Shown here: piece after piece, positions 1 through 64,000 of the stretch
Layout: every line of letters starts with the position of its first letter
How positions within the stretch are numbered: the first letter of the stretch is position 1
NCBI RefSeq assembly: GCF_003334355.1
Contig: NZ_QOWP01000008.1
Length of the DNA stretch: 64,000 nt
Direction: 5' to 3' (one strand)
From: Escherichia coli
GTDB taxonomy: Bacteria > Pseudomonadota > Gammaproteobacteria > Enterobacterales > Enterobacteriaceae
Notes under the pieces: generated by a model
The model's database searches: none
Told to the model about the DNA's origin: nothing
Seen by the model: the letters and a program-made list of their open reading frames with translations, nothing else
Translations under genes and position numbers: made by a program

Positions 1-59
1 TTTTTCGTCTTGCGACGTTAAGAATCCGTATCTTCGAGTGCCCACACAGATTGTCTGAT

Positions 60-290
60 AAATTGTTAAAGAGCAGTGCCGCTTCGCTTTTTCTCAGCGG
101 CGCGGGGTGTGCATAATACGCTTTCCCGCTACAGAGTCAAGCATTTATTTTTGCTTTCTCTGCCGGAGTTCTCAGGAGAACCCCGCTGACCCGGCGGCGT
201 GTTTGCCGTTGTTCCGTGTCAGTGGTGGCGCATTATAGGGAGTTATTCCGGCCTGACAAGAGGAAATTTAAAATAATTTTCTGACCGCGC
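60..290 (-). promoter_or_regulatory. rRNA operon tandem promoters P1 and P2 with UP element and boxA antiterminator, transcribing leftward out of the window (rrnC-type given the yieP neighbour)
   Basis: Reverse complement of ~221-290 reads gcgcggtcagaaaattattttaaatttcctcTTGTCAggccggaataactcccTATAATgcgccaccact, which is the classical rrn P1 with its UP element. Reverse complement of ~103-140 gives TTGACT-17-TATTAT (P2). Reverse complement of ~63-75 is tgctctttaacaa (boxA). The 16S gene body is not in the window. Confidence 0.85.
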
Positions 291-411
291 ATTTTTTCAG
301 CAAAAGCCCCGTTAATGTGCCATAAAACAAGCAATTTGCCGTTTTTGCAACCGTAATCACACTTCCTGGTGGCATACTAAGGAGGAATAAAAAGAAAAAG
401 GAAGATTAGTA

Positions 412-1104
412 ATGCCTTTAAGCGCACAACAGTTAGCTGCACAGAAAAACCTTTCGTATGTTCTGGCTGAGAAGCTGGCGCAACGCATCTTAAAAGGTGA
501 ATATGAACCCGGCACCATTTTGCCTGGTGAGATTGAGCTGGGCGAGCAATTTGGAGTGAGTCGTACAGCGGTACGCGAAGCGGTCAAAACGTTAACGGCA
601 AAAGGGATGGTTTTACCGCGACCGCGAATTGGTACCCGGGTCATGCCACAATCAAACTGGAATTTTCTTGATCAGGAATTGCTTACCTGGTGGATGACAG
701 AAGAGAACTTTCATCAGGTCATCGATCACTTTCTGGTTATGCGTATCTGTCTGGAGCCGCAAGCTTGCCTACTGGCTGCAACGGTTGGCACCGCGGAACA
801 GAAGGCGCATCTCAATACGTTAATGGCCGAAATGGCGGCATTAAAAGAGAACTTTCGCCGTGAACGCTGGATCGAAGTAGATATGGCCTGGCATGAGCAT
901 ATCTATGAAATGAGCGCCAATCCGTTTTTGACCTCATTCGCCTCGCTATTCCATTCGGTTTATCACACTTACTTCACGTCAATTACCAGCGACACAGTGA
1001 TAAAGCTGGATCTGCACCAGGCGATTGTCGATGCGATTGTCCAAAGCGATGGCGACGCGGCATTTAAAGCTTGTCAGGCGCTGCTACGCTCACCTGATAC
1101 GTGA
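412..1104 (+). CDS. yieP: GntR-family transcriptional regulator YieP
   Basis: ORF-track 230 aa, ATG start with AGGAGG upstream; N-terminal wHTH GntR-type motif (GVSRTAVREAV); sequence recognised as E. coli YieP. Confidence 0.9.
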   Translation: MPLSAQQLAAQKNLSYVLAEKLAQRILKGEYEPGTILPGEIELGEQFGVSRTAVREAVKTLTAKGMVLPRPRIGTRVMPQSNWNFLDQELLTWWMTEENFHQVIDHFLVMRICLEPQACLLAATVGTAEQKAHLNTLMAEMAALKENFRRERWIEVDMAWHEHIYEMSANPFLTSFASLFHSVYHTYFTSITSDTVIKLDLHQAIVDAIVQSDGDAAFKACQALLRSPDT

Positions 1105-1126
1105 CAACCCGATAACAGGACATTGA

Positions 1127-2554
1127 ATGAGCGATAAAAAGAAGCGCAGTATGGCGGGTTTGCCGTGGATCGCGGCGATGGCCTTCTTCATGCAGGCACT
1201 TGATGCCACTATTCTGAATACCGCCTTACCCGCAATCGCTCATAGCCTTAATCGTTCTCCTCTCGCGATGCAATCAGCCATCATCAGTTATACGCTGACG
1301 GTGGCGATGCTTATTCCGGTAAGCGGATGGCTAGCCGATCGCTTCGGTACGCGTCGCATTTTTACCCTTGCCGTGAGTCTGTTCACATTGGGTTCTCTGG
1401 CCTGCGCACTTTCTAATTCGCTACCACAGCTGGTTGTCTTCCGGGTTATTCAGGGGATAGGCGGCGCAATGATGATGCCTGTTGCTCGGCTGGCCTTACT
1501 GCGCGCTTATCCTCGTAATGAACTTCTTCCAGTATTGAATTTTGTCGCCATGCCGGGTCTGGTGGGGCCAATTTTAGGCCCCGTTCTTGGCGGCGTGCTG
1601 GTCACCTGGGCAACCTGGCACTGGATATTTTTAATCAATATCCCCATAGGTATTGCAGGCCTTCTTTACGCGCGCAAACATATGCCCAATTTCACCACCG
1701 CACGACGCAGATTCGATATCACTGGCTTTTTGTTGTTTGGCCTCAGCCTTGTTCTCTTCTCAAGCGGAATAGAGCTATTCGGGGAAAAGATTGTCGCCAG
1801 CTGGATTGCCTTGACGGTAATTGTCACCAGCATCGGGTTACTGCTTCTCTATATTCTCCATGCACGACGCACGCCAAACCCATTAATTTCATTAGATTTA
1901 TTTAAAACCCGCACTTTCTCGATCGGTATCGTAGGCAATATTGCAACCCGTCTGGGGACCGGCTGTGTACCGTTCCTTATGCCATTGATGTTACAGGTAG
2001 GATTTGGTTATCAGGCGTTTATTGCCGGCTGTATGATGGCGCCGACAGCGTTAGGTTCCATTATTGCAAAATCGATGGTTACCCAAGTCTTACGTCGTCT
2101 GGGCTATCGCCATACATTAGTGGGGATCACGGTGATTATTGGGCTAATGATCGCTCAGTTCTCTTTGCAATCACCGGCAATGGCGATATGGATGCTGATC
2201 TTGCCGTTGTTTATATTAGGGATGGCTATGTCGACGCAGTTTACCGCGATGAATACCATCACACTTGCCGATCTGACCGATGACAACGCCAGCAGCGGTA
2301 ACAGTGTTCTGGCGGTCACGCAGCAACTGTCTATCAGTTTAGGCGTTGCTGTAAGTGCGGCCGTCCTTCGCGTTTATGAAGGAATGGAAGGCACAACGAC
2401 TGTCGAACAATTCCACTATACGTTTATCACAATGGGCATTATTACTGTTGCTTCAGCAGCAATGTTCATGCTTCTGAAAACAACCGATGGTAATAATTTG
2501 ATCAAAAGACAGCGTAAATCTAAGCCGAACCGCGTTCCATCAGAATCGGAGTAA
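1127..2554 (+). CDS. hsrA: MFS transporter HsrA (YieO)
   Basis: 475 aa, multiple hydrophobic TM segments, MFS signature region; recognised as HsrA; position between yieP and rbsR. Confidence 0.9.
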
Positions 2555-3512
2555 GTTGTAATCGTTGTTGCTGAAGAGTTGGCTGGGTTATCCGATGGAT
2601 GAGTACATCAATCGCCAGCTCCCCCAGTTCATCTTTCGGTTGGTGGATAGTGGTTAATGGTGGCGTCATAAAGCTTGCCAGTTCGATATCGTCATAGCCA
2701 ATCACCGCGATATCCTGCGGAACCTGTAACTCTGCCTGATATAACGCCTGGTAAACGCCAACAGCCATAGCGTCATTTCCGGTAAAGACGGCCTGAGGAC
2801 GCAGCGGATGTGATAGCAGTTGGCGCATAGCGTCAAACCCGCCGTTAAATTCAAAATCACCAGTGACTTCATAGCCATCAGGAATGTTGAGACCCGCACG
2901 TTTCATCGCCGCCCGATAACCTTCCAACCGCAGGCGCGCCGGAGTTTTATCCAGCGGGCCGGTAATACAGGCGATACGGGTATGACCTTTATCGATCAGA
3001 TATTGCGTTGCTAAGTCTCCGCCCAGCAACGAGTTATCCTGAATAAGATCGCTGTCGCCATCGAACGGAGCCCAGTCCATCATCACGGTAGGCACTGTCG
3101 GATAACGTTGCATGATTTCACGCGAAGGCTGATGCGTTTCGGTGCACAGTAACAGCAAGCCATCAACGCGTTTTTGCATCAGCGTTTCCAGATTGCGATT
3201 CATCCGCTGTTCATCGCCTTCGGTATTGCAAAGGACAAGACTATAACCGCGTTCGAAGCAGCTGCGTTCAACGCCACGCACCAGTTCTGAATAGAAAGGA
3301 TTGGTACTGGCAGTGATCAACATGCCAATGGTATGTGTTTGATTGAGTTTGAGGCTACGCGCCAGAGCTGATGGCGCGTAATTGAGTTCTTTAATCGCCG
3401 CTTCAACTTTGGCGGTAATCGCTTCACTGACGAAGCGATCTTTATTGATAACGTGAGAAACTGTTGAGGTAGAAACGCCCGCCAGGCGGGCAACATCTTT
3501 CATTGTAGCCAA
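2520..3512 (-). CDS. rbsR: Ribose operon repressor RbsR (LacI family)
   Basis: 330 aa; N-terminal LacI-type HTH ([20 protein letters not shown]); ORF-track start is a TTG 3 nt after the rbsK stop, with an in-frame ATG 3 codons in as alternative. Confidence 0.9.
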
Positions 3513-3515
3513 GCG

Positions 3516-4445
3516 TCACCTCTGCCTGTCTAAAAATGCGTCGATCTCTTCACGCCACGGTACGGAAGGTTGTGCGCCTTTACGTGTTACGGCAATCGCA
3601 GCGGCAGCATGGGCAAAACGAATCGCCTCTGGCAATGGTTTTTCTTCCAGCAATGCCGTGATTAACGCACCGTTAAAGGTATCTCCGGCAGCAATGGTAT
3701 CGACAGCCTGCACCCGGAATCCAGGAACGCGCTGACCTTCACCATTCACGCTAGCCCATACACCACGACTTCCTAAAGTAATCAGTACAGTACGGATACC
3801 TTTTTCATGCAGTACCTGCGCCGCCTTCGCTGCATCTTCATCATTTTCAACACGAATACCGGTGAGCTTTTCTGCTTCCGTTTCGTTTGGCGTAATAATG
3901 TCCACCAGCGCCAGCAGTTCGTCAGGAAGTTCGCGAGCCGGAGCCGGGTTAAGCGCAACGATAGTCTTATTTTGATGGGCGATTTTCGCCGCTGCCATCA
4001 CACTTTCGAGTGGTGATTCCAGCTGCATTAATAATGCTGATGCGTTGGCAATACGCTCACGTTGCGCTTCCACCAGCGCCGGGGAAAGGGCAGCATTAGC
4101 GCCGGCATGAATACCAATGACATTCTCACCTTCGCCATTAACAAAAATCAGCGCCACACCTGTTGATTCGCCTTTGATCACGCTGACGGGAGAAATATCG
4201 ATGTTATCAGTGGCGAGCTGCTGGCGAACGCTCTCGCCAATGCTGTCATCGCCAGTGCAGGCAATAAACGCGATATTCGCACCGCTACGCCCAGCAGCCA
4301 CCGCCTGATTCGCGCCTTTGCCGCCAAATGCAACCTGATAGTGGTTACCGGTTACGGTTTCGCCTGGGGAAGGAAAAGATTGAAGATTAAGAATGTGGTC
4401 AGCATTAATGCTGCCAAGAACAACGAGGCTGCCTGCGTTTTGCAT
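3516..4445 (-). CDS. rbsK: Ribokinase RbsK
   Basis: ORF-track 318 aa trimmed to start MQNAGSLVVLGSINAD (309 aa); PfkB-family motifs (GGKGANQA, DTIAAGD). Confidence 0.9.
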   Translation of the reverse strand: MQNAGSLVVLGSINADHILNLQSFPSPGETVTGNHYQVAFGGKGANQAVAAGRSGANIAFIACTGDDSIGESVRQQLATDNIDISPVSVIKGESTGVALIFVNGEGENVIGIHAGANAALSPALVEAQRERIANASALLMQLESPLESVMAAAKIAHQNKTIVALNPAPARELPDELLALVDIITPNETEAEKLTGIRVENDEDAAKAAQVLHEKGIRTVLITLGSRGVWASVNGEGQRVPGFRVQAVDTIAAGDTFNGALITALLEEKPLPEAIRFAHAAAAIAVTRKGAQPSVPWREEIDAFLDRQR

Positions 4446-4570
4446 ATTCGGGATGTCCATAAAATGCGCCACCGTGTTAGGGTGGCGCGTGCCCTGCTTT
4501 TCTTTATATTACACGTTCATCTGTCGATGACGTATTTATGTCACCATCAGGTCATACAACCTGATTAAAA

Positions 4571-5461
4571 CTACTGCTTAACAACCAGTTTCAGATCAAC
4601 CGGATACTTAGCCTGAACTTTCTCGCCTTTCAGCACTTTATCTGCGGTTTCGACGCCTTTCGCGCCAATCTGATCGGGTAGCTGAGCGATAGTCGCTGCT
4701 AGTTTGCCATCATTCACCGCTTTTTCGCCATCCGGTGTACCGTCAAATCCGACGACCATCACATCCGATTTACCGGCAGTTTGCAGTGCGCGCAGCGCGC
4801 CCAGCGCCATTTCATCATTCTGCGCAAATACAGCCTGAACATCCGGATGAGCGGTCAACAGGTTCTGCATTACGTTCAAACCTTTGGTGCGATCAAAATC
4901 TGCTGGCTGGCTGGCAAGAACATTAAACTTGTGAGCAGCTACGGCCTGCTGGAAGCCTTCGCCACGTTCACGGGCTGCGGATGTACCAGCAATGCCTTGC
5001 AGCTCGATAACTTTGGCACCTTCGCCAGCTTTCTTCGCGATGTAATCACCGGCGATTTTGCCGCCCAGTACGTTATCAGATGCAATGTGGCTCACCACTT
5101 CACCTTTCGTTGCCTGGCGGTCAAGAGTGATAACCGGAATGTTCGCCTGGTTAGCCATCTTCACAGCATTACCCACTGCGTCGGAGTCGGTCGGGTTAAT
5201 CAGCAGAATTTTGGTGCCGCGAACGGTTAAGTCCTGCACGTTCGCCAGCTCTTTCGCCGGGTTGTTCTGGGAGTCCAGCACCACCAGGTTATAGCCAAGT
5301 TTATCCGCCTCTTTCTGCGCGCCATCTTTCAGCGATACAAAGAACGGGTTGTTAAGCGTGGAGACCACCAGCGCGATGGTGTCTTTTGCCATCGCATTCG
5401 CACTGACGGTGGCGCTTAGCGCAACAGCGGAAACCAGGGTAGCCAGTTTTTTCATGTTCAT
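4571..5461 (-). CDS. rbsB: Periplasmic ribose-binding protein RbsB
   Basis: Signal peptide [23 protein letters not shown] followed by mature periplasmic binding protein; start taken at the second Met pair (296 aa). Confidence 0.9.
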
Positions 5462-5485
5462 ATTCAAGATGTCCTGTAGTCGTTA

Positions 5486-6451
5486 TTACTGCTTTTTGTT
5501 GTCTACCAGCACCGCCAGCAAAATCACCACCGCTTTGACGATCATCTGGTAATAGGAGGAAACACCTAACAAATTCAATCCATTATTAAGGAAGCCAAGA
5601 ATTAATGCGCCGATCAACGTCCCAACAATGCGACCTTTTCCGCCCGCCAGACTCGTACCGCCCAGAACCACCGCAGCAATAGCATCCAGCTCATAGCCAG
5701 TCCCCGCCGTGGGTTGTGCAGAGGAGAGACGCGCCACTTCAATGATCCCGGCCAGCGATGCCAGCAGACCACAAAGAGAATAGACGATGATTTTGATTTT
5801 ATTGACGTTGATACCAGAAAGACGCGTTGCCGCTTCGTTGCCGCCCAGCGCGTAGATGTAACGCCCCAGACGCGTGTGATGCAGCATGTACCAGGCCGCG
5901 AGGAAGACAATCCCCATGATCCAGACTGGCGTCGGTACGCCCAGCGGACGACCAATACCAAACCAGCCAAACAGATCGGCGTTCTCAGTAAAGCCGGTAT
6001 TCACTGGGCTACCGTTGGTATAAACCATGGTCACGCCGCGCAGTAAAAGCATCATAACCAGCGTAGCGATAAAGGCCTGGACGCGACCTTTCGCTACAAT
6101 CACCCCGGTTACCGCACCAATTGCGGCACCTAACGCGAGAGCGGCAGCGACAGCCACCAGCGCATTGACTTCAATGCCGACGATAGATGCAGCAACTGCG
6201 CCGGTCAGCGCCAACAGAGAACCTACCGATAAGTCGATGCCCGACGTCAGGATCACCAGCGTCATCCCGACCGCCATAATGGCGTTCACTGAGGTTTGCT
6301 GGAGAATATTGAATAAGTTATTGATGGTGAAAAAGTTCGGACTTAACGTCGAGACAATCGCGATCAGCACCAGCAGAGCGATAAGCGATTTCTGCTCCAT
6401 CAGCCACGCTTTCGTGAAATAACGGCGACCAGAGACAGTCTGGGTTGTCAT
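5486..6451 (-). CDS. rbsC: Ribose ABC transporter permease RbsC
   Basis: 321 aa polytopic membrane protein, ABC permease; operon context. Confidence 0.9.
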   Translation of the reverse strand: MTTQTVSGRRYFTKAWLMEQKSLIALLVLIAIVSTLSPNFFTINNLFNILQQTSVNAIMAVGMTLVILTSGIDLSVGSLLALTGAVAASIVGIEVNALVAVAAALALGAAIGAVTGVIVAKGRVQAFIATLVMMLLLRGVTMVYTNGSPVNTGFTENADLFGWFGIGRPLGVPTPVWIMGIVFLAAWYMLHHTRLGRYIYALGGNEAATRLSGINVNKIKIIVYSLCGLLASLAGIIEVARLSSAQPTAGTGYELDAIAAVVLGGTSLAGGKGRIVGTLIGALILGFLNNGLNLLGVSSYYQMIVKAVVILLAVLVDNKKQ

Positions 6452-6455
6452 TTTT

Positions 6456-7961
6456 TTACTCCTGATTCACGCGATTAAGCTTGCCCACAGCGGCAGCCAT
6501 TAACACTTCCTGGGTGGCCTGCTCACGAGTAAATTCCCCGCTGAGATGCCCTTCATGCATGACGATGATGCGATCGCTCATGCCTAATACTTCTGGCATC
6601 TCCGATGACACCAGAATGATGCTCAAGCCATCGGCTTTGAACTGGTTAATCAGTTGATAGATCTCTTTTTTCGCGCCGACATCTACGCCACGGGTAGGTT
6701 CATCAAGGATCAACACTTTGGGGCGTGTCATCAGACCGCGGGCAATCGCCACTTTTTGCTGATTGCCACCGGAAAGCAGACCAATTGCCTGTTCCATCGA
6801 CGGAGTTTTCACATTAAACAGACGAATGAAATCACTCACAGCCTGCTGTTCATCGGCATGCTTCAAACTGCCGCCAGCGCGGCTGAAGTAGCGCAGCGCT
6901 GTCAGCGACATGTTCTCTTTTACTGACATGCCCAACACTAAACCGTCACGTTTACGGTCTTCGGAGATATACACAATGCCGTTTGCCAAGCCATCCTGCG
7001 GTGAACGGGTAACGACTTCATGCCCATCCAGGGTGACGTAACCGCTGGTGCGCGGTAGTGCGCCGTAGAGCACTTTCATCAGTTCGGTACGACCTGCGCC
7101 CATCAAACCAGAGACGCCAAGAATTTCGCCTTTGCGTAAAGTAAAAGAGACATCGTTAACGCCAGGTCCGCAGAGATTATCGACTTTCAGGCGGATATCT
7201 CCCGGCGCTTTGTCCAGGTGCGGATATTGATCTTCCAGCTTGCGACCCACCATCATCTCAATCAGCGAATCTTCGGTCAGTGATGCCACTTCGCGCTCAG
7301 CAATAAATTGCCCATCACGAAAAACGGTAACGTCATCGCAAATCTCGAAGATTTCTTTCATGCGGTGGGAGATATAGACAATACCGCGGCCTTGCGATTT
7401 CAGCTCGCGGATGACGCGGAACAGGGATTCGGTTTCGGTATCGGTCAGCGCATCGGTCGGTTCATCCATAATGATGACTTTCGACTCAAAGCTCAGCACT
7501 TTGGCGATTTCAACCATTTGCTGGTCACCGATGGAAAGATCGCCCACCAGCTTGTCGCTTTTAAAGCGCAGGTTAAGTTTAGCCAGCAATTTATCCGCTT
7601 CGGCATACATGGTTTTCCAGTCAATTTTGCCAAAGCGATTAACAAACTCACGACCGAGGAAAATGTTTTCGGCAATGGTCAACTGCGGGATCAGGTTCAG
7701 TTCCTGATGGATAATCCCAATCCCGGCTTCCTGGGAAGATTTTGGCCCGGTAAATGTCGTTTCTTTCCCCAGCCATAAAAGCGTACCGGCATCGCGAGTA
7801 TAGATGCCAGTAAGCACTTTCATCATGGTGGATTTACCCGCGCCGTTTTCGCCCACCAGCGCCATCACGCGGCCCGGATAGACATTTAACGCTGCGCCCG
7901 AGAGGGCTTTTACGCCCGGGAAGGCTTTATCGATGCCTTTAAGCTGAAGTAATGCTTCCAT
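6456..7961 (-). CDS. rbsA: Ribose ABC transporter ATP-binding protein RbsA (tandem ATPase domains)
   Basis: 501 aa; two Walker A-type P-loops ([18 protein letters not shown]) and ABC signature LSGGNQQK. Confidence 0.95.
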
Positions 7962-7968
7962 GACGGCC

Positions 7969-8388
7969 TCAGAACGTCACGCCAGCACAGAGAATGATAT
8001 TCGCATACGGAGAACATTCTCCGCTGCGAATTACCGCCTGACTTTCTGCGGTTTGTTGTTTGAATTGTTCATGCGTGGTGTAACGAATTTCAATGGTATT
8101 TCCCTGGTGTTTTTGCAGCTGCTCAAGGTGAGTGAGCAACGTTTCGTGGAGTTGCGGATTATGGTGTTTGATCTCTTCCGCGATAATGGCCGCCTCGACC
8201 TGCATTTCATTTGTGACGACGCCCAGCACCTGCATAAAAGAAGGTACACCCTGGGTTAATGCCATATCGATACGCGTTGTACTTTTGGGGATGGGTAAAC
8301 CAGCATCACACACCACCAGCGTATCGGTATGTCCCAGACGGGAGATCACCGATGAAATATCAGAATTAAGAACGGTGCCTTTTTTCAT
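7969..8388 (-). CDS. rbsD: D-ribose pyranase RbsD
   Basis: ORF-track 151 aa trimmed to [20 protein letters not shown] (139 aa), with GGAG Shine-Dalgarno just upstream; first gene of rbsDACBKR. Confidence 0.9.
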
Positions 8389-8399
8389 TTTTTTCTCCA

Positions 8400-8419
8400 T
8401 CAGCGAAACGTTTCGCTGA
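8400..8419. promoter_or_regulatory. Perfect 20-bp palindrome tcagcgaaacgtttcgctga in the rbsD 5' leader; RbsR operator
   Basis: Perfect inverted repeat seen in sequence immediately upstream of the rbsD SD; LacI-family operator-like; matches the known rbs operator. Confidence 0.7.
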
Positions 8420-8554
8420 CCCACAGTTTAATCCTGACTGAGTTGGGAAAACCATCGTGACGTTACGGAAATGTGATCAACCTCGAAACGTTTTACATGG
8501 TGATTAACCATGAAAACAAAAACGCCCCCTTATGAAGAAAGGAGGCGTCTGGCG

Positions 8555-10423
8555 TTAGATTTCGACCTGAGTACCCAGTTCGATAACCCTGTTTGGCGGG
8601 ATTTCAAATTGATCTGGTGCACGCAGCGCATTACGTTGCAGCAGCAAGTACAGCTTGCCGCGCAGACGCAAATACCACGGGCGTTTGCCGAGGATCAACG
8701 ACTCATGCGACATAAAGAAGGAGGTTTCCATCATCCGGCAACTTAATCCTTCCAGACCGCAGCGGTGGAAAACTTCTTCTACGTTTGGCGTTTCTCGCCA
8801 ACCATAACTTGCCACCACGCGCCAGAAAGTGGGCGACAGTTGTTCAATCTGTACCCGACGGACGTTATGGACATATGGAGCGTCTTCGGTGCGCAGAGTT
8901 AACAGAATCACCCGCTCATGCAATACCTTGTTATGTTTAAGGTTATGCATCAGCGCAAAGGGAATGACGTTGATTGCACGCGACATATACACCGCGGTCC
9001 CGGGCACGCGAACAGGCGGTGATTTCTCCAGCGAAGCAATCATCGCTTCCAGAGAGTTACCATGTTCATGCATCCGCCGCAGCAAGCGGAAACGCTCGCT
9101 CTTCCAGGTGGTCATCACGATAAACATCACAGTACCGAGGCTCAATGGCAACCAGCCGCCGGAGAGCAGTTTATCGAGGTTAGCGGTGAACAATGGAATA
9201 TCGACACAAAGGAAAGCAATCAGGATCAGCGCAACAAAATACTTATTCCAGTGCCAGTTCTGACGTGCCACGGTAGTCGAGAGAATAGACGTCAGCACCA
9301 TGGTTCCGGTCACCGCAATCCCGTACGCCGCCGCCAGGTTGCTGGAGTGCTCAAAGCTGACAATCACAATCACGACCGCGACATAGAGCATCCAGTTCAC
9401 AAACGGAATATAGATTTGCCCTGACTCCATTTCGGAGGTGTGAATAATGCGCATCGGCGACAAATATCCCAGACGTACCGCCTGACGCGTCAATGAAAAG
9501 ACGCCAGAGATAACCGCCTGCGAGGCGATTACCGTCGCCAGTGCGGCGATGATCAGCAGCGGGATCAGCGCCCAGTCCGGTGCCAAAAGGAAGAACGGGT
9601 TCTTAATCGCTTCCGGGTTCTTTAACAACAGCGCTCCCTGGCCGAAGTAATTAAGAGTTAAGGAAGGTAATACGACAGTGAACCACGCCAGACGAATAGG
9701 GAACTTACCAAAGTGTCCCATATCAGCATACAGCGCCTCGACCCCCGTAATCGACAGCACCACTGCCCCTAATGCAATAAAAGAAACCGTTTTGTATTCA
9801 AGGAAGAAATGCACCGCCCACATAGGATTCAGCGCATGCAGCACTTCCGGGTTAGCAATAATGCTACGTAACCCCAGTCCTGCCAGAATCAAAAACCAGG
9901 TCAGCATGATCGGCGCAAACAGCTTACCGACCATAGCCGTGCCATGCTTTTGAATCATAAATAATAAAGTGAGAACGATAATTGAGAGGGGAACTATCCA
10001 GGTATCCAGCTGCGGGGCGACGATTTCCAGACCTTCAATGGCTGACATCACCGAAATAGCGGGTGTTATGACGACTTCACCATAGAAAAAGCTGCCGCCG
10101 ATTAGCCCCATAATCACCAGCATTGATGTGGTTCGCGCCGACGTATTACGCCCGGCAAGCGACATCAACGTCAGGATCCCCCCCTCACCGGCGTTATCTG
10201 CCCGCATCACGAAGGTGAGATATTTAATGGAAACCACAAAGATTAGCAGCCAGAAGATCAGCGATAAAAAGCCAAACACGGCATCGCGTTCAACGCCAAA
10301 ACCAAACTGGCCGGACAAACATTCACGAAGTGTATATAACGGGCTGGTACCAATATCGCCGTAGACAACTCCAATCGCCGCGAGGGTAATCGCGGGCAAT
10401 GATTGCTTATTATCAGTGCTCAT
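8555..10423 (-). CDS. kup: Low-affinity K+ uptake transporter Kup (TrkD)
   Basis: 622 aa, ATG start; multi-TM N-terminal domain plus cytoplasmic C-terminal domain; recognised as Kup. Confidence 0.95.
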
Positions 10424-10645
10424 AGACTAGTCTTTCGTTGAAATATGAAATGTGTGCTTAGTCCCTTGGCCCACAAAAAAGCGCACAGTATGCACGATTA
10501 ACGGCAAAATCGTACTCCTAAATGCGGCCACATTAACCTGGCTCAAAGAAAAATACCCCCCCTTTGAGACTATTTTAGCCACCAGCAAGAAACGTCTATA
10601 CTCGCAATTTACGCAGAACTTTTGACGAAAGGACGCCACTTCATT

Positions 10646-12142
10646 ATGGCTCACCCTCATTTATTAGCGGAAAGAATTTCCCGCCTGAGCAGTTCGTTGG
10701 AAAAGGGGCTTTATGAACGTAGCCACGCCATCCGCTTGTGTTTATTAGCGGCATTAAGTGGTGAAAGTGTGTTCCTCCTTGGCCCGCCAGGTATTGCCAA
10801 AAGTTTGATCGCCCGGCGCTTAAAATTCGCCTTTCAGAATGCCCGCGCGTTTGAATATCTGATGACCCGCTTCTCCACGCCGGAAGAAGTTTTTGGTCCC
10901 CTTTCTATTCAGGCGCTAAAAGATGAAGGGCGCTATGAACGTTTAACCAGCGGTTACCTGCCGGAAGCAGAAATTGTCTTTCTGGATGAGATCTGGAAAG
11001 CGGGCCCGGCAATTCTTAATACCTTGCTCACCGCCATTAACGAGCGCCAGTTCCGCAACGGTGCACACGTAGAAAAAATCCCGATGCGCCTGCTGGTGGC
11101 GGCCTCCAACGAGCTGCCGGAAGCAGACAGCAGTCTGGAAGCGTTATATGACCGCATGCTGATTCGTCTGTGGTTAGATAAAGTGCAGGATAAAGCGAAT
11201 TTCCGCTCCATGCTGACCAGTCAACAGGATGAAAACGACAATCCGGTTCCTGATGCCTTGCAGGTCACAGATGAAGAATATGAACGCTGGCAGAAAGAGA
11301 TTGGTGAAATTACGCTGCCCGATCATGTATTTGAGCTGATTTTTATGCTGCGCCAGCAACTGGATAAATTACCGGATGCGCCTTATGTCTCGGATCGTCG
11401 CTGGAAAAAAGCGATCCGATTATTACAGGCCAGCGCCTTTTTTAGCGGTCGCAGTGCTGTTGCCCCGGTAGATCTCATTTTGCTGAAAGATTGCCTGTGG
11501 TATGACGCGCAAAGCCTGAATTTGATACAACAACAAATTGATGTATTGATGACCGGTCACGCCTGGCAACAGCAAGGGATGTTGACTTGCCTTGGCGCGA
11601 TTGTGCAACGTCACCTGCAACTCCAGCAGCAACAAAGCGATAAAACAGCCTTAACGGTAATTCGTCTGGGCGGCATTTTCAGCCGTCGTCAGCAGTATCA
11701 ACTTCCTGTTAACGTTACTGCTTCCACTCTGACTCTGCTGCTGCAAAAACCGTTAAAATTGCATGATATGGAAGTGGTTCATATCTCCTTTGAGCGTAAC
11801 GCGCTGGAACAGTGGCTGAGTAAAGGTGGTGAAATTCGCGGCAAACTGAACGGTATCGGCTTTGCCCAGAAATTGAATCTGGAAGTGGATAGCGCCCAAC
11901 ATCTTGTTGTACGCGATGTAAGTTTACAAGGCAGTACGCTGGCACTTCCCGGTTCATCGGCTGAAGGTCTGCCAGGTGAAATAAAACAACAACTGGAAGA
12001 GCTTGAAAGCGACTGGCGTAAGCAACACGCTTTATTCAGCGAACAGCAAAAATGTCTGTTTATCCCTGGCGACTGGTTAGGTCGCATTGAAGCCAGCCTA
12101 CAGGATGTCAGTGCACAGATTCGCCAGGCACAACAATGCTAA
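10646..12142 (+). CDS. ravA: AAA+ MoxR-family ATPase RavA
   Basis: ORF-track TTG-initiated 506 aa trimmed to ATG at [11 protein letters not shown] (498 aa); Walker A GPPGIAKS. Confidence 0.9.
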
Positions 12143-13587
12143 CGCTGGATACGCTTAATGTGATGCTGGCCGTCAGCGAAGAGGGATTGATCGAAGAGAT
12201 GATCATCGCGCTGCTGGCCTCACCGCAGCTGGCAGTCTTCTTTGAAAAATTCCCACGCCTGAAGGCAGCAATCACTGATGATGTTCCCCGCTGGCGTGAG
12301 GCGCTGCGCAGTCGGCTGAAAGATGCCCGAGTCCCGCCAGAACTCACCGAAGAGGTGATGTGCTATCAGCAAAGCCAGCTCCTCTCCACGCCGCAGTTTA
12401 TTGTGCAGCTACCACAGATCCTGGACTTACTGCATCGTCTGAATTCCCCATGGGCAGAACAAGCCCGACAGTTGGTTGATGCTAACAGCGCGATCACTTC
12501 AGCGTTACACACACTTTTTCTCCAGCGTTGGCGTTTAAGTCTGATCGTGCAAGCAACGACGTTAAATCAACAGCTATTAGAAGAAGAACGCGAACAACTG
12601 TTAAGTGAAGTTCAGGAACGCATGACGCTGAGCGGACAACTTGAACCGATTCTCGCAGATAACAATACCGCAGCTGGTCGTCTGTGGGATATGAGCGCCG
12701 GCCAGCTTAAACGTGGCGACTATCAGTTGATTGTGAAATACGGTGAATTTCTTAACGAACAGCCGGAACTGAAACGCCTGGCAGAGCAGCTGGGGCGTTC
12801 TCGGGAAGCCAAATCAATACCGCGCAACGATGCGCAGATGGAAACCTTCCGCACCATGGTGCGCGAACCGGCGACGGTTCCTGAGCAGGTTGATGGTCTG
12901 CAACAAAGCGATGATATTTTACGTCTCCTGCCGCCAGAACTGGCGACACTAGGGATAACGGAACTGGAGTATGAGTTTTACCGTCGGCTGGTGGAAAAAC
13001 AGTTGCTCACCTATCGCCTGCACGGTGAGTCGTGGCGTGAAAAAGTGATCGAACGTCCGGTGGTACATAAAGATTACGATGAACAGCCGCGCGGGCCGTT
13101 TATTGTCTGTGTGGATACTTCCGGCTCAATGGGCGGCTTTAATGAACAGTGTGCGAAAGCGTTCTGCCTGGCCTTGATGCGCATTGCTCTCGCTGAAAAC
13201 CGGCGCTGCTATATTATGCTATTTTCCACCGAGATCGTCCGTTATGAGCTTTCAGGCCCACAAGGCATCGAACAAGCAATCCGTTTTTTAAGCCAGCAGT
13301 TTCGTGGCGGCACCGATCTTGCCAGTTGTTTTCGCGCCATTATGGAACGCTTGCAAAGCAGGGAATGGTTTGATGCCGATGCGGTGGTGATTTCTGATTT
13401 TATCGCTCAGCGGTTGCCTGACGACGTGACGAGTAAAGTGAAAGAGCTGCAGCGGGTACATCAGCATCGCTTTCATGCCGTGGCGATGTCGGCACACGGC
13501 AAACCCGGCATCATGCGCATTTTCGATCATATCTGGCGCTTTGATACCGGGATGCGAAGCCGCCTGCTCAGACGCTGGCGGCGATAA
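12136..13587 (+). CDS. viaA: VWA-domain protein ViaA (RavA partner)
   Basis: 483 aa; C-terminal VWA/MIDAS motif (DTSGSM); start overlaps the ravA stop by 7 nt. Confidence 0.9.
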
Positions 13588-13591
13588 ATTA

Positions 13592-14584
13592 TTACAGCAG
13601 AGAAGGGACGCTCTCGCGAACAGCAGCTGGCCATACTCCACACTGAACCTGGCCGATATGCGGCAGTTGCAGCAGCAGCATAGTCAAACGAGACTGGCCG
13701 ATACCGCCGCCGATGGTCTGCGGCATTTCACCGCGCAGCAGCGCCTGATGCCACTCCAGCTCCAGGCGATCTTCGTCACCGGTCAGCGCCAGTTGATGCT
13801 TCAGCGTGTCGGCATCTACACGGATCCCCATGGAGGAAAGCTCAAACGCATCTTCCAGTACCGGGTTCCACACCAGAATATCGCCGTTCAGACCCGCATG
13901 GCCCAGCTCTGACGGGGTGCTCCAGTCATCATAATCCGGTGCGCGCACGTCGTGGCGATGACCATCGCTCAGCTTGCCGCCAATCCCGACAAGGAATACC
14001 GCGCCAAGATCTTTCGCTATCGCCCGCTCACGCCCTTTGGCATCGAGATCCGGATAACGAGACAGTAACTCCTGGCTGTGTACGAAGTGGATCTGATCCG
14101 GCAGGAACGGTGCCAGGCCAAACTCTTCGCTAACCGCAGCTTCGGTTGCTTTAATTCCCGCCCAGATCGCCTCTACCGTGCTTTTCAGAGTCGAGAATTG
14201 ACGCTCACCGTCGCCCATTACGCGTTCCCAGTCCCACTGGTCAACATAGACCGAGTGCAACGGAGAAAGACGGTCTTCATCGGGGCGAAGGGCTTTCATG
14301 TGCGTGTACAGCCCTTCGCCCGCGCTGAAGTCGTGTTGCCCTAAGGTCTGACGTTTCCACTTCGCCAGTGAATGAACCACTTCGAACTGGGCATCAGGCA
14401 GAGCTTTCACTTTTACCTGCACCGCTTTTTCACAGCCCGACAAGTTATCCTGCGTGCCATCCCCCACACGGCTAAGAATCGGCGCCTGGACTTCGATCAG
14501 CCCCAGACGTTCTTCCAGTTGGCGAGAAAAGTGAGATTTCACGAAGCTAATTTGGCGTTGTTTGGCAATGTAAGCGGTTTTCAT
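13592..14584 (-). CDS. asnA: Aspartate-ammonia ligase (asparagine synthetase A) AsnA
   Basis: 330 aa; recognised as AsnA; divergent from asnC. Confidence 0.95.
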
Positions 14585-14735
14585 TTTTTATACTCCTGCG
14601 TCCTGTTGCTTATGATTAAGCAACAAAAACCGACACACATGCAATAATCATTCAATAAAAAGCCTAACACACTTTTGATTCATTAAAAAAGAAGGCTAAA
14701 ATAGAATGAATCATCAATCTGCATAAGAAAATCCT

Positions 14736-15194
14736 ATGGAAAATTATCTGATCGACAATCTGGACCGTGGCATCCTGGAAGCATTAATGGGCAATGCGCG
14801 CACCGCTTACGCCGAACTGGCGAAACAATTTGGCGTCAGTCCGGGGACGATTCACGTTCGAGTAGAGAAAATGAAGCAGGCGGGGATCATTACCGGGGCG
14901 CGTATTGATGTCAGCCCGAAGCAGCTCGGTTATGACGTAGGCTGCTTTATCGGCATTATATTAAAGAGCGCCAAAGACTACCCTTCCGCGCTGGCAAAGC
15001 TGGAAAGCCTTGATGAAGTCACTGAAGCCTATTACACAACCGGCCACTACAGCATCTTTATAAAAGTGATGTGCCGTTCGATCGACGCTCTCCAGCATGT
15101 ACTTATCAACAAGATCCAAACAATTGATGAAATTCAGTCCACCGAGACATTGATCGTCCTGCAAAACCCGATCATGCGTACCATCAAGCCATAA
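14736..15194 (+). CDS. asnC: Lrp/AsnC-family transcriptional regulator AsnC
   Basis: 152 aa; N-terminal HTH and C-terminal RAM domain; recognised as AsnC. Confidence 0.9.
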   Translation: MENYLIDNLDRGILEALMGNARTAYAELAKQFGVSPGTIHVRVEKMKQAGIITGARIDVSPKQLGYDVGCFIGIILKSAKDYPSALAKLESLDEVTEAYYTTGHYSIFIKVMCRSIDALQHVLINKIQTIDEIQSTETLIVLQNPIMRTIKP

Positions 15195-15283
15195 TCGGCT
15201 TTTTTAATCCCATACTTTTCCACAGGTAGATCCCAACGCGTTCACAGCGTACAATACGCCACTCTTAATAAAGGTGGCGGTTT

Positions 15284-15727
15284 ATGGCAGATATCACTCT
15301 TATCAGCGGCAGCACCCTCGGCGGTGCCGAATATGTAGCAGAACACCTGGCTGAAAAGCTGGAAGAGGCGGGTTTTACCACCGAAACGCTGCACGGTCCG
15401 CTGTTGGAAGATTTATCTGCCTCGGGGATCTGGCTGATTATCAGCTCCACCCACGGTGCCGGAGATATTCCGGACAACCTTTCTCCTTTCTATGAAGCAT
15501 TGCAGGAACAGAAGCCCGATCTTTCTGCGGTCCGCTTTGGCGCAATCGGTATTGGTAGTCGTGAATATGACACCTTTTGTGGGGCTATCGATAAACTCGA
15601 GGCAGAACTCAAAAATTCCGGTGCAAAACAGACAGGCGAAACACTGAAGATCAACATTCTTGATCACGACATTCCGGAAGATCCGGCAGAAGAATGGCTG
15701 GGATCGTGGATTAATTTACTCAAATAA
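15284..15727 (+). CDS. mioC: Flavodoxin-like FMN-binding protein MioC
   Basis: 147 aa flavodoxin fold; adjacent to oriC; recognised as MioC. Confidence 0.9.
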   Translation: MADITLISGSTLGGAEYVAEHLAEKLEEAGFTTETLHGPLLEDLSASGIWLIISSTHGAGDIPDNLSPFYEALQEQKPDLSAVRFGAIGIGSREYDTFCGAIDKLEAELKNSGAKQTGETLKINILDHDIPEDPAEEWLGSWINLLK

Positions 15728-15744
15728 GTATACAGATCGTGCGA

Positions 15745-16000
15745 TCTACTGTGGATAACTCTGTCAGGAAGCTTGGATCAACCGGTAGTTATCCAAAGAA
15801 CAACCGTTGTTCAGTTTTTGAGTTGTGTATAACCCCTCATTCTGATCCCAGCTTATACGGTCCAGGATCACCGATCATTCACAGTTAATGATCCTTTCCA
15901 GGTTGTTGATCTTAAAAGCAGGATCCTTGTTATCCACAGGGCAGTGCGATCCTAATAAGAGATCACAATAGAACAGATCTCTAAATAAATAGATCTTCTT
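15745..16000. other. oriC: Chromosomal replication origin oriC (DnaA boxes R4 to R1, AT-rich 13-mer DNA unwinding element, dense GATC sites)
   Basis: Seen in sequence: tgtggataa (R4) at ~15750-15758, ttatccaca (R1) at ~15930-15938 and ttgtgtataa (R2-like) at ~15823-15832. The three 13-mers GATCTCTTATTAG, GATCTGTTCTATT and GATCTATTTATTT occur as reverse complements at ~15952-15995. The segment is densely populated with GATC sites. Confidence 0.92.
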
Positions 16001-16105
16001 TTTAATACCCAGGATCCCAGGTCTTTCTCAAGCCGACAAAGTTGAGTAGAATCCACGGCCCGGGCTTCAATCCATTTTCATACCGCGTTATGCGAGGCAA
16101 TCACC

Positions 16106-17995
16106 ATGTTTTATCCGGATCCTTTTGACGTCATCATCATTGGCGGGGGTCATGCAGGCACCGAGGCCGCGATGGCCGCGGCGCGTATGGGTCAACAGAC
16201 TCTGCTTTTGACACACAATATCGACACTCTGGGGCAGATGAGCTGCAACCCGGCGATCGGCGGTATTGGGAAGGGACATCTGGTAAAAGAAGTGGATGCA
16301 CTCGGCGGTCTGATGGCGAAAGCGATCGATCAAGCGGGTATCCAGTTTAGGATACTAAACGCAAGCAAAGGACCGGCGGTTCGCGCTACCCGAGCTCAGG
16401 CGGATCGTGTGCTCTACCGTCAGGCGGTACGTACGGCGCTGGAGAACCAACCGAACCTGATGATCTTCCAGCAGGCGGTTGAAGATCTTATTGTCGAAAA
16501 CGATCGCGTGGTCGGTGCTGTTACCCAAATGGGACTGAAGTTCCGTGCCAAAGCCGTCGTGCTCACCGTTGGGACATTCCTCGACGGTAAAATTCATATC
16601 GGTCTGGATAATTACAGCGGTGGCCGTGCTGGTGATCCGCCGTCCATTCCGCTTTCTCGCCGTTTGCGTGAACTGCCGCTGCGCGTTGGTCGTCTGAAAA
16701 CCGGGACACCACCGCGTATTGATGCTCGAACTATCGACTTTAGTGTGCTGGCGCAACAGCATGGCGATAACCCAATGCCGGTATTCTCGTTTATGGGCAA
16801 TGCGTCCCAGCATCCCCAGCAGGTGCCGTGTTATATCACTCATACCAACGAGAAAACCCATGATGTGATCCGCAGTAACCTCGATCGTAGCCCAATGTAT
16901 GCAGGGGTGATCGAAGGTGTCGGCCCACGCTACTGCCCGTCGATCGAAGACAAAGTCATGCGCTTCGCCGACAGAAATCAGCATCAGATCTTCCTTGAAC
17001 CGGAAGGACTGACCTCTAACGAAATTTATCCGAACGGTATCTCCACCAGCCTGCCGTTCGATGTGCAGATGCAAATCGTCCGCTCTATGCAGGGGATGGA
17101 AAACGCGAAGATCGTGCGTCCGGGTTATGCCATTGAGTATGACTTCTTCGATCCTCGCGACCTGAAACCGACGCTGGAGAGCAAGTTTATCCAGGGGCTG
17201 TTCTTTGCTGGTCAGATTAACGGCACTACCGGTTACGAAGAAGCCGCTGCGCAAGGTTTACTGGCCGGTCTTAACGCTGCCCGTCTGTCTGCTGACAAAG
17301 AAGGTTGGGCTCCGGCGCGTTCTCAGGCGTATCTCGGCGTACTGGTTGATGACCTGTGCACTTTAGGAACCAAAGAACCGTATCGTATGTTTACCTCGCG
17401 CGCAGAATATCGTCTGATGCTGCGCGAAGATAATGCGGATCTGCGTTTGACTGAAATCGGTCGTGAACTGGGCCTGGTGGATGACGAACGTTGGGCGCGC
17501 TTTAACGAGAAACTTGAGAATATCGAGCGTGAGCGTCAGCGTCTGAAATCGACCTGGGTAACCCCGTCGGCGGAAGCTGCAGCCGAAGTGAATGCTCACC
17601 TGACTGCGCCGCTTTCCCGTGAAGCCAGTGGTGAAGATCTGCTGCGTCGTCCGGAAATGACTTATGAAAAATTAACCACGCTGACGCCGTTTGCCCCTGC
17701 GTTGACAGACGAACAGGCGGCGGAACAGGTTGAGATTCAGGTTAAATACGAAGGTTATATCGCGCGCCAGCAAGATGAGATCGAAAAGCAGCTGCGTAAC
17801 GAGAACACCCTGCTACCCGCGACACTGGATTACCGCCAGGTATCCGGTCTTTCTAACGAAGTGATCGCCAAACTTAACGATCACAAACCGGCCTCTATCG
17901 GCCAGGCTTCACGTATTTCTGGCGTCACGCCTGCGGCCATCTCCATTCTGCTGGTGTGGCTGAAAAAACAGGGTATGCTGCGTCGTAGCGCATAA
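16106..17995 (+). CDS. mnmG: tRNA uridine 5-carboxymethylaminomethyl modification enzyme MnmG (GidA)
   Basis: 629 aa; N-terminal FAD-binding GXGXXG (IIGGGHAG); recognised as GidA/MnmG. Confidence 0.95.
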
Positions 17996-18058
17996 CACAT
18001 TAAAAATGCCTGGTAAGCACCCGCTTACCAGGCAACGCATCAAGAACAGGTAATCACC

Positions 18059-18682
18059 GTGCTCAACAAACTCTCCTTACTGCTGAAAGACGCAGGTATT
18101 TCGCTTACCGATCACCAGAAAAACCAGCTTATTGCCTACGTGAATATGCTGCATAAATGGAACAAAGCGTACAACCTGACTTCGGTCCGCGATCCTAATG
18201 AGATGCTGGTACGCCATATTCTCGATAGCATTGTGGTGGCACCGTATCTGCAAGGTGAACGGTTTATCGATGTCGGCACCGGACCAGGACTGCCAGGCAT
18301 TCCACTCTCTATCGTGCGTCCTGAAGCCCATTTCACTCTGTTGGATAGTCTTGGTAAACGCGTGCGTTTCCTTCGTCAGGTGCAACATGAGCTTAAACTG
18401 GAGAATATTGAACCAGTACAGAGCAGGGTAGAAGAGTTTCCTTCAGAGCCGCCATTTGATGGCGTAATTAGCCGCGCTTTTGCCTCTCTGAACGATATGG
18501 TGAGCTGGTGCCACCATCTTCCTGGTGAGCAAGGCCGTTTCTACGCGCTGAAAGGGCAAATGCCGGAAGATGAAATCGCTTTGTTGCCCGAAGAATATCA
18601 GGTCGAATCAGTGGTTAAACTTCAGGTTCCAGCCCTGGATGGCGAACGTCATCTGGTGGTGATTAAAGCAAATAAAATTTAA
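18059..18682 (+). CDS. rsmG: 16S rRNA m7G527 methyltransferase RsmG (GidB)
   Basis: 207 aa, GTG start; SAM-binding motif ([11 protein letters not shown]); recognised as GidB/RsmG. Confidence 0.9.
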
Positions 18683-19298
18683 TTTTTATCAAAAAAATCA
18701 TAAAAAATTGACCAGTTAGACTGTTAACAACAACCAGGTTTTCTACTGATATAACTGGTTACATTTAACGCCACGTTCACTCTTTTGCATCAACAAGATA
18801 ACGTGGCTTTTTTTGGTAAGCAGAAAATAAGTCATTAGTGAAAATATCAGTCTGCTAAAAATCGGCGCTAAGAACCATCATTGGCTGTTAAAACATTATT
18901 AAAAATGTCAATGGGTGGTTTTTGTTGTGTAAATGTCATTTATTAAAACAGTATCTGTTTTTAGACTGAAATATCATAAACTTGCAAAGGCATCATTTGC
19001 CAAGTAAATAAATATGCTGTGCGCGAACATGCGCAATATGTGATCTGAAGCACGCTTTATCACCAGTGTTTACGCGTTATTTACAGTTTTTCATGATCGA
19101 ACAGGGTTAGCAGAAAAGTCGCAATTGTATGCACTGGAAAAATATTTAAACATTTATTCACCTTTTGGCTACTTATTGTTTGAAATCACGGGGGCGCACC
19201 GTATAATTTGACCGCTTTTTGATGCTTGACTCTAAGCCTTAAAGAAAGTTTTATACGACACGCGGCATACCTCGAAGGGAGCAGGAGTGAAAAACGTG

Positions 19299-20503
<1,205 letters not shown>

Positions 20504-20531
20504 TTTACCAACACTACTACGTTTTAACTGA

Positions 20532-20806
<275 letters not shown>

Positions 20807-20850
20807 TAAAGAGCAATATCAGAACGTTAACTAAATAGAGGCATTGTGCT

Positions 20851-21321
20851 GTGAATCTTAACGCAACAATCCTCGGCCAGGCCATCGCGTTTGTCCTGTT
20901 CGTTCTGTTCTGCATGAAGTACGTATGGCCGCCATTAATGGCAGCCATCGAAAAACGTCAAAAAGAAATTGCTGACGGCCTTGCTTCCGCAGAACGAGCA
21001 CATAAGGACCTTGACCTTGCAAAGGCCAGCGCGACCGACCAGCTGAAAAAAGCGAAAGCGGAAGCCCAGGTAATCATCGAGCAGGCGAACAAACGCCGCT
21101 CGCAGATTCTGGACGAAGCGAAAGCTGAGGCAGAACAGGAACGTACTAAAATCGTGGCCCAGGCGCAGGCGGAAATTGAAGCCGAGCGTAAACGTGCCCG
21201 TGAAGAGCTGCGTAAGCAAGTTGCTATCCTGGCTGTTGCTGGCGCCGAGAAGATCATCGAACGTTCCGTGGATGAAGCTGCTAACAGCGACATCGTGGAT
21301 AAACTTGTCGCTGAACTGTAA
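20851..21321 (+). CDS. atpF: F0F1 ATP synthase subunit b
   Basis: 156 aa, GTG start; N-terminal TM helix then long charged coiled coil. Confidence 0.95.
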
Positions 21322-21335
21322 GGAGGGAGGGGCTG

Positions 21336-21869
21336 ATGTCTGAATTTATTACGGTAGCTCGCCCCTACGCCAAAGCAGCTTTTGACTTTGCCGTCGAACA
21401 CCAAAGTGTAGAACGCTGGCAGGACATGCTGGCGTTTGCCGCCGAGGTAACCAAAAACGAACAAATGGCAGAGCTTCTCTCTGGCGCGCTTGCGCCAGAA
21501 ACGCTCGCCGAGTCGTTTATCGCAGTTTGTGGTGAGCAACTGGACGAAAACGGTCAGAACCTGATTCGGGTTATGGCTGAAAATGGTCGTCTTAACGCGC
21601 TCCCGGATGTTCTGGAGCAGTTTATTCACCTGCGTGCCGTGAGTGAGGCTACCGCTGAGGTAGACGTCATTTCCGCTGCCGCACTGAGTGAACAACAGCT
21701 CGCGAAAATTTCTGCTGCGATGGAAAAACGTCTGTCACGCAAAGTTAAGCTGAATTGCAAAATCGATAAGTCTGTAATGGCAGGCGTTATCATCCGAGCG
21801 GGTGATATGGTCATTGATGGCAGCGTACGCGGTCGTCTTGAGCGCCTTGCAGACGTCTTGCAGTCTTAA
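21336..21869 (+). CDS. atpH: F0F1 ATP synthase subunit delta
   Basis: 177 aa; recognised; operon order. Confidence 0.95.
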
Positions 21870-21881
21870 GGGGACTGGAGC

Positions 21882-23423
21882 ATGCAACTGAATTCCACCG
21901 AAATCAGCGAACTGATCAAGCAGCGCATTGCTCAGTTCAATGTTGTGAGTGAAGCTCACAACGAAGGTACTATTGTTTCTGTAAGTGACGGTGTTATCCG
22001 CATTCACGGCCTGGCCGATTGTATGCAGGGTGAAATGATCTCCCTGCCGGGTAACCGTTACGCTATCGCACTGAACCTCGAGCGCGACTCTGTAGGTGCG
22101 GTTGTTATGGGTCCGTACGCTGACCTTGCCGAAGGCATGAAAGTTAAGTGTACTGGCCGTATCCTGGAAGTTCCGGTTGGCCGTGGCCTGCTGGGCCGTG
22201 TGGTTAACACTCTGGGTGCACCAATCGACGGTAAAGGTCCGCTGGATCACGACGGCTTCTCTGCTGTAGAAGCAATCGCTCCGGGCGTTATCGAACGTCA
22301 GTCTGTAGATCAGCCGGTACAGACCGGTTATAAAGCCGTTGACTCCATGATCCCAATCGGTCGTGGTCAGCGTGAATTGATCATCGGTGACCGTCAGACA
22401 GGTAAAACCGCACTGGCTATCGATGCCATCATCAACCAGCGCGATTCCGGTATCAAATGTATCTATGTCGCTATCGGCCAGAAAGCGTCCACCATTTCTA
22501 ACGTGGTACGTAAACTGGAAGAGCACGGCGCACTGGCTAACACCATCGTTGTGGTAGCAACCGCGTCTGAATCCGCTGCACTGCAATACCTGGCACCGTA
22601 TGCCGGTTGCGCAATGGGCGAATACTTCCGTGACCGCGGTGAAGATGCGCTGATCATTTACGATGACCTGTCTAAACAGGCTGTTGCTTACCGTCAGATC
22701 TCCCTGCTGCTCCGTCGTCCGCCAGGACGTGAAGCATTCCCGGGCGACGTTTTCTACCTCCACTCTCGTCTGCTGGAGCGTGCTGCACGTGTTAACGCCG
22801 AATACGTTGAAGCCTTCACCAAAGGTGAAGTGAAAGGGAAAACCGGTTCTCTGACCGCACTGCCGATTATCGAAACTCAGGCGGGTGACGTTTCTGCGTT
22901 CGTTCCGACCAACGTAATCTCCATTACCGATGGTCAGATCTTCCTGGAAACCAACCTGTTCAACGCCGGTATTCGTCCTGCGGTTAACCCGGGTATTTCC
23001 GTATCCCGTGTTGGTGGTGCAGCACAGACCAAGATCATGAAAAAACTGTCCGGTGGTATCCGTACCGCTCTGGCACAGTATCGTGAACTGGCAGCGTTCT
23101 CTCAGTTTGCATCCGACCTTGACGATGCAACACGTAAGCAGCTTGACCACGGTCAGAAAGTGACCGAACTGCTGAAACAGAAACAGTATGCGCCGATGTC
23201 CGTTGCGCAGCAGTCTCTGGTTCTGTTCGCAGCAGAACGTGGTTACCTGGCGGATGTTGAACTGTCGAAAATTGGCAGCTTCGAAGCCGCTCTGCTGGCT
23301 TACGTCGACCGTGATCACGCTCCGTTGATGCAAGAGATCAACCAGACCGGTGGCTACAACGACGAAATCGAAGGCAAGCTGAAAGGCATCCTCGATTCCT
23401 TCAAAGCAACCCAATCCTGGTAA
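21882..23423 (+). CDS. atpA: F0F1 ATP synthase subunit alpha
   Basis: 513 aa; P-loop GDRQTGKT; recognised. Confidence 0.97.
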
Positions 23424-23473
23424 CGTCTGGCGGCTTGCCTTAGGGCAGGCCGCAAGGCATTGAGGAGAAGCTC

Positions 23474-25746
<2,273 letters not shown>

Positions 25747-25766
25747 CGCCTTAATCGGAGGGTGAT

Positions 25767-26186
25767 ATGGCAATGACTTACCACCTGGACGTCGTCAGCG
25801 CAGAGCAACAAATGTTCTCTGGTCTGGTCGAGAAAATCCAGGTAACGGGTAGCGAAGGTGAACTGGGGATCTACCCTGGCCACGCACCGCTGCTCACCGC
25901 CATTAAGCCTGGTATGATTCGCATCGTGAAACAGCACGGTCACGAAGAGTTTATCTATCTGTCTGGCGGCATTCTTGAAGTGCAGCCTGGCAACGTGACC
26001 GTTCTGGCCGACACCGCAATTCGCGGCCAGGATCTCGACGAAGCGCGAGCCATGGAAGCGAAACGTAAGGCTGAAGAGCACATTAGCAGCTCTCACGGCG
26101 ACGTAGATTACGCTCAGGCGTCTGCGGAACTGGCCAAAGCGATCGCGCAGCTGCGCGTTATCGAGTTGACCAAAAAAGCGATGTAA
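25767..26186 (+). CDS. atpC: F0F1 ATP synthase subunit epsilon
   Basis: 139 aa; recognised. Confidence 0.95.
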
Positions 26187-26204
26187 CACCGGCTTGAAAA
26201 GCAC

Positions 26205-26238
26205 AAAAGCCAGTCTGGAAACAGGCTGGCTTTTTTTT
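26205..26238 (+). terminator. Rho-independent terminator of the atp operon
   Basis: GC-rich hairpin aaaagccagtctggaaacaggctggc followed by a T8 run, 20 nt after the atpC stop. Confidence 0.85.
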
Positions 26239-26536
26239 ACGCGTGATCCGTCCTGAAGAGCGTTCACATAGATCCTGCTGATATAAAACACCCCTGTTTT
26301 CCCGTTTATTCATTGATCGAAATAAGAGCAAAAACATCCACCTGACGCTTAAATGAAGGTACTGCCTTAATTTTCTGCAGACAAAAGGCGTGACGATGGT
26401 CGAAAATGGCACTTTCGTCAGCGGGGATAATCCGTTATTGAACAATTTATCCTCTGTCCATTTCACGATGAAAAAAATGTAGTTTTTTCAAGGTGAAGCG
26501 GTTTAAATTCGTTCTCAAATTACAGTCAGGACGCGT

Positions 26537-27907
26537 ATGTTGAATAATGCTATGAGCGTAGTGATCCTTGCCGCAGGCAAAGGCACGCGCATGTATTCCG
26601 ATCTTCCGAAAGTGCTGCATACCCTTGCCGGGAAAGCGATGGTTCAGCATGTCATTGATGCTGCGAATGAATTAGGCGCAGCGCACGTTCACCTGGTGTA
26701 CGGTCACGGCGGCGATCTGCTTAAACAGGCGCTGAAAGACGACAACCTTAACTGGGTGCTTCAGGCAGAGCAGCTGGGTACGGGTCATGCAATGCAGCAG
26801 GCCGCACCTTTCTTTGCCGATGATGAAGACATTTTAATGCTCTACGGCGACGTGCCGCTGATCTCTGTCGAAACACTCCAGCGCCTGCGTGATGCTAAAC
26901 CGCAGGGTGGCATTGGTCTGCTGACGGTGAAACTGGATGATCCGACCGGTTATGGACGTATCACCCGTGAAAATGGCAAAGTTACCGGCATTATTGAGCA
27001 CAAAGATGCCACCGACGAGCAGCGTCAGATTCAGGAGATCAACACCGGCATTCTGATCGCTAACGGCGCAGATATGAAACGCTGGCTGGCGAAGCTGACC
27101 AACAATAATGCTCAGGGCGAATACTACATCACCGACATTATTGCGCTGGCGTATCAGGAAGGGCGTGAAATCGTCGCCGTTCATCCGCAACGTTTAAGCG
27201 AAGTAGAAGGTGTGAATAACCGCCTGCAACTCTCCCGTCTGGAGCGCGTTTACCAGTCCGAACAGGCTGAAAAACTGCTGTTAGCAGGCGTTATGCTGCG
27301 CGATCCGGCGCGTTTTGATCTGCGCGGTACGCTTACTCACGGGCGCGATGTTGAAATTGATACTAACGTTATCATCGAGGGCAACGTGACTCTCGGTCAT
27401 CGCGTGAAAATCGGCACCGGTTGCGTGATTAAAAACAGCGTGATTGGCGATGATTGCGAAATCAGTCCGTATACCGTTGTGGAAGACGCGAATCTGGCAG
27501 CGGCCTGTACTATTGGCCCGTTTGCCCGTCTGCGTCCTGGTGCTGAGTTGCTGGAAGGTGCACACGTTGGTAACTTCGTTGAGATGAAAAAAGCGCGTCT
27601 GGGTAAAGGCTCGAAAGCCGGGCATCTGACTTACCTGGGCGATGCGGAAATTGGCGATAACGTTAACATCGGCGCGGGAACAATTACCTGCAACTACGAT
27701 GGTGCGAATAAATTTAAGACCATTATCGGCGACGATGTGTTTGTCGGTTCCGACACTCAGCTGGTGGCCCCGGTAACAGTAGGCAAAGGCGCGACCATTG
27801 CTGCGGGTACAACTGTGACGCGTAATGTCGGCGAAAATGCATTAGCTATCAGCCGTGTGCCGCAGACTCAGAAAGAAGGCTGGCGTCGTCCGGTAAAGAA
27901 AAAGTAA
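26537..27907 (+). CDS. glmU: Bifunctional GlcNAc-1-P uridyltransferase / GlcN-1-P acetyltransferase GlmU
   Basis: 456 aa; N-terminal nucleotidyltransferase motif (LAAGKGTRM) and C-terminal hexapeptide-repeat acetyltransferase domain. Confidence 0.95.
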
Positions 27908-28068
27908 TTCTGGCCGGGTAATCCGGTCATCTGGGATGAGGAGATAACATAATCTCCCTCCCACAAGCAGTAACTATAAAAATAACCCCACTCTCTACAA
28001 GGCTCGGGGCGCCCGAAAAAACGGGCATACAGGTTGACCGACAACGATATAAATCGGAATCAAAAACT

Positions 28069-29898
28069 ATGTGTGGAATTGTTGGCGCGATTGCGCAACG
28101 TGATGTAGCAGAAATCCTTCTTGAAGGTTTACGTCGTCTGGAATACCGCGGATATGACTCTGCCGGTCTGGCCGTTGTTGATGCGGAAGGTCATATGACC
28201 CGCCTGCGTCGCCTCGGTAAAGTCCAGATGCTGGCTCAGGCAGCGGAAGAACATCCTCTGCATGGCGGCACCGGTATTGCTCACACTCGCTGGGCGACCC
28301 ACGGTGAACCTTCAGAAGCTAACGCGCATCCGCATGTTTCTGAACACATTGTGGTGGTGCATAACGGCATCATCGAAAACCATGAACCGCTGCGTGAAGA
28401 GTTAAAAGCGCGTGGCTATACCTTCGTTTCTGAAACAGACACCGAAGTAATTGCCCATCTGGTGAACTGGGAGCTGAAACAAGGCGGGACTCTGCGTGAG
28501 GCTGTTCTGCGTGCTATCCCGCAGCTGCGCGGTGCGTACGGTACAGTGATCATGGACTCCTGTCACCCGGATACCCTGCTGGCGGCACGTTCTGGTAGTC
28601 CGCTGGTGATTGGCCTGGGTATGGGCGAAAACTTTATCGCTTCTGACCAGCTGGCGCTGTTGCCGGTGACCCGTCGCTTTATCTTCCTTGAAGAGGGCGA
28701 TATTGCGGAAATTACTCGCCGTTCGGTAAACATCTTCGATAAAACTGGCGCGGAAGTAAAACGTCAGGATATCGAATCCAATCTGCAATATGACGCGGGC
28801 GATAAAGGTATTTACCGTCACTACATGCAGAAAGAGATCTACGAACAGCCGAACGCGATAAAAAACACCCTTACCGGGCGCATCAGCCACGGTCAGGTTG
28901 ATTTAAGCGAGCTGGGACCGAACGCCGACGAACTGCTGTCGAAGGTTGAGCATATTCAGATCCTCGCCTGTGGTACTTCTTATAACTCCGGTATGGTTTC
29001 CCGCTACTGGTTTGAATCGCTGGCAGGTATTCCGTGCGACGTCGAAATCGCCTCTGAATTCCGCTATCGTAAATCTGCCGTGCGTCGTAACAGCCTGATG
29101 ATCACCTTGTCACAGTCTGGCGAAACCGCGGATACCCTGGCGGGCCTGCGTCTGTCGAAAGAGCTGGGTTACCTTGGTTCGCTGGCAATCTGTAACGTTC
29201 CGGGTTCTTCTCTGGTGCGCGAATCCGATCTGGCGCTGATGACCAACGCGGGTACGGAAATCGGCGTGGCATCCACTAAAGCATTCACCACTCAGTTAAC
29301 TGTGCTGTTGATGCTGGTGGCGAAGCTGTCTCGCCTGAAAGGTCTGGATGCCTCCATTGAACATGACATTGTGCATGGTCTGCAGGCGCTGCCGAGCCGT
29401 ATTGAGCAGATGCTGTCTCAGGACAAACGCATTGAAGCTCTGGCAGAAGATTTCTCTGACAAACATCACGCGCTGTTCCTGGGCCGTGGCGATCAGTACC
29501 CAATCGCGCTGGAAGGCGCATTGAAGCTGAAAGAGATCTCTTACATTCACGCTGAAGCCTACGCTGCAGGTGAACTGAAACACGGTCCGCTGGCGCTGAT
29601 TGATGCCGATATGCCGGTTATCGTCGTTGCACCGAACAACGAATTGCTGGAAAAACTAAAATCCAACATTGAAGAAGTTCGCGCGCGTGGCGGTCAGTTG
29701 TATGTCTTCGCCGATCAGGATGCGGGTTTTGTAAGTAGCGATAACATGCACATCATCGAGATGCCGCATGTGGAAGAGGTGATTGCACCAATCTTCTACA
29801 CCGTTCCGCTGCAGCTACTGGCTTATCACGTCGCGCTGATCAAAGGTACCGACGTTGACCAGCCGCGTAACCTGGCAAAATCGGTTACGGTTGAGTAA
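28069..29898 (+). CDS. glmS: Glutamine-fructose-6-phosphate aminotransferase GlmS
   Basis: 609 aa; N-terminal MCGIVG (Ntn-hydrolase catalytic Cys2) and two SIS domains. Confidence 0.97.
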
Positions 29899-29904
29899 TA
29901 AATG

Positions 29905-29934
29905 GATGCCCTGCGTAAGCGGGGCATTTTTCTT
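29905..29934 (+). terminator. Rho-independent terminator after glmS
   Basis: Hairpin gatgccctgcgtaagcggggcatc-like stem followed by tttttctt, directly after the glmS stop. Confidence 0.8.
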
Positions 29935-30105
29935 CCTGTTATGTTTTTAATCAAACATCCTGCCAACTCCATGTGACAAACCGTCATCTTCGGCTACTTT
30001 TTCTCTGTCACAGAATGAAAATTTTTCTGTCATCTCTTCGTTATTAATGTTTGTAATTGACTGAATATCAACGCTTATTTAAATCAGACTGAAGACTTTA
30101 TCTCT

Positions 30106-30147
30106 CTGTCATAAAACTGTCATATTCCTTACATATAACTGTCACCT
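30106..30147 (+). promoter_or_regulatory. Pho boxes (PhoB binding sites) of the pstS promoter
   Basis: Tandem CTGTCATA(A/T)A-type direct repeats: ctgtcataaaactgtcata ... actgtcacc, about 65-105 nt upstream of the pstS ATG; further weaker ctgtca repeats upstream (~30040-30100). Confidence 0.85.
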
Positions 30148-30193
30148 GTTTGTCCTATTTTGCTTCTCGTAGCCAACAAACAATGCTTTATGA

Positions 30194-31252
<1,059 letters not shown>

Positions 31253-31262
31253 TAAAACTCCA

Positions 31263-31298
31263 GGCCGGGTGCGGTGTTTTACGCCGCATCCGGCATTA
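31263..31298. repeat. REP (palindromic unit) element in the pstS-pstC spacer
   Basis: ggccgggtgcggtgttttacgccgcatccggca imperfect palindrome typical of E. coli REP sequences. Confidence 0.75.
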
Positions 31299-31335
31299 CA
31301 AAATGACTTTGTAAACGCGTTTAACTGAAGAGTAA

Positions 31336-33188
<1,853 letters not shown>

Positions 33189-33204
33189 TATTGCTGACAC
33201 GGTT

Positions 33205-33330
33205 TTCCCCTCACCCTAACCCTCTCCCCAGAGGGGCGAGGGGACCGACCGAGCGCCTTTTTGACTCTGTACACGGTTAACACTTTGCCGGATGCGGCGT
33301 GAACGCCTGATCCGGCCTACGGTAAGCCTG
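33205..33330. repeat. Composite extragenic repeat in the pstA-pstB spacer (C-rich palindrome plus REP)
   Basis: cccctcaccctaaccctctccccagaggggcgagggg imperfect palindrome followed by the REP-like gccggatgcggcgtgaacgcctgatccggcctac. Confidence 0.7.
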
Positions 33331-33331
33331 A

Positions 33332-34144
<813 letters not shown>

Positions 34145-34158
34145 TTCAGGAGTGCGTT

Positions 34159-34884
34159 ATGGACAGTCTCAATCTTAATAAACATATTTCCGGCCAGTTC
34201 AACGCCGAACTGGAAAGTATCCGCACGCAGGTGATGACCATGGGCGGCATGGTGGAGCAGCAGCTTTCTGATGCAATCACCGCGATGCATAACCAGGACA
34301 GCGATCTGGCGAAGCGCGTGATCGAAGGCGACAAGAACGTCAACATGATGGAAGTGGCGATCGATGAAGCCTGCGTGCGCATTATCGCCAAACGTCAGCC
34401 GACGGCGAGCGACCTGCGACTGGTTATGGTGATCAGTAAAACCATTGCCGAGCTGGAGCGTATTGGCGACGTGGCGGACAAAATCTGCCGTACTGCGCTG
34501 GAGAAATTCTCCCAGCAGCATCAGCCGTTGCTGGTAAGTCTGGAGTCGCTGGGCCGTCATACCATCCAGATGCTGCACGACGTGCTGGACGCGTTCGCGC
34601 GGATGGACATTGACGAAGCGGTACGTATTTATCGTGAAGATAAAAAAGTCGATCAGGAATACGAAGGTATTGTTCGTCAACTGATGACCTACATGATGGA
34701 AGATTCGCGTACCATTCCGAGCGTACTTACTGCGCTGTTCTGCGCGCGTTCTATCGAACGTATTGGCGACCGCTGCCAGAATATTTGTGAGTTTATCTTC
34801 TACTACGTGAAGGGGCAGGATTTCCGTCACGTCGGTGGCGATGAGCTGGATAAACTGCTGGCGGGGAAAGATAGCGACAAATAA
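34159..34884 (+). CDS. phoU: Phosphate signalling regulatory protein PhoU
   Basis: ORF-track 247 aa trimmed to [14 protein letters not shown] (241 aa); recognised. Confidence 0.93.
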
Positions 34885-35079
34885 TTCACCAGACAAATCC
34901 CAATAACTTAATTATTGGGATTTGTTATATATAACTTTATAAATTCCTAAAATTACACAAAGTTAATAACTGCGAGCATGGTCATATTTTTATCAATAGC
35001 GCATTGCTATTTTCTCTGCACGCAATTAAATTAATTTCCGAACCTGGATGTTCGTTATAAAAACCATTAATAAATGACT

Positions 35080-43060
<7,981 letters not shown>

Positions 43061-43136
43061 AACATAAGGCCGGATGTATGAATTACGCTCCGGCCTGTTC
43101 TCCAACGGTTAATTACAAATAGATAAAGTATCCCGC

Positions 43137-43610
43137 TTAACTTAAAGAGTCTGTTTCAGGACATGAAATATCCAATCCGGGCAGACGGGTAATGATTTTG
43201 CTCATCACCACACCTGCCAGCAATGCAGGAATGATGCGGACAACGAGACTGTCACCAGAAAGAATGTTTTCAAACAACTCCGAGGAAGCCATGCCCTTAA
43301 TATGTACAATAACTGCACAATAGATCTCGGTGATAACGACGCCACCTATGCCACCAGCCAGACAACGATAATTTTTCTGTGACCCGATCTTTTCCGGCAG
43401 ACAGGCGACCATCACGCCGGTTAACAATGCAGGAATAGCTCCCGTAGTAATCGACAATAAGAGAAACAATGGAAGTACCTGTATTATTACCAAAAGAACC
43501 AGCGGTTCTTTTGCGAAGAATATGTAGAGGACAAGAAACAGAACACCAATTAACGGTCCTAAAACCGCAAAATAAAGTCCGTGATGTATTACCCGACGTG
43601 AAACAGACAT
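43137..43610 (-). CDS. cbrB: Inner-membrane protein CbrB (YieI)
   Basis: 157 aa, 4-5 predicted TM helices; recognised as CbrB. Confidence 0.8.
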   Translation of the reverse strand: MSVSRRVIHHGLYFAVLGPLIGVLFLVLYIFFAKEPLVLLVIIQVLPLFLLLSITTGAIPALLTGVMVACLPEKIGSQKNYRCLAGGIGGVVITEIYCAVIVHIKGMASSELFENILSGDSLVVRIIPALLAGVVMSKIITRLPGLDISCPETDSLS

Positions 43611-43676
43611 ATCAAACTCCCTTTACTTACCTTTGAGCGCCAATTTAAGCGGGGTAAGTGAAGGGAGTGTGAAGAA

Positions 43677-44342
43677 CTATGCCGTAATATCCCAACCACG
43701 CGCTTTCCACAGTTCCGGTAACTGCGAAAGATGGGTAAAGGTGGTGACTTTCGGGTGAACGATCGGCTTATTGTGCGGGTCAGCGCAGAAGTAAAACACT
43801 TCCATTCCGGCATCTATCCCTGATTGAGCGCCGGCGCTGGAGTCATCGACCAGAATGCAGTTTTCAACGTTCACATTCATCGCTTTTGCCGCATGGAACA
43901 TTAATGCCGGATCGGGCTTCCAACGCTGGATATCGTAGCCGCTGAACAGTTTTTCCGGGAAGTAGTGCAGCATGTTGAGCTTACCCAGCGAATGCTGCAT
44001 TTTGCTGACCGGACCGTTAGAGACGACGCACATCGGCACGTTAATGCTCGCCAGCAATTCGTTCGCGCCTGCGATGTCCGCAAGTTCGGTATCAAACAGA
44101 CGTGCTACTTCTGCGCGGTAAACGTGCTCGGCATCGGCCTGGACCATCGTCACGCCCTGTTCTTTACTGATGATGTCGATGATTTCGTAGAGTTTTACGC
44201 CTTTAAAACGGGTAAAAATCTCCTCCAGGTCAACGTTAATGCCAAATTCCCTGAACATCGTGACATAGGCGCGAGAGCAAATGACCTCGCTATCGACCAG
44301 CGTACCGTCGCAGTCGAAAAATACCGCTTCTATCTGGGACAT
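43677..44342 (-). CDS. yieH: HAD-superfamily phosphatase YieH
   Basis: 221 aa; HAD motif I FFDCDGTLVDSE near the N-terminus; recognised. Confidence 0.88.
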   Translation of the reverse strand: MSQIEAVFFDCDGTLVDSEVICSRAYVTMFREFGINVDLEEIFTRFKGVKLYEIIDIISKEQGVTMVQADAEHVYRAEVARLFDTELADIAGANELLASINVPMCVVSNGPVSKMQHSLGKLNMLHYFPEKLFSGYDIQRWKPDPALMFHAAKAMNVNVENCILVDDSSAGAQSGIDAGMEVFYFCADPHNKPIVHPKVTTFTHLSQLPELWKARGWDITA

Positions 44343-44508
44343 GTCTTTCCTTTATCGTTAGTTTAACGTTTTCGTCATGCCAATTCACATGACGCAATCG
44401 TTGCCGTATAAGCAAATACAATGAAAAAAAGTTATCTTCAGCCGTCCATATTGTCTCATTTTGGTATACGATAGCGACGGATTTTCCCTCCTTGTTCGGA
44501 AATAGATA

Positions 44509-45846
44509 ATGAGTCAACAACACACAACCCAGGCTTCTGGCCAGGGGATGCTGGAACGCGTGTTTAAACTGCGCGAACATGGCACGACGGCACGGACCGA
44601 AGTGATCGCCGGTTTTACCACCTTCCTGACGATGGTTTACATCGTTTTTGTTAACCCGCAAATTCTTGGCGTTGCTGGCATGGATACCAGCGCCGTCTTC
44701 GTTACTACCTGTCTGATTGCTGCATTCGGCAGTATTATGATGGGACTGTTTGCTAACCTGCCAGTTGCACTGGCACCCGCTATGGGCCTGAATGCGTTCT
44801 TCGCTTTTGTGGTTGTGCAGGCGATGGGCTTGCCGTGGCAAGTCGGGATGGGCGCAATCTTCTGGGGGGCGATTGGTCTGCTGTTACTGACGATTTTCCG
44901 CGTTCGCTACTGGATGATTGCCAACATTCCGGTAAGTCTGCGTGTGGGCATCACCAGCGGTATCGGTCTGTTCATTGGTATGATGGGACTGAAGAATGCA
45001 GGTGTGATTGTCGCTAACCCGGAAACGCTGGTCAGCATCGGTAACCTGACTTCTCACAGCGTGCTGCTGGGGATCCTCGGCTTCTTCATCATCGCTATTC
45101 TGGCCTCGCGCAACATTCACGCGGCGGTGCTGGTTTCTATCGTGGTGACGACGCTGCTGGGCTGGATGCTGGGTGATGTCCACTACAATGGCATCGTTTC
45201 TGCGCCGCCGAGCGTAATGACTGTCGTGGGCCATGTAGATTTAGCCGGGTCGTTTAACCTCGGGCTGGCAGGGGTGATTTTCTCTTTCATGCTGGTCAAC
45301 CTGTTTGACTCCTCCGGTACGCTGATTGGCGTGACCGATAAAGCAGGCCTGGCGGATGAGAAGGGTAAATTCCCGCGCATGAAGCAGGCGCTGTATGTCG
45401 ACAGTATCTCTTCCGTGACCGGTTCGTTTATCGGTACTTCTTCCGTTACGGCTTATATTGAGTCCTCTTCCGGCGTATCGGTTGGCGGTCGTACCGGTCT
45501 GACGGCAGTGGTTGTTGGTCTGCTGTTCCTGCTGGTTATCTTTCTGTCGCCGCTGGCGGGGATGGTGCCAGGCTACGCTGCAGCTGGTGCGCTGATTTAC
45601 GTTGGCGTGCTGATGACTTCCAGTCTGGCACGCGTGAACTGGCAGGATCTTACTGAATCTGTTCCGGCGTTTATTACCGCCGTGATGATGCCGTTCAGCT
45701 TCTCGATTACCGAAGGTATCGCGCTGGGCTTTATCTCCTACTGCGTGATGAAAATCGGTACCGGACGTCTGCGTGATCTAAGCCCGTGCGTAATCATCGT
45801 TGCGCTGCTGTTTATCCTGAAGATTGTCTTTATCGACGCTCACTAA
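44509..45846 (+). CDS. adeP: Adenine permease AdeP (YieG/PurP), NCS2 family
   Basis: 445 aa polytopic transporter; recognised. Confidence 0.9.
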   Translation: MSQQHTTQASGQGMLERVFKLREHGTTARTEVIAGFTTFLTMVYIVFVNPQILGVAGMDTSAVFVTTCLIAAFGSIMMGLFANLPVALAPAMGLNAFFAFVVVQAMGLPWQVGMGAIFWGAIGLLLLTIFRVRYWMIANIPVSLRVGITSGIGLFIGMMGLKNAGVIVANPETLVSIGNLTSHSVLLGILGFFIIAILASRNIHAAVLVSIVVTTLLGWMLGDVHYNGIVSAPPSVMTVVGHVDLAGSFNLGLAGVIFSFMLVNLFDSSGTLIGVTDKAGLADEKGKFPRMKQALYVDSISSVTGSFIGTSSVTAYIESSSGVSVGGRTGLTAVVVGLLFLLVIFLSPLAGMVPGYAAAGALIYVGVLMTSSLARVNWQDLTESVPAFITAVMMPFSFSITEGIALGFISYCVMKIGTGRLRDLSPCVIIVALLFILKIVFIDAH

Positions 45847-45899
45847 AATCGATAGCGCGTTAAAAACCCGCCATGCATGATTGCTGGCGGGTTTTTTAT

Positions 45900-46466
45900 T
45901 TAGATCTTAACTCGCTGAATAAACTCACCAAATGCGGTCAATTGCCCGGTCAGGTGGTCCAGCGTACCCTGATCAATCACTTCTCCGGTTTGCGGATCAA
46001 CTTTGTTCTGAATCACGCCGCCCATAAATTCCGGCTTGTTCATCACCATTGCATCGAGGAAAACCAGAATCTGGCGCAGGTGATACTGACAGCGCGCGCC
46101 GCCAATCACGCCCATTGAGCTGGTCTGAATCAATACCGGTTTACCGGCCAGCGGTTGATCCGGCAGGCGGGAAAGCCAGTCGATGGCATTTTTCAGCCCA
46201 CCCGGTATCGAGTAGTTATATTCCGGCGTGACGATCACCACACCGTCAGCCTGACGGATCTGTTCCGCCAGAGCTTCAACCGTTGCTGGAAAACCTTCTT
46301 CCTGCTGTACGTCAGCGTCATACAAGGGAATGTCGGCAATGGATGGTAACGCATTGACTTCCATGCTCGCCGGAGCAATTTTCGGCAGGGTACGTGCAAC
46401 CATGCCATTAAATGAGCCTTTGCGCAGGCTCCCCAGTAACGTAACCACCTGCAATTTTTCAGACAT
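45900..46466 (-). CDS. chrR: NADPH-dependent FMN reductase / chromate reductase ChrR (YieF)
   Basis: 188 aa; flavodoxin-like NADPH-dependent FMN reductase motif (LLGSLRKGSFN); recognised. Confidence 0.9.
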   Translation of the reverse strand: MSEKLQVVTLLGSLRKGSFNGMVARTLPKIAPASMEVNALPSIADIPLYDADVQQEEGFPATVEALAEQIRQADGVVIVTPEYNYSIPGGLKNAIDWLSRLPDQPLAGKPVLIQTSSMGVIGGARCQYHLRQILVFLDAMVMNKPEFMGGVIQNKVDPQTGEVIDQGTLDHLTGQLTAFGEFIQRVKI

Positions 46467-46487
46467 AATGACTCCTGTGGTTGTCTA

Positions 46488-47249
46488 TCAATTTGGCGAA
46501 AAAGACTTCACGGTAGAGAGCTGGGCAAAACGCATCATCCGGCTGGTAGGATTGTTGGCGCGGCTGTGAATATCCGGCAGGCTTTTCCAGCTGTGTTTGC
46601 CATCTAACTCCCAGACACTGAGCTTTTCAATCGCGGGCGTGACCGCCACGGACCACACTAGCACGTCCTCCGCGTCGCATAACGCTTCTACATGATTTAC
46701 ATGAGCACAGTTCAGGCGTCCGGCAATGGGCAGCAGCTGCAGATCGCGCGGATCGTCATTCAAAACATCACCGGTTAGTTTTAGCACGCTTCGGCGCAGC
46801 GTGATGAGCTGCGCCCGCGCTTCGTTAGGATCGTTTTGTTTACTGATCCATAGCGATTCATTGCTGGAAAAGGTGTGGTTATCGGGCGCGTGTGGGCTAT
46901 GAAACCCGCGCGTCGCACGCTGTAGTTCCATATCGAGGCCACATTCACCTTCGGTTGTTAACGCCACGCCAACCATATTCCCGGCATAGGAAATAGAAAA
47001 CGAAGGCAAATTTTTATCACTGAAAACCGGTTTACCTTTCGGCAGGGTGACGATTTCCGGCAATTCGCCAATGCCATACAGCATGAACATCAGTTCTGCG
47101 AGTAAACCTCTGGACGCCAGAAAACGGCTTTGACGATGAGGGGGAATGTTTCGGGCTTCTTGATGACACTGGGAGGGGAGACGAACAGAAATCAGATGTC
47201 CTTCCGTTAAAATCCCTCGGGCAAAGTGAGTCGCCATTTTTCGCTCCAT
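46488..47249 (-). CDS. yieE: YieE, putative 4'-phosphopantetheinyl transferase family protein
   Basis: ORF-track 253 aa; a start 4 codons in (MATHF) is also possible; gene-order position between chrR and yidZ. Confidence 0.7.
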   Translation of the reverse strand: MERKMATHFARGILTEGHLISVRLPSQCHQEARNIPPHRQSRFLASRGLLAELMFMLYGIGELPEIVTLPKGKPVFSDKNLPSFSISYAGNMVGVALTTEGECGLDMELQRATRGFHSPHAPDNHTFSSNESLWISKQNDPNEARAQLITLRRSVLKLTGDVLNDDPRDLQLLPIAGRLNCAHVNHVEALCDAEDVLVWSVAVTPAIEKLSVWELDGKHSWKSLPDIHSRANNPTSRMMRFAQLSTVKSFSPN

Positions 47250-47393
47250 GCTTAATGGTCCATTATGAATATAAGAGTAATCATTTACTGGAATGATGGA
47301 CAGACTAAAGCGGCTAAAAGTTCGATTCAGACAAGCTTATTACAACTTTTTTACATTTTATTGTGAAATTGGGTCGCGTTTCATACGATTCGG

Positions 47394-48353
47394 TTATGCC
47401 ATCGACGCGTAAAGGTTTTTAATGGTTTCCCGTAACCAGACGATCTTCGGATTATGGCTGTTCCGTTTATGCCACAGCAGGGTAAAAGGAACTTCCAGCT
47501 TTTTTTGCTGGCTTTCGTCAAACGGGAGAGGAAGAGCAACCAACGGCAGTTGATGGAGTTGATTGTAGTACTGACAGTAGCGCGGCGCGGTCGCCAGTAG
47601 CAGATTGTCGGGTTGCGCTGCCATAAACAGTGACTGCTCAAATTCCGGCAGGCTCATAGCAATCGTGCGTTCGCGCCCCAGCTCCTGTAACACATTGTCC
47701 AGCGCCCAGGTGTCGCTCTGTTCCCAGCAAATGCTGATATGCGGATAACGTAAAAAGGTGTCCAGATTCCACGTTTCATGCAGTGCCGGATGATCTTTGC
47801 GTAACCAGACGCAGGGTACATCACTAAACAGCACTTCATAATCAATGGCTAACGGTAGCGAGCTTAACAGCTCCCGCGAGCGAGGATGGCTTTCGCGACC
47901 GGAAAAACCAATATCCACTTCACCACGAGTAATGGCATCTAAGGAATCGTAATCCCAGTTACGTAGTTTGATGGTCGCCTGCGGGTAACGTTGGTAGATC
48001 CGTTTCGACAGCGCATTAAGCATGATCATCATCAGCGGCGATTCCGCCGCCAACTCAAACTTCAGGCCGCGCGGTGTCTGGTGGTGCGGTTTATCCAGCA
48101 GCAGATTGCTCATTTGCATCCATTCCGCCAGATTTTGCTCCATGCTGACCATTAGCGGTGTGGGCGACAGGCCCAGCGGTGAGTTCACAAAGAGCGGGTC
48201 GTCAAACCACGCTCTTAACTTTGCCAGCGACTTACTCACCGCTGAAGGGGTCACGTTCATCCGCTTCGCCGCTTTGGTCACGCTGCGCTCCTGCATCAGC
48301 AGTTGCAGACAGAGCAGCAGATTGAGATCAAGCGTGGTGATGGATTTCTTCAT
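47394..48353 (-). CDS. yidZ: LysR-family transcriptional regulator YidZ
   Basis: ORF-track 322 aa trimmed to [40 protein letters not shown] (319 aa), an LysR-type HTH. Confidence 0.88.
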
Positions 48354-49503
48354 GAGCGGCAACGGGGCGTCCAGGCGCGACGAACATAATCAGCAACAGG
48401 CTCACTATGCTACAGGCAATCAGAATCCCGATCAGCATATTCCATGCGCCGATACCAACCACCGCTGCCAGCCAAATCCACAGTGACGAACCGCAAACCT
48501 GCGCAATACCTAAGGTCGAGCTGGCTACGCCCGCGCGTAATGAAAATGGTCCTAACGCCTGACTCATCGCTACGCCAAAACCTACCGAGAAACCGGCGCA
48601 AATCAGCGTGATACCAAACAGAGAAACCGCATGGGAAGGTGAAACGGCAAGGGTGATCCCCGCTGCAAGGAATAACACCTGCGAGGTGATCATCAACGTA
48701 CGTGGCTTAAAAATTCCCAGCGCAAATGGCGTGGAGAATGAAACGGTCATGCTGACGCCAGCGGTCAACGCCATAATGGTGGCGTATTCTCCGCGCTCAA
48801 AACCCATGATTTCCATCAGCAATACCGGCGATGTATTGACGAAAGTGAGGATCACCGAAACGCTGAGGGTGGTGATAACAACACGGCTGAGGAAAAACCG
48901 ATTAAGCAGCGACTCGCTATTTTCTCGTGGTTTGTCCGAAGCAGCGGGGGACGCTGGGCGCGTTTCTTTTAAAATAAACAAAGACAACATCAGTACCGCG
49001 ATGCCCATCATTGCCATCGCCCAGAACAGACTCTGCCACGGGAATTTAAGCATAATCAGATGTCCGAGCACTGGCGCTAACACCGGAATGATGCAGGTAA
49101 TACCGTTGAGTAATGACAGCACTTTAGCCCGACGTCGATCATCCAGCGTGTCGCGCAAAATGGCGAACGCCACTACGTAACAACAGCCTGCGCCCAACCC
49201 CTGTAGAAATCGGCCTGCAAGAAATAACGTGCTGGTTTCAGCCAGTGAACAGAACACCGAGGCAATAATAAATAGCGCCGCGCCGGGTATGGCGACCGGC
49301 TTTCTCCCTGAACGATCGGCCACTTTACCGGCAAATAACATCGCAGCTGCCATCCCCGCCAGATATACGGAGAACGCAATATGCAACTGCGCTTCGCTGG
49401 CATTGAGATCGGCGGTGATGCGCGGTAAACCAACGAGGTACATATCAATCCCGGCGGGATAAAGTAAAACCAGGGCAAAACTACAAATTAAAAAGCGGGA
49501 CAT
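48328..49503 (-). CDS. mdtL: MFS multidrug efflux transporter MdtL (YidY)
   Basis: 391 aa, 12-TM MFS; recognised; 3' end overlaps the yidZ start. Confidence 0.9.
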
Positions 49504-49635
49504 GGGCTAAAGCGTCCTGATAGTAAGGTGACGCAAAGCATACGTGGTGAAGGAGAATCAGGCGAGTTGCCATTTGGACAAAAGAGATTTCCTGACAGGC
49601 AAGAAGCCAGCGAAATGGCTGGCTTCTTGAAGGGA

Positions 49636-50883
49636 TCAGCCAAATTTAGGTAACACGTTAAAGACGTTACCGAACCAGCATAAAATTACGGTTATACCAA
49701 AGAGAATGACAATCGCCGGAATAAGATTGCCGCCCCAGACCGTGAACATCTGATTGGGAAACTTCTTGCGAGCTTTGATTGCAAGCACTGCGGGAATAAT
49801 GACCGCCCAGATGGTGGCGCACAGCCCGGCACCGCCGATCCCGTAAATAAAGCCGTTCGGGAAGATCAGATACAACAACGCAGGTGGCAGGAAGGTTAAC
49901 AGCACGGTTTTGAAACGCCCGCCGTGGGAGTTATCAATCTTAAACAGGTCCGCCAGATAATCGAACAACCCCAGCGTGACACCAAAGAACGAACTGGCAA
50001 CAGCTAAGTTAGAGAACACCAGCAGGCAAAACTCGATAATGCCGTGCTGTTTGGTGCCGAGGAACGATTTCACCAGCGAATCAACGTTGCCGCCTGAGGA
50101 GATTATCGCCTTAAAGCTTTCGCGCGGAATATTCCCCATCGTGCAATAGAGCCAGAAGAGATAAATCACCAGCGCCAGCAGCGAACCAAATACCACGCTT
50201 TTGATTAACTTATCTTTGCGTTTTCCATAGCAAATAATCAGGCTGGGAATATTGCCGTGGAAACCAAATGACGCCAGACACACCGGCAAAGCCATAAAAA
50301 TATACGGGAAGTAAGACGTTCCCGCAGTGGTGCTGGTGGCATCGCGCAGGATGGAGTAATCGACCTGGAAGAAGAAAGAACCAAACACGATCACAAAGGA
50401 GATAATCTTCAGCCCGAGGAACAATGAGGTAATGCGACTGGCGGCTAACGAACTTATCCACAATACGCTGGCAACGAAAATGGCTGTGCAGATCCCGACA
50501 ATACGTGGATTAGCGTGATAGCCCAAATTCATTGATATCGTTTCACTAATGATCGCACCATTAGCAGAGATATAGGCATAAGTGAGGATATAGAGAACGA
50601 AGGCAACGGTAATACCGCTGATAATGTTCCAGGTGTTACCGATTAAATCTTTGGTGATGGTGTTAAAACTGGAGCCGACAGGATAATTTAAATTTGCTTC
50701 TAATAACAATAACCCGGAATGAAGCATTGAAAACCAGGCAATGATAAGGATAAAGGCACCCCAGAAAAACCAGGCACCGGCAAGATCAACAGGTAAAGCA
50801 AACATACCTCCACCAATTACTGTACCTGCTATAACCATAACACCCCAAAATGCAGAGTGCTTTTTTTCAGCTTGATCAGTCAT
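49636..50883 (-). CDS. tnaB: Low-affinity tryptophan permease TnaB
   Basis: 415 aa aromatic amino-acid permease; downstream of tnaA in the same operon. Confidence 0.93.
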   Translation of the reverse strand: MTDQAEKKHSAFWGVMVIAGTVIGGGMFALPVDLAGAWFFWGAFILIIAWFSMLHSGLLLLEANLNYPVGSSFNTITKDLIGNTWNIISGITVAFVLYILTYAYISANGAIISETISMNLGYHANPRIVGICTAIFVASVLWISSLAASRITSLFLGLKIISFVIVFGSFFFQVDYSILRDATSTTAGTSYFPYIFMALPVCLASFGFHGNIPSLIICYGKRKDKLIKSVVFGSLLALVIYLFWLYCTMGNIPRESFKAIISSGGNVDSLVKSFLGTKQHGIIEFCLLVFSNLAVASSFFGVTLGLFDYLADLFKIDNSHGGRFKTVLLTFLPPALLYLIFPNGFIYGIGGAGLCATIWAVIIPAVLAIKARKKFPNQMFTVWGGNLIPAIVILFGITVILCWFGNVFNVLPKFG

Positions 50884-50973
50884 GATGCCACCTTTAGAGG
50901 AAGGCTATTTTTGTTATTGAGGATGTAGGGTAAGAGAGTGGCTAACATCCTTATAGCCACTCTGTAGTATTAA

Positions 50974-52389
50974 TTAAACTTCTTTCAGTTTTGCGGTGAA
51001 GTGACGCAATACTTTTGGTTCGTAGGTAAAGGTTAATCCTTTAATATTCGCCGCGTTCTCTTTCACATGTTTAAAGGCTTCAATAATGAAGTCCATATGT
51101 GTTTGAGTATATGTTGCGCGCGGAATGGTTAAACGCAGCAGTTCAGCCGGGCATGGCAGTTGTTTACCGGTTTTCGGATCGCGGCCTAACAGGAAAGAGC
51201 CAATTTCTACCGCACGGATACCGGCGACTTTATACAGCTCGCACGCCAGCGCCTGTGCCGGGAACTGGTCTGCCGGGATATGCGGCAGCAGTTTACCGGC
51301 ATCAACGAATGCCGCGTGACCGCCCGCCTGCTGGCAGACAACGCCAATCTCTTCCAGACCATCGACCAGATACTGTACCTGCGCGATACGATAAGCCAGC
51401 CAGTCGAGATTCATGCCGTCATACAGACCTACCGCCAGACGCTCCATCGCGCCGCCTTCCAGGCCGCCATATGTCGGGAAGCCTTCCTGCACCACGCAAA
51501 GGGTTCTGCACTCGGTGTACACATCAAAGAAGCTGTCGTCTTTCATGCACAGCAAGCCGCCCATCGGCACCATCGCATCTTTCTTGGCGGACATCGCCAG
51601 CATATCGGCATATTTGTAGGTTTCGCGGGTGATCTGCTCGATGGTCCAGTCTTTGTATTCTGCTTCACGCTGCTTGATGAAATAGGCGTTTTCAGCAAAG
51701 CGTGCGGAGTCCATTACCACCGGAATATCGTATTTCTTCGCGATGCTGTACATCGCTTTTAAGTTTGCCAGTGAAACCGGCTGACCACCTGCAGAGTTAC
51801 TGGTGATGGTTGCAACGATATACGGCACGTTATTCGGGCCAACTTCTTCAATACCGCGTTCTAATCCTTCGAGGTCAAAGTTGCCTTTAAAGTCGTAACG
51901 CACGCCCGTATCGAAGGCTTCTTTGATATAGACGTTACGCACGGTACAGCCGTTAATCTGGCTATGGCCCTGCGTGGTATCAAAGAAATAGTTAGAGAAT
52001 GCCACCATTTTGCTGCGATCCAGGCCTTTTTCCTGCTCGCGTTTTTTAATCAGTACCGGAATATAGATTTGCTCTGCGCCACGGCCCTGGTGAGTCGGAA
52101 TAGTGTATTGATAACCAAAGATATTTTTCACTGACTCGGCTAACGCATAGTAGCTGCGGCTGCCGCTGTAGGCTTCGTCGCCGCGCATCATCGCGGCCTG
52201 CATACTCTGCGTCACCGCCCCGGTGCCGCTGTCGGTCAGTAAATCGATAAACACATCTTCGCTATCCAGCAGGAACGGGTTCATACCGGATTTAATAATT
52301 GCTTCTTCACGATAAGCGCGAGTAGTACGTTTTACTGGCTCAATAACACGAATGCGGAACGGTTCAGGGAGATGTTTAAAGTTTTCCAT
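50974..52389 (-). CDS. tnaA: Tryptophanase TnaA
   Basis: ORF-track 476 aa trimmed to [18 protein letters not shown] (471 aa); PLP-dependent beta-eliminating lyase. Confidence 0.95.
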
Positions 52390-52609
52390 TACATAATCCT
52401 TCATTTATTTTAATTACAGTGATCCCTGTGAATATTACATCTGCAATATCCATTAATTCGCCATGTATATATACAAGCACCATCATTTACTAAAATAAGT
52501 AAATAAACGAGAGATGGCCTTTGCAAAAGGCAAAATTAAGATATAGCAAACTAATCGTTCACATTGAATCTAATCGGTTTGGCTCTGGTGATGGCTACAG
52601 AAGGGTAAA

Positions 52610-52684
52610 TTAAGGGCGGTGATCGACAATCTTATTGTCGATATTGAACCATTTTGAGGTCACACATATATGTAAGATATTCAT
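52610..52684 (-). CDS. tnaC: tna operon leader peptide TnaC (24 aa, MNILHICVTSKWFNIDNKIVDHRP)
   Basis: Reverse complement of ~52610-52684 encodes exactly the 24-aa TnaC peptide with the critical Trp12 and C-terminal Pro24 followed by a stop; not in the ORF track because under 60 aa. Confidence 0.9.
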   Translation of the reverse strand: MNILHICVTSKWFNIDNKIVDHRP

Positions 52685-52759
52685 AATGCACTTATCCTCG
52701 AAAGACACGAGGCTACAGTATAATACTCAAGAATTTTGTCTATTCTAAAATTGTTTAAA

Positions 52760-52775
52760 TGTGAATCGAATCACA
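52760..52775. promoter_or_regulatory. CRP binding site of the tna promoter
   Basis: tgtgaatcgaatcaca, a near-perfect TGTGA-N6-TCACA palindrome upstream of tnaC. Confidence 0.75.
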
Positions 52776-52926
52776 ATCGTTCGGGGAGCAATATTAAATG
52801 CTTTTTTTTAAGATTATAAATTACGTAAGAATTTTAATGTTTAAAAAAAGGGTTGAGGAATAATAGGAGTGCTAACAATGAAGCGAAGCCGCATCTGACA
52901 GTCAGAATACGGCTTCGTAAGCGCGG

Positions 52927-54291
52927 TTACTTACCAATACAGAAGCTGGAGAAAATCCGCCCCAGCAGGTCGTCTGAAGTAAATTCCCCGGTGATTTCGC
53001 TTAAGTTCTGCTGTGCCAGACGCAACTCTTCCGCCAGCAGTTCACCTGCCCAGGCTCCCAACAGTTGCGCTTTGCCCTGTTGTAGATGTTCCGCTGCCTG
53101 TTCCAGCGCCTGTAGGTGGCGACGACGCGCCAGGAAGCCGCCTTCCATGTTGGTGTCAAAGCCCATGCTCTGTTTGAGATGGTTACGCAGCACCTCCACG
53201 CCTTCACCTGTCCTTGCCGAGAGACGAATTAACGCGTGACCGTTCACTTCACTCATTCCCAGCGTTTCGCCGGTGATATCGGCTTTATTGCGCACCACGG
53301 TGATCGGCAGTTTCGCTGGCAGACGGGCGATAAATTCCGGCCAGATCTCTGCCGGATCCACGGCGTCTGTTGTGGTGCCATCGACCATAAACAGCACGCG
53401 GTCGGCCTGTTCAATTTCCTGCCACGCGCGCTCGATACCAATACGTTCCACTTCGTCACTGGCTTCACGTAGCCCAGCGGTATCGATGATATGCAGCGGC
53501 ATTCCGTCAATGTGGATATGCTCACGCAGCACGTCACGTGTGGTTCCGGCGATATCAGTTACGATTGCTGCTTCACGGCCCGCCAGCGCGTTTAACAGGC
53601 TCGATTTACCGGCGTTAGGACGTCCGGCAATCACCACCTTCATCCCTTCGCGCAACAAACTACCCTGACGTGCTTCAGCACGCACTGCATCGAGATCGGC
53701 AATCACGTCATTAAGCTGGGCTTCAATTTTGCCGTCGGAGAGGAAATCGATCTCTTCATCAGGGAAATCAATTGCCGCTTCGACGTAAATGCGCAAGTGG
53801 GTGAGGGCTTCTACCAGATGATTAACCCGTGCGGAGAATGCGCCTTGCAGCGAGTTAAGTGCCGAACGGGCCGCCTGTTCCGAACTGGCGTCGATAAGAT
53901 CGGCAATCGCCTCGGCCTGGGCTAAGTCAAGTTTATCGTTAAGAAACGCGCGTTCGGAAAACTCACCAGGGCGAGCAATCCGCAGGCCGGGAATGGTCAG
54001 AATGCGTTTTAACAGCAGGTCGAGGATCACCGGACCGCCATGACCTTGCAGTTCCAGCACATCTTCGCCGGTGAACGAGTTCGGGCCAGGGAACCATAGC
54101 GCAATCCCCTGATCGAGCACGCTGCCGTCGGCGTCTTTAAACGGAAGATAATCGGCGTAGCGCGGCTTAGGCAGTTTACCCAGCACGGTTTCGGCAACTT
54201 CACGGGCTTTGAAGCCGGAGATGCGCAGGATGCCAACGCCGCCACGTCCCGGAGGCGTGGCCTGGGCTACGATAGTGTCATTATCGCTCAT
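52927..54291 (-). CDS. mnmE: tRNA modification GTPase MnmE (TrmE)
   Basis: 454 aa; G-domain motifs ([13 protein letters not shown]) and C-terminal CIGK. Confidence 0.95.
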
Positions 54292-54396
54292 GATGTTCCT
54301 GTTGCTTTGTGTGGCGGATGCGCGGTGCTTATCCGCCCTACGAAAAGAAAAAAGGCGGTCAACTGACCGCCCTTATTTTAGCGAAAACTCACCGAA

Positions 54397-56043
54397 TCAG
54401 GATTTTTTCTTCTCGCGGCTATGCAGGCCACGTTTTTCCAGACCACGGTAAATCAGCTGCTGCTGAATAATGGTTACCAGGTTGCTGACGATATAGTACA
54501 GCACCAGACCTGACGGGAACCACAGGAAGAACACGGTGAAGATGACCGGCATAAAGGTCATGATCTTCTGCTGCATCGGGTCGGTCACTGTGGTCGGCGA
54601 CATCTTCTGAATGAAGAACATCGTTACGCCCATCAGGATCGGCAGGATGTAGTACGGGTCCTGTGCCGACAGGTCGTGGATCCATAGTGCAAACGGTGCC
54701 TGACGCAGTTCAACGGAACCCATCAGCATGTAGTACAACGCCAGGAAGATTGGCATCTGGATCAGCAGCGGGAAGCAGCCGCCCAGCGGGTTAACCTTCT
54801 CAGCTTTGTACAGCGCCATCATTTCCTGGCTGATACGCTGTTTGTCATCGCCCAGACGCTCACGCATTGCCTGAATCTTCGGCTGCAACATACGCATCTT
54901 CGCCATGGAGGTGTACTGCGCTTTGGTCAGCGGGTACATGATGCCACGAACGATAAAGGTGATGATGATAATGGAGAAGCCCCAGTTACCCACAAAGCTA
55001 TGGATCCATTTCAGCAGTTTGAACAGCGGCTGAGAGATGAACCACAACCAACCGTAATCAACGGTCAGATCCAGGTGCGGAGCAACAGCTGCCATTTTGT
55101 CCTGGATTTCCGGGCCAACCCACAGGGTGCTGTTCATCGCGCCAGTCTGACCAGGCTGAACCAGTACCGGCTGAGATTTATAGCCGATAGCGGCGATGCC
55201 GTTACCCAGATTAGCGGTATAGAAGTTGTTGGTACCGTCGTTATGCGGGATCCACGCCGTCGCGAAATACTGTTGCAGCATCGCCACCCAACCACCTTTC
55301 GAAGAGATGTTCAGGTTTTCGTTATCGGCAATGGTATCGAACTTGTATTTCTCATACTTCTCGTCAGGCGTGGAGTACGCCGCGCCACGGAAGGTGTGCA
55401 GTGCGAAGTTGCTGCTTCCGGTATCGAGATGCGGTGGCAGAGTGATGGATTGCTTCAACTGACCAAACGAGGAGATTTCCAGCGGTTTCTCGCCAGCGTT
55501 CTGCACGTTGTAGTTGACGTTGACAGCGTAATCACCACGTTTCAGGACAAACGTTTTGGTAAACGTGTTGCCTGCCGCGTCGGTATACGTCATCGGCACC
55601 TGCAGTTCGTTTTGACCTTCAGCCAGCACATAAGCGTCTTTTTCAACGTTATACAGCGGACGCGGGCCGTTAGCCGGGTTATCCGGGCCATCACGACCGG
55701 TCAGACCGCTCTGTGCCTGATAAATAAACTGCGGTGAAGTTTCCAACAGCTGGAACGGCTGGGTAGAGTTCAGCTCTTTCGGGTAAGCAGGCAGCAGAGC
55801 TTGCTCAACATCACCACCACGGGTGTTGATGGTCAGATCAAGCACGTCGGTCTTAACCGAGATCAGTTTCCCCTGGCCACTGGCCGGTACGCCCTGGTCG
55901 GCGGCGCTACCCGCTGCGGTGGTCGTTGTCTGCGTGGTCTGTTGGGCCTGAGGTTGCGGGTTTTTATCCTGCTCCCAGGCTTGCCAGATCATGAAAGACA
56001 CGAACAGCAAAGCGATGACTAAAAGATTGCGTTGCGAATCCAT
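54397..56043 (-). CDS. yidC: Membrane protein insertase YidC
   Basis: 548 aa; N-terminal TM, large periplasmic domain, conserved C-terminal 5-TM core; recognised. Confidence 0.95.
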
Positions 56044-56045
56044 CG

Positions 56046-56303
56046 TTAGTGTTCTCTGGTATCAAATGGTCCGGGCGGGACGGGATCGTCACCACCAGGG
56101 TGTAAAGGGTGGCATTTTAATACGCGTTTCACCGTCAACCAACTGCCTTTTATCACTCCAAACCTGCGCAATGCCTCAATTCCGTAGCTTGAACAGGTTG
56201 GAGTGAAACGGCAATGCGGCCCGAGTAGCGGACTAATCAGGCGTTGATAGACCCGAATGAGGGCTATCAGGACCCGCGAGCCAGGCGACAGTGGCGGCGC
56301 CAT
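56046..56303 (-). CDS. yidD: Membrane protein insertion efficiency factor YidD
   Basis: 85 aa; conserved [14 protein letters not shown] motif; overlaps the rnpA 3' end. Confidence 0.85.
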
Positions 56304-56626
56304 AATTTTTCCAACGCTTCCGAGAGAGCACGGTTATCGAGGTCGGCAACCCCTTTTTTCGCCACCACCACGAAATCCATAGCCGGGAGTTCATGTTGGC
56401 GCAGACGGAAGCTTTCACGCGTCAGACGTTTAATCCGATTGCGTTCATGGGCGCGTCGAACGTTTTTCTTGGCGACTGTAAGACCGATACGGGGATGCCC
56501 CAGCGAATTCAGGCGGCCGAGAATGGTAATTTGCGGCGTGCCAGCCCGTTGTGGCTGCTGGAAGACGAATGTGAATTGACTGGGAGTTAACAAGCGTAAC
56601 TCCCTGGGAAATGCGAGCTTAACCAC
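56267..56626 (-). CDS. rnpA: RNase P protein component RnpA
   Basis: 119 aa basic protein; recognised. Confidence 0.93.
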
Positions 56627-56642
56627 TCAGGGGTTAGCTTTA

Positions 56643-56795
<153 letters not shown>

Positions 56796-57039
56796 CTAAA
56801 CTTGAATAAATTCAATGGCTTTATTGGATATCCGCCGAAAAATGAAACGATGGACACCGAAGCCATGGGTGATTAAAGAGGCCGGATTGTAATAATTGTA
56901 CACTCCGGAGTCAATTCTCTTTCCTTATTTACCGCGCTTTTCCGCACCTTTTCGCAGGGAAAATGTACGACCTCACACCAGTGGAAACCAGCATGGCGCG
57001 CCGGGTGGAGGATTATACGGGCTGATGGGTAAAGCGCAA

Positions 57040-57270
57040 GGATCGTCCTGGATCTTTATTAGATCGATTAAGCCAATTTTTGTCTATGGTCATTAAATTT
57101 TCCAATATGCGGCGTAAATCGTGCCCGCCTCGCGGCAGGATCGTTTACACTTAGCGAGTTCTGGAAAGTCCTGTGGATAAATCGGGAAAATCTGTGAGAA
57201 ACAGAAGATCTCTTGCGCAGTTTAGGCTATGATCCGCGGTCCCGATCGTTTTGCAGGATCTTGATCGGGC
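57040..57270 (+). promoter_or_regulatory. dnaA promoter region (P1/P2) with consensus DnaA box and GATC cluster
   Basis: tgtggataa (consensus DnaA box, reverse orientation) at ~57172-57180, flanked by multiple GATC sites (~57041-57070 and ~57207-57265); matches the known autoregulated, methylation-sensitive dnaA promoter. Confidence 0.8.
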
Positions 57271-57389
57271 ATATAACCGCAGACAGCGGTTCGTGCGTCA
57301 CCCTCAAGCAGGGTCTTTTCGACGTACGTCAACAATCATGAATGTTTCAGCCTTAGTCATTATCGACTTTTGTTCGAGTGGAGTCCGCC

Positions 57390-58793
57390 GTGTCACTTTC
57401 GCTTTGGCAGCAGTGTCTTGCCCGATTGCAGGATGAGTTACCAGCCACAGAATTCAGTATGTGGATACGCCCATTGCAGGCGGAACTGAGCGATAACACG
57501 CTGGCCCTGTACGCGCCAAACCGTTTTGTCCTCGATTGGGTACGGGACAAGTACCTTAATAATATCAATGGACTGCTAACCAGTTTCTGCGGAGCGGATG
57601 CCCCACAGCTACGTTTTGAAGTCGGCACCAAACCGGTGACGCAAACGCCACAAGCGGCAGTGACGAGCAACGTCGCGGCCCCTGCACAGGTGGCGCAAAC
57701 GCAGCCGCAACGTGCTGCGCCTTCTACGCGCTCAGGTTGGGATAACGTCCCGGCCCCGGCAGAACCGACCTATCGTTCTAACGTAAACGTCAAACACACG
57801 TTTGATAACTTCGTTGAAGGTAAATCTAACCAACTGGCGCGCGCGGCGGCTCGCCAGGTGGCGGATAACCCTGGCGGTGCCTATAACCCGTTGTTCCTTT
57901 ATGGCGGCACGGGTCTGGGTAAAACTCACCTGCTGCATGCGGTGGGTAACGGCATTATGGCGCGCAAGCCGAATGCCAAAGTGGTTTATATGCACTCCGA
58001 GCGCTTTGTTCAGGACATGGTTAAAGCCCTGCAAAACAACGCGATCGAAGAGTTTAAACGCTACTACCGTTCCGTAGATGCACTGCTGATCGACGATATT
58101 CAGTTTTTTGCTAATAAAGAACGATCTCAGGAAGAGTTTTTCCACACCTTCAACGCCCTGCTGGAAGGTAATCAACAGATCATTCTCACCTCGGATCGCT
58201 ATCCGAAAGAGATCAACGGCGTTGAGGATCGTTTGAAATCCCGCTTCGGTTGGGGACTGACTGTGGCGATCGAACCGCCAGAGCTGGAAACCCGTGTGGC
58301 GATCCTGATGAAAAAGGCCGACGAAAACGACATTCGTTTGCCGGGCGAAGTGGCGTTCTTTATCGCCAAGCGTCTACGATCTAACGTACGTGAGCTGGAA
58401 GGGGCGCTGAACCGCGTCATTGCCAATGCCAACTTTACTGGACGGGCGATCACCATCGACTTCGTGCGTGAGGCGCTGCGCGACTTGCTGGCATTGCAGG
58501 AAAAACTGGTCACCATCGACAATATTCAGAAGACGGTGGCGGAGTACTACAAGATCAAAGTCGCGGATCTCCTTTCCAAGCGTCGATCCCGCTCGGTGGC
58601 GCGTCCGCGCCAGATGGCGATGGCGCTGGCGAAAGAGCTGACTAACCACAGTCTGCCGGAGATTGGCGATGCGTTTGGTGGCCGTGACCACACGACGGTG
58701 CTTCATGCCTGCCGTAAGATCGAGCAGTTGCGTGAAGAGAGCCACGATATCAAAGAAGATTTTTCAAATTTAATCAGAACATTGTCATCGTAA
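57390..58793 (+). CDS. dnaA: Chromosomal replication initiator DnaA
   Basis: ORF-track 471 aa trimmed to the GTG start at [14 protein letters not shown] (467 aa); AAA+ Walker [12 protein letters not shown]; C-terminal DNA-binding domain. Confidence 0.95.
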
Positions 58794-58797
58794 ACCT

Positions 58798-59897
58798 ATG
58801 AAATTTACCGTAGAACGTGAGCATTTATTAAAACCGCTACAACAGGTGAGCGGTCCGTTAGGTGGTCGTCCTACGCTACCGATTCTCGGTAATCTGCTGT
58901 TACAGGTTGCTGACGGTACGTTGTCGCTGACCGGTACTGATCTCGAGATGGAAATGGTGGCACGTGTTGCGCTGGTTCAGCCACACGAGCCAGGAGCGAC
59001 GACCGTTCCGGCGCGCAAATTCTTTGATATCTGCCGTGGTCTGCCTGAAGGCGCGGAAATTGCCGTGCAGCTGGAAGGTGAACGGATGCTGGTACGCTCC
59101 GGGCGTAGCCGTTTTTCGCTGTCTACCCTGCCAGCGGCGGATTTCCCGAACCTCGATGACTGGCAGAGTGAAGTCGAATTTACCCTGCCGCAGGCAACGA
59201 TGAAGCGTCTGATTGAAGCGACCCAGTTTTCTATGGCGCATCAGGACGTTCGCTATTACTTAAATGGTATGCTGTTTGAAACCGAAGGTGAAGAACTGCG
59301 CACCGTGGCAACCGACGGCCACCGTCTGGCGGTCTGTTCAATGCCAATTGGTCAATCTTTGCCAAGCCATTCGGTGATCGTACCGCGTAAAGGCGTGATT
59401 GAACTGATGCGTATGCTCGACGGCGGCGACAATCCGCTGCGCGTACAGATTGGCAGCAACAACATTCGCGCCCACGTTGGCGACTTTATCTTCACCTCCA
59501 AACTGGTGGATGGTCGCTTCCCGGATTATCGCCGCGTTCTGCCGAAGAACCCGGACAAACATCTGGAAGCTGGCTGCGATCTGCTCAAGCAGGCGTTTGC
59601 TCGCGCGGCGATTCTCTCTAACGAGAAATTCCGCGGCGTACGTCTTTATGTCAGCGAAAACCAGCTGAAAATCACCGCCAACAACCCGGAACAGGAAGAA
59701 GCGGAAGAGATCCTCGACGTTACCTATAGCGGTGCGGAGATGGAAATCGGCTTCAACGTCAGTTATGTGCTGGATGTTCTGAACGCGCTGAAATGCGAAA
59801 ACGTCCGCATGATGCTGACCGATTCGGTTTCCAGCGTGCAGATTGAAGATGCGGCCAGCCAGAGCGCGGCTTATGTTGTCATGCCAATGAGACTGTA

Positions 59898-59898
<1 letters not shown>
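58798..59898 (+). CDS. dnaN: DNA polymerase III beta sliding clamp DnaN
   Basis: 366 aa; recognised ([17 protein letters not shown]…MPMRL). Confidence 0.97.
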
Positions 59899-63414
<3,516 letters not shown>

Positions 63415-63435
63415 TGGCGCTAACCATGCGAGCGT

Positions 63436-63534
63436 GCCTGATGCGCTACGCTTATCAGGCCTACGAAAATCTTGCAATGTATTGAATTTTCATGATTTTG
63501 TAGGCCGGATAAGGCGTTCACGCCGCATCCGGCA
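63436..63534. repeat. Two REP elements (BIME-like) downstream of gyrB
   Basis: gcctgatgcgctacgcttatcaggcctac and gtaggccggataaggcgttcacgccgcatccggca, followed by a hairpin plus T-run terminator (gggcggagatcatctccgccctttttatttc, ~63551-63581). Confidence 0.8.
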
Positions 63535-63653
63535 AGAAGCTATAAGAAAAGGGCGGAGATCATCTCCGCCCTTTTTATTTCTGCAATCCGCAATTATCAT
63601 CCCGCAAATCTATACTTTTTGGGTCAACACGTAACGCTTTACAGGTGATTATC

Positions 63654-64000
63654 ATGGGGCTTTTTGATGAAGTTGTCGGTGCCTTTCTGAAAGGCGATGC
63701 GGGGAAATATCAGGCTATTTTAAGTTGGGTTGAGGAGCAGGGCGGCATTCAGGTGCTGCTGGAAAAACTGCAAAGTGGCGGCTTAGGGGCCATTCTCTCA
63801 ACCTGGCTGAGTAATCAACAGGGCAATCAATCGGTTAGTGGCGAGCAACTGGAATCGGCGCTCGGCACAAATGCGGTGTCCGATCTCGGGCAAAAACTTG
63901 GCGTGGATACCAGTACGGCTTCCAGTTTACTGGCAGAGCAATTGCCGAAGATTATTGATGCGCTCTCACCGCAAGGTGAAGTGTCAGCACAAGCCAATAA
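63654..64000 (+). CDS. yidB: YidB, small conserved protein of unknown function (3'-truncated by the window end)
   Basis: ATG at ~63654 with GGTGA upstream; translation MGLFDEVVGAFLKGDAGKYQAILSWVEEQGGIQVLLEKLQSGGL… runs to the window edge; not in the ORF track because the ORF is incomplete. Confidence 0.75.
   Translation, partial: MGLFDEVVGAFLKGDAGKYQAILSWVEEQGGIQVLLEKLQSGGLGAILSTWLSNQQGNQSVSGEQLESALGTNAVSDLGQKLGVDTSTASSLLAEQLPKIIDALSPQGEVSAQAN

Follow-up and report, generated by a model that had tools for sequence, protein, structure and literature searches.

The yieP–rrnC intergenic control region of Escherichia coli: divergent promoters at a conserved spacing

The rrnC control region and its divergent neighbour yieP

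The first 411 nucleotides of the window, by which we mean the whole stretch of 64,000 nucleotides of E. coli DNA that was analysed (contig NZ_QOWP01000008.1, assembly GCF_003334355.1), are the yieP–rrnC intergenic control region. This identification is confirmed, and the region was already known. Comparison with rrnC of K-12 MG1655 revealed two differing bases in the 411 nt, at positions 85 and 407, and experiments performed in K-12 can thus be transferred directly. All 5,426 complete E. coli genomes searched by megablast with positions 1-1200 contain the region; since every rrn operon carries a copy of the promoter part, the median number of matching places in a genome is 7. In one genome with 100% identity over 1-1200, the 16S rRNA gene starts 69 nt past window position 1 and 292 nt from the start of the P1 promoter. 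The order of the operon in that genome is 16S, tRNA-Glu, 23S, 5S, tRNA-Asp and tRNA-Trp, followed by hdfR, while yieP, hsrA (under the PGAP name mdtD), rbsR and rbsK lie on the other side. The gene order around 16S therefore identifies the operon as rrnC. A preliminary description, made from the sequence, had recognised at the window edge a fragment of an rrn operon with P1, P2 and boxA, and had predicted a 16S gene less than about 100 bp beyond the left edge; both predictions were borne out, with all the elements present on the minus strand.

Among the rrn operons, rrnC lies nearest to oriC, at about 16 kb, and is alone in not co-localising with the rest (PMC5110994). Two adjacent oriC-type 13-mers are found at 15967-15995 of the window, a position that fits the distance of about 16 kb between rrnC and oriC. 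A search of Rfam yielded a sub-threshold match only, to ‘Ysr197’ over 53..304 (83 bits, where the gathering score is 167), which simply reflects the conservation of the rrn promoter and leader.

When positions 1-700 were scanned for consensus promoters, exactly two sigma-70-like sites were detected, both on the minus strand, compared with 0.6 in shuffled sequences. The first is rrnC P1, whose core (223..259, minus strand) has a near-consensus −35 (TTGTCA, 259..254) and −10 (TATAAT, 237..232) separated by a suboptimal 16-bp spacer, with 11 of 12 matches in the scan. Downstream of the −10 lies a G+C-rich discriminator, GCGCCACC (231..224), and the transcription start, A223, comes after it, 9 nt past the −10; the start was taken from identity to rrnB P1. 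Upstream of the core, between −40 and −60, an A/T-rich UP element (263..283, minus strand) is identical to that of rrnB P1. The second site is rrnC P2 (113..140, minus strand), with −35 TTGACT (140..135), a 16-bp spacer and −10 TATTAT (118..113), which scored 10 of 12 matches. Its start was inferred at about C106 from the distance to the −10, and would be 117 bp away from that of P1, in line with the second sigma-70 promoter expected some 120 bp downstream of an rrn P1.

The segment from the inferred P2 start to the window edge (1..106, minus strand) matches the rrnB leader and corresponds to the rrnC leader RNA. It carries, after P2 and in the order boxB-boxA-boxC, the signals of the rrn antitermination leader. 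The boxB hairpin (78..101; GCCGCU...AGCGGC) is present in the minimum-free-energy fold of 106..38, although the z-score of that fold (−1.3) is not significant on its own. Both boxA, TGCTCTTTAACAA (63..75), where the antitermination complex is assembled, and boxC, TGTGTGGG (41..48), could be read directly and are the same as in rrnB. When the sequence was anchored on the P1 −10 and discriminator, so that A223 is the P1 start, it proved identical to K-12 rrnB from −68 to −1, and 221 of 222 bases matched from +1 to +222. Because this identity is nearly complete, every experimentally defined feature of rrnB P1/P2 applies to rrnC. Beyond −68, however, the two sequences are unrelated. Their upstream neighbours differ too: rrnB P1 is preceded by the 3′ end of the co-directional murI gene, and rrnC P1 by the divergent yieP gene.

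The coding sequence of yieP (412..1104, plus strand) is supported by the ORF list and by the RefSeq annotation, and encodes a regulator of 230 amino acids of the GntR/FadR family; hsrA lies 22 nt downstream. The distance between the yieP ATG and the P1 −35, previously estimated at about 150 bp, is 153 bp. By 5′ RACE, transcription of yieP has been found to begin 27 nt ahead of the ATG (Bianco et al., J Bacteriol 2024, PMC11340327), and a leader of 27 nt sets the start at G385. In K-12 NC_000913.3, whose coordinates equal 3941739 minus the window position, the starts of P1 and of yieP fall at 3941516 and 3941354, respectively. That leader (385..411, plus strand) contains a Shine-Dalgarno sequence, AAGGAAG, at 398-404, and is the target of the small RNA FnrS, which represses translation by pairing (PMC11340327). 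The same authors described positive autoregulation of yieP and a YieP ChIP signal upstream of the gene (PMC11340327).

In front of the mapped start we find an extended −10, TGGCATACT (370..378, plus strand), composed of TG at 370-371 and CATACT at 373-378. The element ends 6 nt before the published start and places the TG at −15/−14, which is the correct distance for an extended −10. The hexamer is non-consensus, with C at positions 1 and 5, and the discriminator, AAGGAG, is A/G-rich. The −35 zone (350-355, ACCGTA) is poor, and no usable −35 was found. Two candidate −35 hexamers, TTGCAA (345-350) and TTGCCG (336-341), were rejected on spacing as they lie 22 bp and 31 bp from the −10. A candidate minus-strand promoter, TTGCAA-17-TTTTAT (350..322), was also rejected: the A that is essential at position 2 of a −10 is here a conserved T.

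The yieP promoter is akin to extended −10 (TGn) promoters without a −35 in its TG, in the placement of its −10 and in having no recognisable −35; it differs from them in its non-consensus −10 and in being activated by its own product. Promoters that combine an extended −10 with a weak −35 have been reported to be sensitive to 6S RNA. In stationary phase, yieP transcripts increased 2.9-fold in a microarray analysis of a mutant lacking 6S RNA (PMC2848244), a rise that fits a promoter of this type.

Conservation of the divergent layout

Species-representative genomes were scanned with the YieP protein, and 80 loci with 78-98% identity were retrieved from Escherichia, Citrobacter, Salmonella, Enterobacter, Leclercia, Klebsiella, Raoultella, Kosakonia, Trabulsiella, Yokenella, Pluralibacter, Atlantibacter and others. 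In draft assemblies, yieP was almost always located 100-600 nt from a contig end, as expected for a gene beside a repeated rRNA operon. In 57 loci the −10 and discriminator motif of P1 could be recognised, and in every one of them the P1 start lies at a distance of 183-190 nt from the yieP ATG (188 nt intervene in E. coli); among the loci whose upstream sequence extends to about 190 nt or more, L055 alone lacks the motif. All ten loci with enough sequence harboured the 16S 5′ motif, 461-496 nt upstream of yieP. On the yieP side, TGGCATA was detected at most 80 nt from the ATG in 79 of the 80 loci, and the remaining locus has 15 nt of upstream sequence. The back-to-back layout of the rrnC and yieP promoters is therefore real and conserved across enteric bacteria. 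The spacing is conserved as well: the two starts are 162 bp apart in E. coli, and the yieP −10 (TGGCATA) and the P1 start are separated by 151-153 nt in all 57 loci that have both.

Conservation along the region was measured as majority-base frequency in an alignment of 52 sequences, with a neutral value of 0.52 obtained from four-fold degenerate sites of yieP. The P1 core (224-259, minus strand) scored 0.90 and the UP element (262-283, minus strand) 0.81. Further upstream of P1, values of 0.86, 0.71 and 0.81 were found for three segments that are discussed below as candidate Fis sites (287-301, 318-332 and 338-352), the last of them being as conserved as the UP element. Lower values were found in the spacer at 302-317 (0.59) and in the spacer of the yieP promoter at 353-369 (0.65). 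The extended −10 of yieP, TGGCATACT (370-378, plus strand), reached 1.00, and each of its nine positions is kept in at least 51 of the 52 sequences.

What keeps the spacing so constant admits more than one explanation. The one we favour, and hold to be probably right, is that the region consists of the anatomy described above and of two independently regulated promoters that are packed tightly. The distance from the yieP −10 to P1 would then be kept to ±1 bp because almost every intervening segment is individually constrained. Tight packing is also usual among the rrn operons of K-12, in which the end or start of the neighbouring gene lies 76-330 nt from P1: the ends of murI, hemG and gmhB lie 76-85 nt before the P1 start, and that of clpB 151 nt before it. 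Two observations speak against mere packing, namely the ±1 bp spacing itself and a conserved block (335-352) that coincides with −40 of the yieP promoter; together, they could reflect a shared protein or a shared architecture.

Divergent protein genes upstream of an rrn P1 are also found in K-12 at rrnD (yrdA) and rrnE (purH). The purH gene starts 330 nt from rrnE P1, a wider gap than that between yieP and rrnC, whereas yrdA starts 188 nt from the rrnD P1 start, exactly as yieP does from rrnC. Homology between the rrnC and rrnD upstream regions was examined as a cause of the equal gaps and discarded: none was found beyond about −60 (z = 1.8). On the basis of this comparison, the two gaps of 188 nt appear to be equal by coincidence.

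Another explanation invokes DNA topology. In the twin-domain model, the very heavy transcription from rrnC P1/P2 would generate negative supercoils that help to open the yieP promoter, which lacks a −35, and yieP output would track rrnC activity without any shared protein. Coupling by supercoiling has been demonstrated for ilvY-ilvC and for leu-500. In ilvY-ilvC, as in yieP/rrnC, two divergent promoters lie within 200 bp of each other and one of the pair is very active; however, the likeness is one of geometry alone, while in ilvY-ilvC the coupling itself has been demonstrated. The short distance between the divergent starts, its conservation across the family and the non-consensus −10 of yieP (CATACT) are all in keeping with such a mechanism. 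Against it, our literature search found no experimental or expression support, no coupling has been reported for the divergent pairs rrnD/yrdA and rrnE/purH, and Fis bound between the promoters could act as a topological barrier. We consider coupling by supercoiling to be quite unlikely, and tight packing of two independent promoters is retained as the better explanation of the spacing.

Candidate Fis sites between the two promoters

The preliminary description had placed Fis sites at 290-380 and had suggested that the yieP promoter shares space with them. For their detection, we used an approximate 15-bp matrix of our own, built on the published consensus, with G and C at −7 and +7, Y/R at −4/−3 and an A/T centre. 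When the matrix was run on rrnB, its top three matches were located at −143, −71 and −102, which are exactly the known Fis sites of that operon.

The best match in rrnC, with a score of 8.4, is a predicted Fis site (site I, 287-301, GCTGAAAAAATGCGC on the minus strand) centred at 294, a position that corresponds to −71 relative to P1 and to −91 relative to the start of yieP. A match at −71 is thus common to rrnB and rrnC, although the distal half of the site differs between them, and in six of the seven K-12 rrn operons, with the exception of rrnE, −71 is among the top two matches. Site I reached a score of 5 or more in all 52 orthologous sequences, and its invariant positions are G287, T293-T297, C298 and C301. 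At the level of the motif, therefore, rrnC P1 has the Fis site centred around −71 that is typical of rrn P1 promoters.

Further upstream, where rrnB has its Fis sites at −102 and −143, rrnC shows matches at −102 and −122, both of them weak and partly conserved. The first (318..332; conserved core CCATAAAA at 320-327) is centred at 325, which is −102 when counted from P1 and −60 when counted from the start of yieP. It scored 5.0 in E. coli, with a median of 3.7 among orthologues, and its end positions are not conserved; whether it is a Fis site is uncertain from its sequence. The second lies within a conserved block, ATTTGCCGTTTTTGCAACC (335..352), and consists of a Fis-like 15-mer running from G338 to C352 and centred at 345 (−122 relative to P1, −40 relative to the start of yieP). 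Its matrix score is only 3.2, and the orthologue median has the same value; however, the two ends of the 15-mer, G338 and C352, are each kept in 51 of the 52 sequences. By analogy with rrnB, a site was also sought at −143 (around 366), and was discarded as no matrix match was found there and conservation is near neutral.

The scores call for caution. In the A/T-rich upstream DNA of 1-411, the matrix maximum of 8.4 is not significant, as the 95th percentile of the shuffles is 9.5 (mean maximum, 6.7), and scores around 3.2 are common in shuffled A/T-rich DNA. A strict Fis consensus, GNNYRWWWWWYRNNC, gave no match in 1-411, and 9 matches in the whole window against 10 expected; this consensus is too strict, and site I departs from it by one mismatch. 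Because single-sequence scores fall within the range of the shuffles, the argument for Fis rests on position and conservation. Hirvonen and colleagues reportedly footprinted Fis on seven rrn P1 promoters in 2001, rrnC among them. From three to five Fis sites have been proposed per rrn promoter, and gel shifts with rrnC agree with the earlier count and are given without positions (Maeda et al. 2015, PMC4696680). Fis may occupy the sites predicted here in rrnC.

The proposed range of 290-380 had presupposed a site at −143 as in rrnB; the matches found are those at −71, −102 and −122, the last two of them weak, and there is no sign of one at −143. As for the sharing of space, the yieP core promoter (about 350-385) corresponds to −127 to −162 from P1. 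It is clear of the strong site I and overlaps the weak Fis-like block at 338-352, which extends into its −35 zone. The yieP start lies downstream of every predicted Fis site, and overlap is absent for site I and present for the weak block, so that the proposal stands in part. RNA polymerase usually covers DNA to about −55, and on the yieP promoter it would thus reach the −102 block as well. Space is therefore shared by the two promoters only in the distal upstream DNA, with the weak Fis-like blocks at −102 and −122 as candidate sites.

The block at 335-352 may bind one of several candidates: it may be a third Fis site, a site for autoactivation by YieP, or a contact for alpha-CTD. If it is bound by YieP, the site for autoactivation may lie inside the rrnC upstream region, and regulation might even run from yieP to rrnC. 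By occupying the rrnC upstream activating region, YieP would alter the access of Fis or alpha-CTD, thus providing rrnC with an operon-specific, metabolite-responsive input. The ChIP signal and the positive autoregulation described above (PMC11340327) are consistent with this possibility; any site upstream of the yieP −35 necessarily lies between −127 and about −60 of P1, and the 335-352 block begins with ATTTGC, which resembles a YieP half-site. However, the YieP motif is the palindrome atTTGTaTGAcaAAT (PMC7642389), and no match with fewer than two mismatches was found in 1-411. The best matches there have 2-3 mismatches that destroy the GT/AC core, and their number is at chance level, so that the region does not contain a YieP operator as defined by this motif. 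In addition, a cell contains only about 150-260 YieP molecules, and the literature search found no report of an effect of yieP on rRNA. Control of rrnC by YieP is, in our view, very improbable, and independent control of the two promoters is preferred here too.

Probable independent control, growth rate and possible coupling

The divergent arrangement had also raised the suggestion that yieP expression might be coupled to growth-rate control through the Fis region of rrnC P1. We find this suggestion unsupported: the literature search found no paper linking yieP expression to rrnC, Fis or growth rate. Work from the Gourse laboratory has located growth-rate control and stringent control of rrn P1 in the core promoter, where they depend on the instability of the open complex and the G+C-rich discriminator, as well as on ppGpp/DksA and the initiating NTP. 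Both the Fis sites and the UP element stimulate rrn P1 but are dispensable for control of either kind. Because growth-rate control resides in the P1 core, shared Fis sites could at most give yieP a growth-phase behaviour of the Fis type.

Such behaviour would be expected if Fis dimers bound upstream of rrnC P1 also activated the divergent yieP promoter; expression of yieP-hsrA would then rise with Fis upon nutritional upshift and in early exponential phase. The geometry is suggestive, as the predicted sites at −40, −60 and −91 from the yieP start are at typical class II or class I positions, and Fis activates proP P2 from −41. Moreover, the yieP promoter probably needs an activator as it lacks a −35, the positions −7/+7 of the Fis core at −122 (G338 and C352) are conserved at 95% or more, and the spacing is constant to ±1 bp. 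On the other hand, the matrix score at −122 (3.2) is weak compared with the mean shuffle maximum given above, Fis sites do not confer growth-rate control, and YieP itself is a known activator of the yieP promoter (PMC11340327). Expression data do not help the case for Fis either. The number of YieP copies per cell is 158 in glucose and 261 in LB, a difference in line with those of most other regulators in the same published table. In a published clustering, yieP groups with stress regulators and not with Fis, and yieP mRNA can be detected in stationary phase (PMC2848244), a phase in which Fis is absent. Activation of yieP by Fis from these sites is thus an unlikely scenario. Taken as indirect evidence on growth rate, the protein levels, the clustering and the stationary-phase data do not point to coupling.

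The interpretation that we favour remains that of two independent promoters. rrnC P1 has its near-consensus −35/−10, G+C-rich discriminator and UP element together with the predicted Fis site I at −71, and would be regulated through Fis and the UP element as well as through ppGpp/DksA and the initiating NTP. P2 follows about 117 bp downstream, and the leader is equipped with boxB-boxA-boxC antitermination signals. Transcription of yieP starts from a separate core promoter of the extended −10 type, TGGCATACT, without a usable −35, and would be under the control of YieP autoactivation and FnrS. The core promoters do not overlap, and polymerase bound at yieP would reach only into the distal portion of the DNA upstream of rrnC. 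That the two promoters are independent is our inference.

A wider reading can be contemplated, in which yieP and rrnC P1 form a conserved bidirectional module and the distal upstream DNA of rrnC, in particular 335-352, is a site shared by Fis, YieP or both. In such a module, yieP-hsrA would follow the rRNA promoters, either through Fis or through supercoiling, or else YieP would feed into rrnC a metabolic input that the other six rrn operons lack. On the evidence discussed above, we regard this reading as decidedly doubtful, and two independently regulated promoters remain our preferred explanation.

The rrn P1/P2 promoters are among the best studied in bacteria, and the element itself adds nothing new; at present, the analysis amounts to a tidy annotation rather than to a discovery. 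A small addition is the conserved geometry, to ±1 bp, between the −10 of a yieP promoter that was mapped in 2024 and the P1 start, in 57 loci from many genera of Enterobacteriaceae. A minor new detail is the conserved block at 335-352, at the very position expected for an activator of yieP and also for a distal activator of rrnC. If coupling were true, a regulator of metabolism and membrane stress, with targets yohJK, ykgE, sdaC and rydC/cfa, would be linked to ribosome synthesis, and the locus would provide an example of operon-specific regulation of an rrn operon.

Conservation and divergence of the yieP-rrnC intergenic region

The block ATTTGCCGTTTTTGCAACC, located at window positions 335-352, shows a conservation of 0.81 across Enterobacteriaceae, compared with a neutral value of 0.52 at four-fold degenerate sites of yieP. 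Its conservation equals that of the A/T-rich UP element of rrnC P1 (263-283, minus strand), and both G338 and C352 are retained in 51 of the 52 aligned sequences. The block is centred at -122 from the rrnC P1 start and at -40 from the yieP start.

A comparable divergent arrangement is found in the rrnD-yrdA region of K-12, where 188 nt lie between the start codon of yrdA and the rrnD P1 start, the same gap that separates yieP from rrnC. Homology between the two regions was not detected (z = 1.8). They have a 9-mer in common, GCATACTAA, which lies at differing distances from P1.

When the yieP-rrnC region was compared with that of K-12, a single-base difference was found at position 407, in the yieP 5′ leader and 5 nt upstream of the ATG, where the plus strand carries T instead of A. 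This position falls inside the yieP translation-initiation region, with which the FnrS small RNA has been reported to pair (PMC11340327). A second difference from K-12, at position 85, maps to the boxB hairpin loop in the rrn leader.

Atypical yieP loci

Among the 80 loci retrieved with the YieP protein, two deserve comment. The 756-bp contig NZ_JSEE01000043.1, assigned to ‘Marinomonas sp. TW1’, harbors a yieP gene 89% identical to that of E. coli, and probably represents enterobacterial contamination of the Marinomonas assembly. In DFPL01000088.1, from an Enterobacteriaceae metagenome-assembled genome, no rrn P1 -10 and discriminator motif was detected upstream of yieP. Of the loci whose sequence extends more than 200 nt beyond yieP on the upstream side, it is the sole one in which the motif was missing, and this absence may reflect either a genuine rearrangement or an artefact of metagenome assembly.

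Annotation of neighboring genes and RNAs

The next gene after yieP (1127-2554, plus strand) is named hsrA (yieO) in K-12; it ends in a convergent overlap of 35 bp (2520-2554) with rbsR, whose minus-strand reading ends at 2520. In RefSeq strain annotations, PGAP calls hsrA ‘mdtD: multidrug transporter subunit MdtD’, probably by transfer of the name of a paralogue.

A full-length Rfam match to Ysr197 (‘Yersinia sRNA 197’) was detected at 53-304 (minus strand) with 83 bits, below the family's gathering score (167). What this family models appears to be the promoter and leader region of rrn P1/P2, and not a small RNA in its own right. Minus-strand matches above the gathering score correspond to the STnc410 small RNA (26296-26453), AsdA, the antisense RNA of dnaA mRNA (57900-57980), and the ES036 small RNA (63457-63499).

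The replication origin

An adjacent pair of oriC-type A/T-rich 13-mers, GATCTGTTCTATT and GATCTATTTATTT, is found at 15967-15995 (minus strand). This position agrees with the distance of ~16 kb between rrnC and oriC described in the literature (PMC5110994), and the pair is the unwinding element of the replication origin.

Follow-up and report, generated by a model that had tools for sequence, protein, structure and literature searches.

The 35-nt convergent overlap of hsrA and rbsR in Escherichia coli: both annotated gene ends hold, with a likely origin by frameshift

Background

The junction of hsrA and rbsR in Escherichia coli raises the question of whether two convergent genes that are annotated as sharing 35 nt at their 3' ends truly do so and, if they do, how this overlap arose and where the two transcripts stop. 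The junction lies within a stretch of 64,000 nt (contig NZ_QOWP01000008.1, RefSeq assembly GCF_003334355.1), hereafter called the window, and positions are those of the window unless a K-12 coordinate is given. The gene hsrA is the second one of the yieP-hsrA unit, an operon that adjoins the ribose operon in most Enterobacteriaceae (PMC11340327), and rbsR is the last gene of rbsDACBKR, with TTG as its annotated start codon. About 75 convergent CDS overlaps have been counted in E. coli (PMC4161906), and the convergent type accounts for ~7% of the well-characterised overlaps, with 3' extension as the typical origin and with some cases being genuine and conserved in closely related species (PMC2478687).

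The hsrA/rbsR overlap is ordinary and already known, as it has been part of the K-12 reference annotation for decades; the only new detail lies in its reconstructed origin (from 4 nt to 35 nt and then 53 nt) and in the dual-coding footprint on the synonymous sites of rbsR. The reading we favour, at a probability of roughly 0.8, is that of an ordinary and genuine overlap between unrelated genes, which would have originated by a single frameshift, would add a translated and weakly constrained tail to HsrA, and would be accompanied by Rho-type transcript endings inside the neighbouring gene.

The overlap and its annotation

The coding features at the junction are the following:

1127..2554, + strand: hsrA (yieO) CDS, 475 aa, DHA2/EmrB-type MFS transporter (ORF, RefSeq annotation, matches to NCBIfam NF007799 and TIGR00711)
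2520..3512, − strand: rbsR CDS, 330 aa, LacI-family repressor of the ribose operon (ORF, RefSeq annotation, NCBIfam NF007743)
2520..2554, both strands: dual-strand coding region, comprising S465 (part) to E475 plus the stop codon of hsrA and L320 (part) to A330 plus the stop codon of rbsR

As read from the sequence, the hsrA stop codon TAA occupies 2552-2554 on the + strand and the rbsR stop codon TAG occupies 2520-2522 on the − strand ('cta' on the + strand), and the 35 nt at 2520..2554 are common to the 3' ends of both genes. The two are opposite-strand ORFs with shared 3' nucleotides, i.e., a convergent overlapping CDS pair. In the register of this overlap the wobble position of rbsR faces codon position 2 of hsrA, and every synonymous change of rbsR within the overlap therefore alters HsrA.

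E. coli strain C (NZ_CP029371.1) is 100% identical to the window and has the same two gene ends in RefSeq, and K-12 MG1655 carries the same 35-nt overlap between rbsR (3938227..3939219, +) and hsrA (3939185..3940612, −). Of 5426 complete E. coli genomes, 5415 contain the region. The 35-nt overlap, which the first-pass annotation had taken from an ORF track, is thereby borne out, with the sequence, the ORFs and the RefSeq annotation of strains C and K-12 all in agreement. Its length is in itself not remarkable, because a run of ~11 random codons past the rbsR stop would be free of stop codons with a probability of (61/64)^11, i.e., ~0.6.

A point of nomenclature concerns hsrA in particular. Almost every E. 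coli genome in RefSeq lists it, under the name given by PGAP, as 'mdtD / multidrug transporter subunit MdtD', and it is called hsrA in K-12 and Sakai. The product clears the cut-off of the NF007799 'MdtD' subfamily (458.6 bits vs. 426), its neighbour is yieP, and no mdt operon surrounds it; the automatic name is probably misleading.

Conservation of the gene ends across Enterobacteriaceae

HsrA was used to scan one genome per species, which returned 80 Enterobacteriaceae loci. In 80/80 of them hsrA and rbsR are convergent and without intergenic space, and the point made earlier on this DNA, that no terminator would fit between the two genes, is true of each of these loci. The species fall into the following classes:

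35-nt overlap: 34 species
53-nt overlap: 5 species (Lelliottia, Huaxiibacter, an Enterobacter MAG)
24-nt overlap: 1 species
9-nt overlap: 6 species
4-nt overlap: 26 species, with both stop codons in one common tetramer (TTAA, CTAA, TTAG or CTAG)
2-3 nt gap: 8 species

RbsR is 330 aa long and ends in ...LQLTPxLxxRGS(A/V) in 75/80 loci, and in the 5 loci of the 53-nt class it has 336 aa, with six additional residues. HsrA is conserved across the 80 loci as far as ...KDGRNLIKERHK, beyond which the total length is either 461-467 aa (short) or 475-477 aa (long). Within this set of loci, the HsrA tail is evolutionarily labile and the RbsR end stable.

This lability could suggest that one of the ORF ends is an annotation artefact, hsrA really ending at about residue 465 or rbsR ending earlier, and that the two proteins do not truly overlap in their coding. 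The short-tailed HsrA (461-467 aa) of 41/80 species would fit such a reading, as would the match to the HsrA family profile NF007799, which stops at residue 465, and the numerous long convergent overlaps in databases that are 3'-extension artefacts (PMC2478687). However, E. coli hsrA contains no in-frame stop before 2552, the position of its stop is kept in 34 species, and the rbsR Leu codon that forms this stop on the opposite strand is stop-forming (CTT/CTC) in 40/40 taxa. In addition, the synonymous sites of rbsR within the overlap are frozen in the overlap-bearing clade alone (see below), and residues 1-330 of RbsR align to profile positions 1-330 of 330 of the equivalog NF007743, with the same final residue in 75/80 species. 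A conserved earlier stop in homologs, which had been named as the observation that would expose a mis-called end, is absent within the Escherichia-Citrobacter-Salmonella-Enterobacter clade, and both ends stand. Mis-called ORF ends are largely refuted by the 80-species comparison and the end-to-end NCBIfam match, and we regard an artefact as extremely improbable.

With the rbsR end fixed in 75/80 loci and the hsrA end kept in 34 species, both ends behave as genuine ones, which confirms that they are correctly annotated and should stay unchanged. The conservation of the same ends in 34 species of several genera does, judged from the sequences compared, go beyond chance.

One of the retrieved records is labelled 'Chryseobacterium sp. 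18061' (CACSKA010000004.1), although it carries an Enterobacteriaceae yieP-hsrA-rbsR locus and has 'Citrobacter sp. 18056' as its tree neighbour; this assembly is probably mislabelled or contaminated.

Origin of the overlap

A neighbour-joining tree was built from concatenated HsrA and RbsR, i.e., from the same two genes whose overlap is studied, and in it the taxa with 35/53-nt overlaps form one clade (Escherichia, Salmonella, Citrobacter, Intestinirhabdus, Enterobacter, Leclercia, Lelliottia, and Huaxiibacter) that is nested among 4-nt taxa; the long overlap is therefore derived. When the junctions are aligned with the rbsR stop as an anchor, the sequence is '...cac aaa gc[tta]a' (H K A stop) in the short-tailed genera and '...cac aaa a[cta]aa ccg aac...' in the long-tailed ones, which have one base less ahead of the tetramer. 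A 1-nt frameshift immediately upstream of the common stop is likely the cause of the long overlap, and the alignment places it approximately as follows:

2513..2522, + strand: putative site of the 1-nt frameshift, from the alignment of the junctions with the rbsR stop as reference

In the sequence of events that we propose, the ancestral hsrA and rbsR stops would have lain in one TTAA-type tetramer with an overlap of 4 nt. A loss of frame by 1 nt before this tetramer, in the ancestor of Escherichia, Salmonella, Citrobacter, Enterobacter, Leclercia, and Lelliottia, would have moved the stop out of the hsrA frame, which would then run antisense through the last 10 codons of rbsR and yield the 35-nt overlap. 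The new hsrA stop, TAA or TGA, would be provided by the complement of the Leu-Thr codons of rbsR. In Lelliottia, a later loss of the rbsR stop may have added 18 nt, giving 53 nt. Kosakonia uses the third frame, with a 9-nt overlap that becomes 24 nt once that stop is lost. The junction may serve as a worked example of how an overlap is born, by way of a common TTAA stop, a 1-nt frameshift, an antisense extension, and further growth upon the loss of the neighbour's stop.

Constraint on the shared codons

If the extension of hsrA is translated, it should leave traces in the rbsR codons that it crosses. Two elements are of relevance here:

2522..2551, + strand: HsrA tail of 10 residues (466-475), clade-specific, absent from short-tailed genera and outside the NF007799 match
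2552..2555, both strands: hsrA stop TAA, complementary to bases of the Leu codon (CTT) of rbsR and to the first base of its Thr codon

In the long clade, the wobble positions of the last 11 rbsR codons have an entropy of 0.57 bits vs. 1.09 bits elsewhere in rbsR of the same taxa (one-sided MWU p = 0.010), and none of the 296 sliding 11-codon windows is as low. The same codons in short-overlap genera have 1.32 vs. 1.10 bits and no reduction. The common segment hence carries the fewer synonymous changes that are the signature of dual coding, in a small sample that covers only 8-10 codons and related species, with the rest of rbsR as the internal control. Codon choice differs between the clades at three positions in particular (counts are taxa):

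Leu, 11th from the rbsR end: long clade CTT 38 and CTC 2 of 40; short clade CTG 18, CTC 11, CTT 7, others 5
Thr, 10th from the rbsR end: long clade ACT 39/40; short clade ACG 34/41 and ACT 0
Ser, 2nd from the rbsR end: long clade TCG 36/40; short clade TCC 17, TCA 13, TCG 10, TCT 1

The wobble base of the Leu codon is T or C in 40/40 long-clade taxa, and either of them yields an hsrA stop (TAA or TGA). The rbsR codons CTT, ACT, GTT, and TCG are unpreferred and frozen across ~40 species, and the tail has the consensus K-P-x-x-[AV]-P-S-[EK]-x-E in the long clade.

The 10-residue tail of HsrA is probably translated and weakly constrained, because rbsR shows unusually little variation at the synonymous sites of the overlap in the long clade. 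Such a weakly constrained, cytoplasmic tail would have frozen several synonymous sites of rbsR, which illustrates that a tail acquired by one gene can freeze the synonymous sites of its neighbour. The low synonymous variation could also be caused by a nucleic-acid element instead of a coding constraint from hsrA. Going further, one could propose that the 35-nt segment is actively maintained, either since the HsrA tail has gained a function or since the zero-spacer junction couples the expression of the ribose regulon and of yieP-hsrA as an excludon; we hold this to be decidedly unlikely, and a weak constraint on a translated tail is the reading retained here.

Transcription ends

Since no terminator fits between hsrA and rbsR, each transcript would end inside the other gene. 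The alternative is that a bidirectional intrinsic terminator, or a site of programmed head-on collision of RNA polymerases, is embedded in the coding sequence and ends both transcripts; E. coli often has such elements between convergent genes, where a stem-loop positions the collisions (bioRxiv 10.1101/2022.10.23.513370). A pattern scan found no intrinsic-terminator-like site near 2520-2554 on either strand, and the bidirectional type, a G+C-rich hairpin between an A-tract and a U-tract, is absent from the junction as well. RNA folds of 200 nt per strand at the junction were no better than those of shuffled sequences (z-scores −0.5 and −0.7). In the 300 nt that follow the stops, 13/81 loci have terminator-like motifs on the hsrA strand and 23/81 on the rbsR strand, a lower share than among control chunks of coding sequence (130/243). 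Furthermore, Adams et al. (PMC7815308) list no 3' end from Term-seq at the junction. An embedded terminator is, on this evidence, very unlikely, and we return to Rho-type endings inside the neighbouring genes.

For these, published data (PMC7815308) indicate two regions:

~2700..2930, + strand: Rho-dependent termination region of the yieP-hsrA transcript, inside antisense rbsR (peak at K-12 3938923, −, equal to window 2816)
3352, − strand: Rho termination region of the rbs strand, in the 5' part of rbsR (K-12 3938387, Rho score 3.77)

The first of these regions, on the hsrA strand, is bicyclomycin-sensitive and situated 262 nt beyond the stop codon of hsrA, with a Rho score of 2.78 and p = 7.6e-6 (PMC7815308 supplementary file 2); the reads drop from 102 to 32 in untreated cells and from 164 to 143 with bicyclomycin, a call based on a single dataset, in which read counts are low and the 800-nt windows give a coarse resolution (PMC7815308). 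A weak hint of a rut site for the hsrA RNA is given by a mild excess of C over G (+ strand skew of −0.06 to −0.21 at 2650-2950). On this strand, Rho would end transcription a few hundred nt beyond the stop codon, where the RNA is untranslated.

On the rbs strand, a strong 3' end is located at the rbsB/rbsZ terminator (window 4461; PMC7815308), and for the rbsR transcript Adams et al. 2021 (PMC7815308) list neither a 3' end nor a Rho region beyond its stop codon. The rbs RNA also has more C than G (+ strand skew of +0.08 to +0.21 at 1950-2250), again a weak rut hint. This transcript would probably end by Rho-dependent termination within antisense hsrA. In the supplements of SMRT-Cappable-seq, hsrA and rbsR are unmentioned.

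The expectation that each transcript enters the neighbouring gene, as stated in the first-pass annotation, agrees with the listing of the pair as an excludon (PMC12288877) and with the Rho region of the hsrA strand in antisense rbsR (PMC7815308).

Several observations on the same segment may be added. The rbsR start codon TTG (3510..3512, −) lies 3 nt after the rbsK stop (3516..3518), with an ATG in the same frame three codons further on (MATM...); the TTG start and the Rho region ~160 nt into rbsR fit a weak translation of rbsR that would expose it to premature termination. The sRNA RbsZ (b4804) is annotated in K-12 at the 3' end of rbsB, which corresponds to 4461..4694 (−) in the window, and its terminator is the strongest Term-seq 3' end of the region (K-12 3937278, window 4461; PMC7815308). 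An Rfam scan of positions 1-6000, which did not report RbsZ, had no match at the junction and a single one at 53..304 (−), to Ysr197 (Yersinia sRNA 197), with 83 bits and E = 4.9e-19, below the gathering score of 167. This match is placed just upstream of the 16S rRNA gene and on the rRNA strand (16S at 1..732, −, in the locus extracted as L001), and it most likely represents the rrnC leader/promoter region and no separate sRNA.

Antisense transcription and possible interference

Transcripts that run into each other's genes may be more than a by-product of gene order. The junction could be a selected regulatory device, a functional convergent excludon in which rbsR, raised by ribose, and yieP-hsrA act against each other via polymerase collision or cleavage of the RNA duplex by RNase III. 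The rbsR-hsrA pair is among the 165 convergent excludons of the MG1655 'excludome', for which the criterion was RNA-seq coverage in 50% or more of 58 datasets (PMC12288877), but any pair with overlapping CDSs enters this list automatically. The end-to-end adjacency is kept in 80/80 Enterobacteriaceae species, which simple synteny would also give, while the length of the overlap ranges from −3 to 53 nt among genera, and this speaks against a tuned element. The RNA of the hsrA strand does enter antisense rbsR before Rho stops transcription (PMC7815308); however, reads are low on both strands (~100-170 per 800 nt, PMC7815308), and collisions should be rare. The rbs strand loses most of its polymerases at the rbsB/rbsZ terminator and at the Rho region early in rbsR, and therefore, in LB, few polymerases coming from the rbs side should get as far as the overlap. 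A literature search for a functional test of the rbsR-hsrA pair gave none. Taken together, we consider a selected device unlikely. Both genes look weakly expressed, and the mutual interference that had been suggested for them is only a possibility, with a strong effect being unlikely at the transcript levels seen. Rho-type endings of two weakly expressed transcripts, each inside the other gene, are the preferred account.

Comparison with known systems

As a convergent overlapping pair of prokaryotic genes, hsrA/rbsR has the usual properties: the genes lie on opposite strands, share their 3' ends, and would owe the overlap to a moved stop. The ancestral 4-nt form (TTAA, CTAA, TTAG, CTAG) fits this class as well, and nothing essential differs. 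With convergent excludons the pair has the transcript overlap in common, and it is named as such in the MG1655 excludome (PMC12288877). Classical excludons, in contrast, have long overlapping UTRs and a demonstrated reciprocal repression, whereas the rbsR-hsrA overlap begins in the CDSs and reciprocal regulation is only putative. In the published set, roughly half of the Rho regions run antisense to genes (PMC7815308). The bicyclomycin-sensitive read-through of the hsrA strand, ~260 nt past the stop in a region classed as 'antisense' to rbsR (PMC7815308), resembles this Rho-dependent termination of untranslated or antisense RNA; it differs in being documented on one strand only, with a putative rut site.

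Rearrangements at the junction

Genomes are occasionally rearranged at the junction. In E. coli JNE181771 (NZ_AP027156.1) a deletion has removed the 3' end of hsrA, the entire rbsR, and the 3' part of rbsK, and the remnant consists of two truncated pseudogenes with a 19-nt overlap at 3247..3265 of the extracted locus (window ~2446-2464 joined to rbsK). With a query of 701 nt, coverage falls below 80% in about 55 of the 5416 records that match, and rearrangements therefore recur at low frequency at this site. In a compendium of mutations, the rbs genes and hsrA are among the frequently mutated loci (PMC6120903).

Follow-up and report, generated by a model that had tools for sequence, protein, structure and literature searches.

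When two neighbouring genes of a bacterial operon overlap, the start codon of the second gene is placed within reach of ribosomes terminating on the first. Does such an arrangement couple translation of the two genes, or does it merely reflect how the genes happen to be packed? Five gene pairs from one region of the Escherichia coli chromosome raise this question. The original prediction treated their overlaps as signals of translational coupling, consistent with tight co-expression of functionally paired products. Here we consider spacing, ribosome-binding sites, conservation and published expression data for each pair.

Genes and overlaps in the window

The window, i.e. the whole stretch of 64,000 nucleotides that was analysed, is the oriC-proximal region of the E. 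coli chromosome, as seen from RefSeq annotation of a near-identical genome. Gene names and open reading frames were taken from RefSeq annotation of the strain PSS-12 record, which is 100% identical to the window over positions 10000-14000. The PSS-12 record contains a 1199-bp IS5 element that splits bglF. The window lacks this element, and annotation is therefore shifted by a constant offset beyond approximately 37.5 kb; after the correction, all annotated reading frames are intact in the window. The order of genes is yieP, rbs, kup, ravA-viaA, asnA, the atp operon, glmUS, the pst operon, bgl, mdtL-yidZ, tnaCAB, rpmH-rnpA-yidD-yidC and dnaA-dnaN-recF-gyrB. The 4-kb stretch around ravA/viaA has matches in 5423 of 5426 complete E. 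coli genomes.

There are 49 co-directional adjacent gene pairs in the window and five of them overlap, the genes of each pair being adjacent and located on the same strand:

10646 to 12142, plus strand: ravA, MoxR-type AAA+ ATPase (RefSeq annotation of an identical genome; reading frame intact)
12136 to 13587, plus strand: viaA, VWA-domain partner of RavA (annotation; third-position variation from codon 2)
12136 to 12142, plus strand: ravA/viaA overlap ATGCTAA, 7 nt (read directly from the sequence)
31339 to 32298, plus strand: pstC, phosphate ABC permease subunit (annotation and sequence)
32298 to 33188, plus strand: pstA, second permease subunit (annotation and sequence)
47394 to 48353, minus strand: yidZ, LysR-type regulator (annotation; ATG at 48353)
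48328 to 49503, minus strand: mdtL, MFS efflux pump (annotation and sequence)
48328 to 48353, minus strand: mdtL/yidZ overlap, 26 nt (sequence)
56046 to 56303, minus strand: yidD, membrane insertion efficiency factor (annotation; ATG at 56303)
56267 to 56626, minus strand: rnpA, RNase P protein (annotation; last 12 codons and stop overlap yidD)
56267 to 56303, minus strand: rnpA/yidD overlap, 37 nt (sequence)
58798 to 59898, plus strand: dnaN, beta clamp (annotation and sequence; ends ...AGA CTG TAA)
59898 to 60971, plus strand: recF (annotation and sequence)

The geometry described in the original prediction is exact in the sequence throughout. The viaA ATG lies inside the last codons of ravA, pstC/pstA and dnaN/recF share a TAATG stop-start motif with 1-nt overlap (at 32298 and 59898, respectively), and both longer overlaps have the lengths listed above. 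Identical values are tabulated for K-12 (Huber et al. 2023, PMC10666635, Table S2): -7 nt for ravA-viaA, -1 for both pstC-pstA and dnaN-recF, -37 for rnpA-yidD and -26 for mdtL-yidZ. The same table marks pstC-pstA as 'CMPLX yes' and the other four pairs as 'CMPLX not'. All five spacings are already known, and they represent ordinary operon features that are correctly annotated. Spacing between -8 and +6 nt is found in 7 of the 49 co-directional pairs (14%), compared with 24% of unidirectional pairs in the whole E. coli genome (Huber et al. 2023, PMC10666635). Overlap density in the window is typical, not unusual. A search of Rfam gave no match at any of the five junctions, and none of the five pairs is included in a review of coupling (Brown & Wade 2025).

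Spacing, ribosome-binding sites and RNA structure

For E. coli, the highest coupling efficiency is reported for downstream starts lying -4 to +3 nt from the upstream stop. Lengthening the overlap reduces coupling faster than widening the gap does, and a systematic study saw none at -25 nt (Brown & Wade 2025 review). A range of -8 to +10 nt has been treated as predictive of termination-reinitiation (Huber et al.), and three native E. coli pairs with -1 spacing lose reinitiation as the distance grows (Huber et al.). The view of the overlaps as coupling signals stands in this respect for the three short ones, ravA/viaA (-7), pstC/pstA (-1) and dnaN/recF (-1), which lie within the competent range of -8 to +10 nt, and not for rnpA/yidD (-37) and mdtL/yidZ (-26), which lie outside it.

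We regard it as probable that these ordinary overlaps belong to two classes, with three short ones compatible with reinitiation and two long ones presenting conserved dual-coding stretches. Translation of the paired genes is probably linked at the three short overlaps only. In this first class, a ribosome or 30S subunit terminating on the upstream gene may restart at the downstream ATG, just a few nucleotides away from the stop. In the second class, a terminal extension of one protein would run across the end of the other gene. As the downstream ATG is located 23-34 nt upstream of the stop codon of the preceding gene, it would be too far for efficient reinitiation. Translation of yidD and yidZ probably starts by inefficient de novo initiation on mRNA traversed by ribosomes of the upstream gene, resulting in low output.

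Within the window, Shine-Dalgarno (SD) sequences tend to be weaker in downstream genes at +4 nt or closer than in the others (median -3.0 versus -5.6), a trend that is suggestive but not significant in this small sample (one-sided Mann-Whitney p=0.065). A sequestering hairpin, with coupling through RNA unfolding, was also considered for the five starts and dropped: 90-nt windows placed there are less structured than dinucleotide shuffles (z +0.5 to +1.6). This predicted lack of inhibitory structure removes support for RNA-unfolding coupling and is silent on reinitiation.

The ravA/viaA junction

The ravA gene ends with ...CAA CAA TGC TAA, its stop codon occupying positions 12140-12142, and the viaA start codon (12136-12138) is placed within the last two ravA codons. 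In a survey of 80 Enterobacteriaceae loci, with one genome per species, the viaA ATG was found inside or abutting the ravA stop in 80/80 species and always in the same relative frame. Three geometries occur: 7-nt overlap (ATG YTR A) in 49 species, 4-nt overlap (ATGA) in 18 and 1-nt overlap (TAATG) in 13. Ten of the 18 loci with 4-nt overlap are of Klebsiella/Raoultella type, with the ATG one codon later; three of these ten are named Enterobacter sp. The -7 and -4 forms are separated by a single base at viaA position +4 (C or A), which exchanges Leu and Ile at ViaA residue 2 and adds or removes the C-terminal Cys of RavA. In the -1 forms, the RavA tail differs by 3 nt. More than one geometry is present within each of the genera Escherichia, Kluyvera and Kosakonia; therefore, the junction has changed repeatedly, and a gap has never opened. 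Among 5426 E. coli genomes, 5417 have a collinear ravA/viaA junction; the 7-nt overlap is annotated in all three E. coli records inspected, which included the most divergent allele found. In a cross-phylum table, the MoxR/ViaA COG pair has median spacing of +3 nt (q1 -4, q3 +14, n=175; Huber et al. 2023, PMC10666635).

The viaA reading frame contains two later candidate starts, GTG at codon 9 and ATG at codon 10. Positional entropy in 81 sequences passes from third positions of ravA before the overlapping ATG to third positions of viaA from codon 2 onward. Variation in codons 2-8 is dominated by third positions, as documented by codons 3, 5 and 7, whose three positions have entropies of 0.00/0.61/1.53, 0/0/1.30 and 0.23/0/1.66 bits, respectively. 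In many species, stop codons in the viaA frame are found 5-6 codons upstream of the ATG, and many species have lost the candidate GTG (codon 9) and ATG (codon 10). The switch of frame at the ATG, the upstream stops and the loss of later starts thus identify the overlapping ATG as the true start of viaA.

The viaA SD consists of an AGG core only (12126-12128). Its duplex with the 3' end of 16S rRNA has energy of -2.5 kcal/mol in the window, where it ranks 52nd of 57 genes; values for the 80 species have a median of -2.5 kcal/mol and extend from -5.8 to -1.7. As the overlap is kept in all 80 species, the SD is weak in all of them and the frame switches exactly at the ATG, coupling of ravA and viaA by termination-reinitiation is plausible. 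It would most likely be the main route of viaA translation, since just a 3-nt SD core is available across the 80 species and the ATG never leaves the ravA stop.

Taken further, the junction may be under selection for termination-reinitiation, with nearly all ViaA synthesis determined by ribosomes that have completed ravA. We put this forward tentatively, giving it slightly less than an even chance. Such ribosomes would then move back by 4-7 nt in search of the viaA start. The overlap could instead be kept through coding constraint on the RavA C-terminus and the ViaA N-terminus, not through selection for coupling, and the weak SD may simply reflect low expression. The RavA/ViaA literature describes an operon under Fnr and sigma-S control, a low native level of ViaA and a weak or transient RavA-ViaA interaction; the junction is not discussed in these papers.

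The pstC/pstA and dnaN/recF junctions

The pstA gene is preceded by a strong SD (GAGGGGG, 32284-32290, -11.4 kcal/mol), situated within the last codons of pstC. The SD (GAGGG/GGAG) is kept at proper spacing in five genera, with energies from -6.1 to -11.4 kcal/mol. Relative to the pstC stop, the pstA start is placed at -1 in E. coli, Salmonella and Klebsiella, +1 in Serratia and -4 in Erwinia; the codon itself is ATG, or GTG in Serratia. Later ATG codons are present in frame at codons 3 and 6. The former is not conserved, being ACG or ACC in other genera, and spacing from the SD fits the first start only and is unfit for codon 6. Because of the conserved strong SD inside pstC, pstA can initiate independently in addition to any coupling. 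Coupling would be a contributing route next to de novo initiation, which fits the 1:1 PstC-PstA permease. Median spacing of the PstC/PstA COG pair is -1.1 nt (q1 -4, q3 +3, n=1559; Huber et al. 2023, PMC10666635).

The recF gene has a weak SD (-2.7). Ten dnaN/recF neighbourhoods were retrieved for comparison by anchoring on the invariant L34 protein. TAATG is found in the window and three E. coli-like loci, and the other seven of these 10 loci have a spacer of 138-207 nt between dnaN and recF. RecF sequences encoded at the spacer loci match exactly Salmonella enterica and Klebsiella pneumoniae proteins. Of 5426 E. coli genomes, 5425 have a collinear dnaN/recF junction. Taken together with the spacer in Salmonella and Klebsiella, this indicates that the overlap is fixed in E. 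coli and specific to the Escherichia lineage. No match to Rfam was found in the Salmonella and Klebsiella spacer. The recF ATG and the M-S-L N-terminus of the protein are conserved, and the TTG codons 6 and 7 of E. coli, the possible later starts, correspond to CTG CTA in Salmonella.

The dnaA, dnaN and recF genes are co-transcribed, and upon replacement of the operon promoter DnaN and RecF rose together, 2.8-fold and 2.3-fold, respectively (PMC10235992). This joint rise fits co-transcription and does not isolate translational coupling. A search of literature for coupling of dnaN and recF gave nothing specific. Coupling of recF would be possible in E. coli, presumably as a recent, lineage-specific arrangement and not as a conserved requirement.

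The rnpA/yidD and mdtL/yidZ junctions

The 37-nt geometry of rnpA/yidD is identical in 21/21 enterobacterial sequences. No other canonical yidD start occurs before codon 45, well into the 85-residue protein. Among eight distinct alleles, the 12-residue N-terminus of YidD is unchanged in seven, and the RnpA tail varies (ARGS, ARES, APGS, AHGS and VRGS). Nucleotide changes in the overlap of these alleles include 10 synonymous and 3 non-synonymous ones in the yidD frame, compared with 7 and 5 in the rnpA frame. Therefore, the overlapped yidD codons are under protein-level constraint. The RnpA/YidD COG pair has median spacing of -4 nt (q1 -16, q3 +1.6, n=1023; Huber et al. 2023, PMC10666635), and the enterobacterial value of -37 is thus a lineage-specific lengthening, not the family norm. 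Literature searches returned nothing specific on this overlap. Some metagenome gene callers omit yidD entirely.

Published data (Burkhardt et al. 2017) cover expression of this region. Levels of mRNA are similar for rnpA (1130), yidD (797) and yidC (1079), with ribosome densities of 183, 67.9 and 431 and translation efficiencies of 0.162, 0.085 and 0.399, respectively. YidD is translated, but out of step with its neighbours, at approximately half the efficiency of rnpA and a fifth of that of yidC. The expected tight co-expression is contradicted by these values for rnpA/yidD (0.162 versus 0.085). RnpA, a component of RNase P, and YidD, acting in membrane insertion, have unrelated functions and are not functional partners.

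At the second long overlap, the beginning of yidZ (ATG AAG AAR) is conserved in 8/8 sequences and preceded by a weak SD (-3.0). The C-terminal tail of MdtL is variable in these eight sequences and ends either 26 or 32 nt into yidZ. The TTG located three codons upstream of the E. coli yidZ ATG corresponds to a TAG stop in Salmonella, and the later candidate, ATG at codon 20, is inside the helix-turn-helix (HTH) region. No transcript evidence for co-transcription of mdtL and yidZ was found.

Comparison with known overlapping pairs

The E. coli pairs hyfH-hyfI, ydbH-ynbE and menD-menH are known cases of termination-reinitiation (TeRe), with -4/-1 overlaps (Huber et al. 2019, 2023). The pstC/pstA and dnaN/recF junctions share the TAATG -1 geometry with the native pairs tested in these studies. 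The ravA/viaA junction, known here from sequence, has the same reading-frame phase and falls within the -8 to +10 range. There are differences as well: -7 is not among the enriched spacing classes, which are -4, -1 and -8 (Brown & Wade 2025 review), and pstA has a strong SD of its own.

The classical coupled pairs rplK-rplA and trpE-trpD (Brown & Wade 2025) are likewise co-directional, the second gene starting close to the stop of the first and having a poor independent ribosome-binding site. Dependence on upstream translation was demonstrated for these pairs, whereas here we infer it, and local folding of the five starts gives no hint of the inhibitory structure needed by the RNA-unfolding model. 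The rnpA/yidD and mdtL/yidZ pairs, as conserved stretches read in two frames, resemble long dual-coding overlaps of the LptC-LptA and VasA type (median COG-pair spacing from -14 to -56 nt; Huber 2023, Table S4), from which the RnpA-YidD family differs by its median of only -4.

Alternative explanations

The most serious alternative to the two-class reading considers the overlaps neutral by-products of genome compaction and of stop-codon drift into the next gene, with independent initiation of the downstream gene and no role in expression. Drift of ravA/viaA among -7, -4 and -1, with the RavA tail varying by one residue, would agree with this, as would the variable end of MdtL within yidZ, the RnpA tail that varies next to a fixed YidD, and the spacer tolerated between dnaN and recF in sister genera. 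Moreover, overlaps of -4 evolve easily, which partly accounts for their abundance (Brown & Wade 2025 review). This explanation is nevertheless doubtful, given that ravA/viaA has kept its overlap in 80/80 species, with no gap despite repeated changes of geometry, that viaA is almost devoid of an SD for independent initiation in every one of them, and that native E. coli -1 pairs do not maintain reinitiation at increased distance.

It is considerably less likely that all five overlaps are coupling devices enforcing tight, stoichiometric co-expression of functionally paired proteins, as the original prediction would have it in its broadest form. Short overlaps in E. coli are indeed enriched for subunits of complexes (30.4% versus 6.8%; Huber et al.), PstC/PstA are listed as a complex, RavA and ViaA are functional partners encoded in one operon, and the overlap is conserved in relatives for four of the five pairs (ravA/viaA 80/80, pstC/pstA 5/5 genera within -4 to +1 nt, rnpA/yidD 21/21, mdtL/yidZ 8/8). 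Conservation does not extend to dnaN/recF, with its 138-207 nt spacer in Salmonella and Klebsiella. The overlaps of 26 and 37 nt are beyond the range of observed coupling, and yidD is translated at roughly half the efficiency of rnpA and one fifth of that of yidC. Functional pairing is similarly divided: PstC/PstA is the only pair listed as one complex, the other four being 'CMPLX not' in the table of Huber et al., and RnpA/YidD are not partners at all. In addition, 69.6% of closely spaced E. coli pairs encode no complex (Huber et al.).

Finally, it is very improbable that some of the overlaps are annotation artefacts, with the true downstream start at a later in-frame codon: although such codons exist in viaA (9 and 10), pstA (3 and 6), recF (6 and 7) and yidZ (20), and yidD is skipped by certain metagenome gene callers, a later start fails for all five genes on grounds of conservation, variation and SD spacing, and the re-mapped starts listed in a tetracycline start-site study include none of these genes, which are absent from its TetRP supplements.

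Conclusions

For most of the region, the significance of the overlaps reaches little beyond annotation quality: the starts of viaA, pstA, recF, yidD and yidZ are confirmed as real. More generally, overlap alone is no predictor of tight co-expression, as the dnaN/recF overlap is restricted to one lineage and both long overlaps exceed the length at which coupling would be efficient. If ViaA synthesis is indeed set by ribosomes finishing ravA, the ravA/viaA pair would provide a natural setting in which to examine coupling at -7, an uncommon spacing, and would be informative on how the RavA:ViaA ratio is fixed. With its naturally occurring -7, -4 and -1 forms across the 80 species, the pair would also be convenient for comparing reinitiation at these spacings, and coupling of the two genes would bear on ViaA levels in studies of aminoglycoside sensitivity.

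Repeat-like spacer between dnaN and recF

The junction of dnaN and recF, which in the window is a one-nucleotide TAATG overlap (59898), lacks the spacer that is present between the two genes in the Salmonella and Klebsiella loci fetched for comparison:

L094:3629-3827, dnaN-recF spacer, Salmonella
L095:3663-3871, dnaN-recF spacer, Klebsiella
L097:3687-3835, dnaN-recF spacer, Salmonella
L101:3732-3871, dnaN-recF spacer, Klebsiella

In all four loci this spacer consists of a long imperfect palindrome. It exists in two sequence types, in each of which a nested insert of about 59 nt is either present or absent, and these types cut across species: the Salmonella spacer of L094 resembles the Klebsiella spacer of L101, and that of L095 (Klebsiella) resembles that of L097 (Salmonella). 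A search of the Salmonella and Klebsiella spacer against Rfam gave no match. The spacer looks like a mobile intergenic repeat and may resemble ERIC/IRU elements.

The window differs at bglF (36140-38017) from E. coli PSS-12, otherwise nearly identical to it: the gene is intact in the window, and in PSS-12 it is split by an IS5 insertion of 1199 bp, duplication included.

Annotation of the junctions

Automatic annotation often misses the 37-nt overlap of rnpA and yidD. Many contigs from metagenomes and from Logan that cover this region (L083-L093) have no yidD at all among their gene calls, and on those contigs rnpA is called with 108 instead of 119 amino acids. Protein cluster 2 (90% identity) mixes RecF members (357 aa) with DnaN members (366 aa), probably through an artefact of the clustering; gene calls that run together over the dnaN/recF junction may have chained the two proteins. 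The ravA reading frame opens at a TTG (10622), eight codons upstream of the annotated ATG (10646).

RNA matches and convergent overlap

Three Rfam matches in the window, all on the minus strand, pass their respective gathering scores:

26296-26453, minus strand, STnc410 sRNA, between atpC and glmU
57900-57980, minus strand, AsdA antisense RNA, inside dnaA
63457-63499, minus strand, ES036/CssrF, end of gyrB

The AsdA match was found by Rfam in the Salmonella and Klebsiella loci too. The sole convergent overlap in the window is

2520-2554, mdtD (plus strand, ends 2554) and rbsR (minus strand, ends 2520)

where the two genes have 35 nt of their 3' ends in common.

Further candidates for translational coupling

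Three closely spaced pairs, whose downstream genes dnaN, yidC and rnpA have very weak Shine-Dalgarno (SD) sequences, were missing from the original prediction:

58794-58800, dnaA/dnaN, spacing +4 nt, dnaN SD +0.6 kcal/mol
56043-56046, yidD/yidC, spacing +2 nt, yidC SD -2.9 kcal/mol
56626-56643, rpmH/rnpA, spacing +16 nt, rnpA SD -0.1 kcal/mol

An AGR codon of yidD could not be recoded to CGU (Napolitano et al.). As candidates for coupling, these three pairs are equally good as, or better than, the overlapping pairs listed originally.

Follow-up and report, generated by a model that had tools for sequence, protein, structure and literature searches.

The textbook chromosomal replication origin oriC, complete and unrearranged, between mioC and mnmG in an Escherichia coli genome

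Organization of the origin region

The window, that is, the whole 64-kb stretch of DNA analysed, spans yieP, the rbs genes, oriC and the atp, pst, bgl, tna, dnaA and gyrB genes. A complete oriC flanked by mioC and mnmG had been predicted in the interval 15745-16000, and every element named in the original prediction was found where it had been placed (Table 1). The interval covers the minimal oriC, for which we followed the published 245-bp size and element list (PMC5742627), but the AT-cluster runs to 16007, 7 nt past the end of the interval. The conventional orientation of oriC corresponds to the minus strand of the window, so that R4 adjoins mioC and the 13-mers adjoin mnmG. The gene mioC reads toward the origin, as predicted, from a position upstream of it on the plus strand. 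MioC scored 245 bits against an NCBIfam equivalog cut-off of 158, and MnmG 1017 bits against a cut-off of 525; the AsnC and RsmG ORFs likewise scored above their NCBIfam equivalog cut-offs.

Small ORFs of 20-49 aa overlap oriC on both strands; they were taken as mechanical by-products, since no annotated relative has coding sequence there. An Rfam scan detected no RNA family within or adjoining oriC. Elsewhere in the window, three families scored above the gathering threshold, all on the minus strand: the STnc410 sRNA (26296-26453) between atpC and glmU, the AsdA antisense RNA (57900-57980) inside dnaA, and ES036/CssrF (63457-63499) between gyrB and yidB.

Table 1. Features of the mioC-oriC-mnmG region, in window coordinates
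Feature	Position	Strand	Sequence	Basis and remarks
DnaA-like box, mioC promoter region	15216-15224		TTTTCCACA	Motif search
mioC	15284..15727	+		ORF, NCBIfam equivalog; transcribed toward and through oriC
Minimal oriC	15750..15995	-		Gapless K-12 alignment and located elements; DnaA box R4 to 13-mer L, ~245 bp
DnaA box R4	15750-15758	-	TTATCCACA	Perfect TTATNCACA match; high affinity
C1	15762-15770	-		Exact-string search; identical to K-12; right low-affinity array
I3	15773-15781	-		Exact-string search; identical to K-12; right low-affinity array
R3 (overlapping C2/C3)	15789-15797	-		Exact-string search; identical to K-12; right low-affinity array
Fis-binding consensus GnnYAnnnnnTRnnC	15798..15812	.	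GAACAACCGTTGTTC	Perfect match; between R2 and R3
Substitution	15805		G (K-12 A), conventional strand	Central N of the Fis site
DnaA box R2	15824-15832	-	TTATACACA	Perfect TTATNCACA match; Middle-DOR
I2	15842-15850	-		Exact-string search; left low-affinity array
I1	15853-15861	-		Exact-string search; left low-affinity array
tau2	15864-15872	-		Exact-string search; left low-affinity array
R5M	15875-15883	-		Exact-string search; left low-affinity array
tau1	15886..15894	-	GGATCATTA (conventional strand)	Identical to K-12; low-affinity DnaA box
IBS1, IHF-binding region (approximate)	15895..15920	.	Core ~TTGTTGATC	Inferred; includes the GATC at 15908
Substitution	15920		T (K-12 G), conventional strand	9 nt from R1, between R1 and IBS1
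DnaA box R1	15930-15938	+	TTATCCACA	Perfect TTATNCACA match; high affinity
13-mer R	15952-15964	-	GATCTCTTATTAG	Exact match, unique in 64 kb
TTATT motif within 13-mer R	15954-15958	-	TTATT	Motif search
ssDNA-DnaA motif, after 13-mer M	15965-15968	-	TTGT	Motif search
13-mer M	15967-15979	-	GATCTGTTCTATT	Exact match, unique in 64 kb
13-mer L	15983-15995	-	GATCTATTTATTT	Exact match, unique in 64 kb; contains a TTATT motif
AT-cluster	15996..16007	-	TATTAAAAAGAA	Exact match, unique in 64 kb; flanks the DUE just outside minimal oriC
Promoter-like element upstream of mnmG	16025-16052		TTCTCA-16-TAGAAT
mnmG (gidA)	16106..17995	+		ORF, NCBIfam equivalog; transcribed away from oriC

DnaA boxes and low-affinity arrays

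The DnaA boxes R1, R2 and R4, predicted to be intact together with the three 13-mers, are indeed perfect matches to TTATNCACA, and the 13-mers are exact. These boxes are three of the eight perfect matches present in the window, where 2.2 would be expected and none of 100 shuffles reached eight. Taken with their flanks, R1 and R4 are perfect inverted repeats of each other over 11 nt; such opposite orientation is what would be expected at the two ends of a DnaA-oligomerisation region. The distance from R1 is 97 nt to R2 and 171 nt to R4.

The left low-affinity array (15842..15883, minus strand) has 2-bp gaps between its boxes. The right array spans 15762..15797 (minus strand); the gaps within the arrays are 2 bp, and C1 is separated from R4 by 3 bp. 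For the individual 9-mers of the low-affinity boxes (R5M, tau1-2, I1-3, C1-3 and R3) we used the sequences that we take to be the accepted ones, and tau1 was putatively assigned with the help of the 2-bp spacing rule. A literature search for the exact 9-mers returned unrelated papers only; support for these sequences comes from their identity to K-12 and their conservation across species. The names, order and roles of the low-affinity boxes follow published accounts (PMC9198467; PMC10380432).

Duplex-unwinding element

The 13-mers L, M and R (consensus GATCTnTTnTTTT) and the AT-cluster are identical to those of K-12. The AT-cluster's sequence and its role as an auxiliary unwinding and DnaB-loading element were taken from PMC9198467. 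The A+T content of the 56 nt over the 13-mers and the AT-cluster is 77%, that of the window 49%; the block thus belongs to the top 0.27% of 56-nt windows and is the local peak for 15000-17000. Single-strand DnaA motifs of the form TT[A/G]T(T) were detected by motif search within 13-mers L and R and also between M and R; the TTGT and TTATT motifs are reported to be essential for ssDUE binding (PMC5742627). When the 13-mer consensus was relaxed to two or fewer mismatches, there was no window-wide enrichment (20 matches against 20.5 expected), and the loose count is thus not usable as a stand-alone statistic. The non-random signal is instead the presence of three tandem, co-oriented copies within 44 nt.

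IHF and Fis sites

The limits of IBS1 were set from the published footprint length (PMC5716108; PMC10380432) and from identity to K-12. The IHF footprint is 33 bp long and overlaps 7 bp of tau1 (PMC5716108), and a secondary IHF site, IBS2, has been reported to overlap R1 (PMC10380432). The strict IHF consensus TAANNNNTTGATW gave no match within two mismatches in the R1-R5M spacer, and the same holds for K-12, the sequence there being identical. Apart from base 15920 at its edge, the IHF region matches K-12, and within it the string AAGATCAA is conserved across species (column count, 104 other species). The Fis consensus was taken from PMC10380432, and the site at 15798-15812 fits it perfectly with either allele of position 15805.

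GATC sites

The window contains 342 GATC sites, one per 187 bp. The segment described beforehand as densely populated with GATC is so: 11 sites lie fully inside 15745-16000 where 1.37 are expected, an 8-fold excess (Poisson P = 2.3e-7), and the proposed comparison of 15740-16000 with the window average gave 12 sites. No other place in the window reaches this density, as the highest count in any 256-nt window, 12, occurs only at oriC and the best elsewhere is nine. Ten of the 11 sites fall in 15844-15995, over the DUE and Left-DOR, at successive spacings of 7-26 bp, and the remaining one is at 15776. This agrees with the distribution reported for oriC, with eleven GATC sites in the minimal origin and ten in the DUE and Left-DOR (PMC10380432; PMC5742627).

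The second-densest cluster, with nine sites in ~225 bp (57041-57263), is surpassed in count by oriC alone. A perfect TTATCCACA box (57172-57180, minus strand) lies inside this cluster, in the ysdD/rpmH-dnaA spacer, with dnaA itself at 57390-58793 on the plus strand; the arrangement matches the SeqA-/DnaA-regulated dnaA promoter region, ~41 kb from oriC. Four further perfect TTATNCACA boxes lie outside both oriC and the dnaA promoter, at 108-116 (-), 9439-9447 (-), 27211-27219 (-) and 50454-50462 (+), and one of them is a TTATCCACA box inside tnaB. Given that 2.2 matches are expected per 64 kb, some of these four may be chance matches.

Comparison with other E. coli genomes

A 411-bp region comprising the mioC end, oriC and the mnmG start was matched in 5425 of 5426 complete E. 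coli genomes, at 5485 places, all of them chromosomal and none on a plasmid, and was 100% identical in at least 15 complete genomes. One of the 5426 genomes gave no match, coverage was below 80% in 44, and some had two matching places; such cases may reflect splits at the record start, insertions or duplications.

The 64-kb window is colinear with K-12 positions 3941738-3877119, from yieP to yidB, with an identity of 99.4% over 1-43102 and 98.3% over 43121-64000. Divergence from K-12 is patchy, which suggests recombination tracts: 124 mismatches fall in 44-46 kb (44001-46000, yieH-adeP) and the 26-32 and 52-54 kb stretches are also divergent, while 18-26 kb and 54-64 kb show 0-2 mismatches per 2 kb. 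At 43102-43121, between yieK and cbrB, ~19 bp stand in place of ~634 bp of K-12, and the colicin E2 tolerance gene cbrC (K-12 3898022-3898609) is absent; this cbrC-less junction is common to 729 of the 5426 genomes. The 25-kb query 39001-64000 found a median of 35 places per genome and so contains a short dispersed repeat, probably of the REP type.

Among individual strains, OW1E2 aligned to the first 50 kb of the window without gaps (160 mismatches in 50000 positions) and with an identical origin, so that its gene table applies directly in window coordinates. Strain 720632 carries an IS4 between kup and ravA (13445-14773 of its record, corresponding to window ~10557-10568), which the window lacks. 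In PSS-12 an IS5 lies inside bglF (36373-37353 of its record; bglF at 36140-38017 in the window), whereas the bgl operon of the window is uninterrupted. Over 39-64 kb no genome is closer than PSS-12, yet this strain is not among the carriers of the 15920 allele described below.

Conservation across species

A 29-nt pattern running from the end of 13-mer R through box R1 was found exactly in at least 120 species, including Enterobacterales, Vibrio, Photobacterium, Colwellia and others. The proposed check of DnaA motif spacing gave the same distances in the window as in other species: R1-R2 of 97 nt and R1-R4 of 171 nt occur in 105 of 115 usable loci from Enterobacterales, Vibrionales and Alteromonadales (114 other species and the window itself). 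Conservation was scored by counting columns, without gaps, in 104 other species. The search pattern itself fixed R1, the GATC at 15948 and most of 13-mer R, so that these are conserved by construction; for R2 and R4 conservation is partly due to the filter. The mean top-base frequency was 0.80-0.92 for R5M, tau1, tau2, I1, I2 and R3 (0.84 for tau1), against 0.63 in unannotated spacer columns. More than 90% of species retain the GATC sites at 15961, 15908, 15890, 15866 and 15844.

Alternative readings and the two substitutions

Replication polarity points to the same position. The cumulative G-C curve of the window has its minimum at 16138, and GC skew changes from -0.032 left of oriC to +0.036 right of it, so that the switch coincides with the oriC site. 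To the right, the skew is +0.050 in 16-44 kb and +0.017 in 44-64 kb; the genes of 43137-57093 (cbrB through tnaAB, mnmE, yidC, rnpA and rpmH) are mostly on the minus strand, head-on to the rightward fork.

With a probability of about 97%, we read 15750-15995 (minus strand) as the functional chromosomal oriC of E. coli at its native locus, asnC-mioC-oriC-mnmG-rsmG-atp, with function assumed to be as in K-12; no real counter-evidence emerged. Could the cluster of short motifs (GATC, 9-mers and AT-rich 13-mers) have arisen by chance, without origin function? The unenriched loose 13-mer consensus would fit this reading, to which we give no credence: the GATC density (P = 2e-7) is a unique window maximum, eight perfect DnaA boxes, three of them in oriC, stand against 2.2 expected, the sequence is nearly base-for-base identical to the experimentally defined K-12 oriC (two substitutions), and the box spacing is the same in more than 100 species. 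The K-12 alignment, GATC density, box count and cross-species spacing together refute it. An ectopic, duplicated or plasmid-borne copy, such as a minichromosome or a cloned fragment, could draw on the few genomes in which two places match the oriC query (at most two per genome). The colinearity of the 64 kb with the K-12 chromosome, the gapless alignment to OW1E2 over 50 kb, the confinement of all 5485 matching places to chromosomes and the GC-skew switch at the site effectively refute this reading as well, leaving it a negligible probability.

The alignment of the whole mioC-mnmG spacer to the reference oriC of K-12 MG1655, a check suggested with the original prediction, revealed no indels and two substitutions, at 15805 and 15920. 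We saw neither missing 13-mers or DnaA boxes nor a rearranged origin, either of which would have contradicted the prediction. The 15805 allele is common, its 61-mer being exact in 1270 of the 5426 genomes, and the column varies freely across the 104 other species (G 45, A 44, C 13, T 2). A further alternative concerns position 15920: the oriC architecture would be intact but tuned, the G-to-T change altering how IHF binds or bends the DNA, or how it cooperates with R1, and shifting the timing of initiation. The allele is indeed rare, since no more than 37 of the 5426 genomes contain the window 61-mer exactly (strains 720632, OW1E2, SCU-316 and PE15 among these RefSeq complete genomes), against 4608 for the K-12 61-mer. 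At least 15 of the 37 carriers are also fully identical to the window over the 411-bp region. Judging from the published footprint (PMC5716108) and the position of tau1, the base would lie at about the R1-proximal edge of the 33-bp IHF footprint, and the reported IBS2 overlaps R1 nearby (PMC10380432). However, the 15920 column ranks with the least conserved in oriC, the 104 other species having G 38, C 39, T 17 and A 10 there, the change creates or destroys no GATC, DnaA box or spacing, the carriers come from many hosts and environments with no sign of defect, and oriC has the same SNP density against K-12 (2 in ~258 bp) as its flanks (16 per 2 kb). In the literature it is spacing that is stressed as most important here; inserting 1 bp between the DUE and R1 is enough to be deleterious (PMC5716108). 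We therefore consider a tuned origin very unlikely, and it is just as improbable that the T allele is a natural origin variant measurably changing IHF occupancy or initiation timing in its lineage. Given the freely varying columns, the unchanged GATC sites, boxes and spacing, and the flank-like SNP density, we read both substitutions as neutral polymorphisms, that at 15920 being probably harmless. The 15920 base is a minor natural polymorphism that could serve as a lineage marker.

Predicted function of the origin

For the oriC sites, direct observation covers sequence and position, spacing and orientation, conservation, and the statistical departure from chance; from the near-identity to the experimentally defined K-12 origin we infer that these sites would function as they do in K-12, including DnaA-dependent bidirectional initiation. 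The steps that follow are transferred to the window from established knowledge of oriC (PMC9198467; PMC5716108; PMC10380432). DnaA would occupy the high-affinity boxes R1, R2 and R4, and rising ATP-DnaA would cooperatively fill the two low-affinity arrays, which face in opposite directions: R5M-tau2-I1-I2 to the left and, beside R4, C3-C2-I3-C1 to the right. IHF is expected to bend the R1-R5M spacer, a step that Fis, bound between R2 and R3, would delay until displaced. The 13-mers M and R would melt, their T-rich strand, with the TTGT and TTATT motifs, being captured by R1- and R5M-bound DnaA, and DnaC would load two DnaB helicases (hexamers) with the assistance of 13-mer L and the AT-cluster. 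After firing, SeqA would bind the 11 hemimethylated GATC sites, so that the origin is sequestered and re-initiation blocked (PMC5742627). Transcription of mioC entering oriC from the R4 side and transcription of mnmG away from the DUE may modulate initiation.

The significance of the locus is that of an anchor only: it marks the window as the origin-proximal 64 kb of the E. coli chromosome. As such, oriC determines which way the fork passes through each gene of the window, and it accounts for the GC-skew switch as well as for the GATC clusters.

Comparison with known origins

The origin described here is already known: it is the textbook E. coli origin, complete and unrearranged, and adds nothing new on origins. 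That it would not be novel had been anticipated, and rightly so. Compared with the oriC of K-12 MG1655 (NC_000913.3), the window shares the order, orientation and spacing of the elements from mnmG to mioC. The 13-mers, the AT-cluster, R1, R2, R4, R5M, tau2, I1-I3, C1 and R3 are identical, as are all 11 GATC sites, the Fis consensus and the flanking genes. In the RefSeq record of K-12 the aligned stretch is annotated as oriC (3925744-3925975), between mnmG and mioC. This 'origin_of_replication' feature is 232 bp long and equivalent to window positions 15766-15997, starting at 13-mer L; it ends before R4 and hence omits one of the two high-affinity end boxes.

Beyond E. coli, the origin belongs with the gammaproteobacterial oriC family of Enterobacterales, Vibrio (oriCI), Photobacterium and Colwellia, with which it shares the pattern of 13-mer R and R1 and the box spacing. 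Genera of this family differ from one another in the spacers, in 13-mers L and M and in boxes C1 and I3, and the window carries the E. coli versions.

Follow-up and report, generated by a model that had tools for sequence, protein, structure and literature searches.

What is the long non-coding gap between rsmG and atpI of Escherichia coli for? The window analyzed in this study, a stretch of 64,000 nucleotides, represents the origin-proximal E. coli chromosome and carries mioC, oriC, mnmG (16106–17995), rsmG (18059–18682), the gap, atpI (19299–19679), and atpB, with the gap lying about 3 kb from oriC. Given that the rsmG stop codon (TAA) occupies 18680–18682 and that atpI starts at ATG 19299 in the K-12 annotation (GTG 19287 is an older start), the gap extends from 18683 to 19298 and measures 616 bp. 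The window strand is opposite to K-12 numbering, and window position equals 19298 − (K-12 NC_000913.3 position − 3922441); U00096.2 coordinates are 1977 lower at the rsmG–atpI locus, an offset that we checked against the ArcA box coordinates. The original prediction of an AT-rich, non-coding gap of about 0.6 kb, among the largest of the window and free of open reading frames (ORFs) of 60 amino acids or more with a ribosome-binding site, was borne out: GC content is 0.31–0.40 within the gap versus ∼0.50–0.55 in the flanking genes, the gap is the second-largest ORF-free stretch of the window at a 90-aa threshold, and the longest ORF fully within it has 30 aa. Internal repeats are limited to short two-copy matches. 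The gap was found in 5425 of 5426 complete E. coli genomes, with exactly 616 bp in every full-length copy inspected. No annotation falls on it in the complete genomes sampled, and the K-12 MG1655 RefSeq record has no feature between atpI and rsmG.

One answer would be a hidden gene: an unannotated small RNA (sRNA), an antisense RNA, or a very small protein, to which part of the conservation of the gap would belong. The original prediction had raised an sRNA or small protein, with Term-seq for discrete transcripts and covariance across species among the checks, and neither product emerged. Only two chance eukaryotic matches were returned by Rfam at E ≤ 10, and RNAalifold, run in sliding 100-nt windows on both strands of 36 species, gave an energy of 0 almost everywhere upstream of 19100, where no consensus structure was found; the candidate hairpin described below did not covary. 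The six-frame search revealed no ORF with a conserved start and stop and no peptide conserved beyond the DNA motifs, while the stop-free runs in the gap were short, had no conserved starts, and coincided with those motifs. The Term-seq tables examined contain no 3' end within K-12 3922500–3923099. An sRNA gene is unsupported given that there was no Rfam match, no consensus structure, no conserved promoter besides that of atp, and no conservation of the hairpin at 18872–18926, and a small protein gene given that no start, stop, or frame was conserved.

On the plus strand, the intrinsic terminator of mnmG-rsmG folds as a stem-loop at 18770–18807 followed by U7 at 18808–18814 (−14.3 kcal/mol, z = −4.46; 0 of 200 shuffles folded equally well). 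It begins 88 nt past the rsmG stop codon and has the G+C stem-loop and subsequent U-tract of an intrinsic terminator; a simple terminator scan did not detect it, owing to its long loop. The hairpin of the original prediction is therefore real, but it sits at these positions and not at ∼18775–18812. Among the 24 species tested, a hairpin with a U-run occurred at this position only in Escherichia and C. sedlakii and was located elsewhere or absent in the remaining genera; the rsmG terminator is specific to the E. coli lineage. No RNA 3' ends were present at its U-tract in the Term-seq tables examined, which may be incomplete, and rsmG is weakly expressed.

Three observations would suit a hidden transcript: short extracellular RNA fragments with plus-strand 5' ends at window positions 18811/18812, a weak minus-strand 3' end just past the mnmG-rsmG hairpin, which indicates that some antisense transcript crosses rsmG, and a weak promoter-like pair with a −10 GAAAAT at 18840 that occurs in 20 of 36 species and is absent in E. 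coli. Since the 5' ends of the extracellular fragments lie in the U-tract of the rsmG terminator, these fragments fit decay products of rsmG read-through and not a gene. Together with the lack of Rfam matches, of consensus structure on either strand, of covariation, of conserved ORFs, of Term-seq 3' ends in that K-12 interval, and of annotation, this makes an encoded product very improbable. The gap holds no detectable hidden gene and, as a candidate for one, is ordinary and negative. The statement in the original prediction that the sequence gives no positive signal thus stands for RNA and protein, but not for DNA, where species comparison reveals conservation in a mosaic pattern at invariant spacing.

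The gap can be regarded with near certainty as the cis-regulatory region of the ATP synthase (atpIBEFHAGDC) operon. The promoter-like −35/−10 elements previously noticed for atp, with a TATAAT near 19202, correspond to a plus-strand sigma70 promoter at 19180–19207 (−35 TTGAAA at 19180–19185, a 16-bp spacer, −10 TATAAT at 19202–19207), which matches the consensus at 11 of 12 positions, is the only sigma70-like match on both strands between 18500 and 19500, and is invariant in 62 species. No other positionally conserved sigma70-like promoter was found on either strand. Transcription presumably starts at ∼19214, 73 nt 5' of GTG 19287, a position that we take from the mapping literature of the 1980s. 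The resulting atpI 5' leader (19214–19298, plus strand) is ∼93% conserved, includes the ribosome-binding site GGAG at 19284–19287, and is not significantly structured (fold z-score +0.52). A sigma70 ChIP-seq peak assigned to atpI, at U00096.2 ∼3920520, maps to window ∼19242. Upstream of the promoter lies an invariant A+T block, GAAAAATATTTAAAC, followed by TTATTCACC (19137–19162). The block is centered at −70 and matches the Fis-type pattern G-N13-C with an AT core, and is on this consensus a putative Fis site; it is too far upstream for a standard UP element. The consensus scan placed another Fis-like pattern beside the CRP site, which we regard as a lead only.

How far does constraint extend beyond this promoter? 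A scan for RsmG with one genome per species yielded 80 loci, of which 66 reach atpI; the alignment comprises 62 Enterobacteriaceae sequences, with 36 non-redundant species used for column and motif counts. The gap measures 612–621 bp in 61 Enterobacteriaceae species, including members of Escherichia, Citrobacter, Kluyvera, Enterobacter, Klebsiella, Raoultella, Kosakonia, Pluralibacter, Cedecea, Siccibacter, and Atlantibacter, and 597 bp in one (L080), while it reaches 711–825 bp in Erwinia, Pantoea, and Winslowiella. Across the 62 sequences, 19137–19298 is nearly invariant. Upstream of 19137, short islands with a mean conservation of 0.7–0.9 and many invariant or near-invariant columns alternate with near-random stretches. 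Identity to E. coli is 0.44 at rsmG four-fold degenerate sites, which are saturated, 0.58 in the upstream gap, and 0.92 in the promoter part. Among the columns upstream of the promoter, 40% are at least 80% conserved in the 36 species. Because these conserved columns are 77% A+T, versus 55% in the variable columns, the AT-richness of the gap stems largely from conserved motifs.

The length of the gap was compared with that of its neighbors. The mnmG–rsmG spacer measures 53–118 bp, with three exceptions among 76 loci (two slight overlaps of the genes and one spacer of 335 bp), and the oriC-bearing spacer 369–383 bp in Enterobacteriaceae loci; the rsmG–atpI gap is held to its length no less tightly than the oriC-bearing spacer of the same species. 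This bears on whether there is anything to explain at all, given that an ordinary promoter and terminator separated by neutral AT-rich filler, or an acquired "promoter island" silenced by H-NS, would also yield an AT-rich gap bound by H-NS. The distal part of the gap (window ∼18584–19023) is indeed among the 78 promoter islands and is bound by H-NS (Panyukov and Ozoline, 2013). Promoter islands are, however, mostly tied to acquired genes and dense in predicted starts, whereas the atp gap is ancient and mosaic, and a simple consensus promoter scan, which differs from the PlatProm scoring of islands, found one site versus 1.9 expected, hence no excess of consensus sites. Moreover, the region is ancestral to Enterobacteriaceae and Erwiniaceae and not recently acquired, and neutral DNA would not hold its length within 1% over a divergence at which rsmG four-fold sites are saturated and the neighboring spacer varies two-fold. 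Neutral filler or foreign DNA is contradicted by these comparative data, and we give this explanation hardly any credence. Mosaic conservation combined with invariant spacing is, as we read the alignment, the signature of a DNA-level platform to which proteins would bind.

The spacing itself was measured as distances between anchor motifs, species by species. Between an ATCA motif at 18973 and the ribosome-binding site, with the CRP site, the A+T block, and the −10 element among the intermediate anchors, the six successive distances were 66, 12, 30, 66, 55, and 82 bp, identical in 62 of 62 species, which means that the 311 bp between 18973 and 19284 carry no indel in any of them, though much of the intervening sequence varies. 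The upstream half showed slack of only 1–2 bp, at two places, and no compensation was found between the two places of 1-bp indels. The distance from CRP to −10 was 163 bp in all 62 Enterobacteriaceae, among them E. coli, Klebsiella, and Cedecea; in Erwinia and Pantoea it was also 163 bp, with one case of 162 bp, and the range for Erwiniaceae was 162–164 bp.

A word-indexed homologue search with AtpI gave only close relatives and a search of representatives reached further, where some contigs were too short, one locus (L084) was apparently error-ridden, and one contig, from an endosymbiont with 11% GC, was uninformative. Five distant relatives have a CRP site. Four of these, metagenomic and with AtpI 42–60% and AtpB 79–85% identical to the E. 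coli proteins, keep CRP-to-(−10) distances of 163, 163, 164, and 162 bp; locus L088 has 171 bp, and other distant relatives have no CRP site.

A single length change separates the families. In all Enterobacteriaceae, 134 bp separate ATGTCAAT from the CRP site, compared with 145–146 bp in Erwiniaceae and locus L082; this difference of 11–12 bp, the only one between families, is about one helical turn, as selection on helical phase predicts. The Erwiniaceae keep the islands, and their extra length mostly adjoins rsmG, apart from one insertion of ∼11 bp. Because this extra DNA mostly adjoins rsmG, we assign the module to atp. As a sign of curvature, the periodicity of AA/TT (A-tract) steps showed no clear 10.5-bp peak in the gap. 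No earlier explanation seems to exist for the near-unchanged spacing of these motifs across enteric bacteria.

Two of the conserved positions can be attributed to specific proteins. The CRP site, taTGTGAtctgaaGCACGctt, occupies 19036–19057 (core 19039–19054) and its center at 19046.5 falls at −167.5 relative to the start at 19214; TGTGAtctgaaGCACG matches 8 of 10 core positions of a TGTGA-N6-TCACA-like 22-mer and is present in 36 of 36 species. Classically, CRP activates class I and class II promoters from −41.5, −61.5, −71.5, −82.5, or −92.5. At −167.5, the atp site is outside this range; it shares approximately the helical face of −61.5, from which it is 106 bp more distant. Binding is documented by CRP Footprint-seq, which reported exactly taTGTGAtctgaaGCACGctt at K-12 3922697 and assigned it to atpI, and by genomic SELEX, which recovered the atpI CRP site; an atpI-lacZ fusion with ∼500 bp of upstream DNA had lower activity in a crp mutant.

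The ArcA box at 18886–18902 consists of direct repeats TGTTAA (18886) and TATTAA (18897), 11 bp apart. It is centered near −320 from the atp transcription start, with the motif in the same column in 33 of 36 species. ArcA ChIP-chip and ChIP-seq peaks with a position weight matrix match were assigned to atpI, and the reported box, ctgttaaaacattattaa, lies at U00096.2 3920857–3920877, equal to window 18885–18905 (Park et al., 2013, supplement). Repeats and occupancy both identify this as an ArcA box, which makes ArcA a candidate regulator of atp. A nearby TGTCAA was dismissed as a third repeat, as it follows the second by 9 bp and not 11 bp. An unpublished observation of conserved candidate sites for ArcA and Fnr upstream of atp was noted by Ravcheev et al. 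(2007), who also cited earlier work in which atp expression was independent of Fnr and ArcA, with which later arrays disagreed. ArgR gave a weak ChIP-chip signal at the gap that ChIP-exo did not confirm. While atp is among the most studied operons of E. coli, a table built from curated databases in 2023 lists no transcription factor or other regulator for it.

The remaining conservation is distributed over islands along the distal gap. At its start (18679–18692), an FNR-like motif, TTAATTTTTATCAA, overlaps the rsmG stop codon together with a conserved block, TTTTTATCAAAAAA. It matches 9 of 10 consensus positions, but Table S6 of Myers et al. (2013) lists the site (U00096.2 3921070, TTGATAAAAATTAA, gene atpI) without an FNR ChIP-seq peak and as overlapping Fis ChIP-seq enrichment, and the FNR peak of the atpI locus falls inside atpI and not at TTAATTTTTATCAA; we therefore rejected it as an FNR site in vivo. 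The island TGTTAA(A/C)A(A) at 18722–18730, TGTTAAAA, is at least 80% conserved in the 36 non-redundant species and lies 42 bp from the next anchor in 59 of 62. This is followed by a conserved row of motifs in steps of ∼11 bp (TTTAAC, T.AC, TTwTC, and TAAC; 18764–18802), which in E. coli lies under the rsmG terminator. Its TTTAAC and TAAC are 35 bp apart in 62 of 62 species, Erwiniaceae retain the row, and its minus strand looks like ArcA-type direct repeats in 20 of the 36 species.

Further downstream, the conserved island (A)ATAGTCAAC at 18826–18835, which reads AATAAGTCAT in E. coli, precedes ATGTCAAT by 78–80 bp in Enterobacteriaceae, Erwiniaceae, and locus L082. Among the distal islands, conservation peaks at GAAAATATCAG-N3-GCTAAAAAT (18838–18862; mean conservation 0.91), with 14 bp as its internal spacing in every one of the 62 species and its GAAAATAT kept in Erwiniaceae. 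This island agrees with 8 of 9 positions of the IHF core WATCAR-N4-TTR, but its invariant bases depart from the consensus. Next, a near-invariant ATGTCAAT is followed by GGTTTT (18905–18922); the former is present in 60 of 62 species, the 12 bp between them are constant in 62 of 62, and Erwiniaceae and L082 retain this island. Conservation is weaker in the islands T.TTTT.rAAA.AsT and TTwAwTwTCA..ArGATG, which cover 18938–18985, where E. coli has an IHF-like TATCATAAACTTG at 18972–18984 that is common to 16 of 36 species and serves as a lead only. Finally, TTT.CssG..rTTTGCA.TTTT, AAAAsT, and rAAAA (19069–19126) are conserved within Enterobacteriaceae, with TTTGCA repeats that are degenerate in E. 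coli; Erwiniaceae keep the length of this stretch and not its islands. At least six conserved motifs beyond the CRP and ArcA sites have no known binder; the islands and blocks without an assigned factor lie at 18722, 18764–18802, 18826, 18838–18862, 18905–18922, 18938–18985, and 19069–19126.

These motifs could serve the chromosome and not atp, by organizing the origin-proximal nucleoid, insulating the oriC region, or binding replication or segregation factors. The gap sits 3 kb from oriC, Fis and H-NS occupy it, and its length is at least as tightly held as that of the oriC-bearing spacer. It also occupies what we take to be the position held by parAB in other gammaproteobacteria. Classically, oriC is itself described as conserved blocks with spacers between them that vary in sequence but not in length, and the gap resembles the oriC of Enterobacteriaceae in its short invariant blocks, variable spacers, near absence of indels, and proteins of the Fis/H-NS type. 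It differs from oriC in having no cluster of DnaA boxes, no 13-mer unwinding element, and no evidence of a replication function: we found a single DnaA-like box, TTATTCACC, with 7 of 8 positions, whose conservation in 32 of 36 species is a lead only, and no cluster of good boxes. Insertions in the gap are tolerated. The spacing lock, unlike that of oriC, is referenced to a promoter and is tightest beside it, the extra DNA of Erwiniaceae on the rsmG side indicates that the module travels with atp, and the only specific binders identified, CRP and ArcA, are both metabolic regulators. On this balance, a chromosomal role is unlikely.

We consider it probable that the gap is a phase-locked, multi-protein upstream control region of atp. 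Its last ∼160 bp comprise the strong sigma70 promoter, the invariant A+T block at −70, and the leader, and the ∼450 bp upstream carry a series of short AT-rich motifs for protein binding that keep a constant distance from one another and from the promoter. Proteins may assemble on this DNA as one stereospecific complex, bent, looped, or wrapped, each on a given face of the helix, and such a complex could tune atp transcription to carbon source via CRP, to redox state via ArcA, and to growth phase via Fis and H-NS. The E. coli platform is overlain by one hairpin terminator, or perhaps two, which would stop read-through from rsmG. The conservation pattern, the invariant spacing, and the published binding of CRP, ArcA, Fis, H-NS, and sigma70 are established observations, whereas we infer that the sites act jointly and on the atp promoter, and likewise the geometry of looping or wrapping. 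That the distal 450 bp act on the atp promoter as a single phase-locked assembly of several proteins is read from the evolutionary pattern, and the odds of it seem to us about even. More tentatively, and with the balance leaning somewhat against it, the whole spacer could be one enhanceosome-like machine of ∼580 bp in which CRP, ArcA (at about −320), Fis, H-NS, and several further sequence-specific proteins are held in helical register with the promoter, and which would predate the split between Enterobacteriaceae and Erwiniaceae and tolerate only changes of a whole turn (∼11 bp). Counting against the model of a protein-binding platform are, chiefly, that the crp effect on the ∼500-bp fusion is the only experiment linking DNA upstream of about −100 to atp transcription and that insertions at the landing site are tolerated; further points are the absence of an atp regulator from the 2023 table, the earlier finding of atp expression independent of Fnr and ArcA, the position of CRP beyond the classical ones, the lack of clear 10.5-bp periodicity and of compensation between indels, the 171 bp of L088, and the distant relatives that have no CRP site.

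Known promoters offer partial parallels to such an upstream control region. Like rrnB P1, which has Fis sites at −71, −102, and −143 and an UP element, atp combines a strong sigma70 promoter with upstream Fis occupancy and has a Fis-like A+T block at −70. Unlike at rrnB P1, the constrained region at atp is ∼4 times longer, extending to −530, and includes CRP and ArcA sites, and the A+T block is no canonical UP element, with Fis binding there being predicted. Closer in layout are narG, nir, acs P2, and malK-malE, where, as at atp, a distal CRP site keeps to one helical face and a few hundred base pairs accommodate several nucleoid proteins and global regulators; these promoters act via bent or looped DNA, whereas looping at atp is a proposal only. 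To our knowledge, a CRP center at −167.5 is further out than in the known examples of distal activators.

What emerges is an unusually rigid and deeply conserved regulatory architecture with several orphan motifs, which constitutes a directly testable lead: ∼450 bp upstream of the atp promoter are constrained in spacing no less tightly than neighboring oriC. If the proposed reading is true, this would be among the longest spacing-locked regions upstream of a promoter known in bacteria, and an extensive, uncharted control system would underlie the atp operon, whose regulation is supposedly simple. Should the sites act together, the gap would offer an accessible model of long-range, phase-dependent control of a bacterial promoter and a pointer to new regulators of energy metabolism. 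The rsmG–atpI gap is also widely used as a "neutral" landing site, into which large cassettes have been inserted without reported harm; it may not be neutral for atp regulation.

A second plus-strand hairpin was predicted by folding at 18872–18926, followed by U5, in the lineage of E. coli and Citrobacter (−13.6 kcal/mol, z = −2.41). It first seemed to covary, but its outer helix pairs in 44% of cells across the 36 species, no better than slid controls, and it is not maintained in other genera; we thus rejected it as a conserved structure. The ArcA box lies in the loop of this hairpin, which in E. coli may serve as a back-up terminator.

In the rsmG loci taken from one genome per species (L002–L081), the spacer between mnmG and rsmG (window 17996–18058) varied in length between 53 and 118 bp in the very species whose noncoding gap between rsmG and atpI (window 18683–19298) is fixed at 612–621 bp. 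Among the matches listed from complete E. coli genomes, only that of E. coli UMNF18 (NZ_AGTD01000001.1) was split, with the gap aligning in two pieces and the break falling after query position 324, which may represent an insertion or an assembly break.

The 130-aa atpI ORF obtained by ORF prediction begins at GTG 19287. In the alignment this codon was confined to E. coli, and GTA stood in its place in most of the other genera. The start conserved across genera was GTG 19296 or ATG 19299, which fits the 126-aa K-12 annotation. Within atpI (window 19299–19676), identity to E. coli at four-fold degenerate sites was approximately 0.70 across genera, as opposed to 0.44 for rsmG, and this difference in sequence conservation suggests an additional constraint on the atpI coding DNA, such as mRNA features or internal promoters. 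The published FNR ChIP-seq peak of the locus lies at window ∼19537, within atpI and upstream of atpB, outside the rsmG-atpI gap.

In published Term-seq data, the RNA 3′ end at K-12 position 3922387 (window ∼19352, plus strand), 53 nt inside atpI, is very strong, implying an abundant RNA of ∼139 nt that runs from the atp promoter into early atpI. This RNA could be an atp leader that is prematurely terminated or processed. On the other side of rsmG, folding of the mnmG-rsmG spacer revealed a perfect 12-bp hairpin at window 18007–18034 (−22.4 kcal/mol, z −7.5), which was not accompanied by a U-run on the plus strand. Given that Term-seq detected a weak antisense 3′ end on the minus strand at window ∼18001, just past this hairpin, the structure seems to be the terminator of a transcript antisense to rsmG.

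Directly after the CRP site, at window 19079–19095, most Enterobacteriaceae carry ATTTGCAGTTTTGCATG, which contains two TTGCA repeats and resembles CytR half-sites. The E. coli sequence at these positions is TTTACAGTTTTTCATG, in which both TTGCA repeats are degenerate.

Follow-up and report, generated by a model that had tools for sequence, protein, structure and literature searches.

The glmU-glmS intercistronic region of an Escherichia coli strain very probably conforms to the canonical GlmZ-activated glmS leader

The product of GlmS is the first committed precursor of both peptidoglycan and lipopolysaccharide, and the GlmY/GlmZ/RapZ circuit is a textbook case of sRNA-mediated activation that has been proposed as an antibiotic-adjuvant target. 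In E. coli K-12, the major 5' end of the glmS mRNA lies directly 3' of the glmU stop codon (AAAAAGUGA/UUCU; in such strings the slash marks the 5' end or cut) and a minor 5' end, named 'b', lies 20 nt further on (CACAU/GGG) (Joanny et al., PMC1885654). Two stem-loops beside the cut may aid recognition by RNase E (reviewed in PMC4152352). The mechanism by which a hairpin hides the SD of glmS has been shown in K-12 (PMC2267818). Urban & Vogel (2008) predicted that GlmZ nucleotides 150-157 and 163-169 pair with the glmS leader (PMC2267818; the residues are also given in PMC4152352), and in their experiments the glmS double substitution C-27G/G-36C abolished activation and the GlmZ substitutions G155C/C165G restored it (PMC2267818). 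Moreover, according to Salim et al., two (ARN)3 motifs of the glmS 5' UTR bind Hfq and one of the two is essential (PMC3439879; PMC4152352). Processing of glmUS and the region of activation by GlmZ are already known, and the strain analyzed here is ordinary in this respect.

In the 64-kb stretch of DNA that was analyzed as a whole (the window), glmU and glmS lie on the same strand and are separated by a gap at 27908-28068. The first-pass annotation had placed the spacer at exactly this position and had given its length as 160 bp; the position stands, and the length is 161 nt, i.e. the published length of the E. coli glmUS intercistronic region (PMC4152352). Combining the comparisons described below, we suggest with high confidence that this spacer represents the enterobacterial glmUS control region of the canonical, GlmZ-activated type, and none of the comparisons speaks directly against this reading. 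The features of the locus are as follows (negative numbers count upstream from the glmS start codon):

26537-27907, + strand: glmU coding sequence, upstream cistron of the glmUS operon (456 aa in the list of open reading frames)
27905-27911, + strand: context of the RNase E cut at the glmU stop codon, with the cut expected from sequence between 27907 and 27908 (UAA/UUCU)
27911-27929, + strand: stem-loop 1 of the MFE fold, with stem UGGCCGG and CCGGUCA and loop GUAAU
27932-27963, + strand: stem-loop 2 of the MFE fold, GGGAUGAGGAGAU...AUCUCCCUCCC, same as in K-12
27966-27974, + strand: (ARN)3 motif AGCAGUAAC, candidate Hfq distal-face site by sequence, same as in K-12
27978-27986, + strand: (ARN)3 motif AAAAAUAAC, candidate Hfq distal-face site by sequence, same as in K-12
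27986-28009, + strand: stem-loop 3, CCCC-ACUCUCUACAAGGCUC-GGGG, 24 nt, from folding and conservation
28011-28026, + strand: stem-loop 4, GCCCG-AAAAAA-CGGGC, directly upstream of the GlmZ site, from folding and conservation
28028-28050, + strand: GlmZ pairing site, published as -41 to -19, from the predicted duplex and 100% identity to K-12
28034-28063, + strand: predicted inhibitory anti-SD hairpin, UUGACCGA...UCGG-AA-UCAA, from a local fold of -50 to +6
28069-29898, + strand: glmS coding sequence, the regulated downstream cistron (609 aa in the list of open reading frames)

Both flanking genes are assigned by equivalog models of NCBIfam, GlmU by NF006986 (941 bits, cut-off 725) and GlmS by TIGR01135 (897 bits, cut-off 418). 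Compared with K-12, glmU differs by 1.68% at the nucleotide level and by 1 amino acid, and GlmS differs at two residues, A84 (V in K-12) and C165 (R in K-12). A 20-kb stretch around the spacer is 99.9-100% identical to several E. coli strains, and all but one of 5426 complete E. coli genomes (5425) carry the spacer at an identity of at least 95%. Searches with Rfam also gave three sRNA matches elsewhere in the window. A match to the enterobacterial sRNA STnc410 (26296-26453, - strand, 188 bits) is located between atpC and glmU, where the glmU promoters are expected, and runs antisense to the glmUS operon; the other two are AsdA, an antisense RNA of the dnaA mRNA (57900-57980, - strand, 102 bits), and ES036/CssrF (63457-63499, - strand, 44.8 bits, just above the gathering score of 37.6). 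On the other side of the operon, the glmS-pstS spacer (29899-30211, 313 nt) has the same length as in K-12, so that the Tn7 attachment site attTn7, which we take to be located downstream of glmS, appears to be unoccupied.

Neither a sigma-70-like promoter nor an intrinsic-terminator-like site was seen in 27700-28300, and their absence fits co-transcription of glmU and glmS, which itself is established in the literature (PMC4152352). The missing promoter also bears on a different scheme, in which, in place of processing and a trans-acting sRNA, glmS would depend on a promoter of its own or on a cis-acting metabolite sensor within the spacer (a riboswitch or ribozyme). Such a sensor has a precedent in the GlcN6P-dependent leader ribozyme of Gram-positive bacteria (PMC4152352), and the spacer does contain several stable conserved hairpins. 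However, a ribozyme is not detectable in the E. coli spacer according to the literature (PMC4152352), and the glmS ribozyme family (RF00234) gave no match at the gathering threshold in the window and none at E-values up to 10 in 27850-28120, where the only matches to other Rfam families at E-values up to 10 were two chance-level eukaryotic ones. We regard this scheme as exceedingly improbable and favor control of glmS by processing and GlmZ.

The reference for alignment was K-12 MG1655, as all the published experiments were carried out in K-12. The first-pass annotation described the spacer as intact, and this description holds: the region contains 0 indels and 5 substitutions, at 27906, 27918, 27922, 27930 and 27931, none of which lies in the module comprising the GlmZ site and the ribosome-binding site. 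At 27906, an A replaces the G of K-12 as the middle base of the glmU stop codon (UAA vs UGA); the substitutions at 27918 and 27922 are in the loop of stem-loop 1, and those at 27930-27931 are in the linker ahead of stem-loop 2, at the minor 5' end of K-12. All 5 differences are located upstream of the GlmZ/ribosome-binding-site module, and despite them the window and K-12 give identical MFE folds. From 27932 to 28090, including the 137 nt upstream of the AUG, the two sequences are the same base for base. An intact spacer does no more than confirm that the strain is ordinary in its control of glmS. Third codon positions of glmU and glmS differ between the window and K-12 at 54 of 1067 sites (~5%), from which ~7 changes are expected in a neutral stretch of 137 nt (27932-28068); 0 are observed (Poisson P ~0.001), and 4 differences fall in the first 24 nt of the spacer. 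These counts indicate strong purifying selection on this part of the leader.

Within the species, the 52 nt from 28020 to 28071 (-49 to +3) are found exactly in 5404 of 5426 E. coli records and the 136 nt from 27936 to 28071 with 0-1 mismatch in 4664 records, while a 61-nt segment composed of the end of glmU and the first 33 nt of the spacer is found exactly, in the allele of the window, in only 571 of 5426. Among eight sampled alleles, variation is concentrated in 27906-27955 and around 28008-28018. One natural variant affects the GlmZ site itself: E. coli strain 504211, among the 18 of 5426 records counted as not exact over -49 to +3, carries C-24 to U (homologous to 28045), by which a G-C pair becomes G.U.

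The pairing of GlmZ with the glmS 5' UTR, as put forward in the first-pass annotation, agrees with our alignment to the known GlmZ site, in which no divergence breaks the complementarity: the pairing residues are those described in PMC2267818 and the sequence is the same as in K-12. In the predicted duplex, ACAGGUU (28029-28035, -40 to -34) pairs with GlmZ nt 163-169 in 7 bp and GACAACGA (28040-28047, -29 to -22) pairs with GlmZ nt 150-157 in 8 bp, and the mutationally validated G-36 (28033) and C-27 (28042) are both present in the window. The short-segment duplex with K-12 GlmZ comprises 15 pairs at -21.1 kcal/mol. This energy did not set the pairing apart from chance, given that 39 of 1000 shuffled leaders score as well against a 45-nt GlmZ segment; likewise, when every 37-nt segment of the 64 kb was scored, many outscored the real site, and several chance runs of 7-9 nt complementary to GlmZ occur within the leader and equal the site in length. 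Hybridization energy alone is therefore not site-specific, and the case for the site rests on its identity to the mutationally validated site and on its conservation. Separately, the RNAduplex prediction for full-length GlmZ against the whole leader was a meaningless duplex riddled with loops and was discarded in favor of short-segment duplexes.

The local fold of -50 to +6 reproduces the hairpin that hides the SD, as anticipated in the first-pass annotation. In this predicted hairpin, the left arm (UUGACCGA) shares bases with the GlmZ site, and the ribosome-binding site (GGA at 28056-28058) is contained in the right arm. When the leader is folded at full length, the MFE structure has other pairings than the local fold, and the anti-SD hairpin is therefore one of several competing predicted structures. 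Upstream of the hairpin, the candidate motifs AGCAGUAAC and AAAAAUAAC fit the Hfq sites (ARN-1 and ARN-2) described in PMC3439879, from which the binding of Hfq is taken.

Taken together with the published work, the features would generate the following sequence of events: (i) RNase E would cut between 27907 and 27908 to give a glmS mRNA with a 161-nt leader, (ii) the leader hairpin at 28034-28063 would mask the ribosome-binding site and leave this mRNA poorly translated and unstable, (iii) at low glucosamine-6-phosphate, full-length GlmZ would accumulate, with the decoy sRNA GlmY shielding it from RapZ/RNase E, (iv) Hfq would sit on the upstream A-rich (ARN)3 motifs and GlmZ would pair with 28029-28035 and 28040-28047, and (v) this pairing would open the hairpin and activate translation of glmS. 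For the present strain, cleavage, Hfq binding and GlcN6P-responsive, GlmZ-dependent activation in vivo are inferred from the literature.

The trans-acting partners glmZ, glmY, rapZ, hfq and rne are located outside the window; GlmZ gave no Rfam match in the 64 kb, and by synteny with K-12 glmZ is expected ~45 kb beyond the start of the window. The expectation that this strain has the same control thus rests on conservation across the species. Of 5426 complete E. coli genomes, 5425 carry a sequence at least 99% identical to K-12 GlmZ (207 nt), and every one of the 5426 has GlmY. The closest genome, PSS-12, has a full-length GlmZ match (218 bits) that adjoins hemY and has the same sequence as in K-12. 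In the same genome, a short pseudogene fragment follows glmZ at the place where K-12 has aslA (20615-21540 of the PSS-12 stretch), and PSS-12 has ~1.2 kb that the window lacks, somewhere within window positions 20000-40000. With the leader module the same as in K-12 and GlmZ and GlmY conserved throughout the species, the statement of the first-pass annotation that the same control is expected in this strain appears well supported.

The part of the region in which the strain does differ from K-12 is the one around the processing site. The RNase E context reads AAAAAGUAA/UUCU in the window vs AAAAAGUGA/UUCU in K-12, and the sequence at the minor 5' end, CACAU/GGG in K-12, reads CAUCU/GGG. The context of the major site is otherwise kept in that it is AU-rich, has one substitution adjoining the cut and is followed by two predicted stem-loops, and we infer that RNase E cleaves the UAA allele at 27907/27908. 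A UAA stop codon of glmU is found in 6 of 8 sampled E. coli alleles as well as in E. albertii, two Enterobacter, Pantoea stewartii and Photorhabdus, i.e. in all five free-living relatives sampled, with the frame read from the sequence. Given that UAA is present in all of these relatives, the UGA of K-12, in which the cut was mapped, is probably the derived allele. A 38-nt segment with UAA is found exactly in 1838 records and with one mismatch in 2995, among them the K-12 derivative MC4100. For specialists, the point here is that the RNase E site was mapped in UGA-bearing K-12, whereas UAA is found in most of the E. coli alleles sampled and in each of the related genera examined.

These differences raise the question of whether the 5' allele (the UAA stop, the loop of stem-loop 1 and the linker) alters RNase E processing or the stability of the leader, so that quantitative control differs from that in K-12 even though the GlmZ module is intact. 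In favor of such an effect, the sets of release factors that read UGA and UAA differ, and the five differences from K-12 are confined to 26 nt around the mapped cut and end 'b'; in addition, Joanny et al. raised the behavior of the ribosome at the UGA stop as a possible factor in processing (PMC1885654). On the other hand, the AU-rich context and UUCU are unchanged, the G to A change leaves a purine at the second base before the cut, the two alleles have identical predicted folds, and UAA is common and probably ancestral in lineages that have the GlmZ system. We consider a quantitative difference of this kind quite unlikely, and favor the model in which the UAA allele would be processed and activated as in K-12.

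To follow the leader beyond E. coli, a genome collection was scanned with the glmS start ATGTGTGGAATTGTTGG, which gave at least 120 loci from many phyla. Six Enterobacterales are among the matches listed, i.e. E. albertii, two Enterobacter, Pantoea stewartii, Photorhabdus and a Pantoea symbiont with a reduced genome; as ATGTGTGGAATTGTTGG is too universal and few Enterobacterales are among the matches listed, the statistics across genera are thin. Escherichia, Enterobacter and Pantoea all retain the cores of the GlmZ site, CAGG and GACAAC. At leader position -40, the A of Escherichia is replaced by U in Pantoea and Photorhabdus, and the CCUGU of E. coli GlmZ corresponds to CCUGA in the Rfam consensus of GlmZ, which hints at covariation between the leader and GlmZ. 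The anti-SD hairpin is predicted in Escherichia and in Enterobacter Bisph1 and was not seen in the MFE folds of the Enterobacter MAG and of Pantoea. The stem of stem-loop 2 is maintained with base changes in two Enterobacter sequences.

The comparison across genera also bears on the possibility that the spacer hides a small protein gene. The mechanical list of open reading frames includes two on the minus strand that overlap the spacer, at 27868-28044 (58 aa) and 27842-27964 (40 aa). Their start codons are TTG and GTG, and they have no other support; Enterobacterales relatives carry indels across the stretch that are not multiples of three, and conservation is concentrated in the blocks that form hairpins. 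A hidden gene has, in our judgment, a negligible probability, and we continue to read the spacer as a regulatory leader.

The most conserved block of the spacer across the sampled Enterobacterales, from Escherichia to Photorhabdus, is stem-loop 3, which in this respect ranks above the GlmZ site. Its sequence is the same in E. albertii, two Enterobacter and Pantoea stewartii, and its loop is 3 nt shorter in Photorhabdus; it folds as a predicted hairpin in 6 of 6 sequences, with the loop sequence conserved besides the stem. Stem-loop 4 is likewise predicted in 6 of 6 species, and its stems vary (GUCCG with CGGAC, ACCC with GGGU, CCGGC with GCCGG, and CCGG with CCGG). By RNAalifold, two pairs of stem-loop 4 are changed on both sides, in an alignment of 5 sequences only, for which the covariation term is weak (+0.37) and in which stem-loop 4 is out of register owing to indels. 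No complementarity of stem-loop 3 to GlmZ or GlmY above chance was detected. The loop of stem-loop 3 resembles what we take to be the CsrA SELEX consensus, RUACARGGAUGU, with GGC in place of GGA; neither a role for stem-loop 3 nor binding of CsrA to the glmS leader was found in the GlmZ/glmS literature searched. Tentatively, and with more doubt than confidence, we raise the possibility that stem-loop 3 and the covarying stem-loop 4 constitute a functional module of the glmS leader without an assigned role, which might be bound by a protein or ribonuclease or might act as a platform on which Hfq and GlmZ are positioned. For specialists, the leader's most conserved element is thus one without a role in the literature searched.

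Two further observations come from the same scan. In the insect symbiont Pantoea sp. Brub, which has a reduced genome, little separates glmU from glmS, and this spacer (the ~90 nt before glmS) is very rich in A and T; it is without stem-loops 3 and 4 and the cores of the GlmZ site, which suggests that the control has been lost. Outside the Enterobacterales, the loci of Vibrio (two), Shewanella and Pseudomonas have no leader elements upstream of glmS, and the coding sequence upstream of glmS in these loci is unlike the 3' end of glmU and, by eye, resembles the C-terminus of a DeoR-type regulator.

Compared with the known systems, the glmS leader of K-12 is the closest to the region described here. 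The two share the genes, the 161-nt length, the GlmZ site, the anti-SD hairpin, the (ARN)3 motifs and stem-loops 2-4, whereas K-12 differs in its UGA stop, two bases in the loop of stem-loop 1 and two bases of the linker. The Gram-positive glmS ribozyme (RF00234) shares the gene and the feedback of GlcN6P on the glmS leader (PMC4152352), but the E. coli spacer is without a ribozyme and its control is by a trans-acting sRNA. Finally, the predicted arrangement follows the logic of DsrA and rpoS, in which, as given in PMC2267818 and PMC3439879, an sRNA, together with Hfq on upstream (ARN)x motifs, base-pairs with the left arm of a leader hairpin in which the ribosome-binding site is occluded; in contrast to that system, the sRNA and mRNA are others and without sequence relationship to DsrA and rpoS, and glmS forms the downstream cistron of an operon transcript that undergoes processing.

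Follow-up and report, generated by a model that had tools for sequence, protein, structure and literature searches.

The repeat described earlier as BoxC (Bergler, 1992) and later as the PIT element (Hoyne & Maher, 2000, 2002) was renamed TMECO by Holder et al. (2015; PMC4666352), and the three names refer to one and the same motif. Table 1 of Holder et al. lists 23 TMECO copies in MG1655. Copy no. 19, CCCTCGCCCCTCTGGGGAGAGGGTTAGGGTGAGGGG (NC_000913.3, 3,908,495-3,908,530), appears in their Table S2 with a distance of 128 nt to pstB and of 19 nt to pstA, and it is labelled “middle of operon pstS/C/A/B-phoU” (PMC4666352). The G-rich strand of the element was found by CD and NMR to form an intrastrand purine-motif triplex in vitro, and PIT elements, in tests summarised in the same paper, acted neither as promoters nor as terminators and left RNA polymerase unaffected (PMC4666352).

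Two further groups of short repeats are comparable, namely the REPs (PU) with the BIMEs that they compose, and MITEs such as ERIC/IRU. REPs are present in hundreds of copies per genome; the consensus used here is an imperfect palindrome of about 35 nt, GCC(G/T)GATGCG(G/A)CG...CG(C/T)CTTATC(C/A)GGCCTAC, with a GTAG head, and a BIME is taken as at least two REPs in alternating orientation. BIMEs are further described by conserved linker motifs (S, L, s, l, r) that lie between their REPs. According to the references given in PMC12306157, REP hairpins block 3'-to-5' exonucleases and stabilise the mRNA upstream of them.

Here we describe the spacer between pstA and pstB in a stretch of Escherichia coli DNA of 64,000 nt (the window), in which an earlier note had seen a C-rich palindrome joined to a REP-type palindrome and had proposed a composite, BIME-like element. 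We consider it probable (roughly 80%) that two unrelated and already described repeat families adjoin at this site, an older REP pair and a later BoxC insert that would be a near-neutral passenger.

The pst Locus and Its pstA-pstB Spacer

The ORF list of the window gives the gene order glmS, pstS, pstC, pstA, pstB, phoU, bglG, and bglF on the + strand. The glmS-pstSCAB-phoU-bglGF region is 100% identical to that of K-12 MG1655, the RefSeq annotation of which confirmed the gene names, and the pstA-pstB spacer, 182 nt long, is likewise 100% identical to its K-12 MG1655 counterpart. With the flanking ORFs confirmed, both repeats do lie outside genes and inside the operon, as the earlier note had stated; the RefSeq K-12 annotation has no repeat features at this locus. 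The interval 33205-33330, which had been proposed for the element, encloses both palindromes that it named, but it misses a second REP (33322-33350) and the left part of an insertion (33187-33206). The features of the spacer and its borders are as follows, with the evidence in brackets:

32298..33188, + strand: pstA coding sequence (ORF list; RefSeq annotation of the identical K-12 region)
33179..33186, + strand: direct repeat copy 1, ACACGGTT, the end of pstA through the first base of the stop codon (repeat search)
33186-33188, + strand: pstA stop codon TGA (C-terminus ...AKNKHG* compared with relatives)
33187..33278, + strand: 92-bp insertion/deletion polymorphism, the 84-nt BoxC insert plus the second 8-bp copy (allele alignment; genome counts; outgroup spacers)
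33191..33270, + strand: approximate outer limits of the homology with other BoxC copies, which is weaker outside the core (copy alignments)
33197..33204, + strand: direct repeat copy 2, ACACGGTT, within the left arm of BoxC (repeat search; copy alignment)
33207..33243, + strand: BoxC/PIT/TMECO core, type A with one mismatch (identity to TMECO no. 19; 10-copy alignment)
33271..33278, + strand: direct repeat copy 3, ACACGGTT (repeat search; allele alignment)
33287..33320, - strand: REP1, of the classical REP type, GTAG head on the minus strand (consensus search, 1 mismatch; fold; Rfam)
33322..33350, + strand: REP2, degenerate (GTAG to GTAA) and opposite to REP1 (consensus search, 3 mismatches; S. 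arizonae ortholog; fold)
33356..33373, + strand: pstB ribosome-binding site (GAGGA) and start codon (sequence; spacer alignments)
33371-34144, + strand: pstB coding sequence (ORF list; RefSeq annotation of the identical K-12 region)

The stretch with the ribosome-binding site and start codon of pstB is kept across genera and lies directly 3' of the last hairpin of the spacer.

Identity of the C-Rich Palindrome

The C-rich palindrome of the pstA-pstB spacer belongs to BoxC, a dispersed E. coli repeat that is already catalogued. The exact 37-mer CCCCTCACCCTAACCCTCTCCCCAGAGGGGCGAGGGG occurs once in the window, at 33207-33243 on the + strand (0 expected in 100 shuffles), and the sequence within it is the exact reverse complement of TMECO no. 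19. Its inverted arms, 33206-33216 and 33234-33244, are complementary, which bears out the earlier description of an imperfect palindrome. The pst copy has the three-block motif of 34-37 nt, CCCTCNCCC(C)-loop-GGGGAGAGGG-TTA/CCG-GGGTGAGGG(G), with the same C block, C block, G block layout on the mRNA strand as BoxC/PIT/TMECO; it is identical to copy no. 19 and has one mismatched triplet within type A. At pst, the C-rich strand is that of the mRNA, and the G-rich strand with the triplex motif is the template. Both the family and the pst copy are intergenic, multicopy, and polymorphic between strains, and the element itself shows no difference. As DNA, BoxC at pst is predicted to form a hairpin of -10.6 kcal/mol.

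The earlier note had left the family of the C-rich part unnamed and had proposed a search of the genome for further copies. Across all 5,426 complete E. coli genomes, a 63-nt query around BoxC gave a median of 18 BLAST places per genome, and the 92-nt insert query a median of 17; BoxC is dispersed, multicopy, and intergenic in E. coli, and BoxC/PIT/TMECO is the name that was missing. The note had also held that a motif both unique in the genome and not conserved in relatives would speak against its proposal. The first is contradicted by these counts, whereas the second does hold at the pst locus, as described below. Ten type-A copies of K-12, the pst copy and nine others, all of them intergenic, were aligned, and the 41 nt at 33207-33247 are almost invariant among them, with 35 columns identical and 2 more at 90%. 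Outer arms, GCACGG... and ...CCGTGC, are seen in the better copies, and the pst copy has a T-run at 33258-33262. Two other copies, at aaeR-tldD and zntA-tusA, are nearly fixed.

Rfam, searched at gathering and permissive thresholds, returned nothing for the C-rich part; its sole match, Antizyme_FSE, was at chance level (E = 1.3) and was rejected. Elsewhere in the window, STnc410 sRNA and AsdA (antisense RNA of dnaA mRNA) matched above the gathering threshold, at 26296-26453 (-) and 57900-57980 (-).

The REP Pair

The REP-type palindrome of the earlier note was recovered as REP1, with a single mismatch to the REP consensus and arms at 33287-33300 and 33303-33316; Rfam matched it, below threshold, to naRNA4, a REP-derived family. 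The word “immediately,” which the note had used for its position after the C-rich part, does not apply, as 43 nt separate the two. Next to REP1, the second classical REP consensus is matched on the minus strand, with 3 mismatches, by REP2, the head of which is on the plus strand and reads GTAA, and alignment revealed an intact ortholog of REP2 in Salmonella arizonae. REP1 and REP2, two REPs in alternating orientation, make up a minimal BIME. The pair resembles described REP/PU sequences and BIMEs in the near-perfect match of REP1 and the opposite orientation of REP2, but differs from them in that REP2 is degenerate, the linker is only about 1 nt, and BoxC lies outside the BIME. Like the REPs at malE-malF, those at pst are transcribed within an operon. 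The RepRanger supplements mention neither pstA nor pstB.

The inverted REP pair is common to E. albertii, Salmonella enterica subsp. arizonae and diarizonae, Citrobacter youngae, and one metagenome bin, and it is orthologous and intact in S. arizonae, S. diarizonae, and C. youngae. The linker between the two REPs, about 1 nt in Escherichia, is longer in S. diarizonae and C. youngae, at about 15-20 nt. In the alignment of long, short, and intermediate alleles of E. coli, those without BoxC have the REP pair intact. Since the pair is intact in alleles and in relatives that lack BoxC, the alignments indicate that the REP pair is the older of the two and that BoxC is a later, independent insertion.

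Another inverted REP pair is present in the window, with perfect consensus matches at 63436-63464 (+) and 63500-63533 (-); an Rfam match to ES036 (CssrF) at 63457-63499 (-) overlaps this pair (63436-63533).

An Insertion Polymorphism at the End of pstA

A spread sample of E. coli has two main alleles of the spacer, 92 bp apart; a third, rare one has an internal deletion of 12 nt. The short allele reads ...AATAA-ACACGGTT-AACACTTTGCCGGATG..., with AACAC directly after ACACGGTT, and the long allele reads ...AATAA-ACACGGTT-(84 nt with BoxC)-ACACGGTT-AACACTTTGCCGGATG.... The third copy of the direct repeat in the window is followed by AA-CACTTT, that is, the original TAA stop and the downstream sequence of the empty site. 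The stop codon of pstA is TAA in the short allele and a TGA formed at the junction in the long allele, in which the old TAA comes after the second flanking ACACGGTT copy; the protein is the same in both (K-H-G-stop).

About 39-41% of the 5,426 complete E. coli genomes have the long allele. At least 80% of the spacer was covered in 2,099 of them, and the 92 nt were found at 99% identity or more in 1,962 records. By subtraction from the BLAST counts, the insert is present at only about 87% identity in some 140 genomes; two such variants were inspected, both with a 12-nt internal deletion, and the remainder may have the same deletion or a similar variant. In E. coli ETEC6335, the loss of 12 nt (equivalent to 33209-33220) takes out one of the C blocks, and what remains of BoxC is a plain hairpin. 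Carriers of the long allele include K-12, B strains, and O157:H7, whereas ST131 has the short allele.

The outgroups were collected by a PstA scan with one genome per species, which gave at least 80 loci and did not take in E. fergusonii, E. marmotae, or S. enterica subsp. enterica. The BoxC motif was absent from the spacer and the 1.5-kb flanks in 80 of the 80 non-E. coli pst loci listed. The E. albertii spacer has the short form with substitutions of its own, and pstA ends in AAACACGG(T/C)TAA in all relatives among the loci listed. A resemblance noticed in C. koseri (ACACGGTTGAT) proved to be an artefact of an assembly frameshift and a natural TGA stop; in the assembly of C. koseri NCTC10786, pstA seems to be frameshifted close to its 3' end, and the true stop is probably TGA.

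Because the outgroups lack BoxC and the end of pstA is duplicated, the long allele is, on the evidence of these alignments, the derived one, formed by an insertion with an 8-bp duplication of the pstA end. The 1,962 records that agree to at least 99% over the 92 nt suggest that the event is recent, and the data point to a young insertion in one E. coli lineage. Holder et al. (2015) scored 20 of 56 strains as unaltered at the pst locus, put the others under “intergenic deletions,” and read the same polymorphism as deletion or instability (PMC4666352). Their frequency agrees with the 39-41% obtained here, but the direction of the event does not.

The reading of Holder et al. can be extended to a role of BoxC at the level of DNA, in which a triplex of the G-rich strand would stall replication and destabilise the locus, the short allele being a deletion product. 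It could draw on triplex formation in vitro and on the greater sequence variation around TMECO loci (Holder et al., PMC4666352), and instability would explain the variants with the 12-nt internal deletion. The origin of the long allele is nevertheless left unexplained, as the outgroups and the duplicated pstA end indicate an insertion, and precise excision is not needed to explain the data. In addition, the guanines were unprotected in in vivo DMS footprinting (Holder et al., PMC4666352). We therefore regard such a role at pst as unlikely and retain the insertion of BoxC beside an older REP pair as the preferred reading.

Mode of BoxC Insertion

A further ACACGGTT, copy 2 of the direct repeat (33197-33204), falls within the left arm of BoxC, where other copies of the element have GCACGGTT or GTGCGGGTT, and microhomology may therefore have guided the insertion. 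On these sequences, a microhomology-driven insertion is as possible as a target duplication of the transposition type. The best non-pst BLAST matches cover positions 12-84 of the 92-nt insert; no non-pst match spans positions 1-11, so that a donor copy with the left end of the insert (GATATTGCTG) was not found among them.

BoxC resembles MITEs such as ERIC/IRU in that it is short (84 nt), structured, and dispersed, with an 8-bp direct target repeat at pst, but unlike them it has no clear terminal inverted repeats and no known transposase. Duplication at each insertion together with terminal inverted repeats, which would define a MITE, was not seen, the 8-bp duplication being that at pst. At adk-hemH and tauD-hemB, the E. 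coli alleles without BoxC are replacements, with no duplications and no clean empty sites; in place of the repeat they have a short stretch of unrelated sequence that contains an ordinary terminator-type hairpin. Since these loci show replacement alleles, a general MITE model of BoxC is not supported, and it was set aside.

A more specific proposal is that BoxC still moves, or did so until recently, as a non-autonomous element with a short target duplication, and that its landing at pst relieves ribosome stalling induced by the REPs at the end of pstA. Stalling of ribosomes by REPs near stop codons is reported in PMC12306157, where Liang et al. (2015) is cited for it. REP1 lies 6 nt downstream of the pstA stop in the short allele and, owing to the insertion, 98 nt downstream of it in the long allele. 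A distance rule for REP stalling, 15 nt from the stop codon, was reportedly given by Liang, Rudd and Deutscher in 2015. If this proposal were true, about 40% of E. coli would have a PstA:PstB ratio unlike the rest. We find it improbable, and the insertion of BoxC as a near-neutral passenger remains the preferred account of the long allele.

Hairpins at the pstA-pstB Junction

The stable RNA structures that the earlier note had expected were predicted when the mRNA (the C-rich strand) was folded: the spacer contains three local hairpins, those of the BoxC unit (-29.4 kcal/mol, z -3.1), REP1 (-20.8 kcal/mol, z -4.8), and REP2 (-11.8 kcal/mol, z -3.5). The fold of the short allele retains the two REP hairpins. 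In other Enterobacterales, the 60 distinct spacers compared (37-51 nt) have a GC stem, CGGCGCGGC-loop-GCGGCGCCG, just 5' of the pstB ribosome-binding site, at a position that corresponds to about 33322-33355 of the window. Its bases pair in 94% of cells, compared with at most 68% in slid controls, and 5 of its 8 pairs show compensatory changes (18 double-change cells); the observed score was reached by 0 of 500 shuffles. To our knowledge, this stem has not been described. Escherichia and Salmonella have the REP pair in place of the GC stem; Superficieibacter and C. koseri have both REPs and the old stem, with one REP in C. koseri.

In the pstS-pstC spacer (93 nt; predicted fold -35.1 kcal/mol, z -5.3), a near-perfect REP-like palindrome (GCCGGGTGCGGTG...CGCCGCATCCGGC) at 31264-31294 directly follows pstS; it probably stabilises the abundant pstS transcript segment.

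The three stable predicted hairpins of the pstA-pstB spacer could be taken as BoxC and REPs forming one functional, BIME-like composite, selected to set the PstA:PstB ratio through segmental mRNA stability. Some hairpin, supported by covariation, occurs here in every member of the Enterobacterales examined, which is in keeping with such a composite, as is the stabilisation of mRNA by REPs for which PMC12306157 gives references. The BoxC part, however, is absent from about 60% of E. coli, from E. albertii, and from all other genera examined, and BoxC and the REPs differ in age and origin. Nor, as far as we know, does BoxC figure among the recognised BIME motifs. The composite of the earlier note thus comes apart, alleles and relatives without BoxC keeping the REP pair, and the lack of promoter, terminator, or RNA polymerase effects of PIT elements (summarised in PMC4666352) weighs against it as well. 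A selected composite is quite unlikely.

BoxC might instead be a weak intrinsic terminator, or attenuator, so that strains with the long allele would transcribe pstB-phoU less. In its extended form, the hairpin of BoxC (-29.4 kcal/mol) stops 2 nt 5' of UUUUU, and much of this T-run is seen again after the right arm in most K-12 copies, where one of its columns reaches at least 90% and two others reach at least 70%. Convergent gene pairs flank 6 of the 10 K-12 type-A copies, a terminator-like layout for the C-rich strand, and the alternative alleles at adk-hemH and tauD-hemB have their terminator-type hairpins where BoxC would be. Yet promoter and terminator scans of the pstA-pstB spacer, the latter by pattern, gave no match, the stem base of the pst copy is weak and interrupted, and the published tests of PIT elements were negative (summary in PMC4666352). 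Moreover, pstB and phoU are needed downstream in K-12, so that any stop must be leaky. Taken together, attenuation by BoxC at pst is very unlikely.

Under the preferred reading of two adjoining repeat families, an old inverted REP pair, a minimal BIME, would have replaced the small GC hairpin that most Enterobacterales keep. The extreme end of pstA later received a BoxC unit in one lineage of E. coli, an event that duplicated 8 bp (ACACGGTT) and turned the stop from TAA to TGA with the protein unaltered. In pst mRNA, the REP hairpins may be barriers to 3'-to-5' exonucleases, as the general REP literature suggests, and such a barrier would favour the pstSCA segment over pstB-phoU, or give rise to decay intermediates. 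The ancestral GC stem probably protected the pstSCA segment likewise, and BoxC would be a third, redundant hairpin. A role of the pst REPs in mRNA decay is plausible, since a small hairpin with compensatory changes is kept in most Enterobacterales; an effect on the pstA:pstB ratio is plausible for the REP hairpins, and the case for it is weak for BoxC. As BoxC is absent from most E. coli and the promoter, terminator, and RNA polymerase tests of PIT elements were negative, BoxC at pst is probably dispensable and near-neutral.

Implications

The significance of the pst copy itself is small, the element, the family, and even this copy being in the literature, and most E. coli having no BoxC here. 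What is added to the knowledge of BoxC is that the polymorphism at pst is, judging from the allele and outgroup comparison, an insertion with an 8-bp duplication inside the stop codon of pstA and not a deletion. Strain variation at BoxC loci has so far been read as “instability” or deletion, and at pst it appears as a clean, recent insertion. As K-12, B strains, and O157:H7 have the long allele and ST131 has the short one, what is learned of pst expression in K-12 may not hold exactly in other lineages. The pstA-pstB junction always keeps some hairpin, be it the ancestral GC stem, the REPs, or the REPs with BoxC, and this hints at a real role for RNA structure at this position.

Follow-up and report, generated by a model that had tools for sequence, protein, structure and literature searches.

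The cbrC-less (CFT073-like) variant of the yieK-cbrB interval in Escherichia coli: a probable old deletion spread by recombination

Introduction

What has become of cbrC between cbrB and yieK, and whether its absence is a loss or its presence elsewhere a gain, is the question raised by the locus in this report. In Escherichia coli K-12, cbrC (yieJ; 588 bp, encoding 195 aa) sits between cbrB (yieI) and yieK. In the stretch of E. coli DNA analyzed here (64,000 nucleotides, referred to as the window), the stop codons of yieK and cbrB are separated by exactly 76 bp, which the preliminary description of this DNA had put at about that figure. That description gave the K-12 order as yieH-cbrB-cbrC-yieK, correctly so. 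It took the difference to be a clean, strain-specific indel of about 0.6 kb whose polarity could not be told from one sequence, and saw in it no new system but a polymorphism of presence and absence.

The last of these views agrees with a published yieJ-less structure. The locus was typed in 174 strains by Sankar et al. (2009, PLoS Genet; PMC2646131), who distinguished two structures among bgl-positive strains, one K-12-like, with yieI and yieJ, and the other CFT073-like, with yieI only; they also described a replacement type, Z5211-5214, and noted that IS elements are often inserted in bglHIK-yieJI. The cbrC-less presence/absence polymorphism is already published, having been first described in 2009. 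What our analysis adds is the polarity (loss), the exact junction, two junction sub-types with their frequencies, and the recombinant context.

Results

The window is collinear with K-12 in BLAST across all 64 kb, and the only large differences are cbrC and one IS2, the latter private to the K-12 derivative chosen for comparison. Between phoU and yieH, it contains the bgl operon with bglH, yieL, and yieK, collinear with K-12 from bglG to yieK. The earlier statement that all other genes keep K-12 order and length is accordingly right for order, but not for length. The yieK gene (42344..43060, plus strand, stop codon included), read from the list of open reading frames and belonging to the glucosamine-6-phosphate deaminase family, encodes 238 aa instead of 240; the indel list against K-12 shows a 12-bp deletion at 43054 (AGCACTCGGTTA in K-12), by which the last two residues are gone. 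From the same list, cbrB (43137..43610, minus strand, stop codon included) is intact and encodes 157 aa, compared to 155 in K-12 and ST131, owing to a 6-bp indel at 43474. Strain 720632 has an identical locus in which both genes are annotated with the same assignments, CbrB homologs match Pfam PF26516 (CBRB), and cbrB of the window has one difference from the allele of strain M15. The 12-bp yieK deletion is common to strains 1916D18 and EC02 but absent in mip270_05, despite the same cbrC-less junction there, so it is secondary, later than the loss of cbrC, and on these alignments is a second, independent small change.

We confirmed that cbrC is absent from the yieK-cbrB interval of the window (43061..43136), the site of the gene in K-12. 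A tblastn search of the 64-kb window with K-12 CbrC gave no match (best E = 1.3), nor did blastn-short with K-12 cbrC, and no PF03691 (UPF0167)/CbrC domain is encoded in the yieK-cbrB interval according to the list of open reading frames and tblastn. A CbrC in an overlooked frame or elsewhere in the window, against which the preliminary description had cautioned, was not found by these means, and the alignment of the interval has cbrC present in K-12 between yieK and cbrB and missing here.

The junction was compared with three cbrC-carrying alleles, those of M15, K-12, and an ST131 isolate. In the window, 633 bp of the cbrC-carrying allele are swapped for 18 nt, CAACGGTTAATTACAAAT, at 43103..43120; this filler is delimited by breaks in the BLAST alignment to K-12 at 43102/43121 and by the junction alignments. 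The net loss of 615 bp is made up of 585 nt of cbrC codons and the 30 nt that precede the gene, its ribosome-binding site among them; the missing stretch starts 16 to 18 nt past the cbrB stop. The size given earlier for the indel was sound, but the word clean was not quite apt, given the diverged filler. Aligned to the spacer that separates the cbrC stop from the hairpin in cbrC-carrying alleles, the filler is identical at about 8 of 16 positions, a poor fit that leaves the exact breakpoints ambiguous and a clean deletion in one step uncertain. The event behind the junction may have been other than a simple one-step deletion. In the junction alignment, no convincing direct or micro-homology repeats were found at the deletion breakpoints.

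A conserved hairpin with a 12-pair stem, one bulge, and a 5-nt loop lies at 43067..43096, 40 nt from the cbrB stop. The arms of the ggccgga-N14-tccggcc element noted earlier, at 43068-43074 and 43089-43095, are indeed present and fold stably (ΔG of -18.8 kcal/mol; z = -2.9 against shuffles). The hairpin had been linked to the junction; comparison with cbrC-carrying genomes instead finds the same hairpin there, and it lies, together with the TGTTCTC after it, at an equal distance from yieK in M15, K-12, and ST131, that is, in every cbrC-carrying allele examined. It is therefore an older element between the convergent genes, and the possibility that it is a deletion scar was ruled out for the same reason. 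A REP element was also ruled out, the hairpin being single-copy: a 121-bp junction query that includes it matches a median of 1 and a maximum of 3 places per genome. The tails of the hairpin are UUAUGUUUU on the minus strand and UGUUCUCC, weak, on the plus strand, and a simple consensus terminator scan gave no call. With UUAUGUUUU after the stem on the minus strand, the cbrB(-cbrC) transcript plausibly ends at the hairpin, which may be a terminator for the convergent yieK transcript as well.

The frequency of the variant was determined in 5,426 complete E. coli genomes. At least 80% of cbrC is covered in 3,192 of them (~59%; the full-length class), about 358 have partial or split matches only, 707 (about 13%) match the 121-bp junction query contiguously and are cbrC-less, and about 1,220 match from yieH onward only, the bgl-yieLK-cbrBC block being absent. 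With the junction present in 707 genomes, the indel is no peculiarity of one strain. The 3,550 genomes in which cbrC matches at all and those with the junction together make 4,257, where 4,262 match the locus, a tally consistent with cbrC-less genomes having no cbrC elsewhere; our direct search covered the 64-kb window. In O157:H7, the block is replaced by an island annotated with T3SS effectors such as EspY4. The one partial-cbrC genome that we inspected (L020, NZ_CP091427.1) has cbrC interrupted by the IS66-family element ISEc22. The gene is being lost by several routes, the deletion allele and an IS split. Two clusters of truncated CbrC (P0165 and P0210), considered as a third arrangement, were rejected as contig-end or low-quality fragments of the normal locus.

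The 707 cbrC-less genomes fall into two sub-types. A 61-bp probe for the filler of the window found 149 genomes, 52 at an identity of at least 99% and 96 belonging to a sub-type with AGATAAAAAATCC, which by subtraction leaves 558 with the filler of the B2 sub-type. This filler, CAACATTTAATGACAAAT, is identical to that of the window at 15 of 18 positions and was seen in clone D i2, ExPEC XM, and A32.

Mismatch density indicates that the cbrC-less allele of the window lies in a mosaic recombination patch (~42400..45400) inside a K-12-like backbone. From 33000 to 42400 the closest sequence is K-12, with 0 to 2 mismatches per kb. From 42400 to 43700, a segment that includes the 3' half of yieK, the junction, cbrB, and the cre tag, the closest are the B1-type genomes M15, 1916D18, and mip270_05 (0 to 4 mismatches per 200 bp, with more in the junction bin), and from 43700 to 44400, in yieH, the closest are B2-type genomes (3 to 5 per 200 bp, compared to 28 to 61 per 200 bp against K-12). 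K-12 is again closest from 45400 to 46200 (0 per 200 bp; 0 to 2 per kb). Mismatches against K-12 number 1 to 4 per 200 bp from 46200 up to 47000, compared to as many as 61 per 200 bp inside the patch. Clustering of the island with type II (B2) is contradicted by the segment from 40600 to 42400, which has 0 to 1 mismatches per 200 bp to K-12 and 4 to 14 to ST131 and clone D i2. Judged by this pattern, the deletion allele in the window sits in a mosaic patch of ~3 kb that was imported into a K-12-like island. Divergence from K-12 is also raised at 26000-32000 and 48000-53000 (16 to 37 mismatches per kb, compared to 0 to 2 elsewhere), and these patches are presumably other recombination imports. 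A 2-bp deletion relative to K-12 is located at 26243, in the glmU-atpC intergenic region.

The yieH gene (43677-44342) occurs within E. coli as two deeply divergent allele classes that differ at 121 positions in 666 bp. About 2,300 genomes, B2 strains and O157:H7 among them, have alleles at least 90% identical to that of the window, and the other class, at 80 to 90%, accounts for 3,107 genomes, to which K-12 and B1 strains belong (~82% among the matches listed). Identities among the matches listed jump from 94.1% to 82.8%, and for the range of 80 to 95% the numbers are band counts only. Two outgroup loci, designated L007 and L010 and described below, are 75 to 78% identical to both classes, and one class may have been imported from a divergent lineage.

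The existence of two junction sub-types raises the possibility that the B2-type and non-B2-type cbrC-less alleles arose separately, by recurrent independent deletions at one hotspot. The bases right beside the filler speak for such an origin, since in each cbrC-less allele they have the SNPs of its own lineage, and a single origin consequently needs either very short retained tracts or an ancient polymorphism; the observation by Sankar et al. that bgl island types are largely clonal (PMC2646131) points in the same direction. The breakpoints of the two sub-types are identical, however, and their fillers are far more like each other than like the cbrC-carrying spacer of either lineage, to which they are identical at ~7 to 8 of 16 positions. 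Nor is there an evident direct repeat at the breakpoints to drive recurrence. On balance, we regard recurrent deletion as unlikely.

Whether cbrC was lost here or gained in K-12, held undecidable in the preliminary description, can be decided in favor of loss, since outgroup loci carry orthologous cbrC at the same place. The first, L007 (GCA_026341455.1), is from an enterobacterial genome that aligns to the window at ~81% identity across 11.6 kb, a distance too great for it to be E. albertii, an identification that we considered and rejected. It encodes a CbrC homolog (P0124; 78% amino acid identity) in the gene order yieF-adeP-yieH-cbrC-phoU-pstBACS. The nucleotide identity of its cbrC to that of K-12, 81.7%, is between those of adeP (84.2%) and yieH (76 to 78%), and because its divergence falls within that of these neighbors, the gene would have been inherited vertically, as an ortholog. 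The 150-nt gap between yieH and cbrC (L007:5851-6000) contains the Shine-Dalgarno region of cbrB (AAGGGAGTTTGATA), the final ~27 nt of that gene, and the stretch between cbrB and cbrC; collinear as it is with the E. coli cbrC-carrying allele, the gap reads as the remnant of a cbrB deletion. L007 is in this respect a mirror-image loss, with cbrC kept and cbrB gone. The hairpin after its cbrC (L007:6600-6630; GCCCGGTAAATGTGAATTACCGGGC) has the loop core ATGTGAATTAC in common with the K-12-type hairpin of E. coli, where the window has ATGTATGAATTAC. Its orientation relative to cbrC is opposite to that in E. coli, which may reflect a flipped palindromic terminator or coincidence.

The second outgroup locus, L010, is Superficieibacter-like (members of its cluster are named Superficieibacter) and has the order yieH-esterase-cbrC-ADP-ribosylglycohydrolase-phoU, and in E. 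albertii yieJ is reported to adjoin phoU (PMC2646131). With cbrC carried by all three, the yieH-cbrB-cbrC arrangement would be older than E. coli and the state of the window a derived loss. For CbrB, a query against genome contigs gave, among the matches listed, a 274-bp E. coli contaminant contig and no outgroup. The homologous proteins, at least 120 matches listed, are near-identical ones of E. coli/Shigella, with no outgroups among the matches listed and three exceptions on contigs of <700 bp that are labeled Ligilactobacillus salivarius or Acinetobacter baumannii or are nameless. Short contigs with E. coli-type CbrB (96 to 97% identical to that of the window) occur in assemblies labeled Alkalicoccobacillus porphyridii (L006), L. 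salivarius, and A. baumannii, and those in these three foreign-labeled assemblies are almost certainly E. coli contamination.

The reverse polarity would make the cbrC-less state ancestral, with cbrC arriving in the ancestor of the strains that carry it, at the site between cbrB and the hairpin. Sankar et al. did propose horizontal acquisition of yieI and yieJ, on the grounds that the two genes were stated in 2009 to have no enterobacterial orthologs outside E. coli and Shigella (PMC2646131), and the uniformity of cbrC in E. coli speaks for gain as well: its identity between K-12 and ST131 is at least 98.5%, against differences of 3 to 7% in the adjoining cbrB and yieK. The statement about orthologs is superseded by the homologs found in current databases. 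CbrC orthologs occupy the same yieH-phoU interval in both outgroup loci and, according to PMC2646131, in E. albertii; the divergence of outgroup cbrC matches that of flanking core genes; and in one outgroup the cbrB-cbrC intergenic region and what is left of cbrB are collinear with the cbrC-carrying allele of E. coli. Gain in K-12-like strains is largely refuted by this outgroup synteny, and we consider it very improbable.

A swap in place of a loss, with a small RNA, a micro-ORF, or some other replacement element in the gap, is hardly credible. The filler is not obviously derived from cbrC-carrying sequence, but these 18 nt are the only unique sequence, the hairpin is common to cbrC-carrying alleles, the 76-bp gap has, as noted earlier, no open reading frame of at least 20 aa except the ends of yieK and cbrB, and an Rfam search of 42900-43750 gave no family at E≤1. 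An assembly or sequencing artefact can be dismissed, with the same junction present in 707 independently assembled complete genomes and the variant detected earlier by PCR (PMC2646131).

Discussion

Taken together, the results make it highly probable that the window carries the cbrC-less (CFT073-like, yieI-only) variant, derived from an old 615-bp deletion that was spread by recombination and imported here in a patch of ~3 kb. Ancestrally, cbrB-cbrC would have been located downstream of yieH, under a CreBC-controlled promoter (cre tag), and would have ended at the hairpin common with the convergent yieK. The deletion would have taken the ribosome-binding site of cbrC and all 195 of its sense codons, leaving at most the stop codon. 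What stayed would be a diverged spacer of 18 nt and, both intact, the hairpin and cbrB. The deletion allele would then have persisted and entered different E. coli backgrounds through homologous recombination, reaching the strain of the window in the mosaic patch within its K-12-like (type Ia) island.

The nearest known arrangement is the CFT073-like variant, with which the window agrees in having the bgl operon, bglH, yieL, and yieK adjoining phoU, yieI present downstream, and yieJ absent; its breakpoints are also the ones seen in B2 strains, for example clone D i2, with similar fillers. The window differs in that its island is K-12-like (type Ia) and not type II/B2 outside the patch at 42400-45400, and in having the extra 12-bp deletion at the yieK 3' end. 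PMC2646131 presents the yieJ-less structure by the example of CFT073, and the accessible part of its text notes no yieJ-less islands of A/B1 type. Compared with the cbrBC (yieIJ) CreBC-regulon unit of K-12, the window has the same cre tag, cbrB, and downstream hairpin, its CbrB being 96% identical in amino acids to the K-12-type CbrB cluster and its cbrB differing from that of K-12 at 14 nucleotides, but it is without the second gene, cbrC, whose product appears in the title of the work on colicin E2 tolerance cited below. The Z5211-Z5214 island type (O157:H7 and others) is an alternative state of the same yieH-phoU hotspot, and cbrC is absent there too; in that type, however, the whole bgl-yieLK-cbrBC block is swapped for other genes, whereas the window keeps all but cbrC.

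The regulation of cbrB may have survived the loss of its neighbor. A cre tag, TTCACACTCCCTTCAC, was found by pattern match upstream of cbrB at 43658..43673 on the minus strand. Its pattern, TTCAC-N6-TTCAC, is the reported CreB-binding consensus (Avison 2001, Cariss 2008). The 64-kb window has no other match, and at least one match occurs in 18 of 100 shuffles. Since the tag is intact, cbrB should still be CreBC-controlled, now as a single-gene unit with its transcript predicted to end at the hairpin 40 nt past its stop.

As to function, the paper of Cariss et al. (2010, J Bacteriol 192:3329) names YieJ (CbrC) in its title on colicin E2 tolerance, as given in bioRxiv 10.1101/615310. The text of that preprint attributes the tolerance to over-production of "YieI", citing the paper titled with YieJ; "YieI" is probably a slip there, one that leaves the gene assignment ambiguous. 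Our searches of the literature on UPF0167, PF03691, and colicin E2 tolerance found nothing further on mechanism. The strain of the window would be without the CreBC-dependent colicin E2 tolerance attributed to CbrC/YieJ.

Selection might also have acted on the locus, in that the cbrC-less allele could have been kept, and repeatedly moved by short tracts, because the loss of CbrC, or cbrB alone, helps in some niches. Room for such an advantage is left by the occurrence of the junction in both B2 and non-B2 backgrounds, by the 3-kb mosaic import, and by the neighboring yieH with its two classes ~18% apart; we offer it as a doubtful proposal, to which we give a low probability. If it is true, the yieH-cbr boundary would be a small polymorphism, balanced or recombination-hot, with a link to the biology of colicin or CreBC.

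Old deletion followed by spread through recombination, the history that we favor, makes the locus a tidy example of a deletion allele that would have been carried between backgrounds by homologous recombination. The significance of the finding is mostly for annotation: the accessory gene cbrC is dispensable, with only ~59% of complete E. coli genomes having it at full length, and strains with the cbrC-less allele are predicted to lack the CreBC-dependent colicin E2 tolerance that has been attributed to CbrC.

Follow-up and report, generated by a model that had tools for sequence, protein, structure and literature searches.

An intact tna attenuation module with a UAA-terminated tnaC leader gene in an Escherichia coli chromosomal segment

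Does the DNA upstream of tnaA in the Escherichia coli stretch analysed here (the window, 64 kb in total) carry the tna attenuation module, and is this module intact when compared to that of the K-12 strain? An earlier note on the same DNA had proposed a TnaC leader gene, a long spacer and a CRP site at this locus. The reference system is the tnaCAB leader of K-12 (tnaC, b3707), which comprises a CRP-dependent promoter, the TnaC arrest peptide, rut and boxA, and a Rho-dependent attenuator; in the K-12 model, the spacer between tnaC and tnaA carries the Rho-dependent termination and pause sites. According to the published model, CRP-cAMP activates transcription initiation and ribosomes translate tnaC; if tryptophan is low, the ribosome departs at the stop codon, the rut site just downstream is exposed and Rho terminates transcription at pauses before tnaA, and if tryptophan is high, L-Trp is bound in the exit tunnel, which also holds the nascent peptide (PMC8429421, PMC8450073, PMC12360218, PMC3299997). 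With a probability of roughly 0.95, we consider the locus to be this known module, extending from the CRP site to tnaB. The tna attenuator is already known and is annotated in identical genomes, and its presence here is not new biology. The features of the locus are listed in Table 1.

Table 1. Features of the tna locus in the window, with coordinates, strand and basis of the assignment.
Feature	Coordinates	Strand	Basis and remarks
CRP (cAMP receptor protein) binding core, TGTGA-TTCGAT-TCACA	52760..52775	-	motif; invariant in aligned alleles
sigma-70-type promoter candidate, TTTAGA (52749-52744), 18 nt, TATTAT (52725-52720)	52720..52749	-	consensus scan
Shine-Dalgarno GAGGA for tnaC	52695..52699	-	direct reading; 10 nt before ATG
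tnaC leader peptide gene	52610..52684	-	translation; DNA identical to RefSeq-annotated tnaC
tnaC stop codon TAA	52612-52610	-	directly after Pro24
boxA-like sequence CGCCCTTAA	52610..52618	-	overlaps tnaC codons 23-24 and stop; K-12 counterpart CGCCCTTGA
C-rich, G-poor rut-like tract (putative Rho loading site)	52575..52626	-	composition scan
tnaC-tnaA spacer, 220 nt	52390..52609	-	same length as K-12; 67% A+T
best predicted Spot 42 pairing site AGCCAAACCGAUUA	52571..52584	-	local duplex scan, Spot 42 nt 50-64
Shine-Dalgarno AAGGA for tnaA	52401-52397	-	reading
tnaA (tryptophanase), 471 aa	50974..52389	-	ORF; ATG at 52389, MENFKH...
tnaB (low-affinity tryptophan permease), 415 aa	49636..50883	-	ORF; annotated in identical genome

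Translation of the reverse complement of the proposed leader gene (ATG AAT ATC ... CGC CCT TAA) gave 24 codons followed by a stop codon, and the product is exactly MNILHICVTSKWFNIDNKIVDHRP, as the earlier note had claimed; the distance to tnaA, given there as about 220 nt, was measured to be exactly 220 nt. The residues Trp12, Asp16, Ile19 and Pro24, which are reported to be essential (PMC10941005), are all present. Substitutions at Trp12 or Pro24 or a frameshift had been named as signs of a non-functional attenuator; both residues are intact and the reading frame is uninterrupted. In the program-made list of open reading frames the same frame appears as a 32-aa ORF with a GTG start at 52708, but the accepted tnaC start is the ATG at 52684, with the GAGGA Shine-Dalgarno sequence 10 nt upstream. 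It was also rightly pointed out that a gene of 24 codons escapes an ORF search with a 60-aa cut-off. The possibility that the short ORF is an untranslated chance open frame is practically nil and is already refuted by cross-species conservation: many other ORFs of 20 to 40 aa overlap the region on both strands, but all 24 residues match TnaC, the Shine-Dalgarno sequence lies at the right distance, and the core KWFNID..IV..P followed by a stop codon precedes tnaA in more than 30 species.

The last two codons and the stop codon of tnaC overlap a boxA-like sequence. A role of boxA in tna termination is mentioned in a passage of PMC8429421, which cites Konan & Yanofsky 2000, and the gammaproteobacterial boxA consensus is GYTCTTTAANA (PMC5725501). 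We considered whether the TAA stop codon brings the element nearer to this consensus and ruled this out, since in a hand alignment the alleles of the window and of K-12 alike match about 6 of the 10 specified positions.

Upstream of tnaC, both half-sites of the CRP core TGTGATTCGATTCACA are perfect. The earlier note had spoken of a near-perfect palindrome in front of the leader gene; the site is indeed there, and the wording needs correction only insofar as the departures from the 22-bp consensus lie solely in the flanks and in the central 6 bp. The motif TGTGA-N6-TCACA occurs once in the 64-kb window when both strands are scanned, and by our own estimate about 0.06 occurrences are expected by chance. 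The core is unchanged in six of six aligned E. coli genomes, one of which has unrelated DNA just upstream. At loci of this last type (L083, E. coli RIVM_C039227) the unrelated sequence starts just upstream of the CRP core (alignment A1, columns 1-160), and thus the CRP site marks the edge of a conserved regulatory block. Catabolite control of tna transcription initiation has been described (PMC3299997, PMC8429421).

Between the CRP site and tnaC we found a candidate promoter of the sigma-70 type, the -10 hexamer of which is overlapped by a TATACT at 52722-52717 (minus strand). The promoter scan yielded two matches versus 2.2 expected, which is the chance level, and the candidate was accepted only for lying between the CRP site and tnaC, not for its score. 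Its -10 region (GTGTAATAATG in K-12) belongs to the most variable stretches between E. coli alleles. Taking the length of the K-12 tna leader to be 319 nt, as we assume, transcription would start near 52708 (+/- 3). The CRP core would then be located at -57.5 to -61.5, a value that is set by the start assumed.

The untranslated spacer was scanned for the C-rich, G-poor composition that is typical for rut sequences and that the earlier note had suggested to look for between 52390 and 52609. Such a tract exists, but it is confined to 52626-52575 and does not extend throughout the spacer. With a length of about 40 to 50 nt, it begins in the last five codons of tnaC, straddles the stop codon and ends approximately 35 to 40 nt into the spacer; the distal spacer (about 180 nt) is AT-rich, with G above C. 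The 40-nt segment from 52624 to 52585 contains 15 C and 5 G, a bias reached by only 0.7% of the 40-nt segments on the same strand of the window (top 0.7-1.4% as the overall range). The maximum of C minus G in the leader is 12, counted from 52626, and the same value is attained by 1.2% of leader shuffles. Most of the tract is unpaired according to the predicted fold. Furthermore, the 80 nt starting with codon 20 contain 14 YC dimers, and 8 of these fall within about the first 30 nt. This initial stretch is roughly what would be covered by a ribosome that has stalled on the stop codon, which would fit the model of a shielded Rho loading site.

The composition of this tract was also compared across species. 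For this, species-representative genomes were scanned for the core W-F-N-I-D-x2-I-x4-P, and 32 loci with a downstream TnaA homologue were kept; the sample is thus limited to leaders matching this pattern. In all 32, C exceeds G in the first 40 nt past the stop codon (means of 11.1 C and 5.1 G), while in the rest of the spacer C and G are about equal (0.186 vs 0.195). The spacer sequence cannot be aligned between genera, and what is kept is the composition of a stretch that always lies at the same place with respect to the stop codon. This is the pattern predicted for a Rho loading site which is shielded by the terminating ribosome.

The promoter and terminator scan gave no terminator-like hit in the spacer, both of its hits being inside the 3' end of mnmE, and this fits Rho-dependent rather than intrinsic termination. 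When the region 52000-53200 was searched with the Rfam covariance models, no match was obtained at E<=1, and nothing indicated that Rfam has a model for the tna leader at all; since the leader is peptide-based, the missing match says little. The whole leader folds with a z-score of -2.08, and among 100 shuffles one reaches the stability of the native sequence. This z-score is driven by a long imperfect hairpin predicted in the distal half of the spacer (52390-52520, minus strand).

Two further ligands of the spacer have been described. Ribosomal protein L4 binds the tna spacer according to a passage in PMC7858274, which cites Singh et al. 2020, and the sRNA Spot 42 is reported to pair with the tnaC-tnaA intergenic region (PMC5748587). 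The best local duplex with Spot 42 has a predicted energy of -19.4 kcal/mol, compared to -16.2 +/- 2.2 kcal/mol for shuffled spacers, and the full-length duplex between Spot 42 and the spacer was no better than with shuffled sequences. The predicted site is therefore plausible but not significant on its own. It has the same sequence in K-12, lies within an invariant block and partly coincides with the distal end of the rut-like tract.

Downstream of tnaC and the spacer, tnaA and tnaB are intact. The TnaA protein is 100% identical to that of K-12, with 20 nucleotide differences which are all synonymous, and TnaB differs from its K-12 counterpart in 2 of 415 residues. An in-frame ATG at 52402-52404 (minus strand), five codons before the accepted tnaA start, leads to a 476-aa ORF in the program-made list; the start at 52389 is favoured because of the AAGGA sequence upstream of it (Table 1). 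Many complete E. coli chromosomes match the 451 nt from 52380 to 52830 with 100% identity, and their RefSeq annotation at this place reads 'tnaC: tryptophanase leader peptide' (WP_001364348.1) and 'tnaA: tryptophanase', and a chance match is thus excluded. At least 80% of this stretch is carried by 5,394 of 5,426 genomes, always on the chromosome, and the identical allele is present in more than 1,600 genomes; in 21 of the 5,426 a leader match is absent altogether. The gene order in E. coli strain E2865 is yidC-mnmE-tnaC-tnaA-tnaB-mdtL. Moreover, E. coli strain PSS-12 matches the 24 kb from 40000 to 64000, which contain dnaA and gyrB, at 100.0% identity. Judged by its sequence, the window is an unremarkable part of an E. 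coli chromosome from the vicinity of the dnaA region.

Some observations on the surroundings of the locus and on its variants in other genomes are added here. An inverted repeat with arms of 8 bp (CGAAGCCG, 18 nt, CGGCTTCG) is located at 52884-52917 on the minus strand, just past the stop codon of mnmE (52929-52927); it lacks a clear U-tract and may be a terminator or a stabiliser hairpin for mnmE. The two terminator candidates found by the consensus scan in the mnmE 3' end are weaker than this repeat. In E. coli RIVM_C039227 (L083, positions 1526-3694) a 2.2-kb gene for a type III effector of the ShET2/EspL2 family lies between mnmE and the tna promoter, an arrangement present in some E. coli genomes (matches H22-H24, 88% coverage). 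In E. coli strain 300081 (L084, positions 2246-3069) the tna promoter and tnaC, together with the larger part of the spacer, are replaced by an IS1A element; of the query, only 69 nt upstream of and into tnaA are left, and this strain has a naturally leaderless tnaA. A 3.1-kb contig labelled 'MAG: Collinsella sp.' (L041, JAIJJM010000386.1) contains the leader allele of the window and a 100% identical TnaA; this contig almost certainly comes from E. coli and was binned wrongly. Elsewhere in the window, three Rfam matches were above the gathering score, all on the minus strand: the sRNA STnc410 at 26296-26453 (187.7 bits), AsdA, an antisense RNA of the dnaA mRNA, at 57900-57980 (101.9 bits), and the sRNA ES036/CssrF at 63457-63499 (44.8 bits).

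The locus shares with K-12 the TnaC peptide, the spacer length of 220 nt, the CRP core, a 47-nt core past the stop codon (52605-52559), the TnaA protein and the gene order mnmE-tnaC-tnaA-tnaB-mdtL. On the other hand, the 537 nt of promoter region, tnaC and spacer differ from K-12 by 29 substitutions (5.4%) and by no indel. Compared to MG1655, the differences amount to 13 of 242 nt in the promoter region, 4 of 75 in tnaC and 12 of 220 in the spacer, which is about 5.4% each. They include three synonymous changes in tnaC and the replacement of its TGA stop codon by TAA, a G to A exchange four nt past the stop codon, a -10 region reading TATTATACT here and GTAATAAT in K-12, and a cluster of three substitutions at 52558-52552. 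Among six sampled E. coli alleles the CRP core with its surroundings, the TnaC amino acids and the region 52605-52559 are invariant, while the distal spacer and the -10 region vary. The leader alleles of E. coli look mosaic in sequence, strain E50 combining the promoter haplotype of the window with the K-12 stop codon.

The flanking genes diverge from MG1655 by 1.2% (mnmE), 1.4% (tnaA) and 1.3% (tnaB), and the higher divergence of the leader raises the question whether it is a decayed, non-functional relic, so that tnaA would be constitutive or unexpressed. Nothing more specific points in this direction, and we consider it very improbable. The codon changes in tnaC are all synonymous and the fourth change swaps a stop for a stop, the 537 nt are free of indels, and neither the CRP core nor the rut core varies. 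Given that the 1.2-1.4% in the coding genes are mostly synonymous, a divergence of 5.4% would be approximately the neutral level, and this allele is found unchanged in more than 1,600 genomes. For the same reasons, neutral-level divergence together with invariant functional blocks, relaxed or diversifying selection on the leader was rejected.

Thus, every sequence element named in the earlier note is present, and the interpretation of the locus as tna attenuator is supported. By analogy with the published K-12 work on CRP, ribosome stalling and Rho, the module would operate as follows. The transcript would start about 25 nt upstream of tnaC, and a ribosome would translate the 24 codons. When free tryptophan is low, the peptide would be set free at the stop codon, and the departing ribosome would expose the C-rich, G-poor tract that reaches from the last tnaC codons to about 35-40 nt into the spacer. 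Rho would load on this tract, and termination would follow at pause sites of the 220-nt spacer, before tnaA is reached. When tryptophan is high, its binding in the exit tunnel beside Trp12 and Asp16 of the nascent peptide would stall the ribosome, which would hide the first part of the Rho loading site and let transcription proceed into tnaA and tnaB. Nothing in the sequence contradicts this canonical reading. One caveat concerns the stop codon: since UAA is readable by RF1, induction could be weaker than in K-12.

The UAA stop codon had passed unremarked in the earlier note, the K-12 model having UGA. Beside K-12, four other sampled E. coli alleles end with TGA. The prevalence of the two contexts in complete E. 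coli genomes was determined with two 69-nt queries centred on the stop codon. The context of the window (TAA with A four nt later) gave an exact match in 1,721 of 5,390 genomes (approximately 32%), and the K-12 context in 3,124 of 5,396, the remainder carrying further single-nucleotide differences. Based on these matches, the UAA allele is a common natural variant in complete E. coli genomes. Among the 32 tnaC-tnaA loci of the species-level sample, 21 have TAA as the stop codon, 6 have TGA and 5 have TAG; if only the 28 loci with Pro as the last residue are considered, the numbers are 20 (TAA), 5 (TAG) and 3 (TGA). Within the genus Escherichia, E. albertii has TGA, and E. whittamii and the divergent 'E. 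coli E69' lineage have TAA. The loci behind this stop-codon polymorphism include L009, L013, L034 and L070.

UAA is read by RF1 and RF2, UGA by RF2 only. It is therefore conceivable that the attenuator is canonical but has a shifted set-point, UAA allowing RF1 to release TnaC even when tryptophan is bound. Such a shift would be a refinement of the canonical explanation and not a replacement, and it predicts that UAA strains need more tryptophan, or reach lower induced levels of tnaA and indole, than UGA strains. In 1999, Konan and Yanofsky reportedly found that with UAA or UAG in place of UGA the expression, basal as well as induced, fell to roughly one half, but that inducibility was kept. 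Structural and biochemical work on K-12 ascribes the stalling to the inhibition of RF2 at UGA (PMC8450073, PMC12407103). TnaC blocks RF2 more than RF1 according to a passage in PMC12407103 that summarises Emmanuel et al. 2019, and TnaC release 'is efficiently catalysed by RF1' (Su et al., PMC8450073). However, UAA is the commonest natural stop codon at the species-level loci, also where Pro is terminal, and it is found in about one third of complete E. coli genomes, a prevalence that is clearly compatible with a maintained and presumably regulated operon. RF2, too, terminates at UAA. In addition, the RF2 allele of K-12 is atypical, and results obtained in K-12 may not transfer to other strains. 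Taken together, we regard a shifted set-point as possible but less likely than not. We would expect induction to be retained in the allele of the window, with a basal and an induced level that may both be lower.

Related leaders are found in Citrobacter, Kluyvera, Leclercia, Buttiauxella, Pantoea, Serratia and Morganella, which share the W-F-N-I-D-x2-I-x4-P core. As in E. coli, the stop codon follows directly after Pro in most of them, and a C-rich, G-poor stretch lies past it, but they differ in the N-terminal halves of the peptides, in the spacer sequence and in the stop codons. At loci of the Enterobacteriaceae type, the spacer to tnaA has a length of approximately 220 to 275 nt, while tnaC of Morganella has one extra residue past Pro and a shorter spacer of about 125 to 130 nt. 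The tnaC of Proteus vulgaris, located upstream of tnaA, likewise encodes a tryptophan-responsive arrest peptide. A passage in PMC3082878, citing Cruz-Vera et al. 2009, gives two extra codons past the conserved Pro, because of which the arrest occurs in elongation and not in termination; the leader of the window, with its stop codon after Pro24, is of the E. coli type. The same logic of a ligand-dependent termination arrest that shields a Rho loading site is followed by the ornithine-sensing arrest peptide speFL, which acts from an upstream ORF and controls the Rho-dependent attenuation of speF (PMC12360218, PMC8429421). Unlike TnaC, it is an unrelated peptide which senses another ligand and inhibits RF1, and it is not a homologue.

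In summary, a textbook regulatory module is confirmed to be present and intact at this locus. The mechanistic and structural work on TnaC is framed on RF2 at UGA, yet UAA prevails across the genera sampled and is carried by a third of the E. coli genomes. In the literature searched, we found neither a paper discussing the natural UAA/UGA polymorphism of tnaC nor an experiment on the UAA allele. Since tryptophan-bound TnaC is reported to block RF2 far better than RF1, it is tempting to speculate, tentatively and with more doubt than about the shifted set-point as such, that nature tunes the attenuator through the stop codon of tnaC and that the UAA and UGA allele classes may differ heritably in tryptophan threshold and indole output. 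A stop-codon effect, if true, would also be relevant to tnaC-based tryptophan biosensors. Indole is a signal affecting biofilm formation, virulence and gut ecology, and should the tryptophan dose-response indeed depend on the identity of the stop codon, strain differences in indole production would have a simple heritable determinant.

Follow-up and report, generated by a model that had tools for sequence, protein, structure and literature searches.

The circuits that control the dnaA promoter have been known since the 1980s and 1990s, and work on the Escherichia coli K-12 dnaA promoter region reportedly includes Hansen et al. 1982, Braun et al. 1985, Atlung et al. 1985, Campbell & Kleckner 1990 and Speck et al. 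1999.

Both dnaA promoters (dnaAp1 and dnaAp2, hereafter p1 and p2) are repressed by DnaA, and the DnaA box is essential to this autoregulation (PMC5835720, PMC8203912). Removal of Box 1 alone leaves some autoregulation; full repression requires Box 2 together with sites specific for ATP-DnaA, for example AGATCT, which is a DnaA-ATP box (PMC8203912). The outcome of binding varies with the level of DnaA-ATP: at low levels, DnaA on Box 1 and Box 2 activates p2, and at higher levels an oligomer scaffold occludes RNA polymerase (PMC466948). The promoter is still in use as a single-cell reporter (PMC466948).

The same promoters respond to replication of the DNA that carries them. SeqA on the GATC sites of the dnaA promoter represses transcription (PMC5835720, PMC466948, PMC13337833), and the dnaA region is hemimethylated and sequestered for ~1/5 of a doubling time after fork passage, in a SeqA-dependent manner and with both promoters inactive (PMC5835720, PMC13337833). 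For the prolonged, SeqA-dependent hemimethylation, PMC5835720 and PMC13337833 cite Campbell & Kleckner 1990 and Lu et al. 1994. Methylation by Dam, for its part, stimulates p2 ~2-fold (PMC5835720). When several of the promoter GATCs are removed, initiation synchrony stays intact, and the GATCs of the -10 and -35 elements affect SeqA repression little (PMC466948); the physiological weight of each site is therefore modest.

Two published layouts of the region are available for comparison. The account of Hansen & Atlung 2018 (PMC5835720) places a DnaA box between p1 and p2 and counts "9 GATC sites within 225 bp", with one GATC in the p2 -35 element, another in the p2 -10 element, and a Travers box, CCGCGG, immediately before +1. 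For P2, Iuliani et al. 2024 (PMC466948) give five GATCs, of which two fall in the -10 and -35 elements and the other three lie downstream of the start, with Box 1 and Box 2 upstream; the three downstream GATCs are the SeqA sites mutated in their 'm3SeqA' reporter. That paper also describes the p2 discriminator and ppGpp control of P2, and mentions that SeqA binds GATCs 'within the dnaA gene itself'. Box 2 is a high-affinity site upstream of p2 in both accounts (PMC466948, PMC5835720).

Two related kinds of element help to place the dnaA promoter. Like it, oriC of E. coli carries DnaA boxes amid a GATC density of ~10x the average and is SeqA-sequestered after replication (PMC5835720). In oriC, however, the boxes are numerous, three AT-rich 13-mers stand in tandem and the function is unwinding; the dnaA promoter, which acts on transcription, combines one perfect with one near-consensus box and lacks a 13-mer array. 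The mioC promoter and other DnaA-repressed promoters are compared explicitly with the dnaA promoter in PMC5835720; unlike the mioC type, the dnaA promoter can be repressed only in part and undergoes sequestration via its GATC cluster.

Here, we follow up an initial annotation of a 64-kb stretch of E. coli DNA ("the window" throughout, meaning the whole stretch that was analysed). That annotation, made from the letters alone, had pointed to a perfect DnaA box within a cluster of GATC sites between rpmH and dnaA, and had read the two together as DnaA autorepression and SeqA sequestration of the dnaA promoter.

Materials and methods

This analysis covers which sequence features are present, how far they exceed expectation, whether they are identical to a reference and how well they are conserved; statements on binding, repression and the kinetics of hemimethylation come from the literature. 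For comparison between species, species-representative genomes were scanned with a degenerate DNA pattern located inside the dnaA coding region, and hence blind to promoter features, which returned 120 loci; in 72 of these 120 (the window itself counted), rpmH lies within 1.2 kb upstream of dnaA. An alignment of 65 loci was anchored on Box 1 and has a mean column identity to E. coli of 54%. Conservation of Box 1 within this anchored alignment is circular, and the independent statistic for that box is the 65 of 72 loci in which it occurs.

Results

Identity of the locus

This stretch is the E. coli K-12 dnaA promoter region itself, with dnaAp1 and dnaAp2, and not a relative of it. In the alignment of positions 56643-57500 to E. 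coli K-12 MG1655 (NC_000913.3), 858 of 858 bases were identical, which answers the comparison with a reference dnaA promoter that the initial annotation had proposed. The two share the same flanking genes, a lone consensus box between p1 and p2, nine GATCs in ~225 bp, the same GATCs in the p2 -35 and -10 elements and the same CCGCGG discriminator; there is no difference between them. Around the promoter region, mnmE, yidC, yidD, rnpA and rpmH occupy the minus strand and dnaA, dnaN, recF and gyrB the plus strand (features of the region are collected in Table 1). The rpmH-dnaA spacer (56784-57389) is 606 bp long; of 5,426 complete E. coli genomes, all but one (5,425) contain it at ≥95% identity, chromosomal every time. 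Upstream of the annotated dnaA start at 57390, an in-frame GTG at 57378 is given by the open reading frame listing.

Table 1. Features in and around the rpmH-dnaA spacer, in window coordinates.
Feature	Position	Strand	Remarks
rpmH, ribosomal protein L34	56643..56783	-	Annotated in MG1655 and KLY; divergent from dnaA
rpmH promoter-like site TTGACT-17-TACAAT	56886..56914	-	Only sigma-70 consensus match in 56600-57500; consensus match alone
ysdD, annotated 26-aa small ORF	57013..57093	-	Mapped from RefSeq annotation of MG1655 (b4757) and KLY; overlaps the three upstream GATCs
Upstream GATC triplet	57041..57065		Sites 57041, 57051, 57062; spacing 10 and 11 bp, about one helical turn
GATC by presumed dnaAp1 -10	57139..57142		Just upstream of the presumed -10 element
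DnaA Box 1, perfect TTATCCACA	57172-57180	-	Between dnaAp1 and dnaAp2; 'box 1' identity from PMC5835720, PMC8203912
Putative DnaA Box 2, near-consensus TTTCTCACA	57193-57201	-	21 bp downstream of Box 1, same strand; read from sequence
AGATCT, GATC of p2 -35 region	57206-57211		Sole AGATCT in spacer; also ATP-DnaA-specific box motif
dnaAp2 -10 element TATGAT	57228-57233	+	Overlaps GATC 57231-57234; read from sequence
GC-rich discriminator CCGCGG	57234-57239	+	Directly after p2 -10; read from sequence
Three close-set GATCs	57244..57266		Sites 57244, 57257, 57263; downstream of p2 start, early transcribed region
dnaA CDS, GTG start, 467 aa	57390..58793	+	Start mapped from MG1655/KLY annotation
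Second GATC cluster, inside dnaA CDS	58043..58230		7 sites in ~190 bp; 15 across whole gene

Promoter elements

Transcription from dnaAp2 probably starts at ~57240, given the sequence of its -10 element and discriminator. For dnaAp1, we take the -10 element to be TACACT at 57146-57151 and the start to lie near 57158, presumably ~82 bp upstream of p2. A scan of 56600-57500 for sigma-70 and terminator consensus picked up the rpmH-side site alone and missed both dnaA promoters because their -35 elements are weak; p1 and p2 were therefore placed from the sequence together with published descriptions. An Rfam scan of the same interval, with E up to 1, matched no RNA family, so that no known structured RNA lies in the spacer or the dnaA leader.

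DnaA boxes

The perfect box of the initial annotation, in reverse orientation between rpmH and dnaA, was confirmed; more exactly, it falls between p1 and p2. Its sequence on the sense strand of dnaA is TGTGGATAA, and it lies 48 bp upstream of the p2 -10 hexamer TATGAT (57228). The 64-kb window holds four perfect copies of TTATCCACA, compared with ~0.49 expected under uniform composition; besides Box 1, these are the two oriC copies at 15750 (-) and 15930 (+), and one at 50454. This last copy (50454-50462, +) is ~6.9 kb from dnaA, in the tnaB region by coordinate arithmetic against MG1655. The near-consensus TTTCTCACA that follows Box 1 probably corresponds to the published Box 2.

The oriC of the window (15649-16013) contains 19 GATCs, its two perfect boxes and three adjacent 13-mer-like repeats at 15952-15995 (-), and lies ~41 kb from dnaA, as in K-12.

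The GATC cluster

The initial annotation spoke of several GATC sites within ~230 bp. There are exactly nine, starting at 57041, 57051, 57062, 57139, 57207, 57231, 57244, 57257 and 57263; they span 226 bp (57041-57266) and comprise every GATC of the 606-bp spacer. At the window density of 5.3 per kb, 1.23 GATCs would be expected per 231 bp, and the Poisson probability of nine is ~6e-6, so the suggested count against expectation bears out a genuine excess. In a first-order Markov simulation, 1,731 windows of 231 nt held 0.89 GATC on average and 6 at most. When a 231-bp frame was slid along the 64-kb window, at least seven GATCs occurred elsewhere only in oriC (up to 11) and within the dnaA coding region (at least 7). 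The motif is raised across the window as a whole, with 342 occurrences compared with 251 expected. Taken together, the anatomy of the stretch matches the layouts published in PMC5835720 and PMC466948.

Conservation

Of the 72 rpmH-dnaA loci, 65 have a perfect TTATCCACA oriented as in E. coli and placed 130-420 nt upstream of the dnaA start, and spacer GATC counts across the 72 are mostly 8-12, compared with backgrounds of 2-6 per kb. The individual GATCs are kept to different degrees in the anchored alignment. The p2 -35 GATC (57207) is retained exactly in 63/65 loci and the p2 -10 GATC (57231) in 61/65; exact retention of the upstream triplet (57041, 57051, 57062) is found in 57/65, 39/65 and 47/65 species, that of the downstream sites (57244, 57257, 57263) in 34/65, 43/65 and 4/65, and the GATC at 57139 is kept in 23/65. 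Column identity over Box 2 ranges from 0.55 to 0.98 across the 65 aligned species. At the position of this weaker E. coli box (TTTCTCACA), ten Morganellaceae loci carry a relaxed-consensus TTTTACACA or TTTTGCACA that shares the strand of Box 1 and lies 22 bp downstream of it; Box 2 is therefore nearer consensus in Morganellaceae.

Among named Enterobacterales loci, a perfect box was missing only from L007, L054 (Candidatus Pantoea edessiphila) and L096 (Candidatus Steffania adelgidicola). All three are reduced genomes of insect symbionts in which the adjacency of rpmH and dnaA is kept and the GATC cluster is absent (1-4 GATCs in the spacer), and the loss of box and cluster would fit autoregulation and sequestration that have been relaxed or lost. 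Promoter architecture differs outside Enterobacterales, though Shewanella is much like E. coli: its box lies near -271, and 600 nt hold 10-12 GATCs compared with a background of 1.4-2.2 per kb. A perfect box was absent within 600 nt upstream of dnaA in Aeromonas, and Rheinheimera, Alishewanella and Alkalimonas have one at about -85 with little GATC enrichment.

Within the species, three divergent E. coli lineages (O157:H7 included) retain all nine GATCs and both boxes. All three also carry TCA in place of AAG at 57166-57168, and so gain a tenth GATC (57164) located 4 bp upstream of Box 1. The site is variable, since 13/65 species have a GATC in the 12 nt upstream of this box. The loss of box or GATCs on alignment that could have told against the initial annotation was not seen: all are present in MG1655, in the divergent E. 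coli lineages and across Enterobacterales.

The upstream triplet and ysdD

The small open reading frame ysdD overlaps the three upstream GATCs, and a literature search for ysdD returned nothing relevant. Beyond Escherichia, only a C-terminal 'RSNKDPGRSLRF' segment of YsdD is conserved. The start and length of the frame vary across genera (17-51 aa) while the GATC triplet and an adjacent AAAGCGCAAGGATC block are kept, which favours constraint at the level of DNA; the conserved element may thus be the triplet with its AAAGCGCAAGGATC block and not the YsdD peptide. The triplet lies ~180-200 bp upstream of the p2 start and falls outside the five p2-proximal GATCs that are usually discussed; by coordinate estimate, the reporter fragment of PMC466948 (-136 to +48) does not include it either.

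Discussion

The dnaA promoter region of this window is almost certainly under two converging negative circuits, autoregulation by DnaA and sequestration by SeqA. This was the reading of the initial annotation, and it is upheld by base-for-base identity to MG1655 and by the literature on that promoter (PMC5835720, PMC8203912, PMC466948, PMC13337833). The annotation lacked several refinements: the second box, the ATP-DnaA sites, activation at low DnaA and the stimulation of p2 by methylation. The locus is already known and fully described, and no new biology is added by its recovery here.

Put together from these parts, DnaA would bind the consensus Box 1 (57172-57180) and the adjacent Box 2 (57193-57201), and p2 would be stimulated as long as DnaA-ATP is low. 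As DnaA-ATP rises, the bound DnaA would nucleate a DnaA-ATP oligomer, which would spread over weaker ATP-dependent sites, including the AGATCT in the -35 region, and so occlude RNA polymerase. The nine GATCs would be methylated by Dam and become hemimethylated on fork passage, about a minute after initiation. SeqA would then bind the close-set hemimethylated GATCs that overlap the p2 -35, the -10 and the early transcribed region, and full methylation would in turn favour p2 activity.

That box and GATCs might co-occur as an accident of composition, and have no function, is vanishingly improbable. The local background is indeed already raised, as the window-wide excess of GATC indicates, but nine sites stand against 1.2 expected even at that raised background, and the simulated 231-nt windows never held more than six. 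Nor would an accident account for a box and p2 GATCs conserved across dozens of genera when the surrounding columns average 54% identity, or for the direct experimental evidence in the literature; statistics and conservation exclude chance. Hardly more credible is a cryptic or secondary origin-like element acting in DNA unwinding instead of transcription control. The region does have in common with oriC (~15649-16013) a consensus DnaA box and ~10x the average GATC density. An oriC-type origin, however, is recognized by a multi-box array and an AT-rich 13-mer element, and here there are just one perfect and one near-consensus box, no tandem GATCTnTTnTTTT 13-mers (a single, chance-level match with two mismatches, compared with three adjacent in oriC) and no AT-rich unwinding stretch, the GC content being 42-53%. 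The conserved blocks coincide instead with the parts of a promoter: its -35 element, the TATGATC of its -10 element and its discriminator.

A closer competitor leaves the promoter in place and reassigns its GATCs, which would serve mainly as DnaA-ATP sites or in Dam-dependent promoter strength and not in SeqA sequestration, and would be conserved as parts of the -35, the -10 and AGATCT-type sites. The two best-conserved GATCs, at 57207 and 57231, sit exactly in the -35/AGATCT and the -10, p2 activity rises ~2-fold on methylation (PMC5835720), and the -10 and -35 GATCs have little effect on SeqA repression (PMC466948), all of which fits such a reassignment. These roles nevertheless coexist with sequestration, complementing and not replacing it, and the downstream and upstream GATCs lie outside the core promoter elements, yet are enriched and partly conserved. 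Furthermore, the m3SeqA reporter loses its sensing of fork passage (PMC466948), and prolonged SeqA-dependent hemimethylation of the dnaA region has been measured (PMC5835720). We therefore consider it very unlikely that the GATCs have little to do with sequestration, and retain the combination of DnaA autoregulation and SeqA sequestration.

The upstream triplet could have a contribution of its own, either as a distinct, conserved nucleation site for SeqA or, equally, as an element controlling ysdD or rpmH, though we regard this as doubtful. If it were so, constraint on the DNA would be what makes the YsdD C-terminus look conserved as a protein.

The recovery of a known dnaA promoter from sequence without database searches is a good positive control for the reading that produced the initial annotation. 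The locus itself is a central control point of the bacterial cell cycle, at which the synthesis of the initiator is coupled both to initiator activity, through autoregulation, and to replication fork passage, through sequestration.
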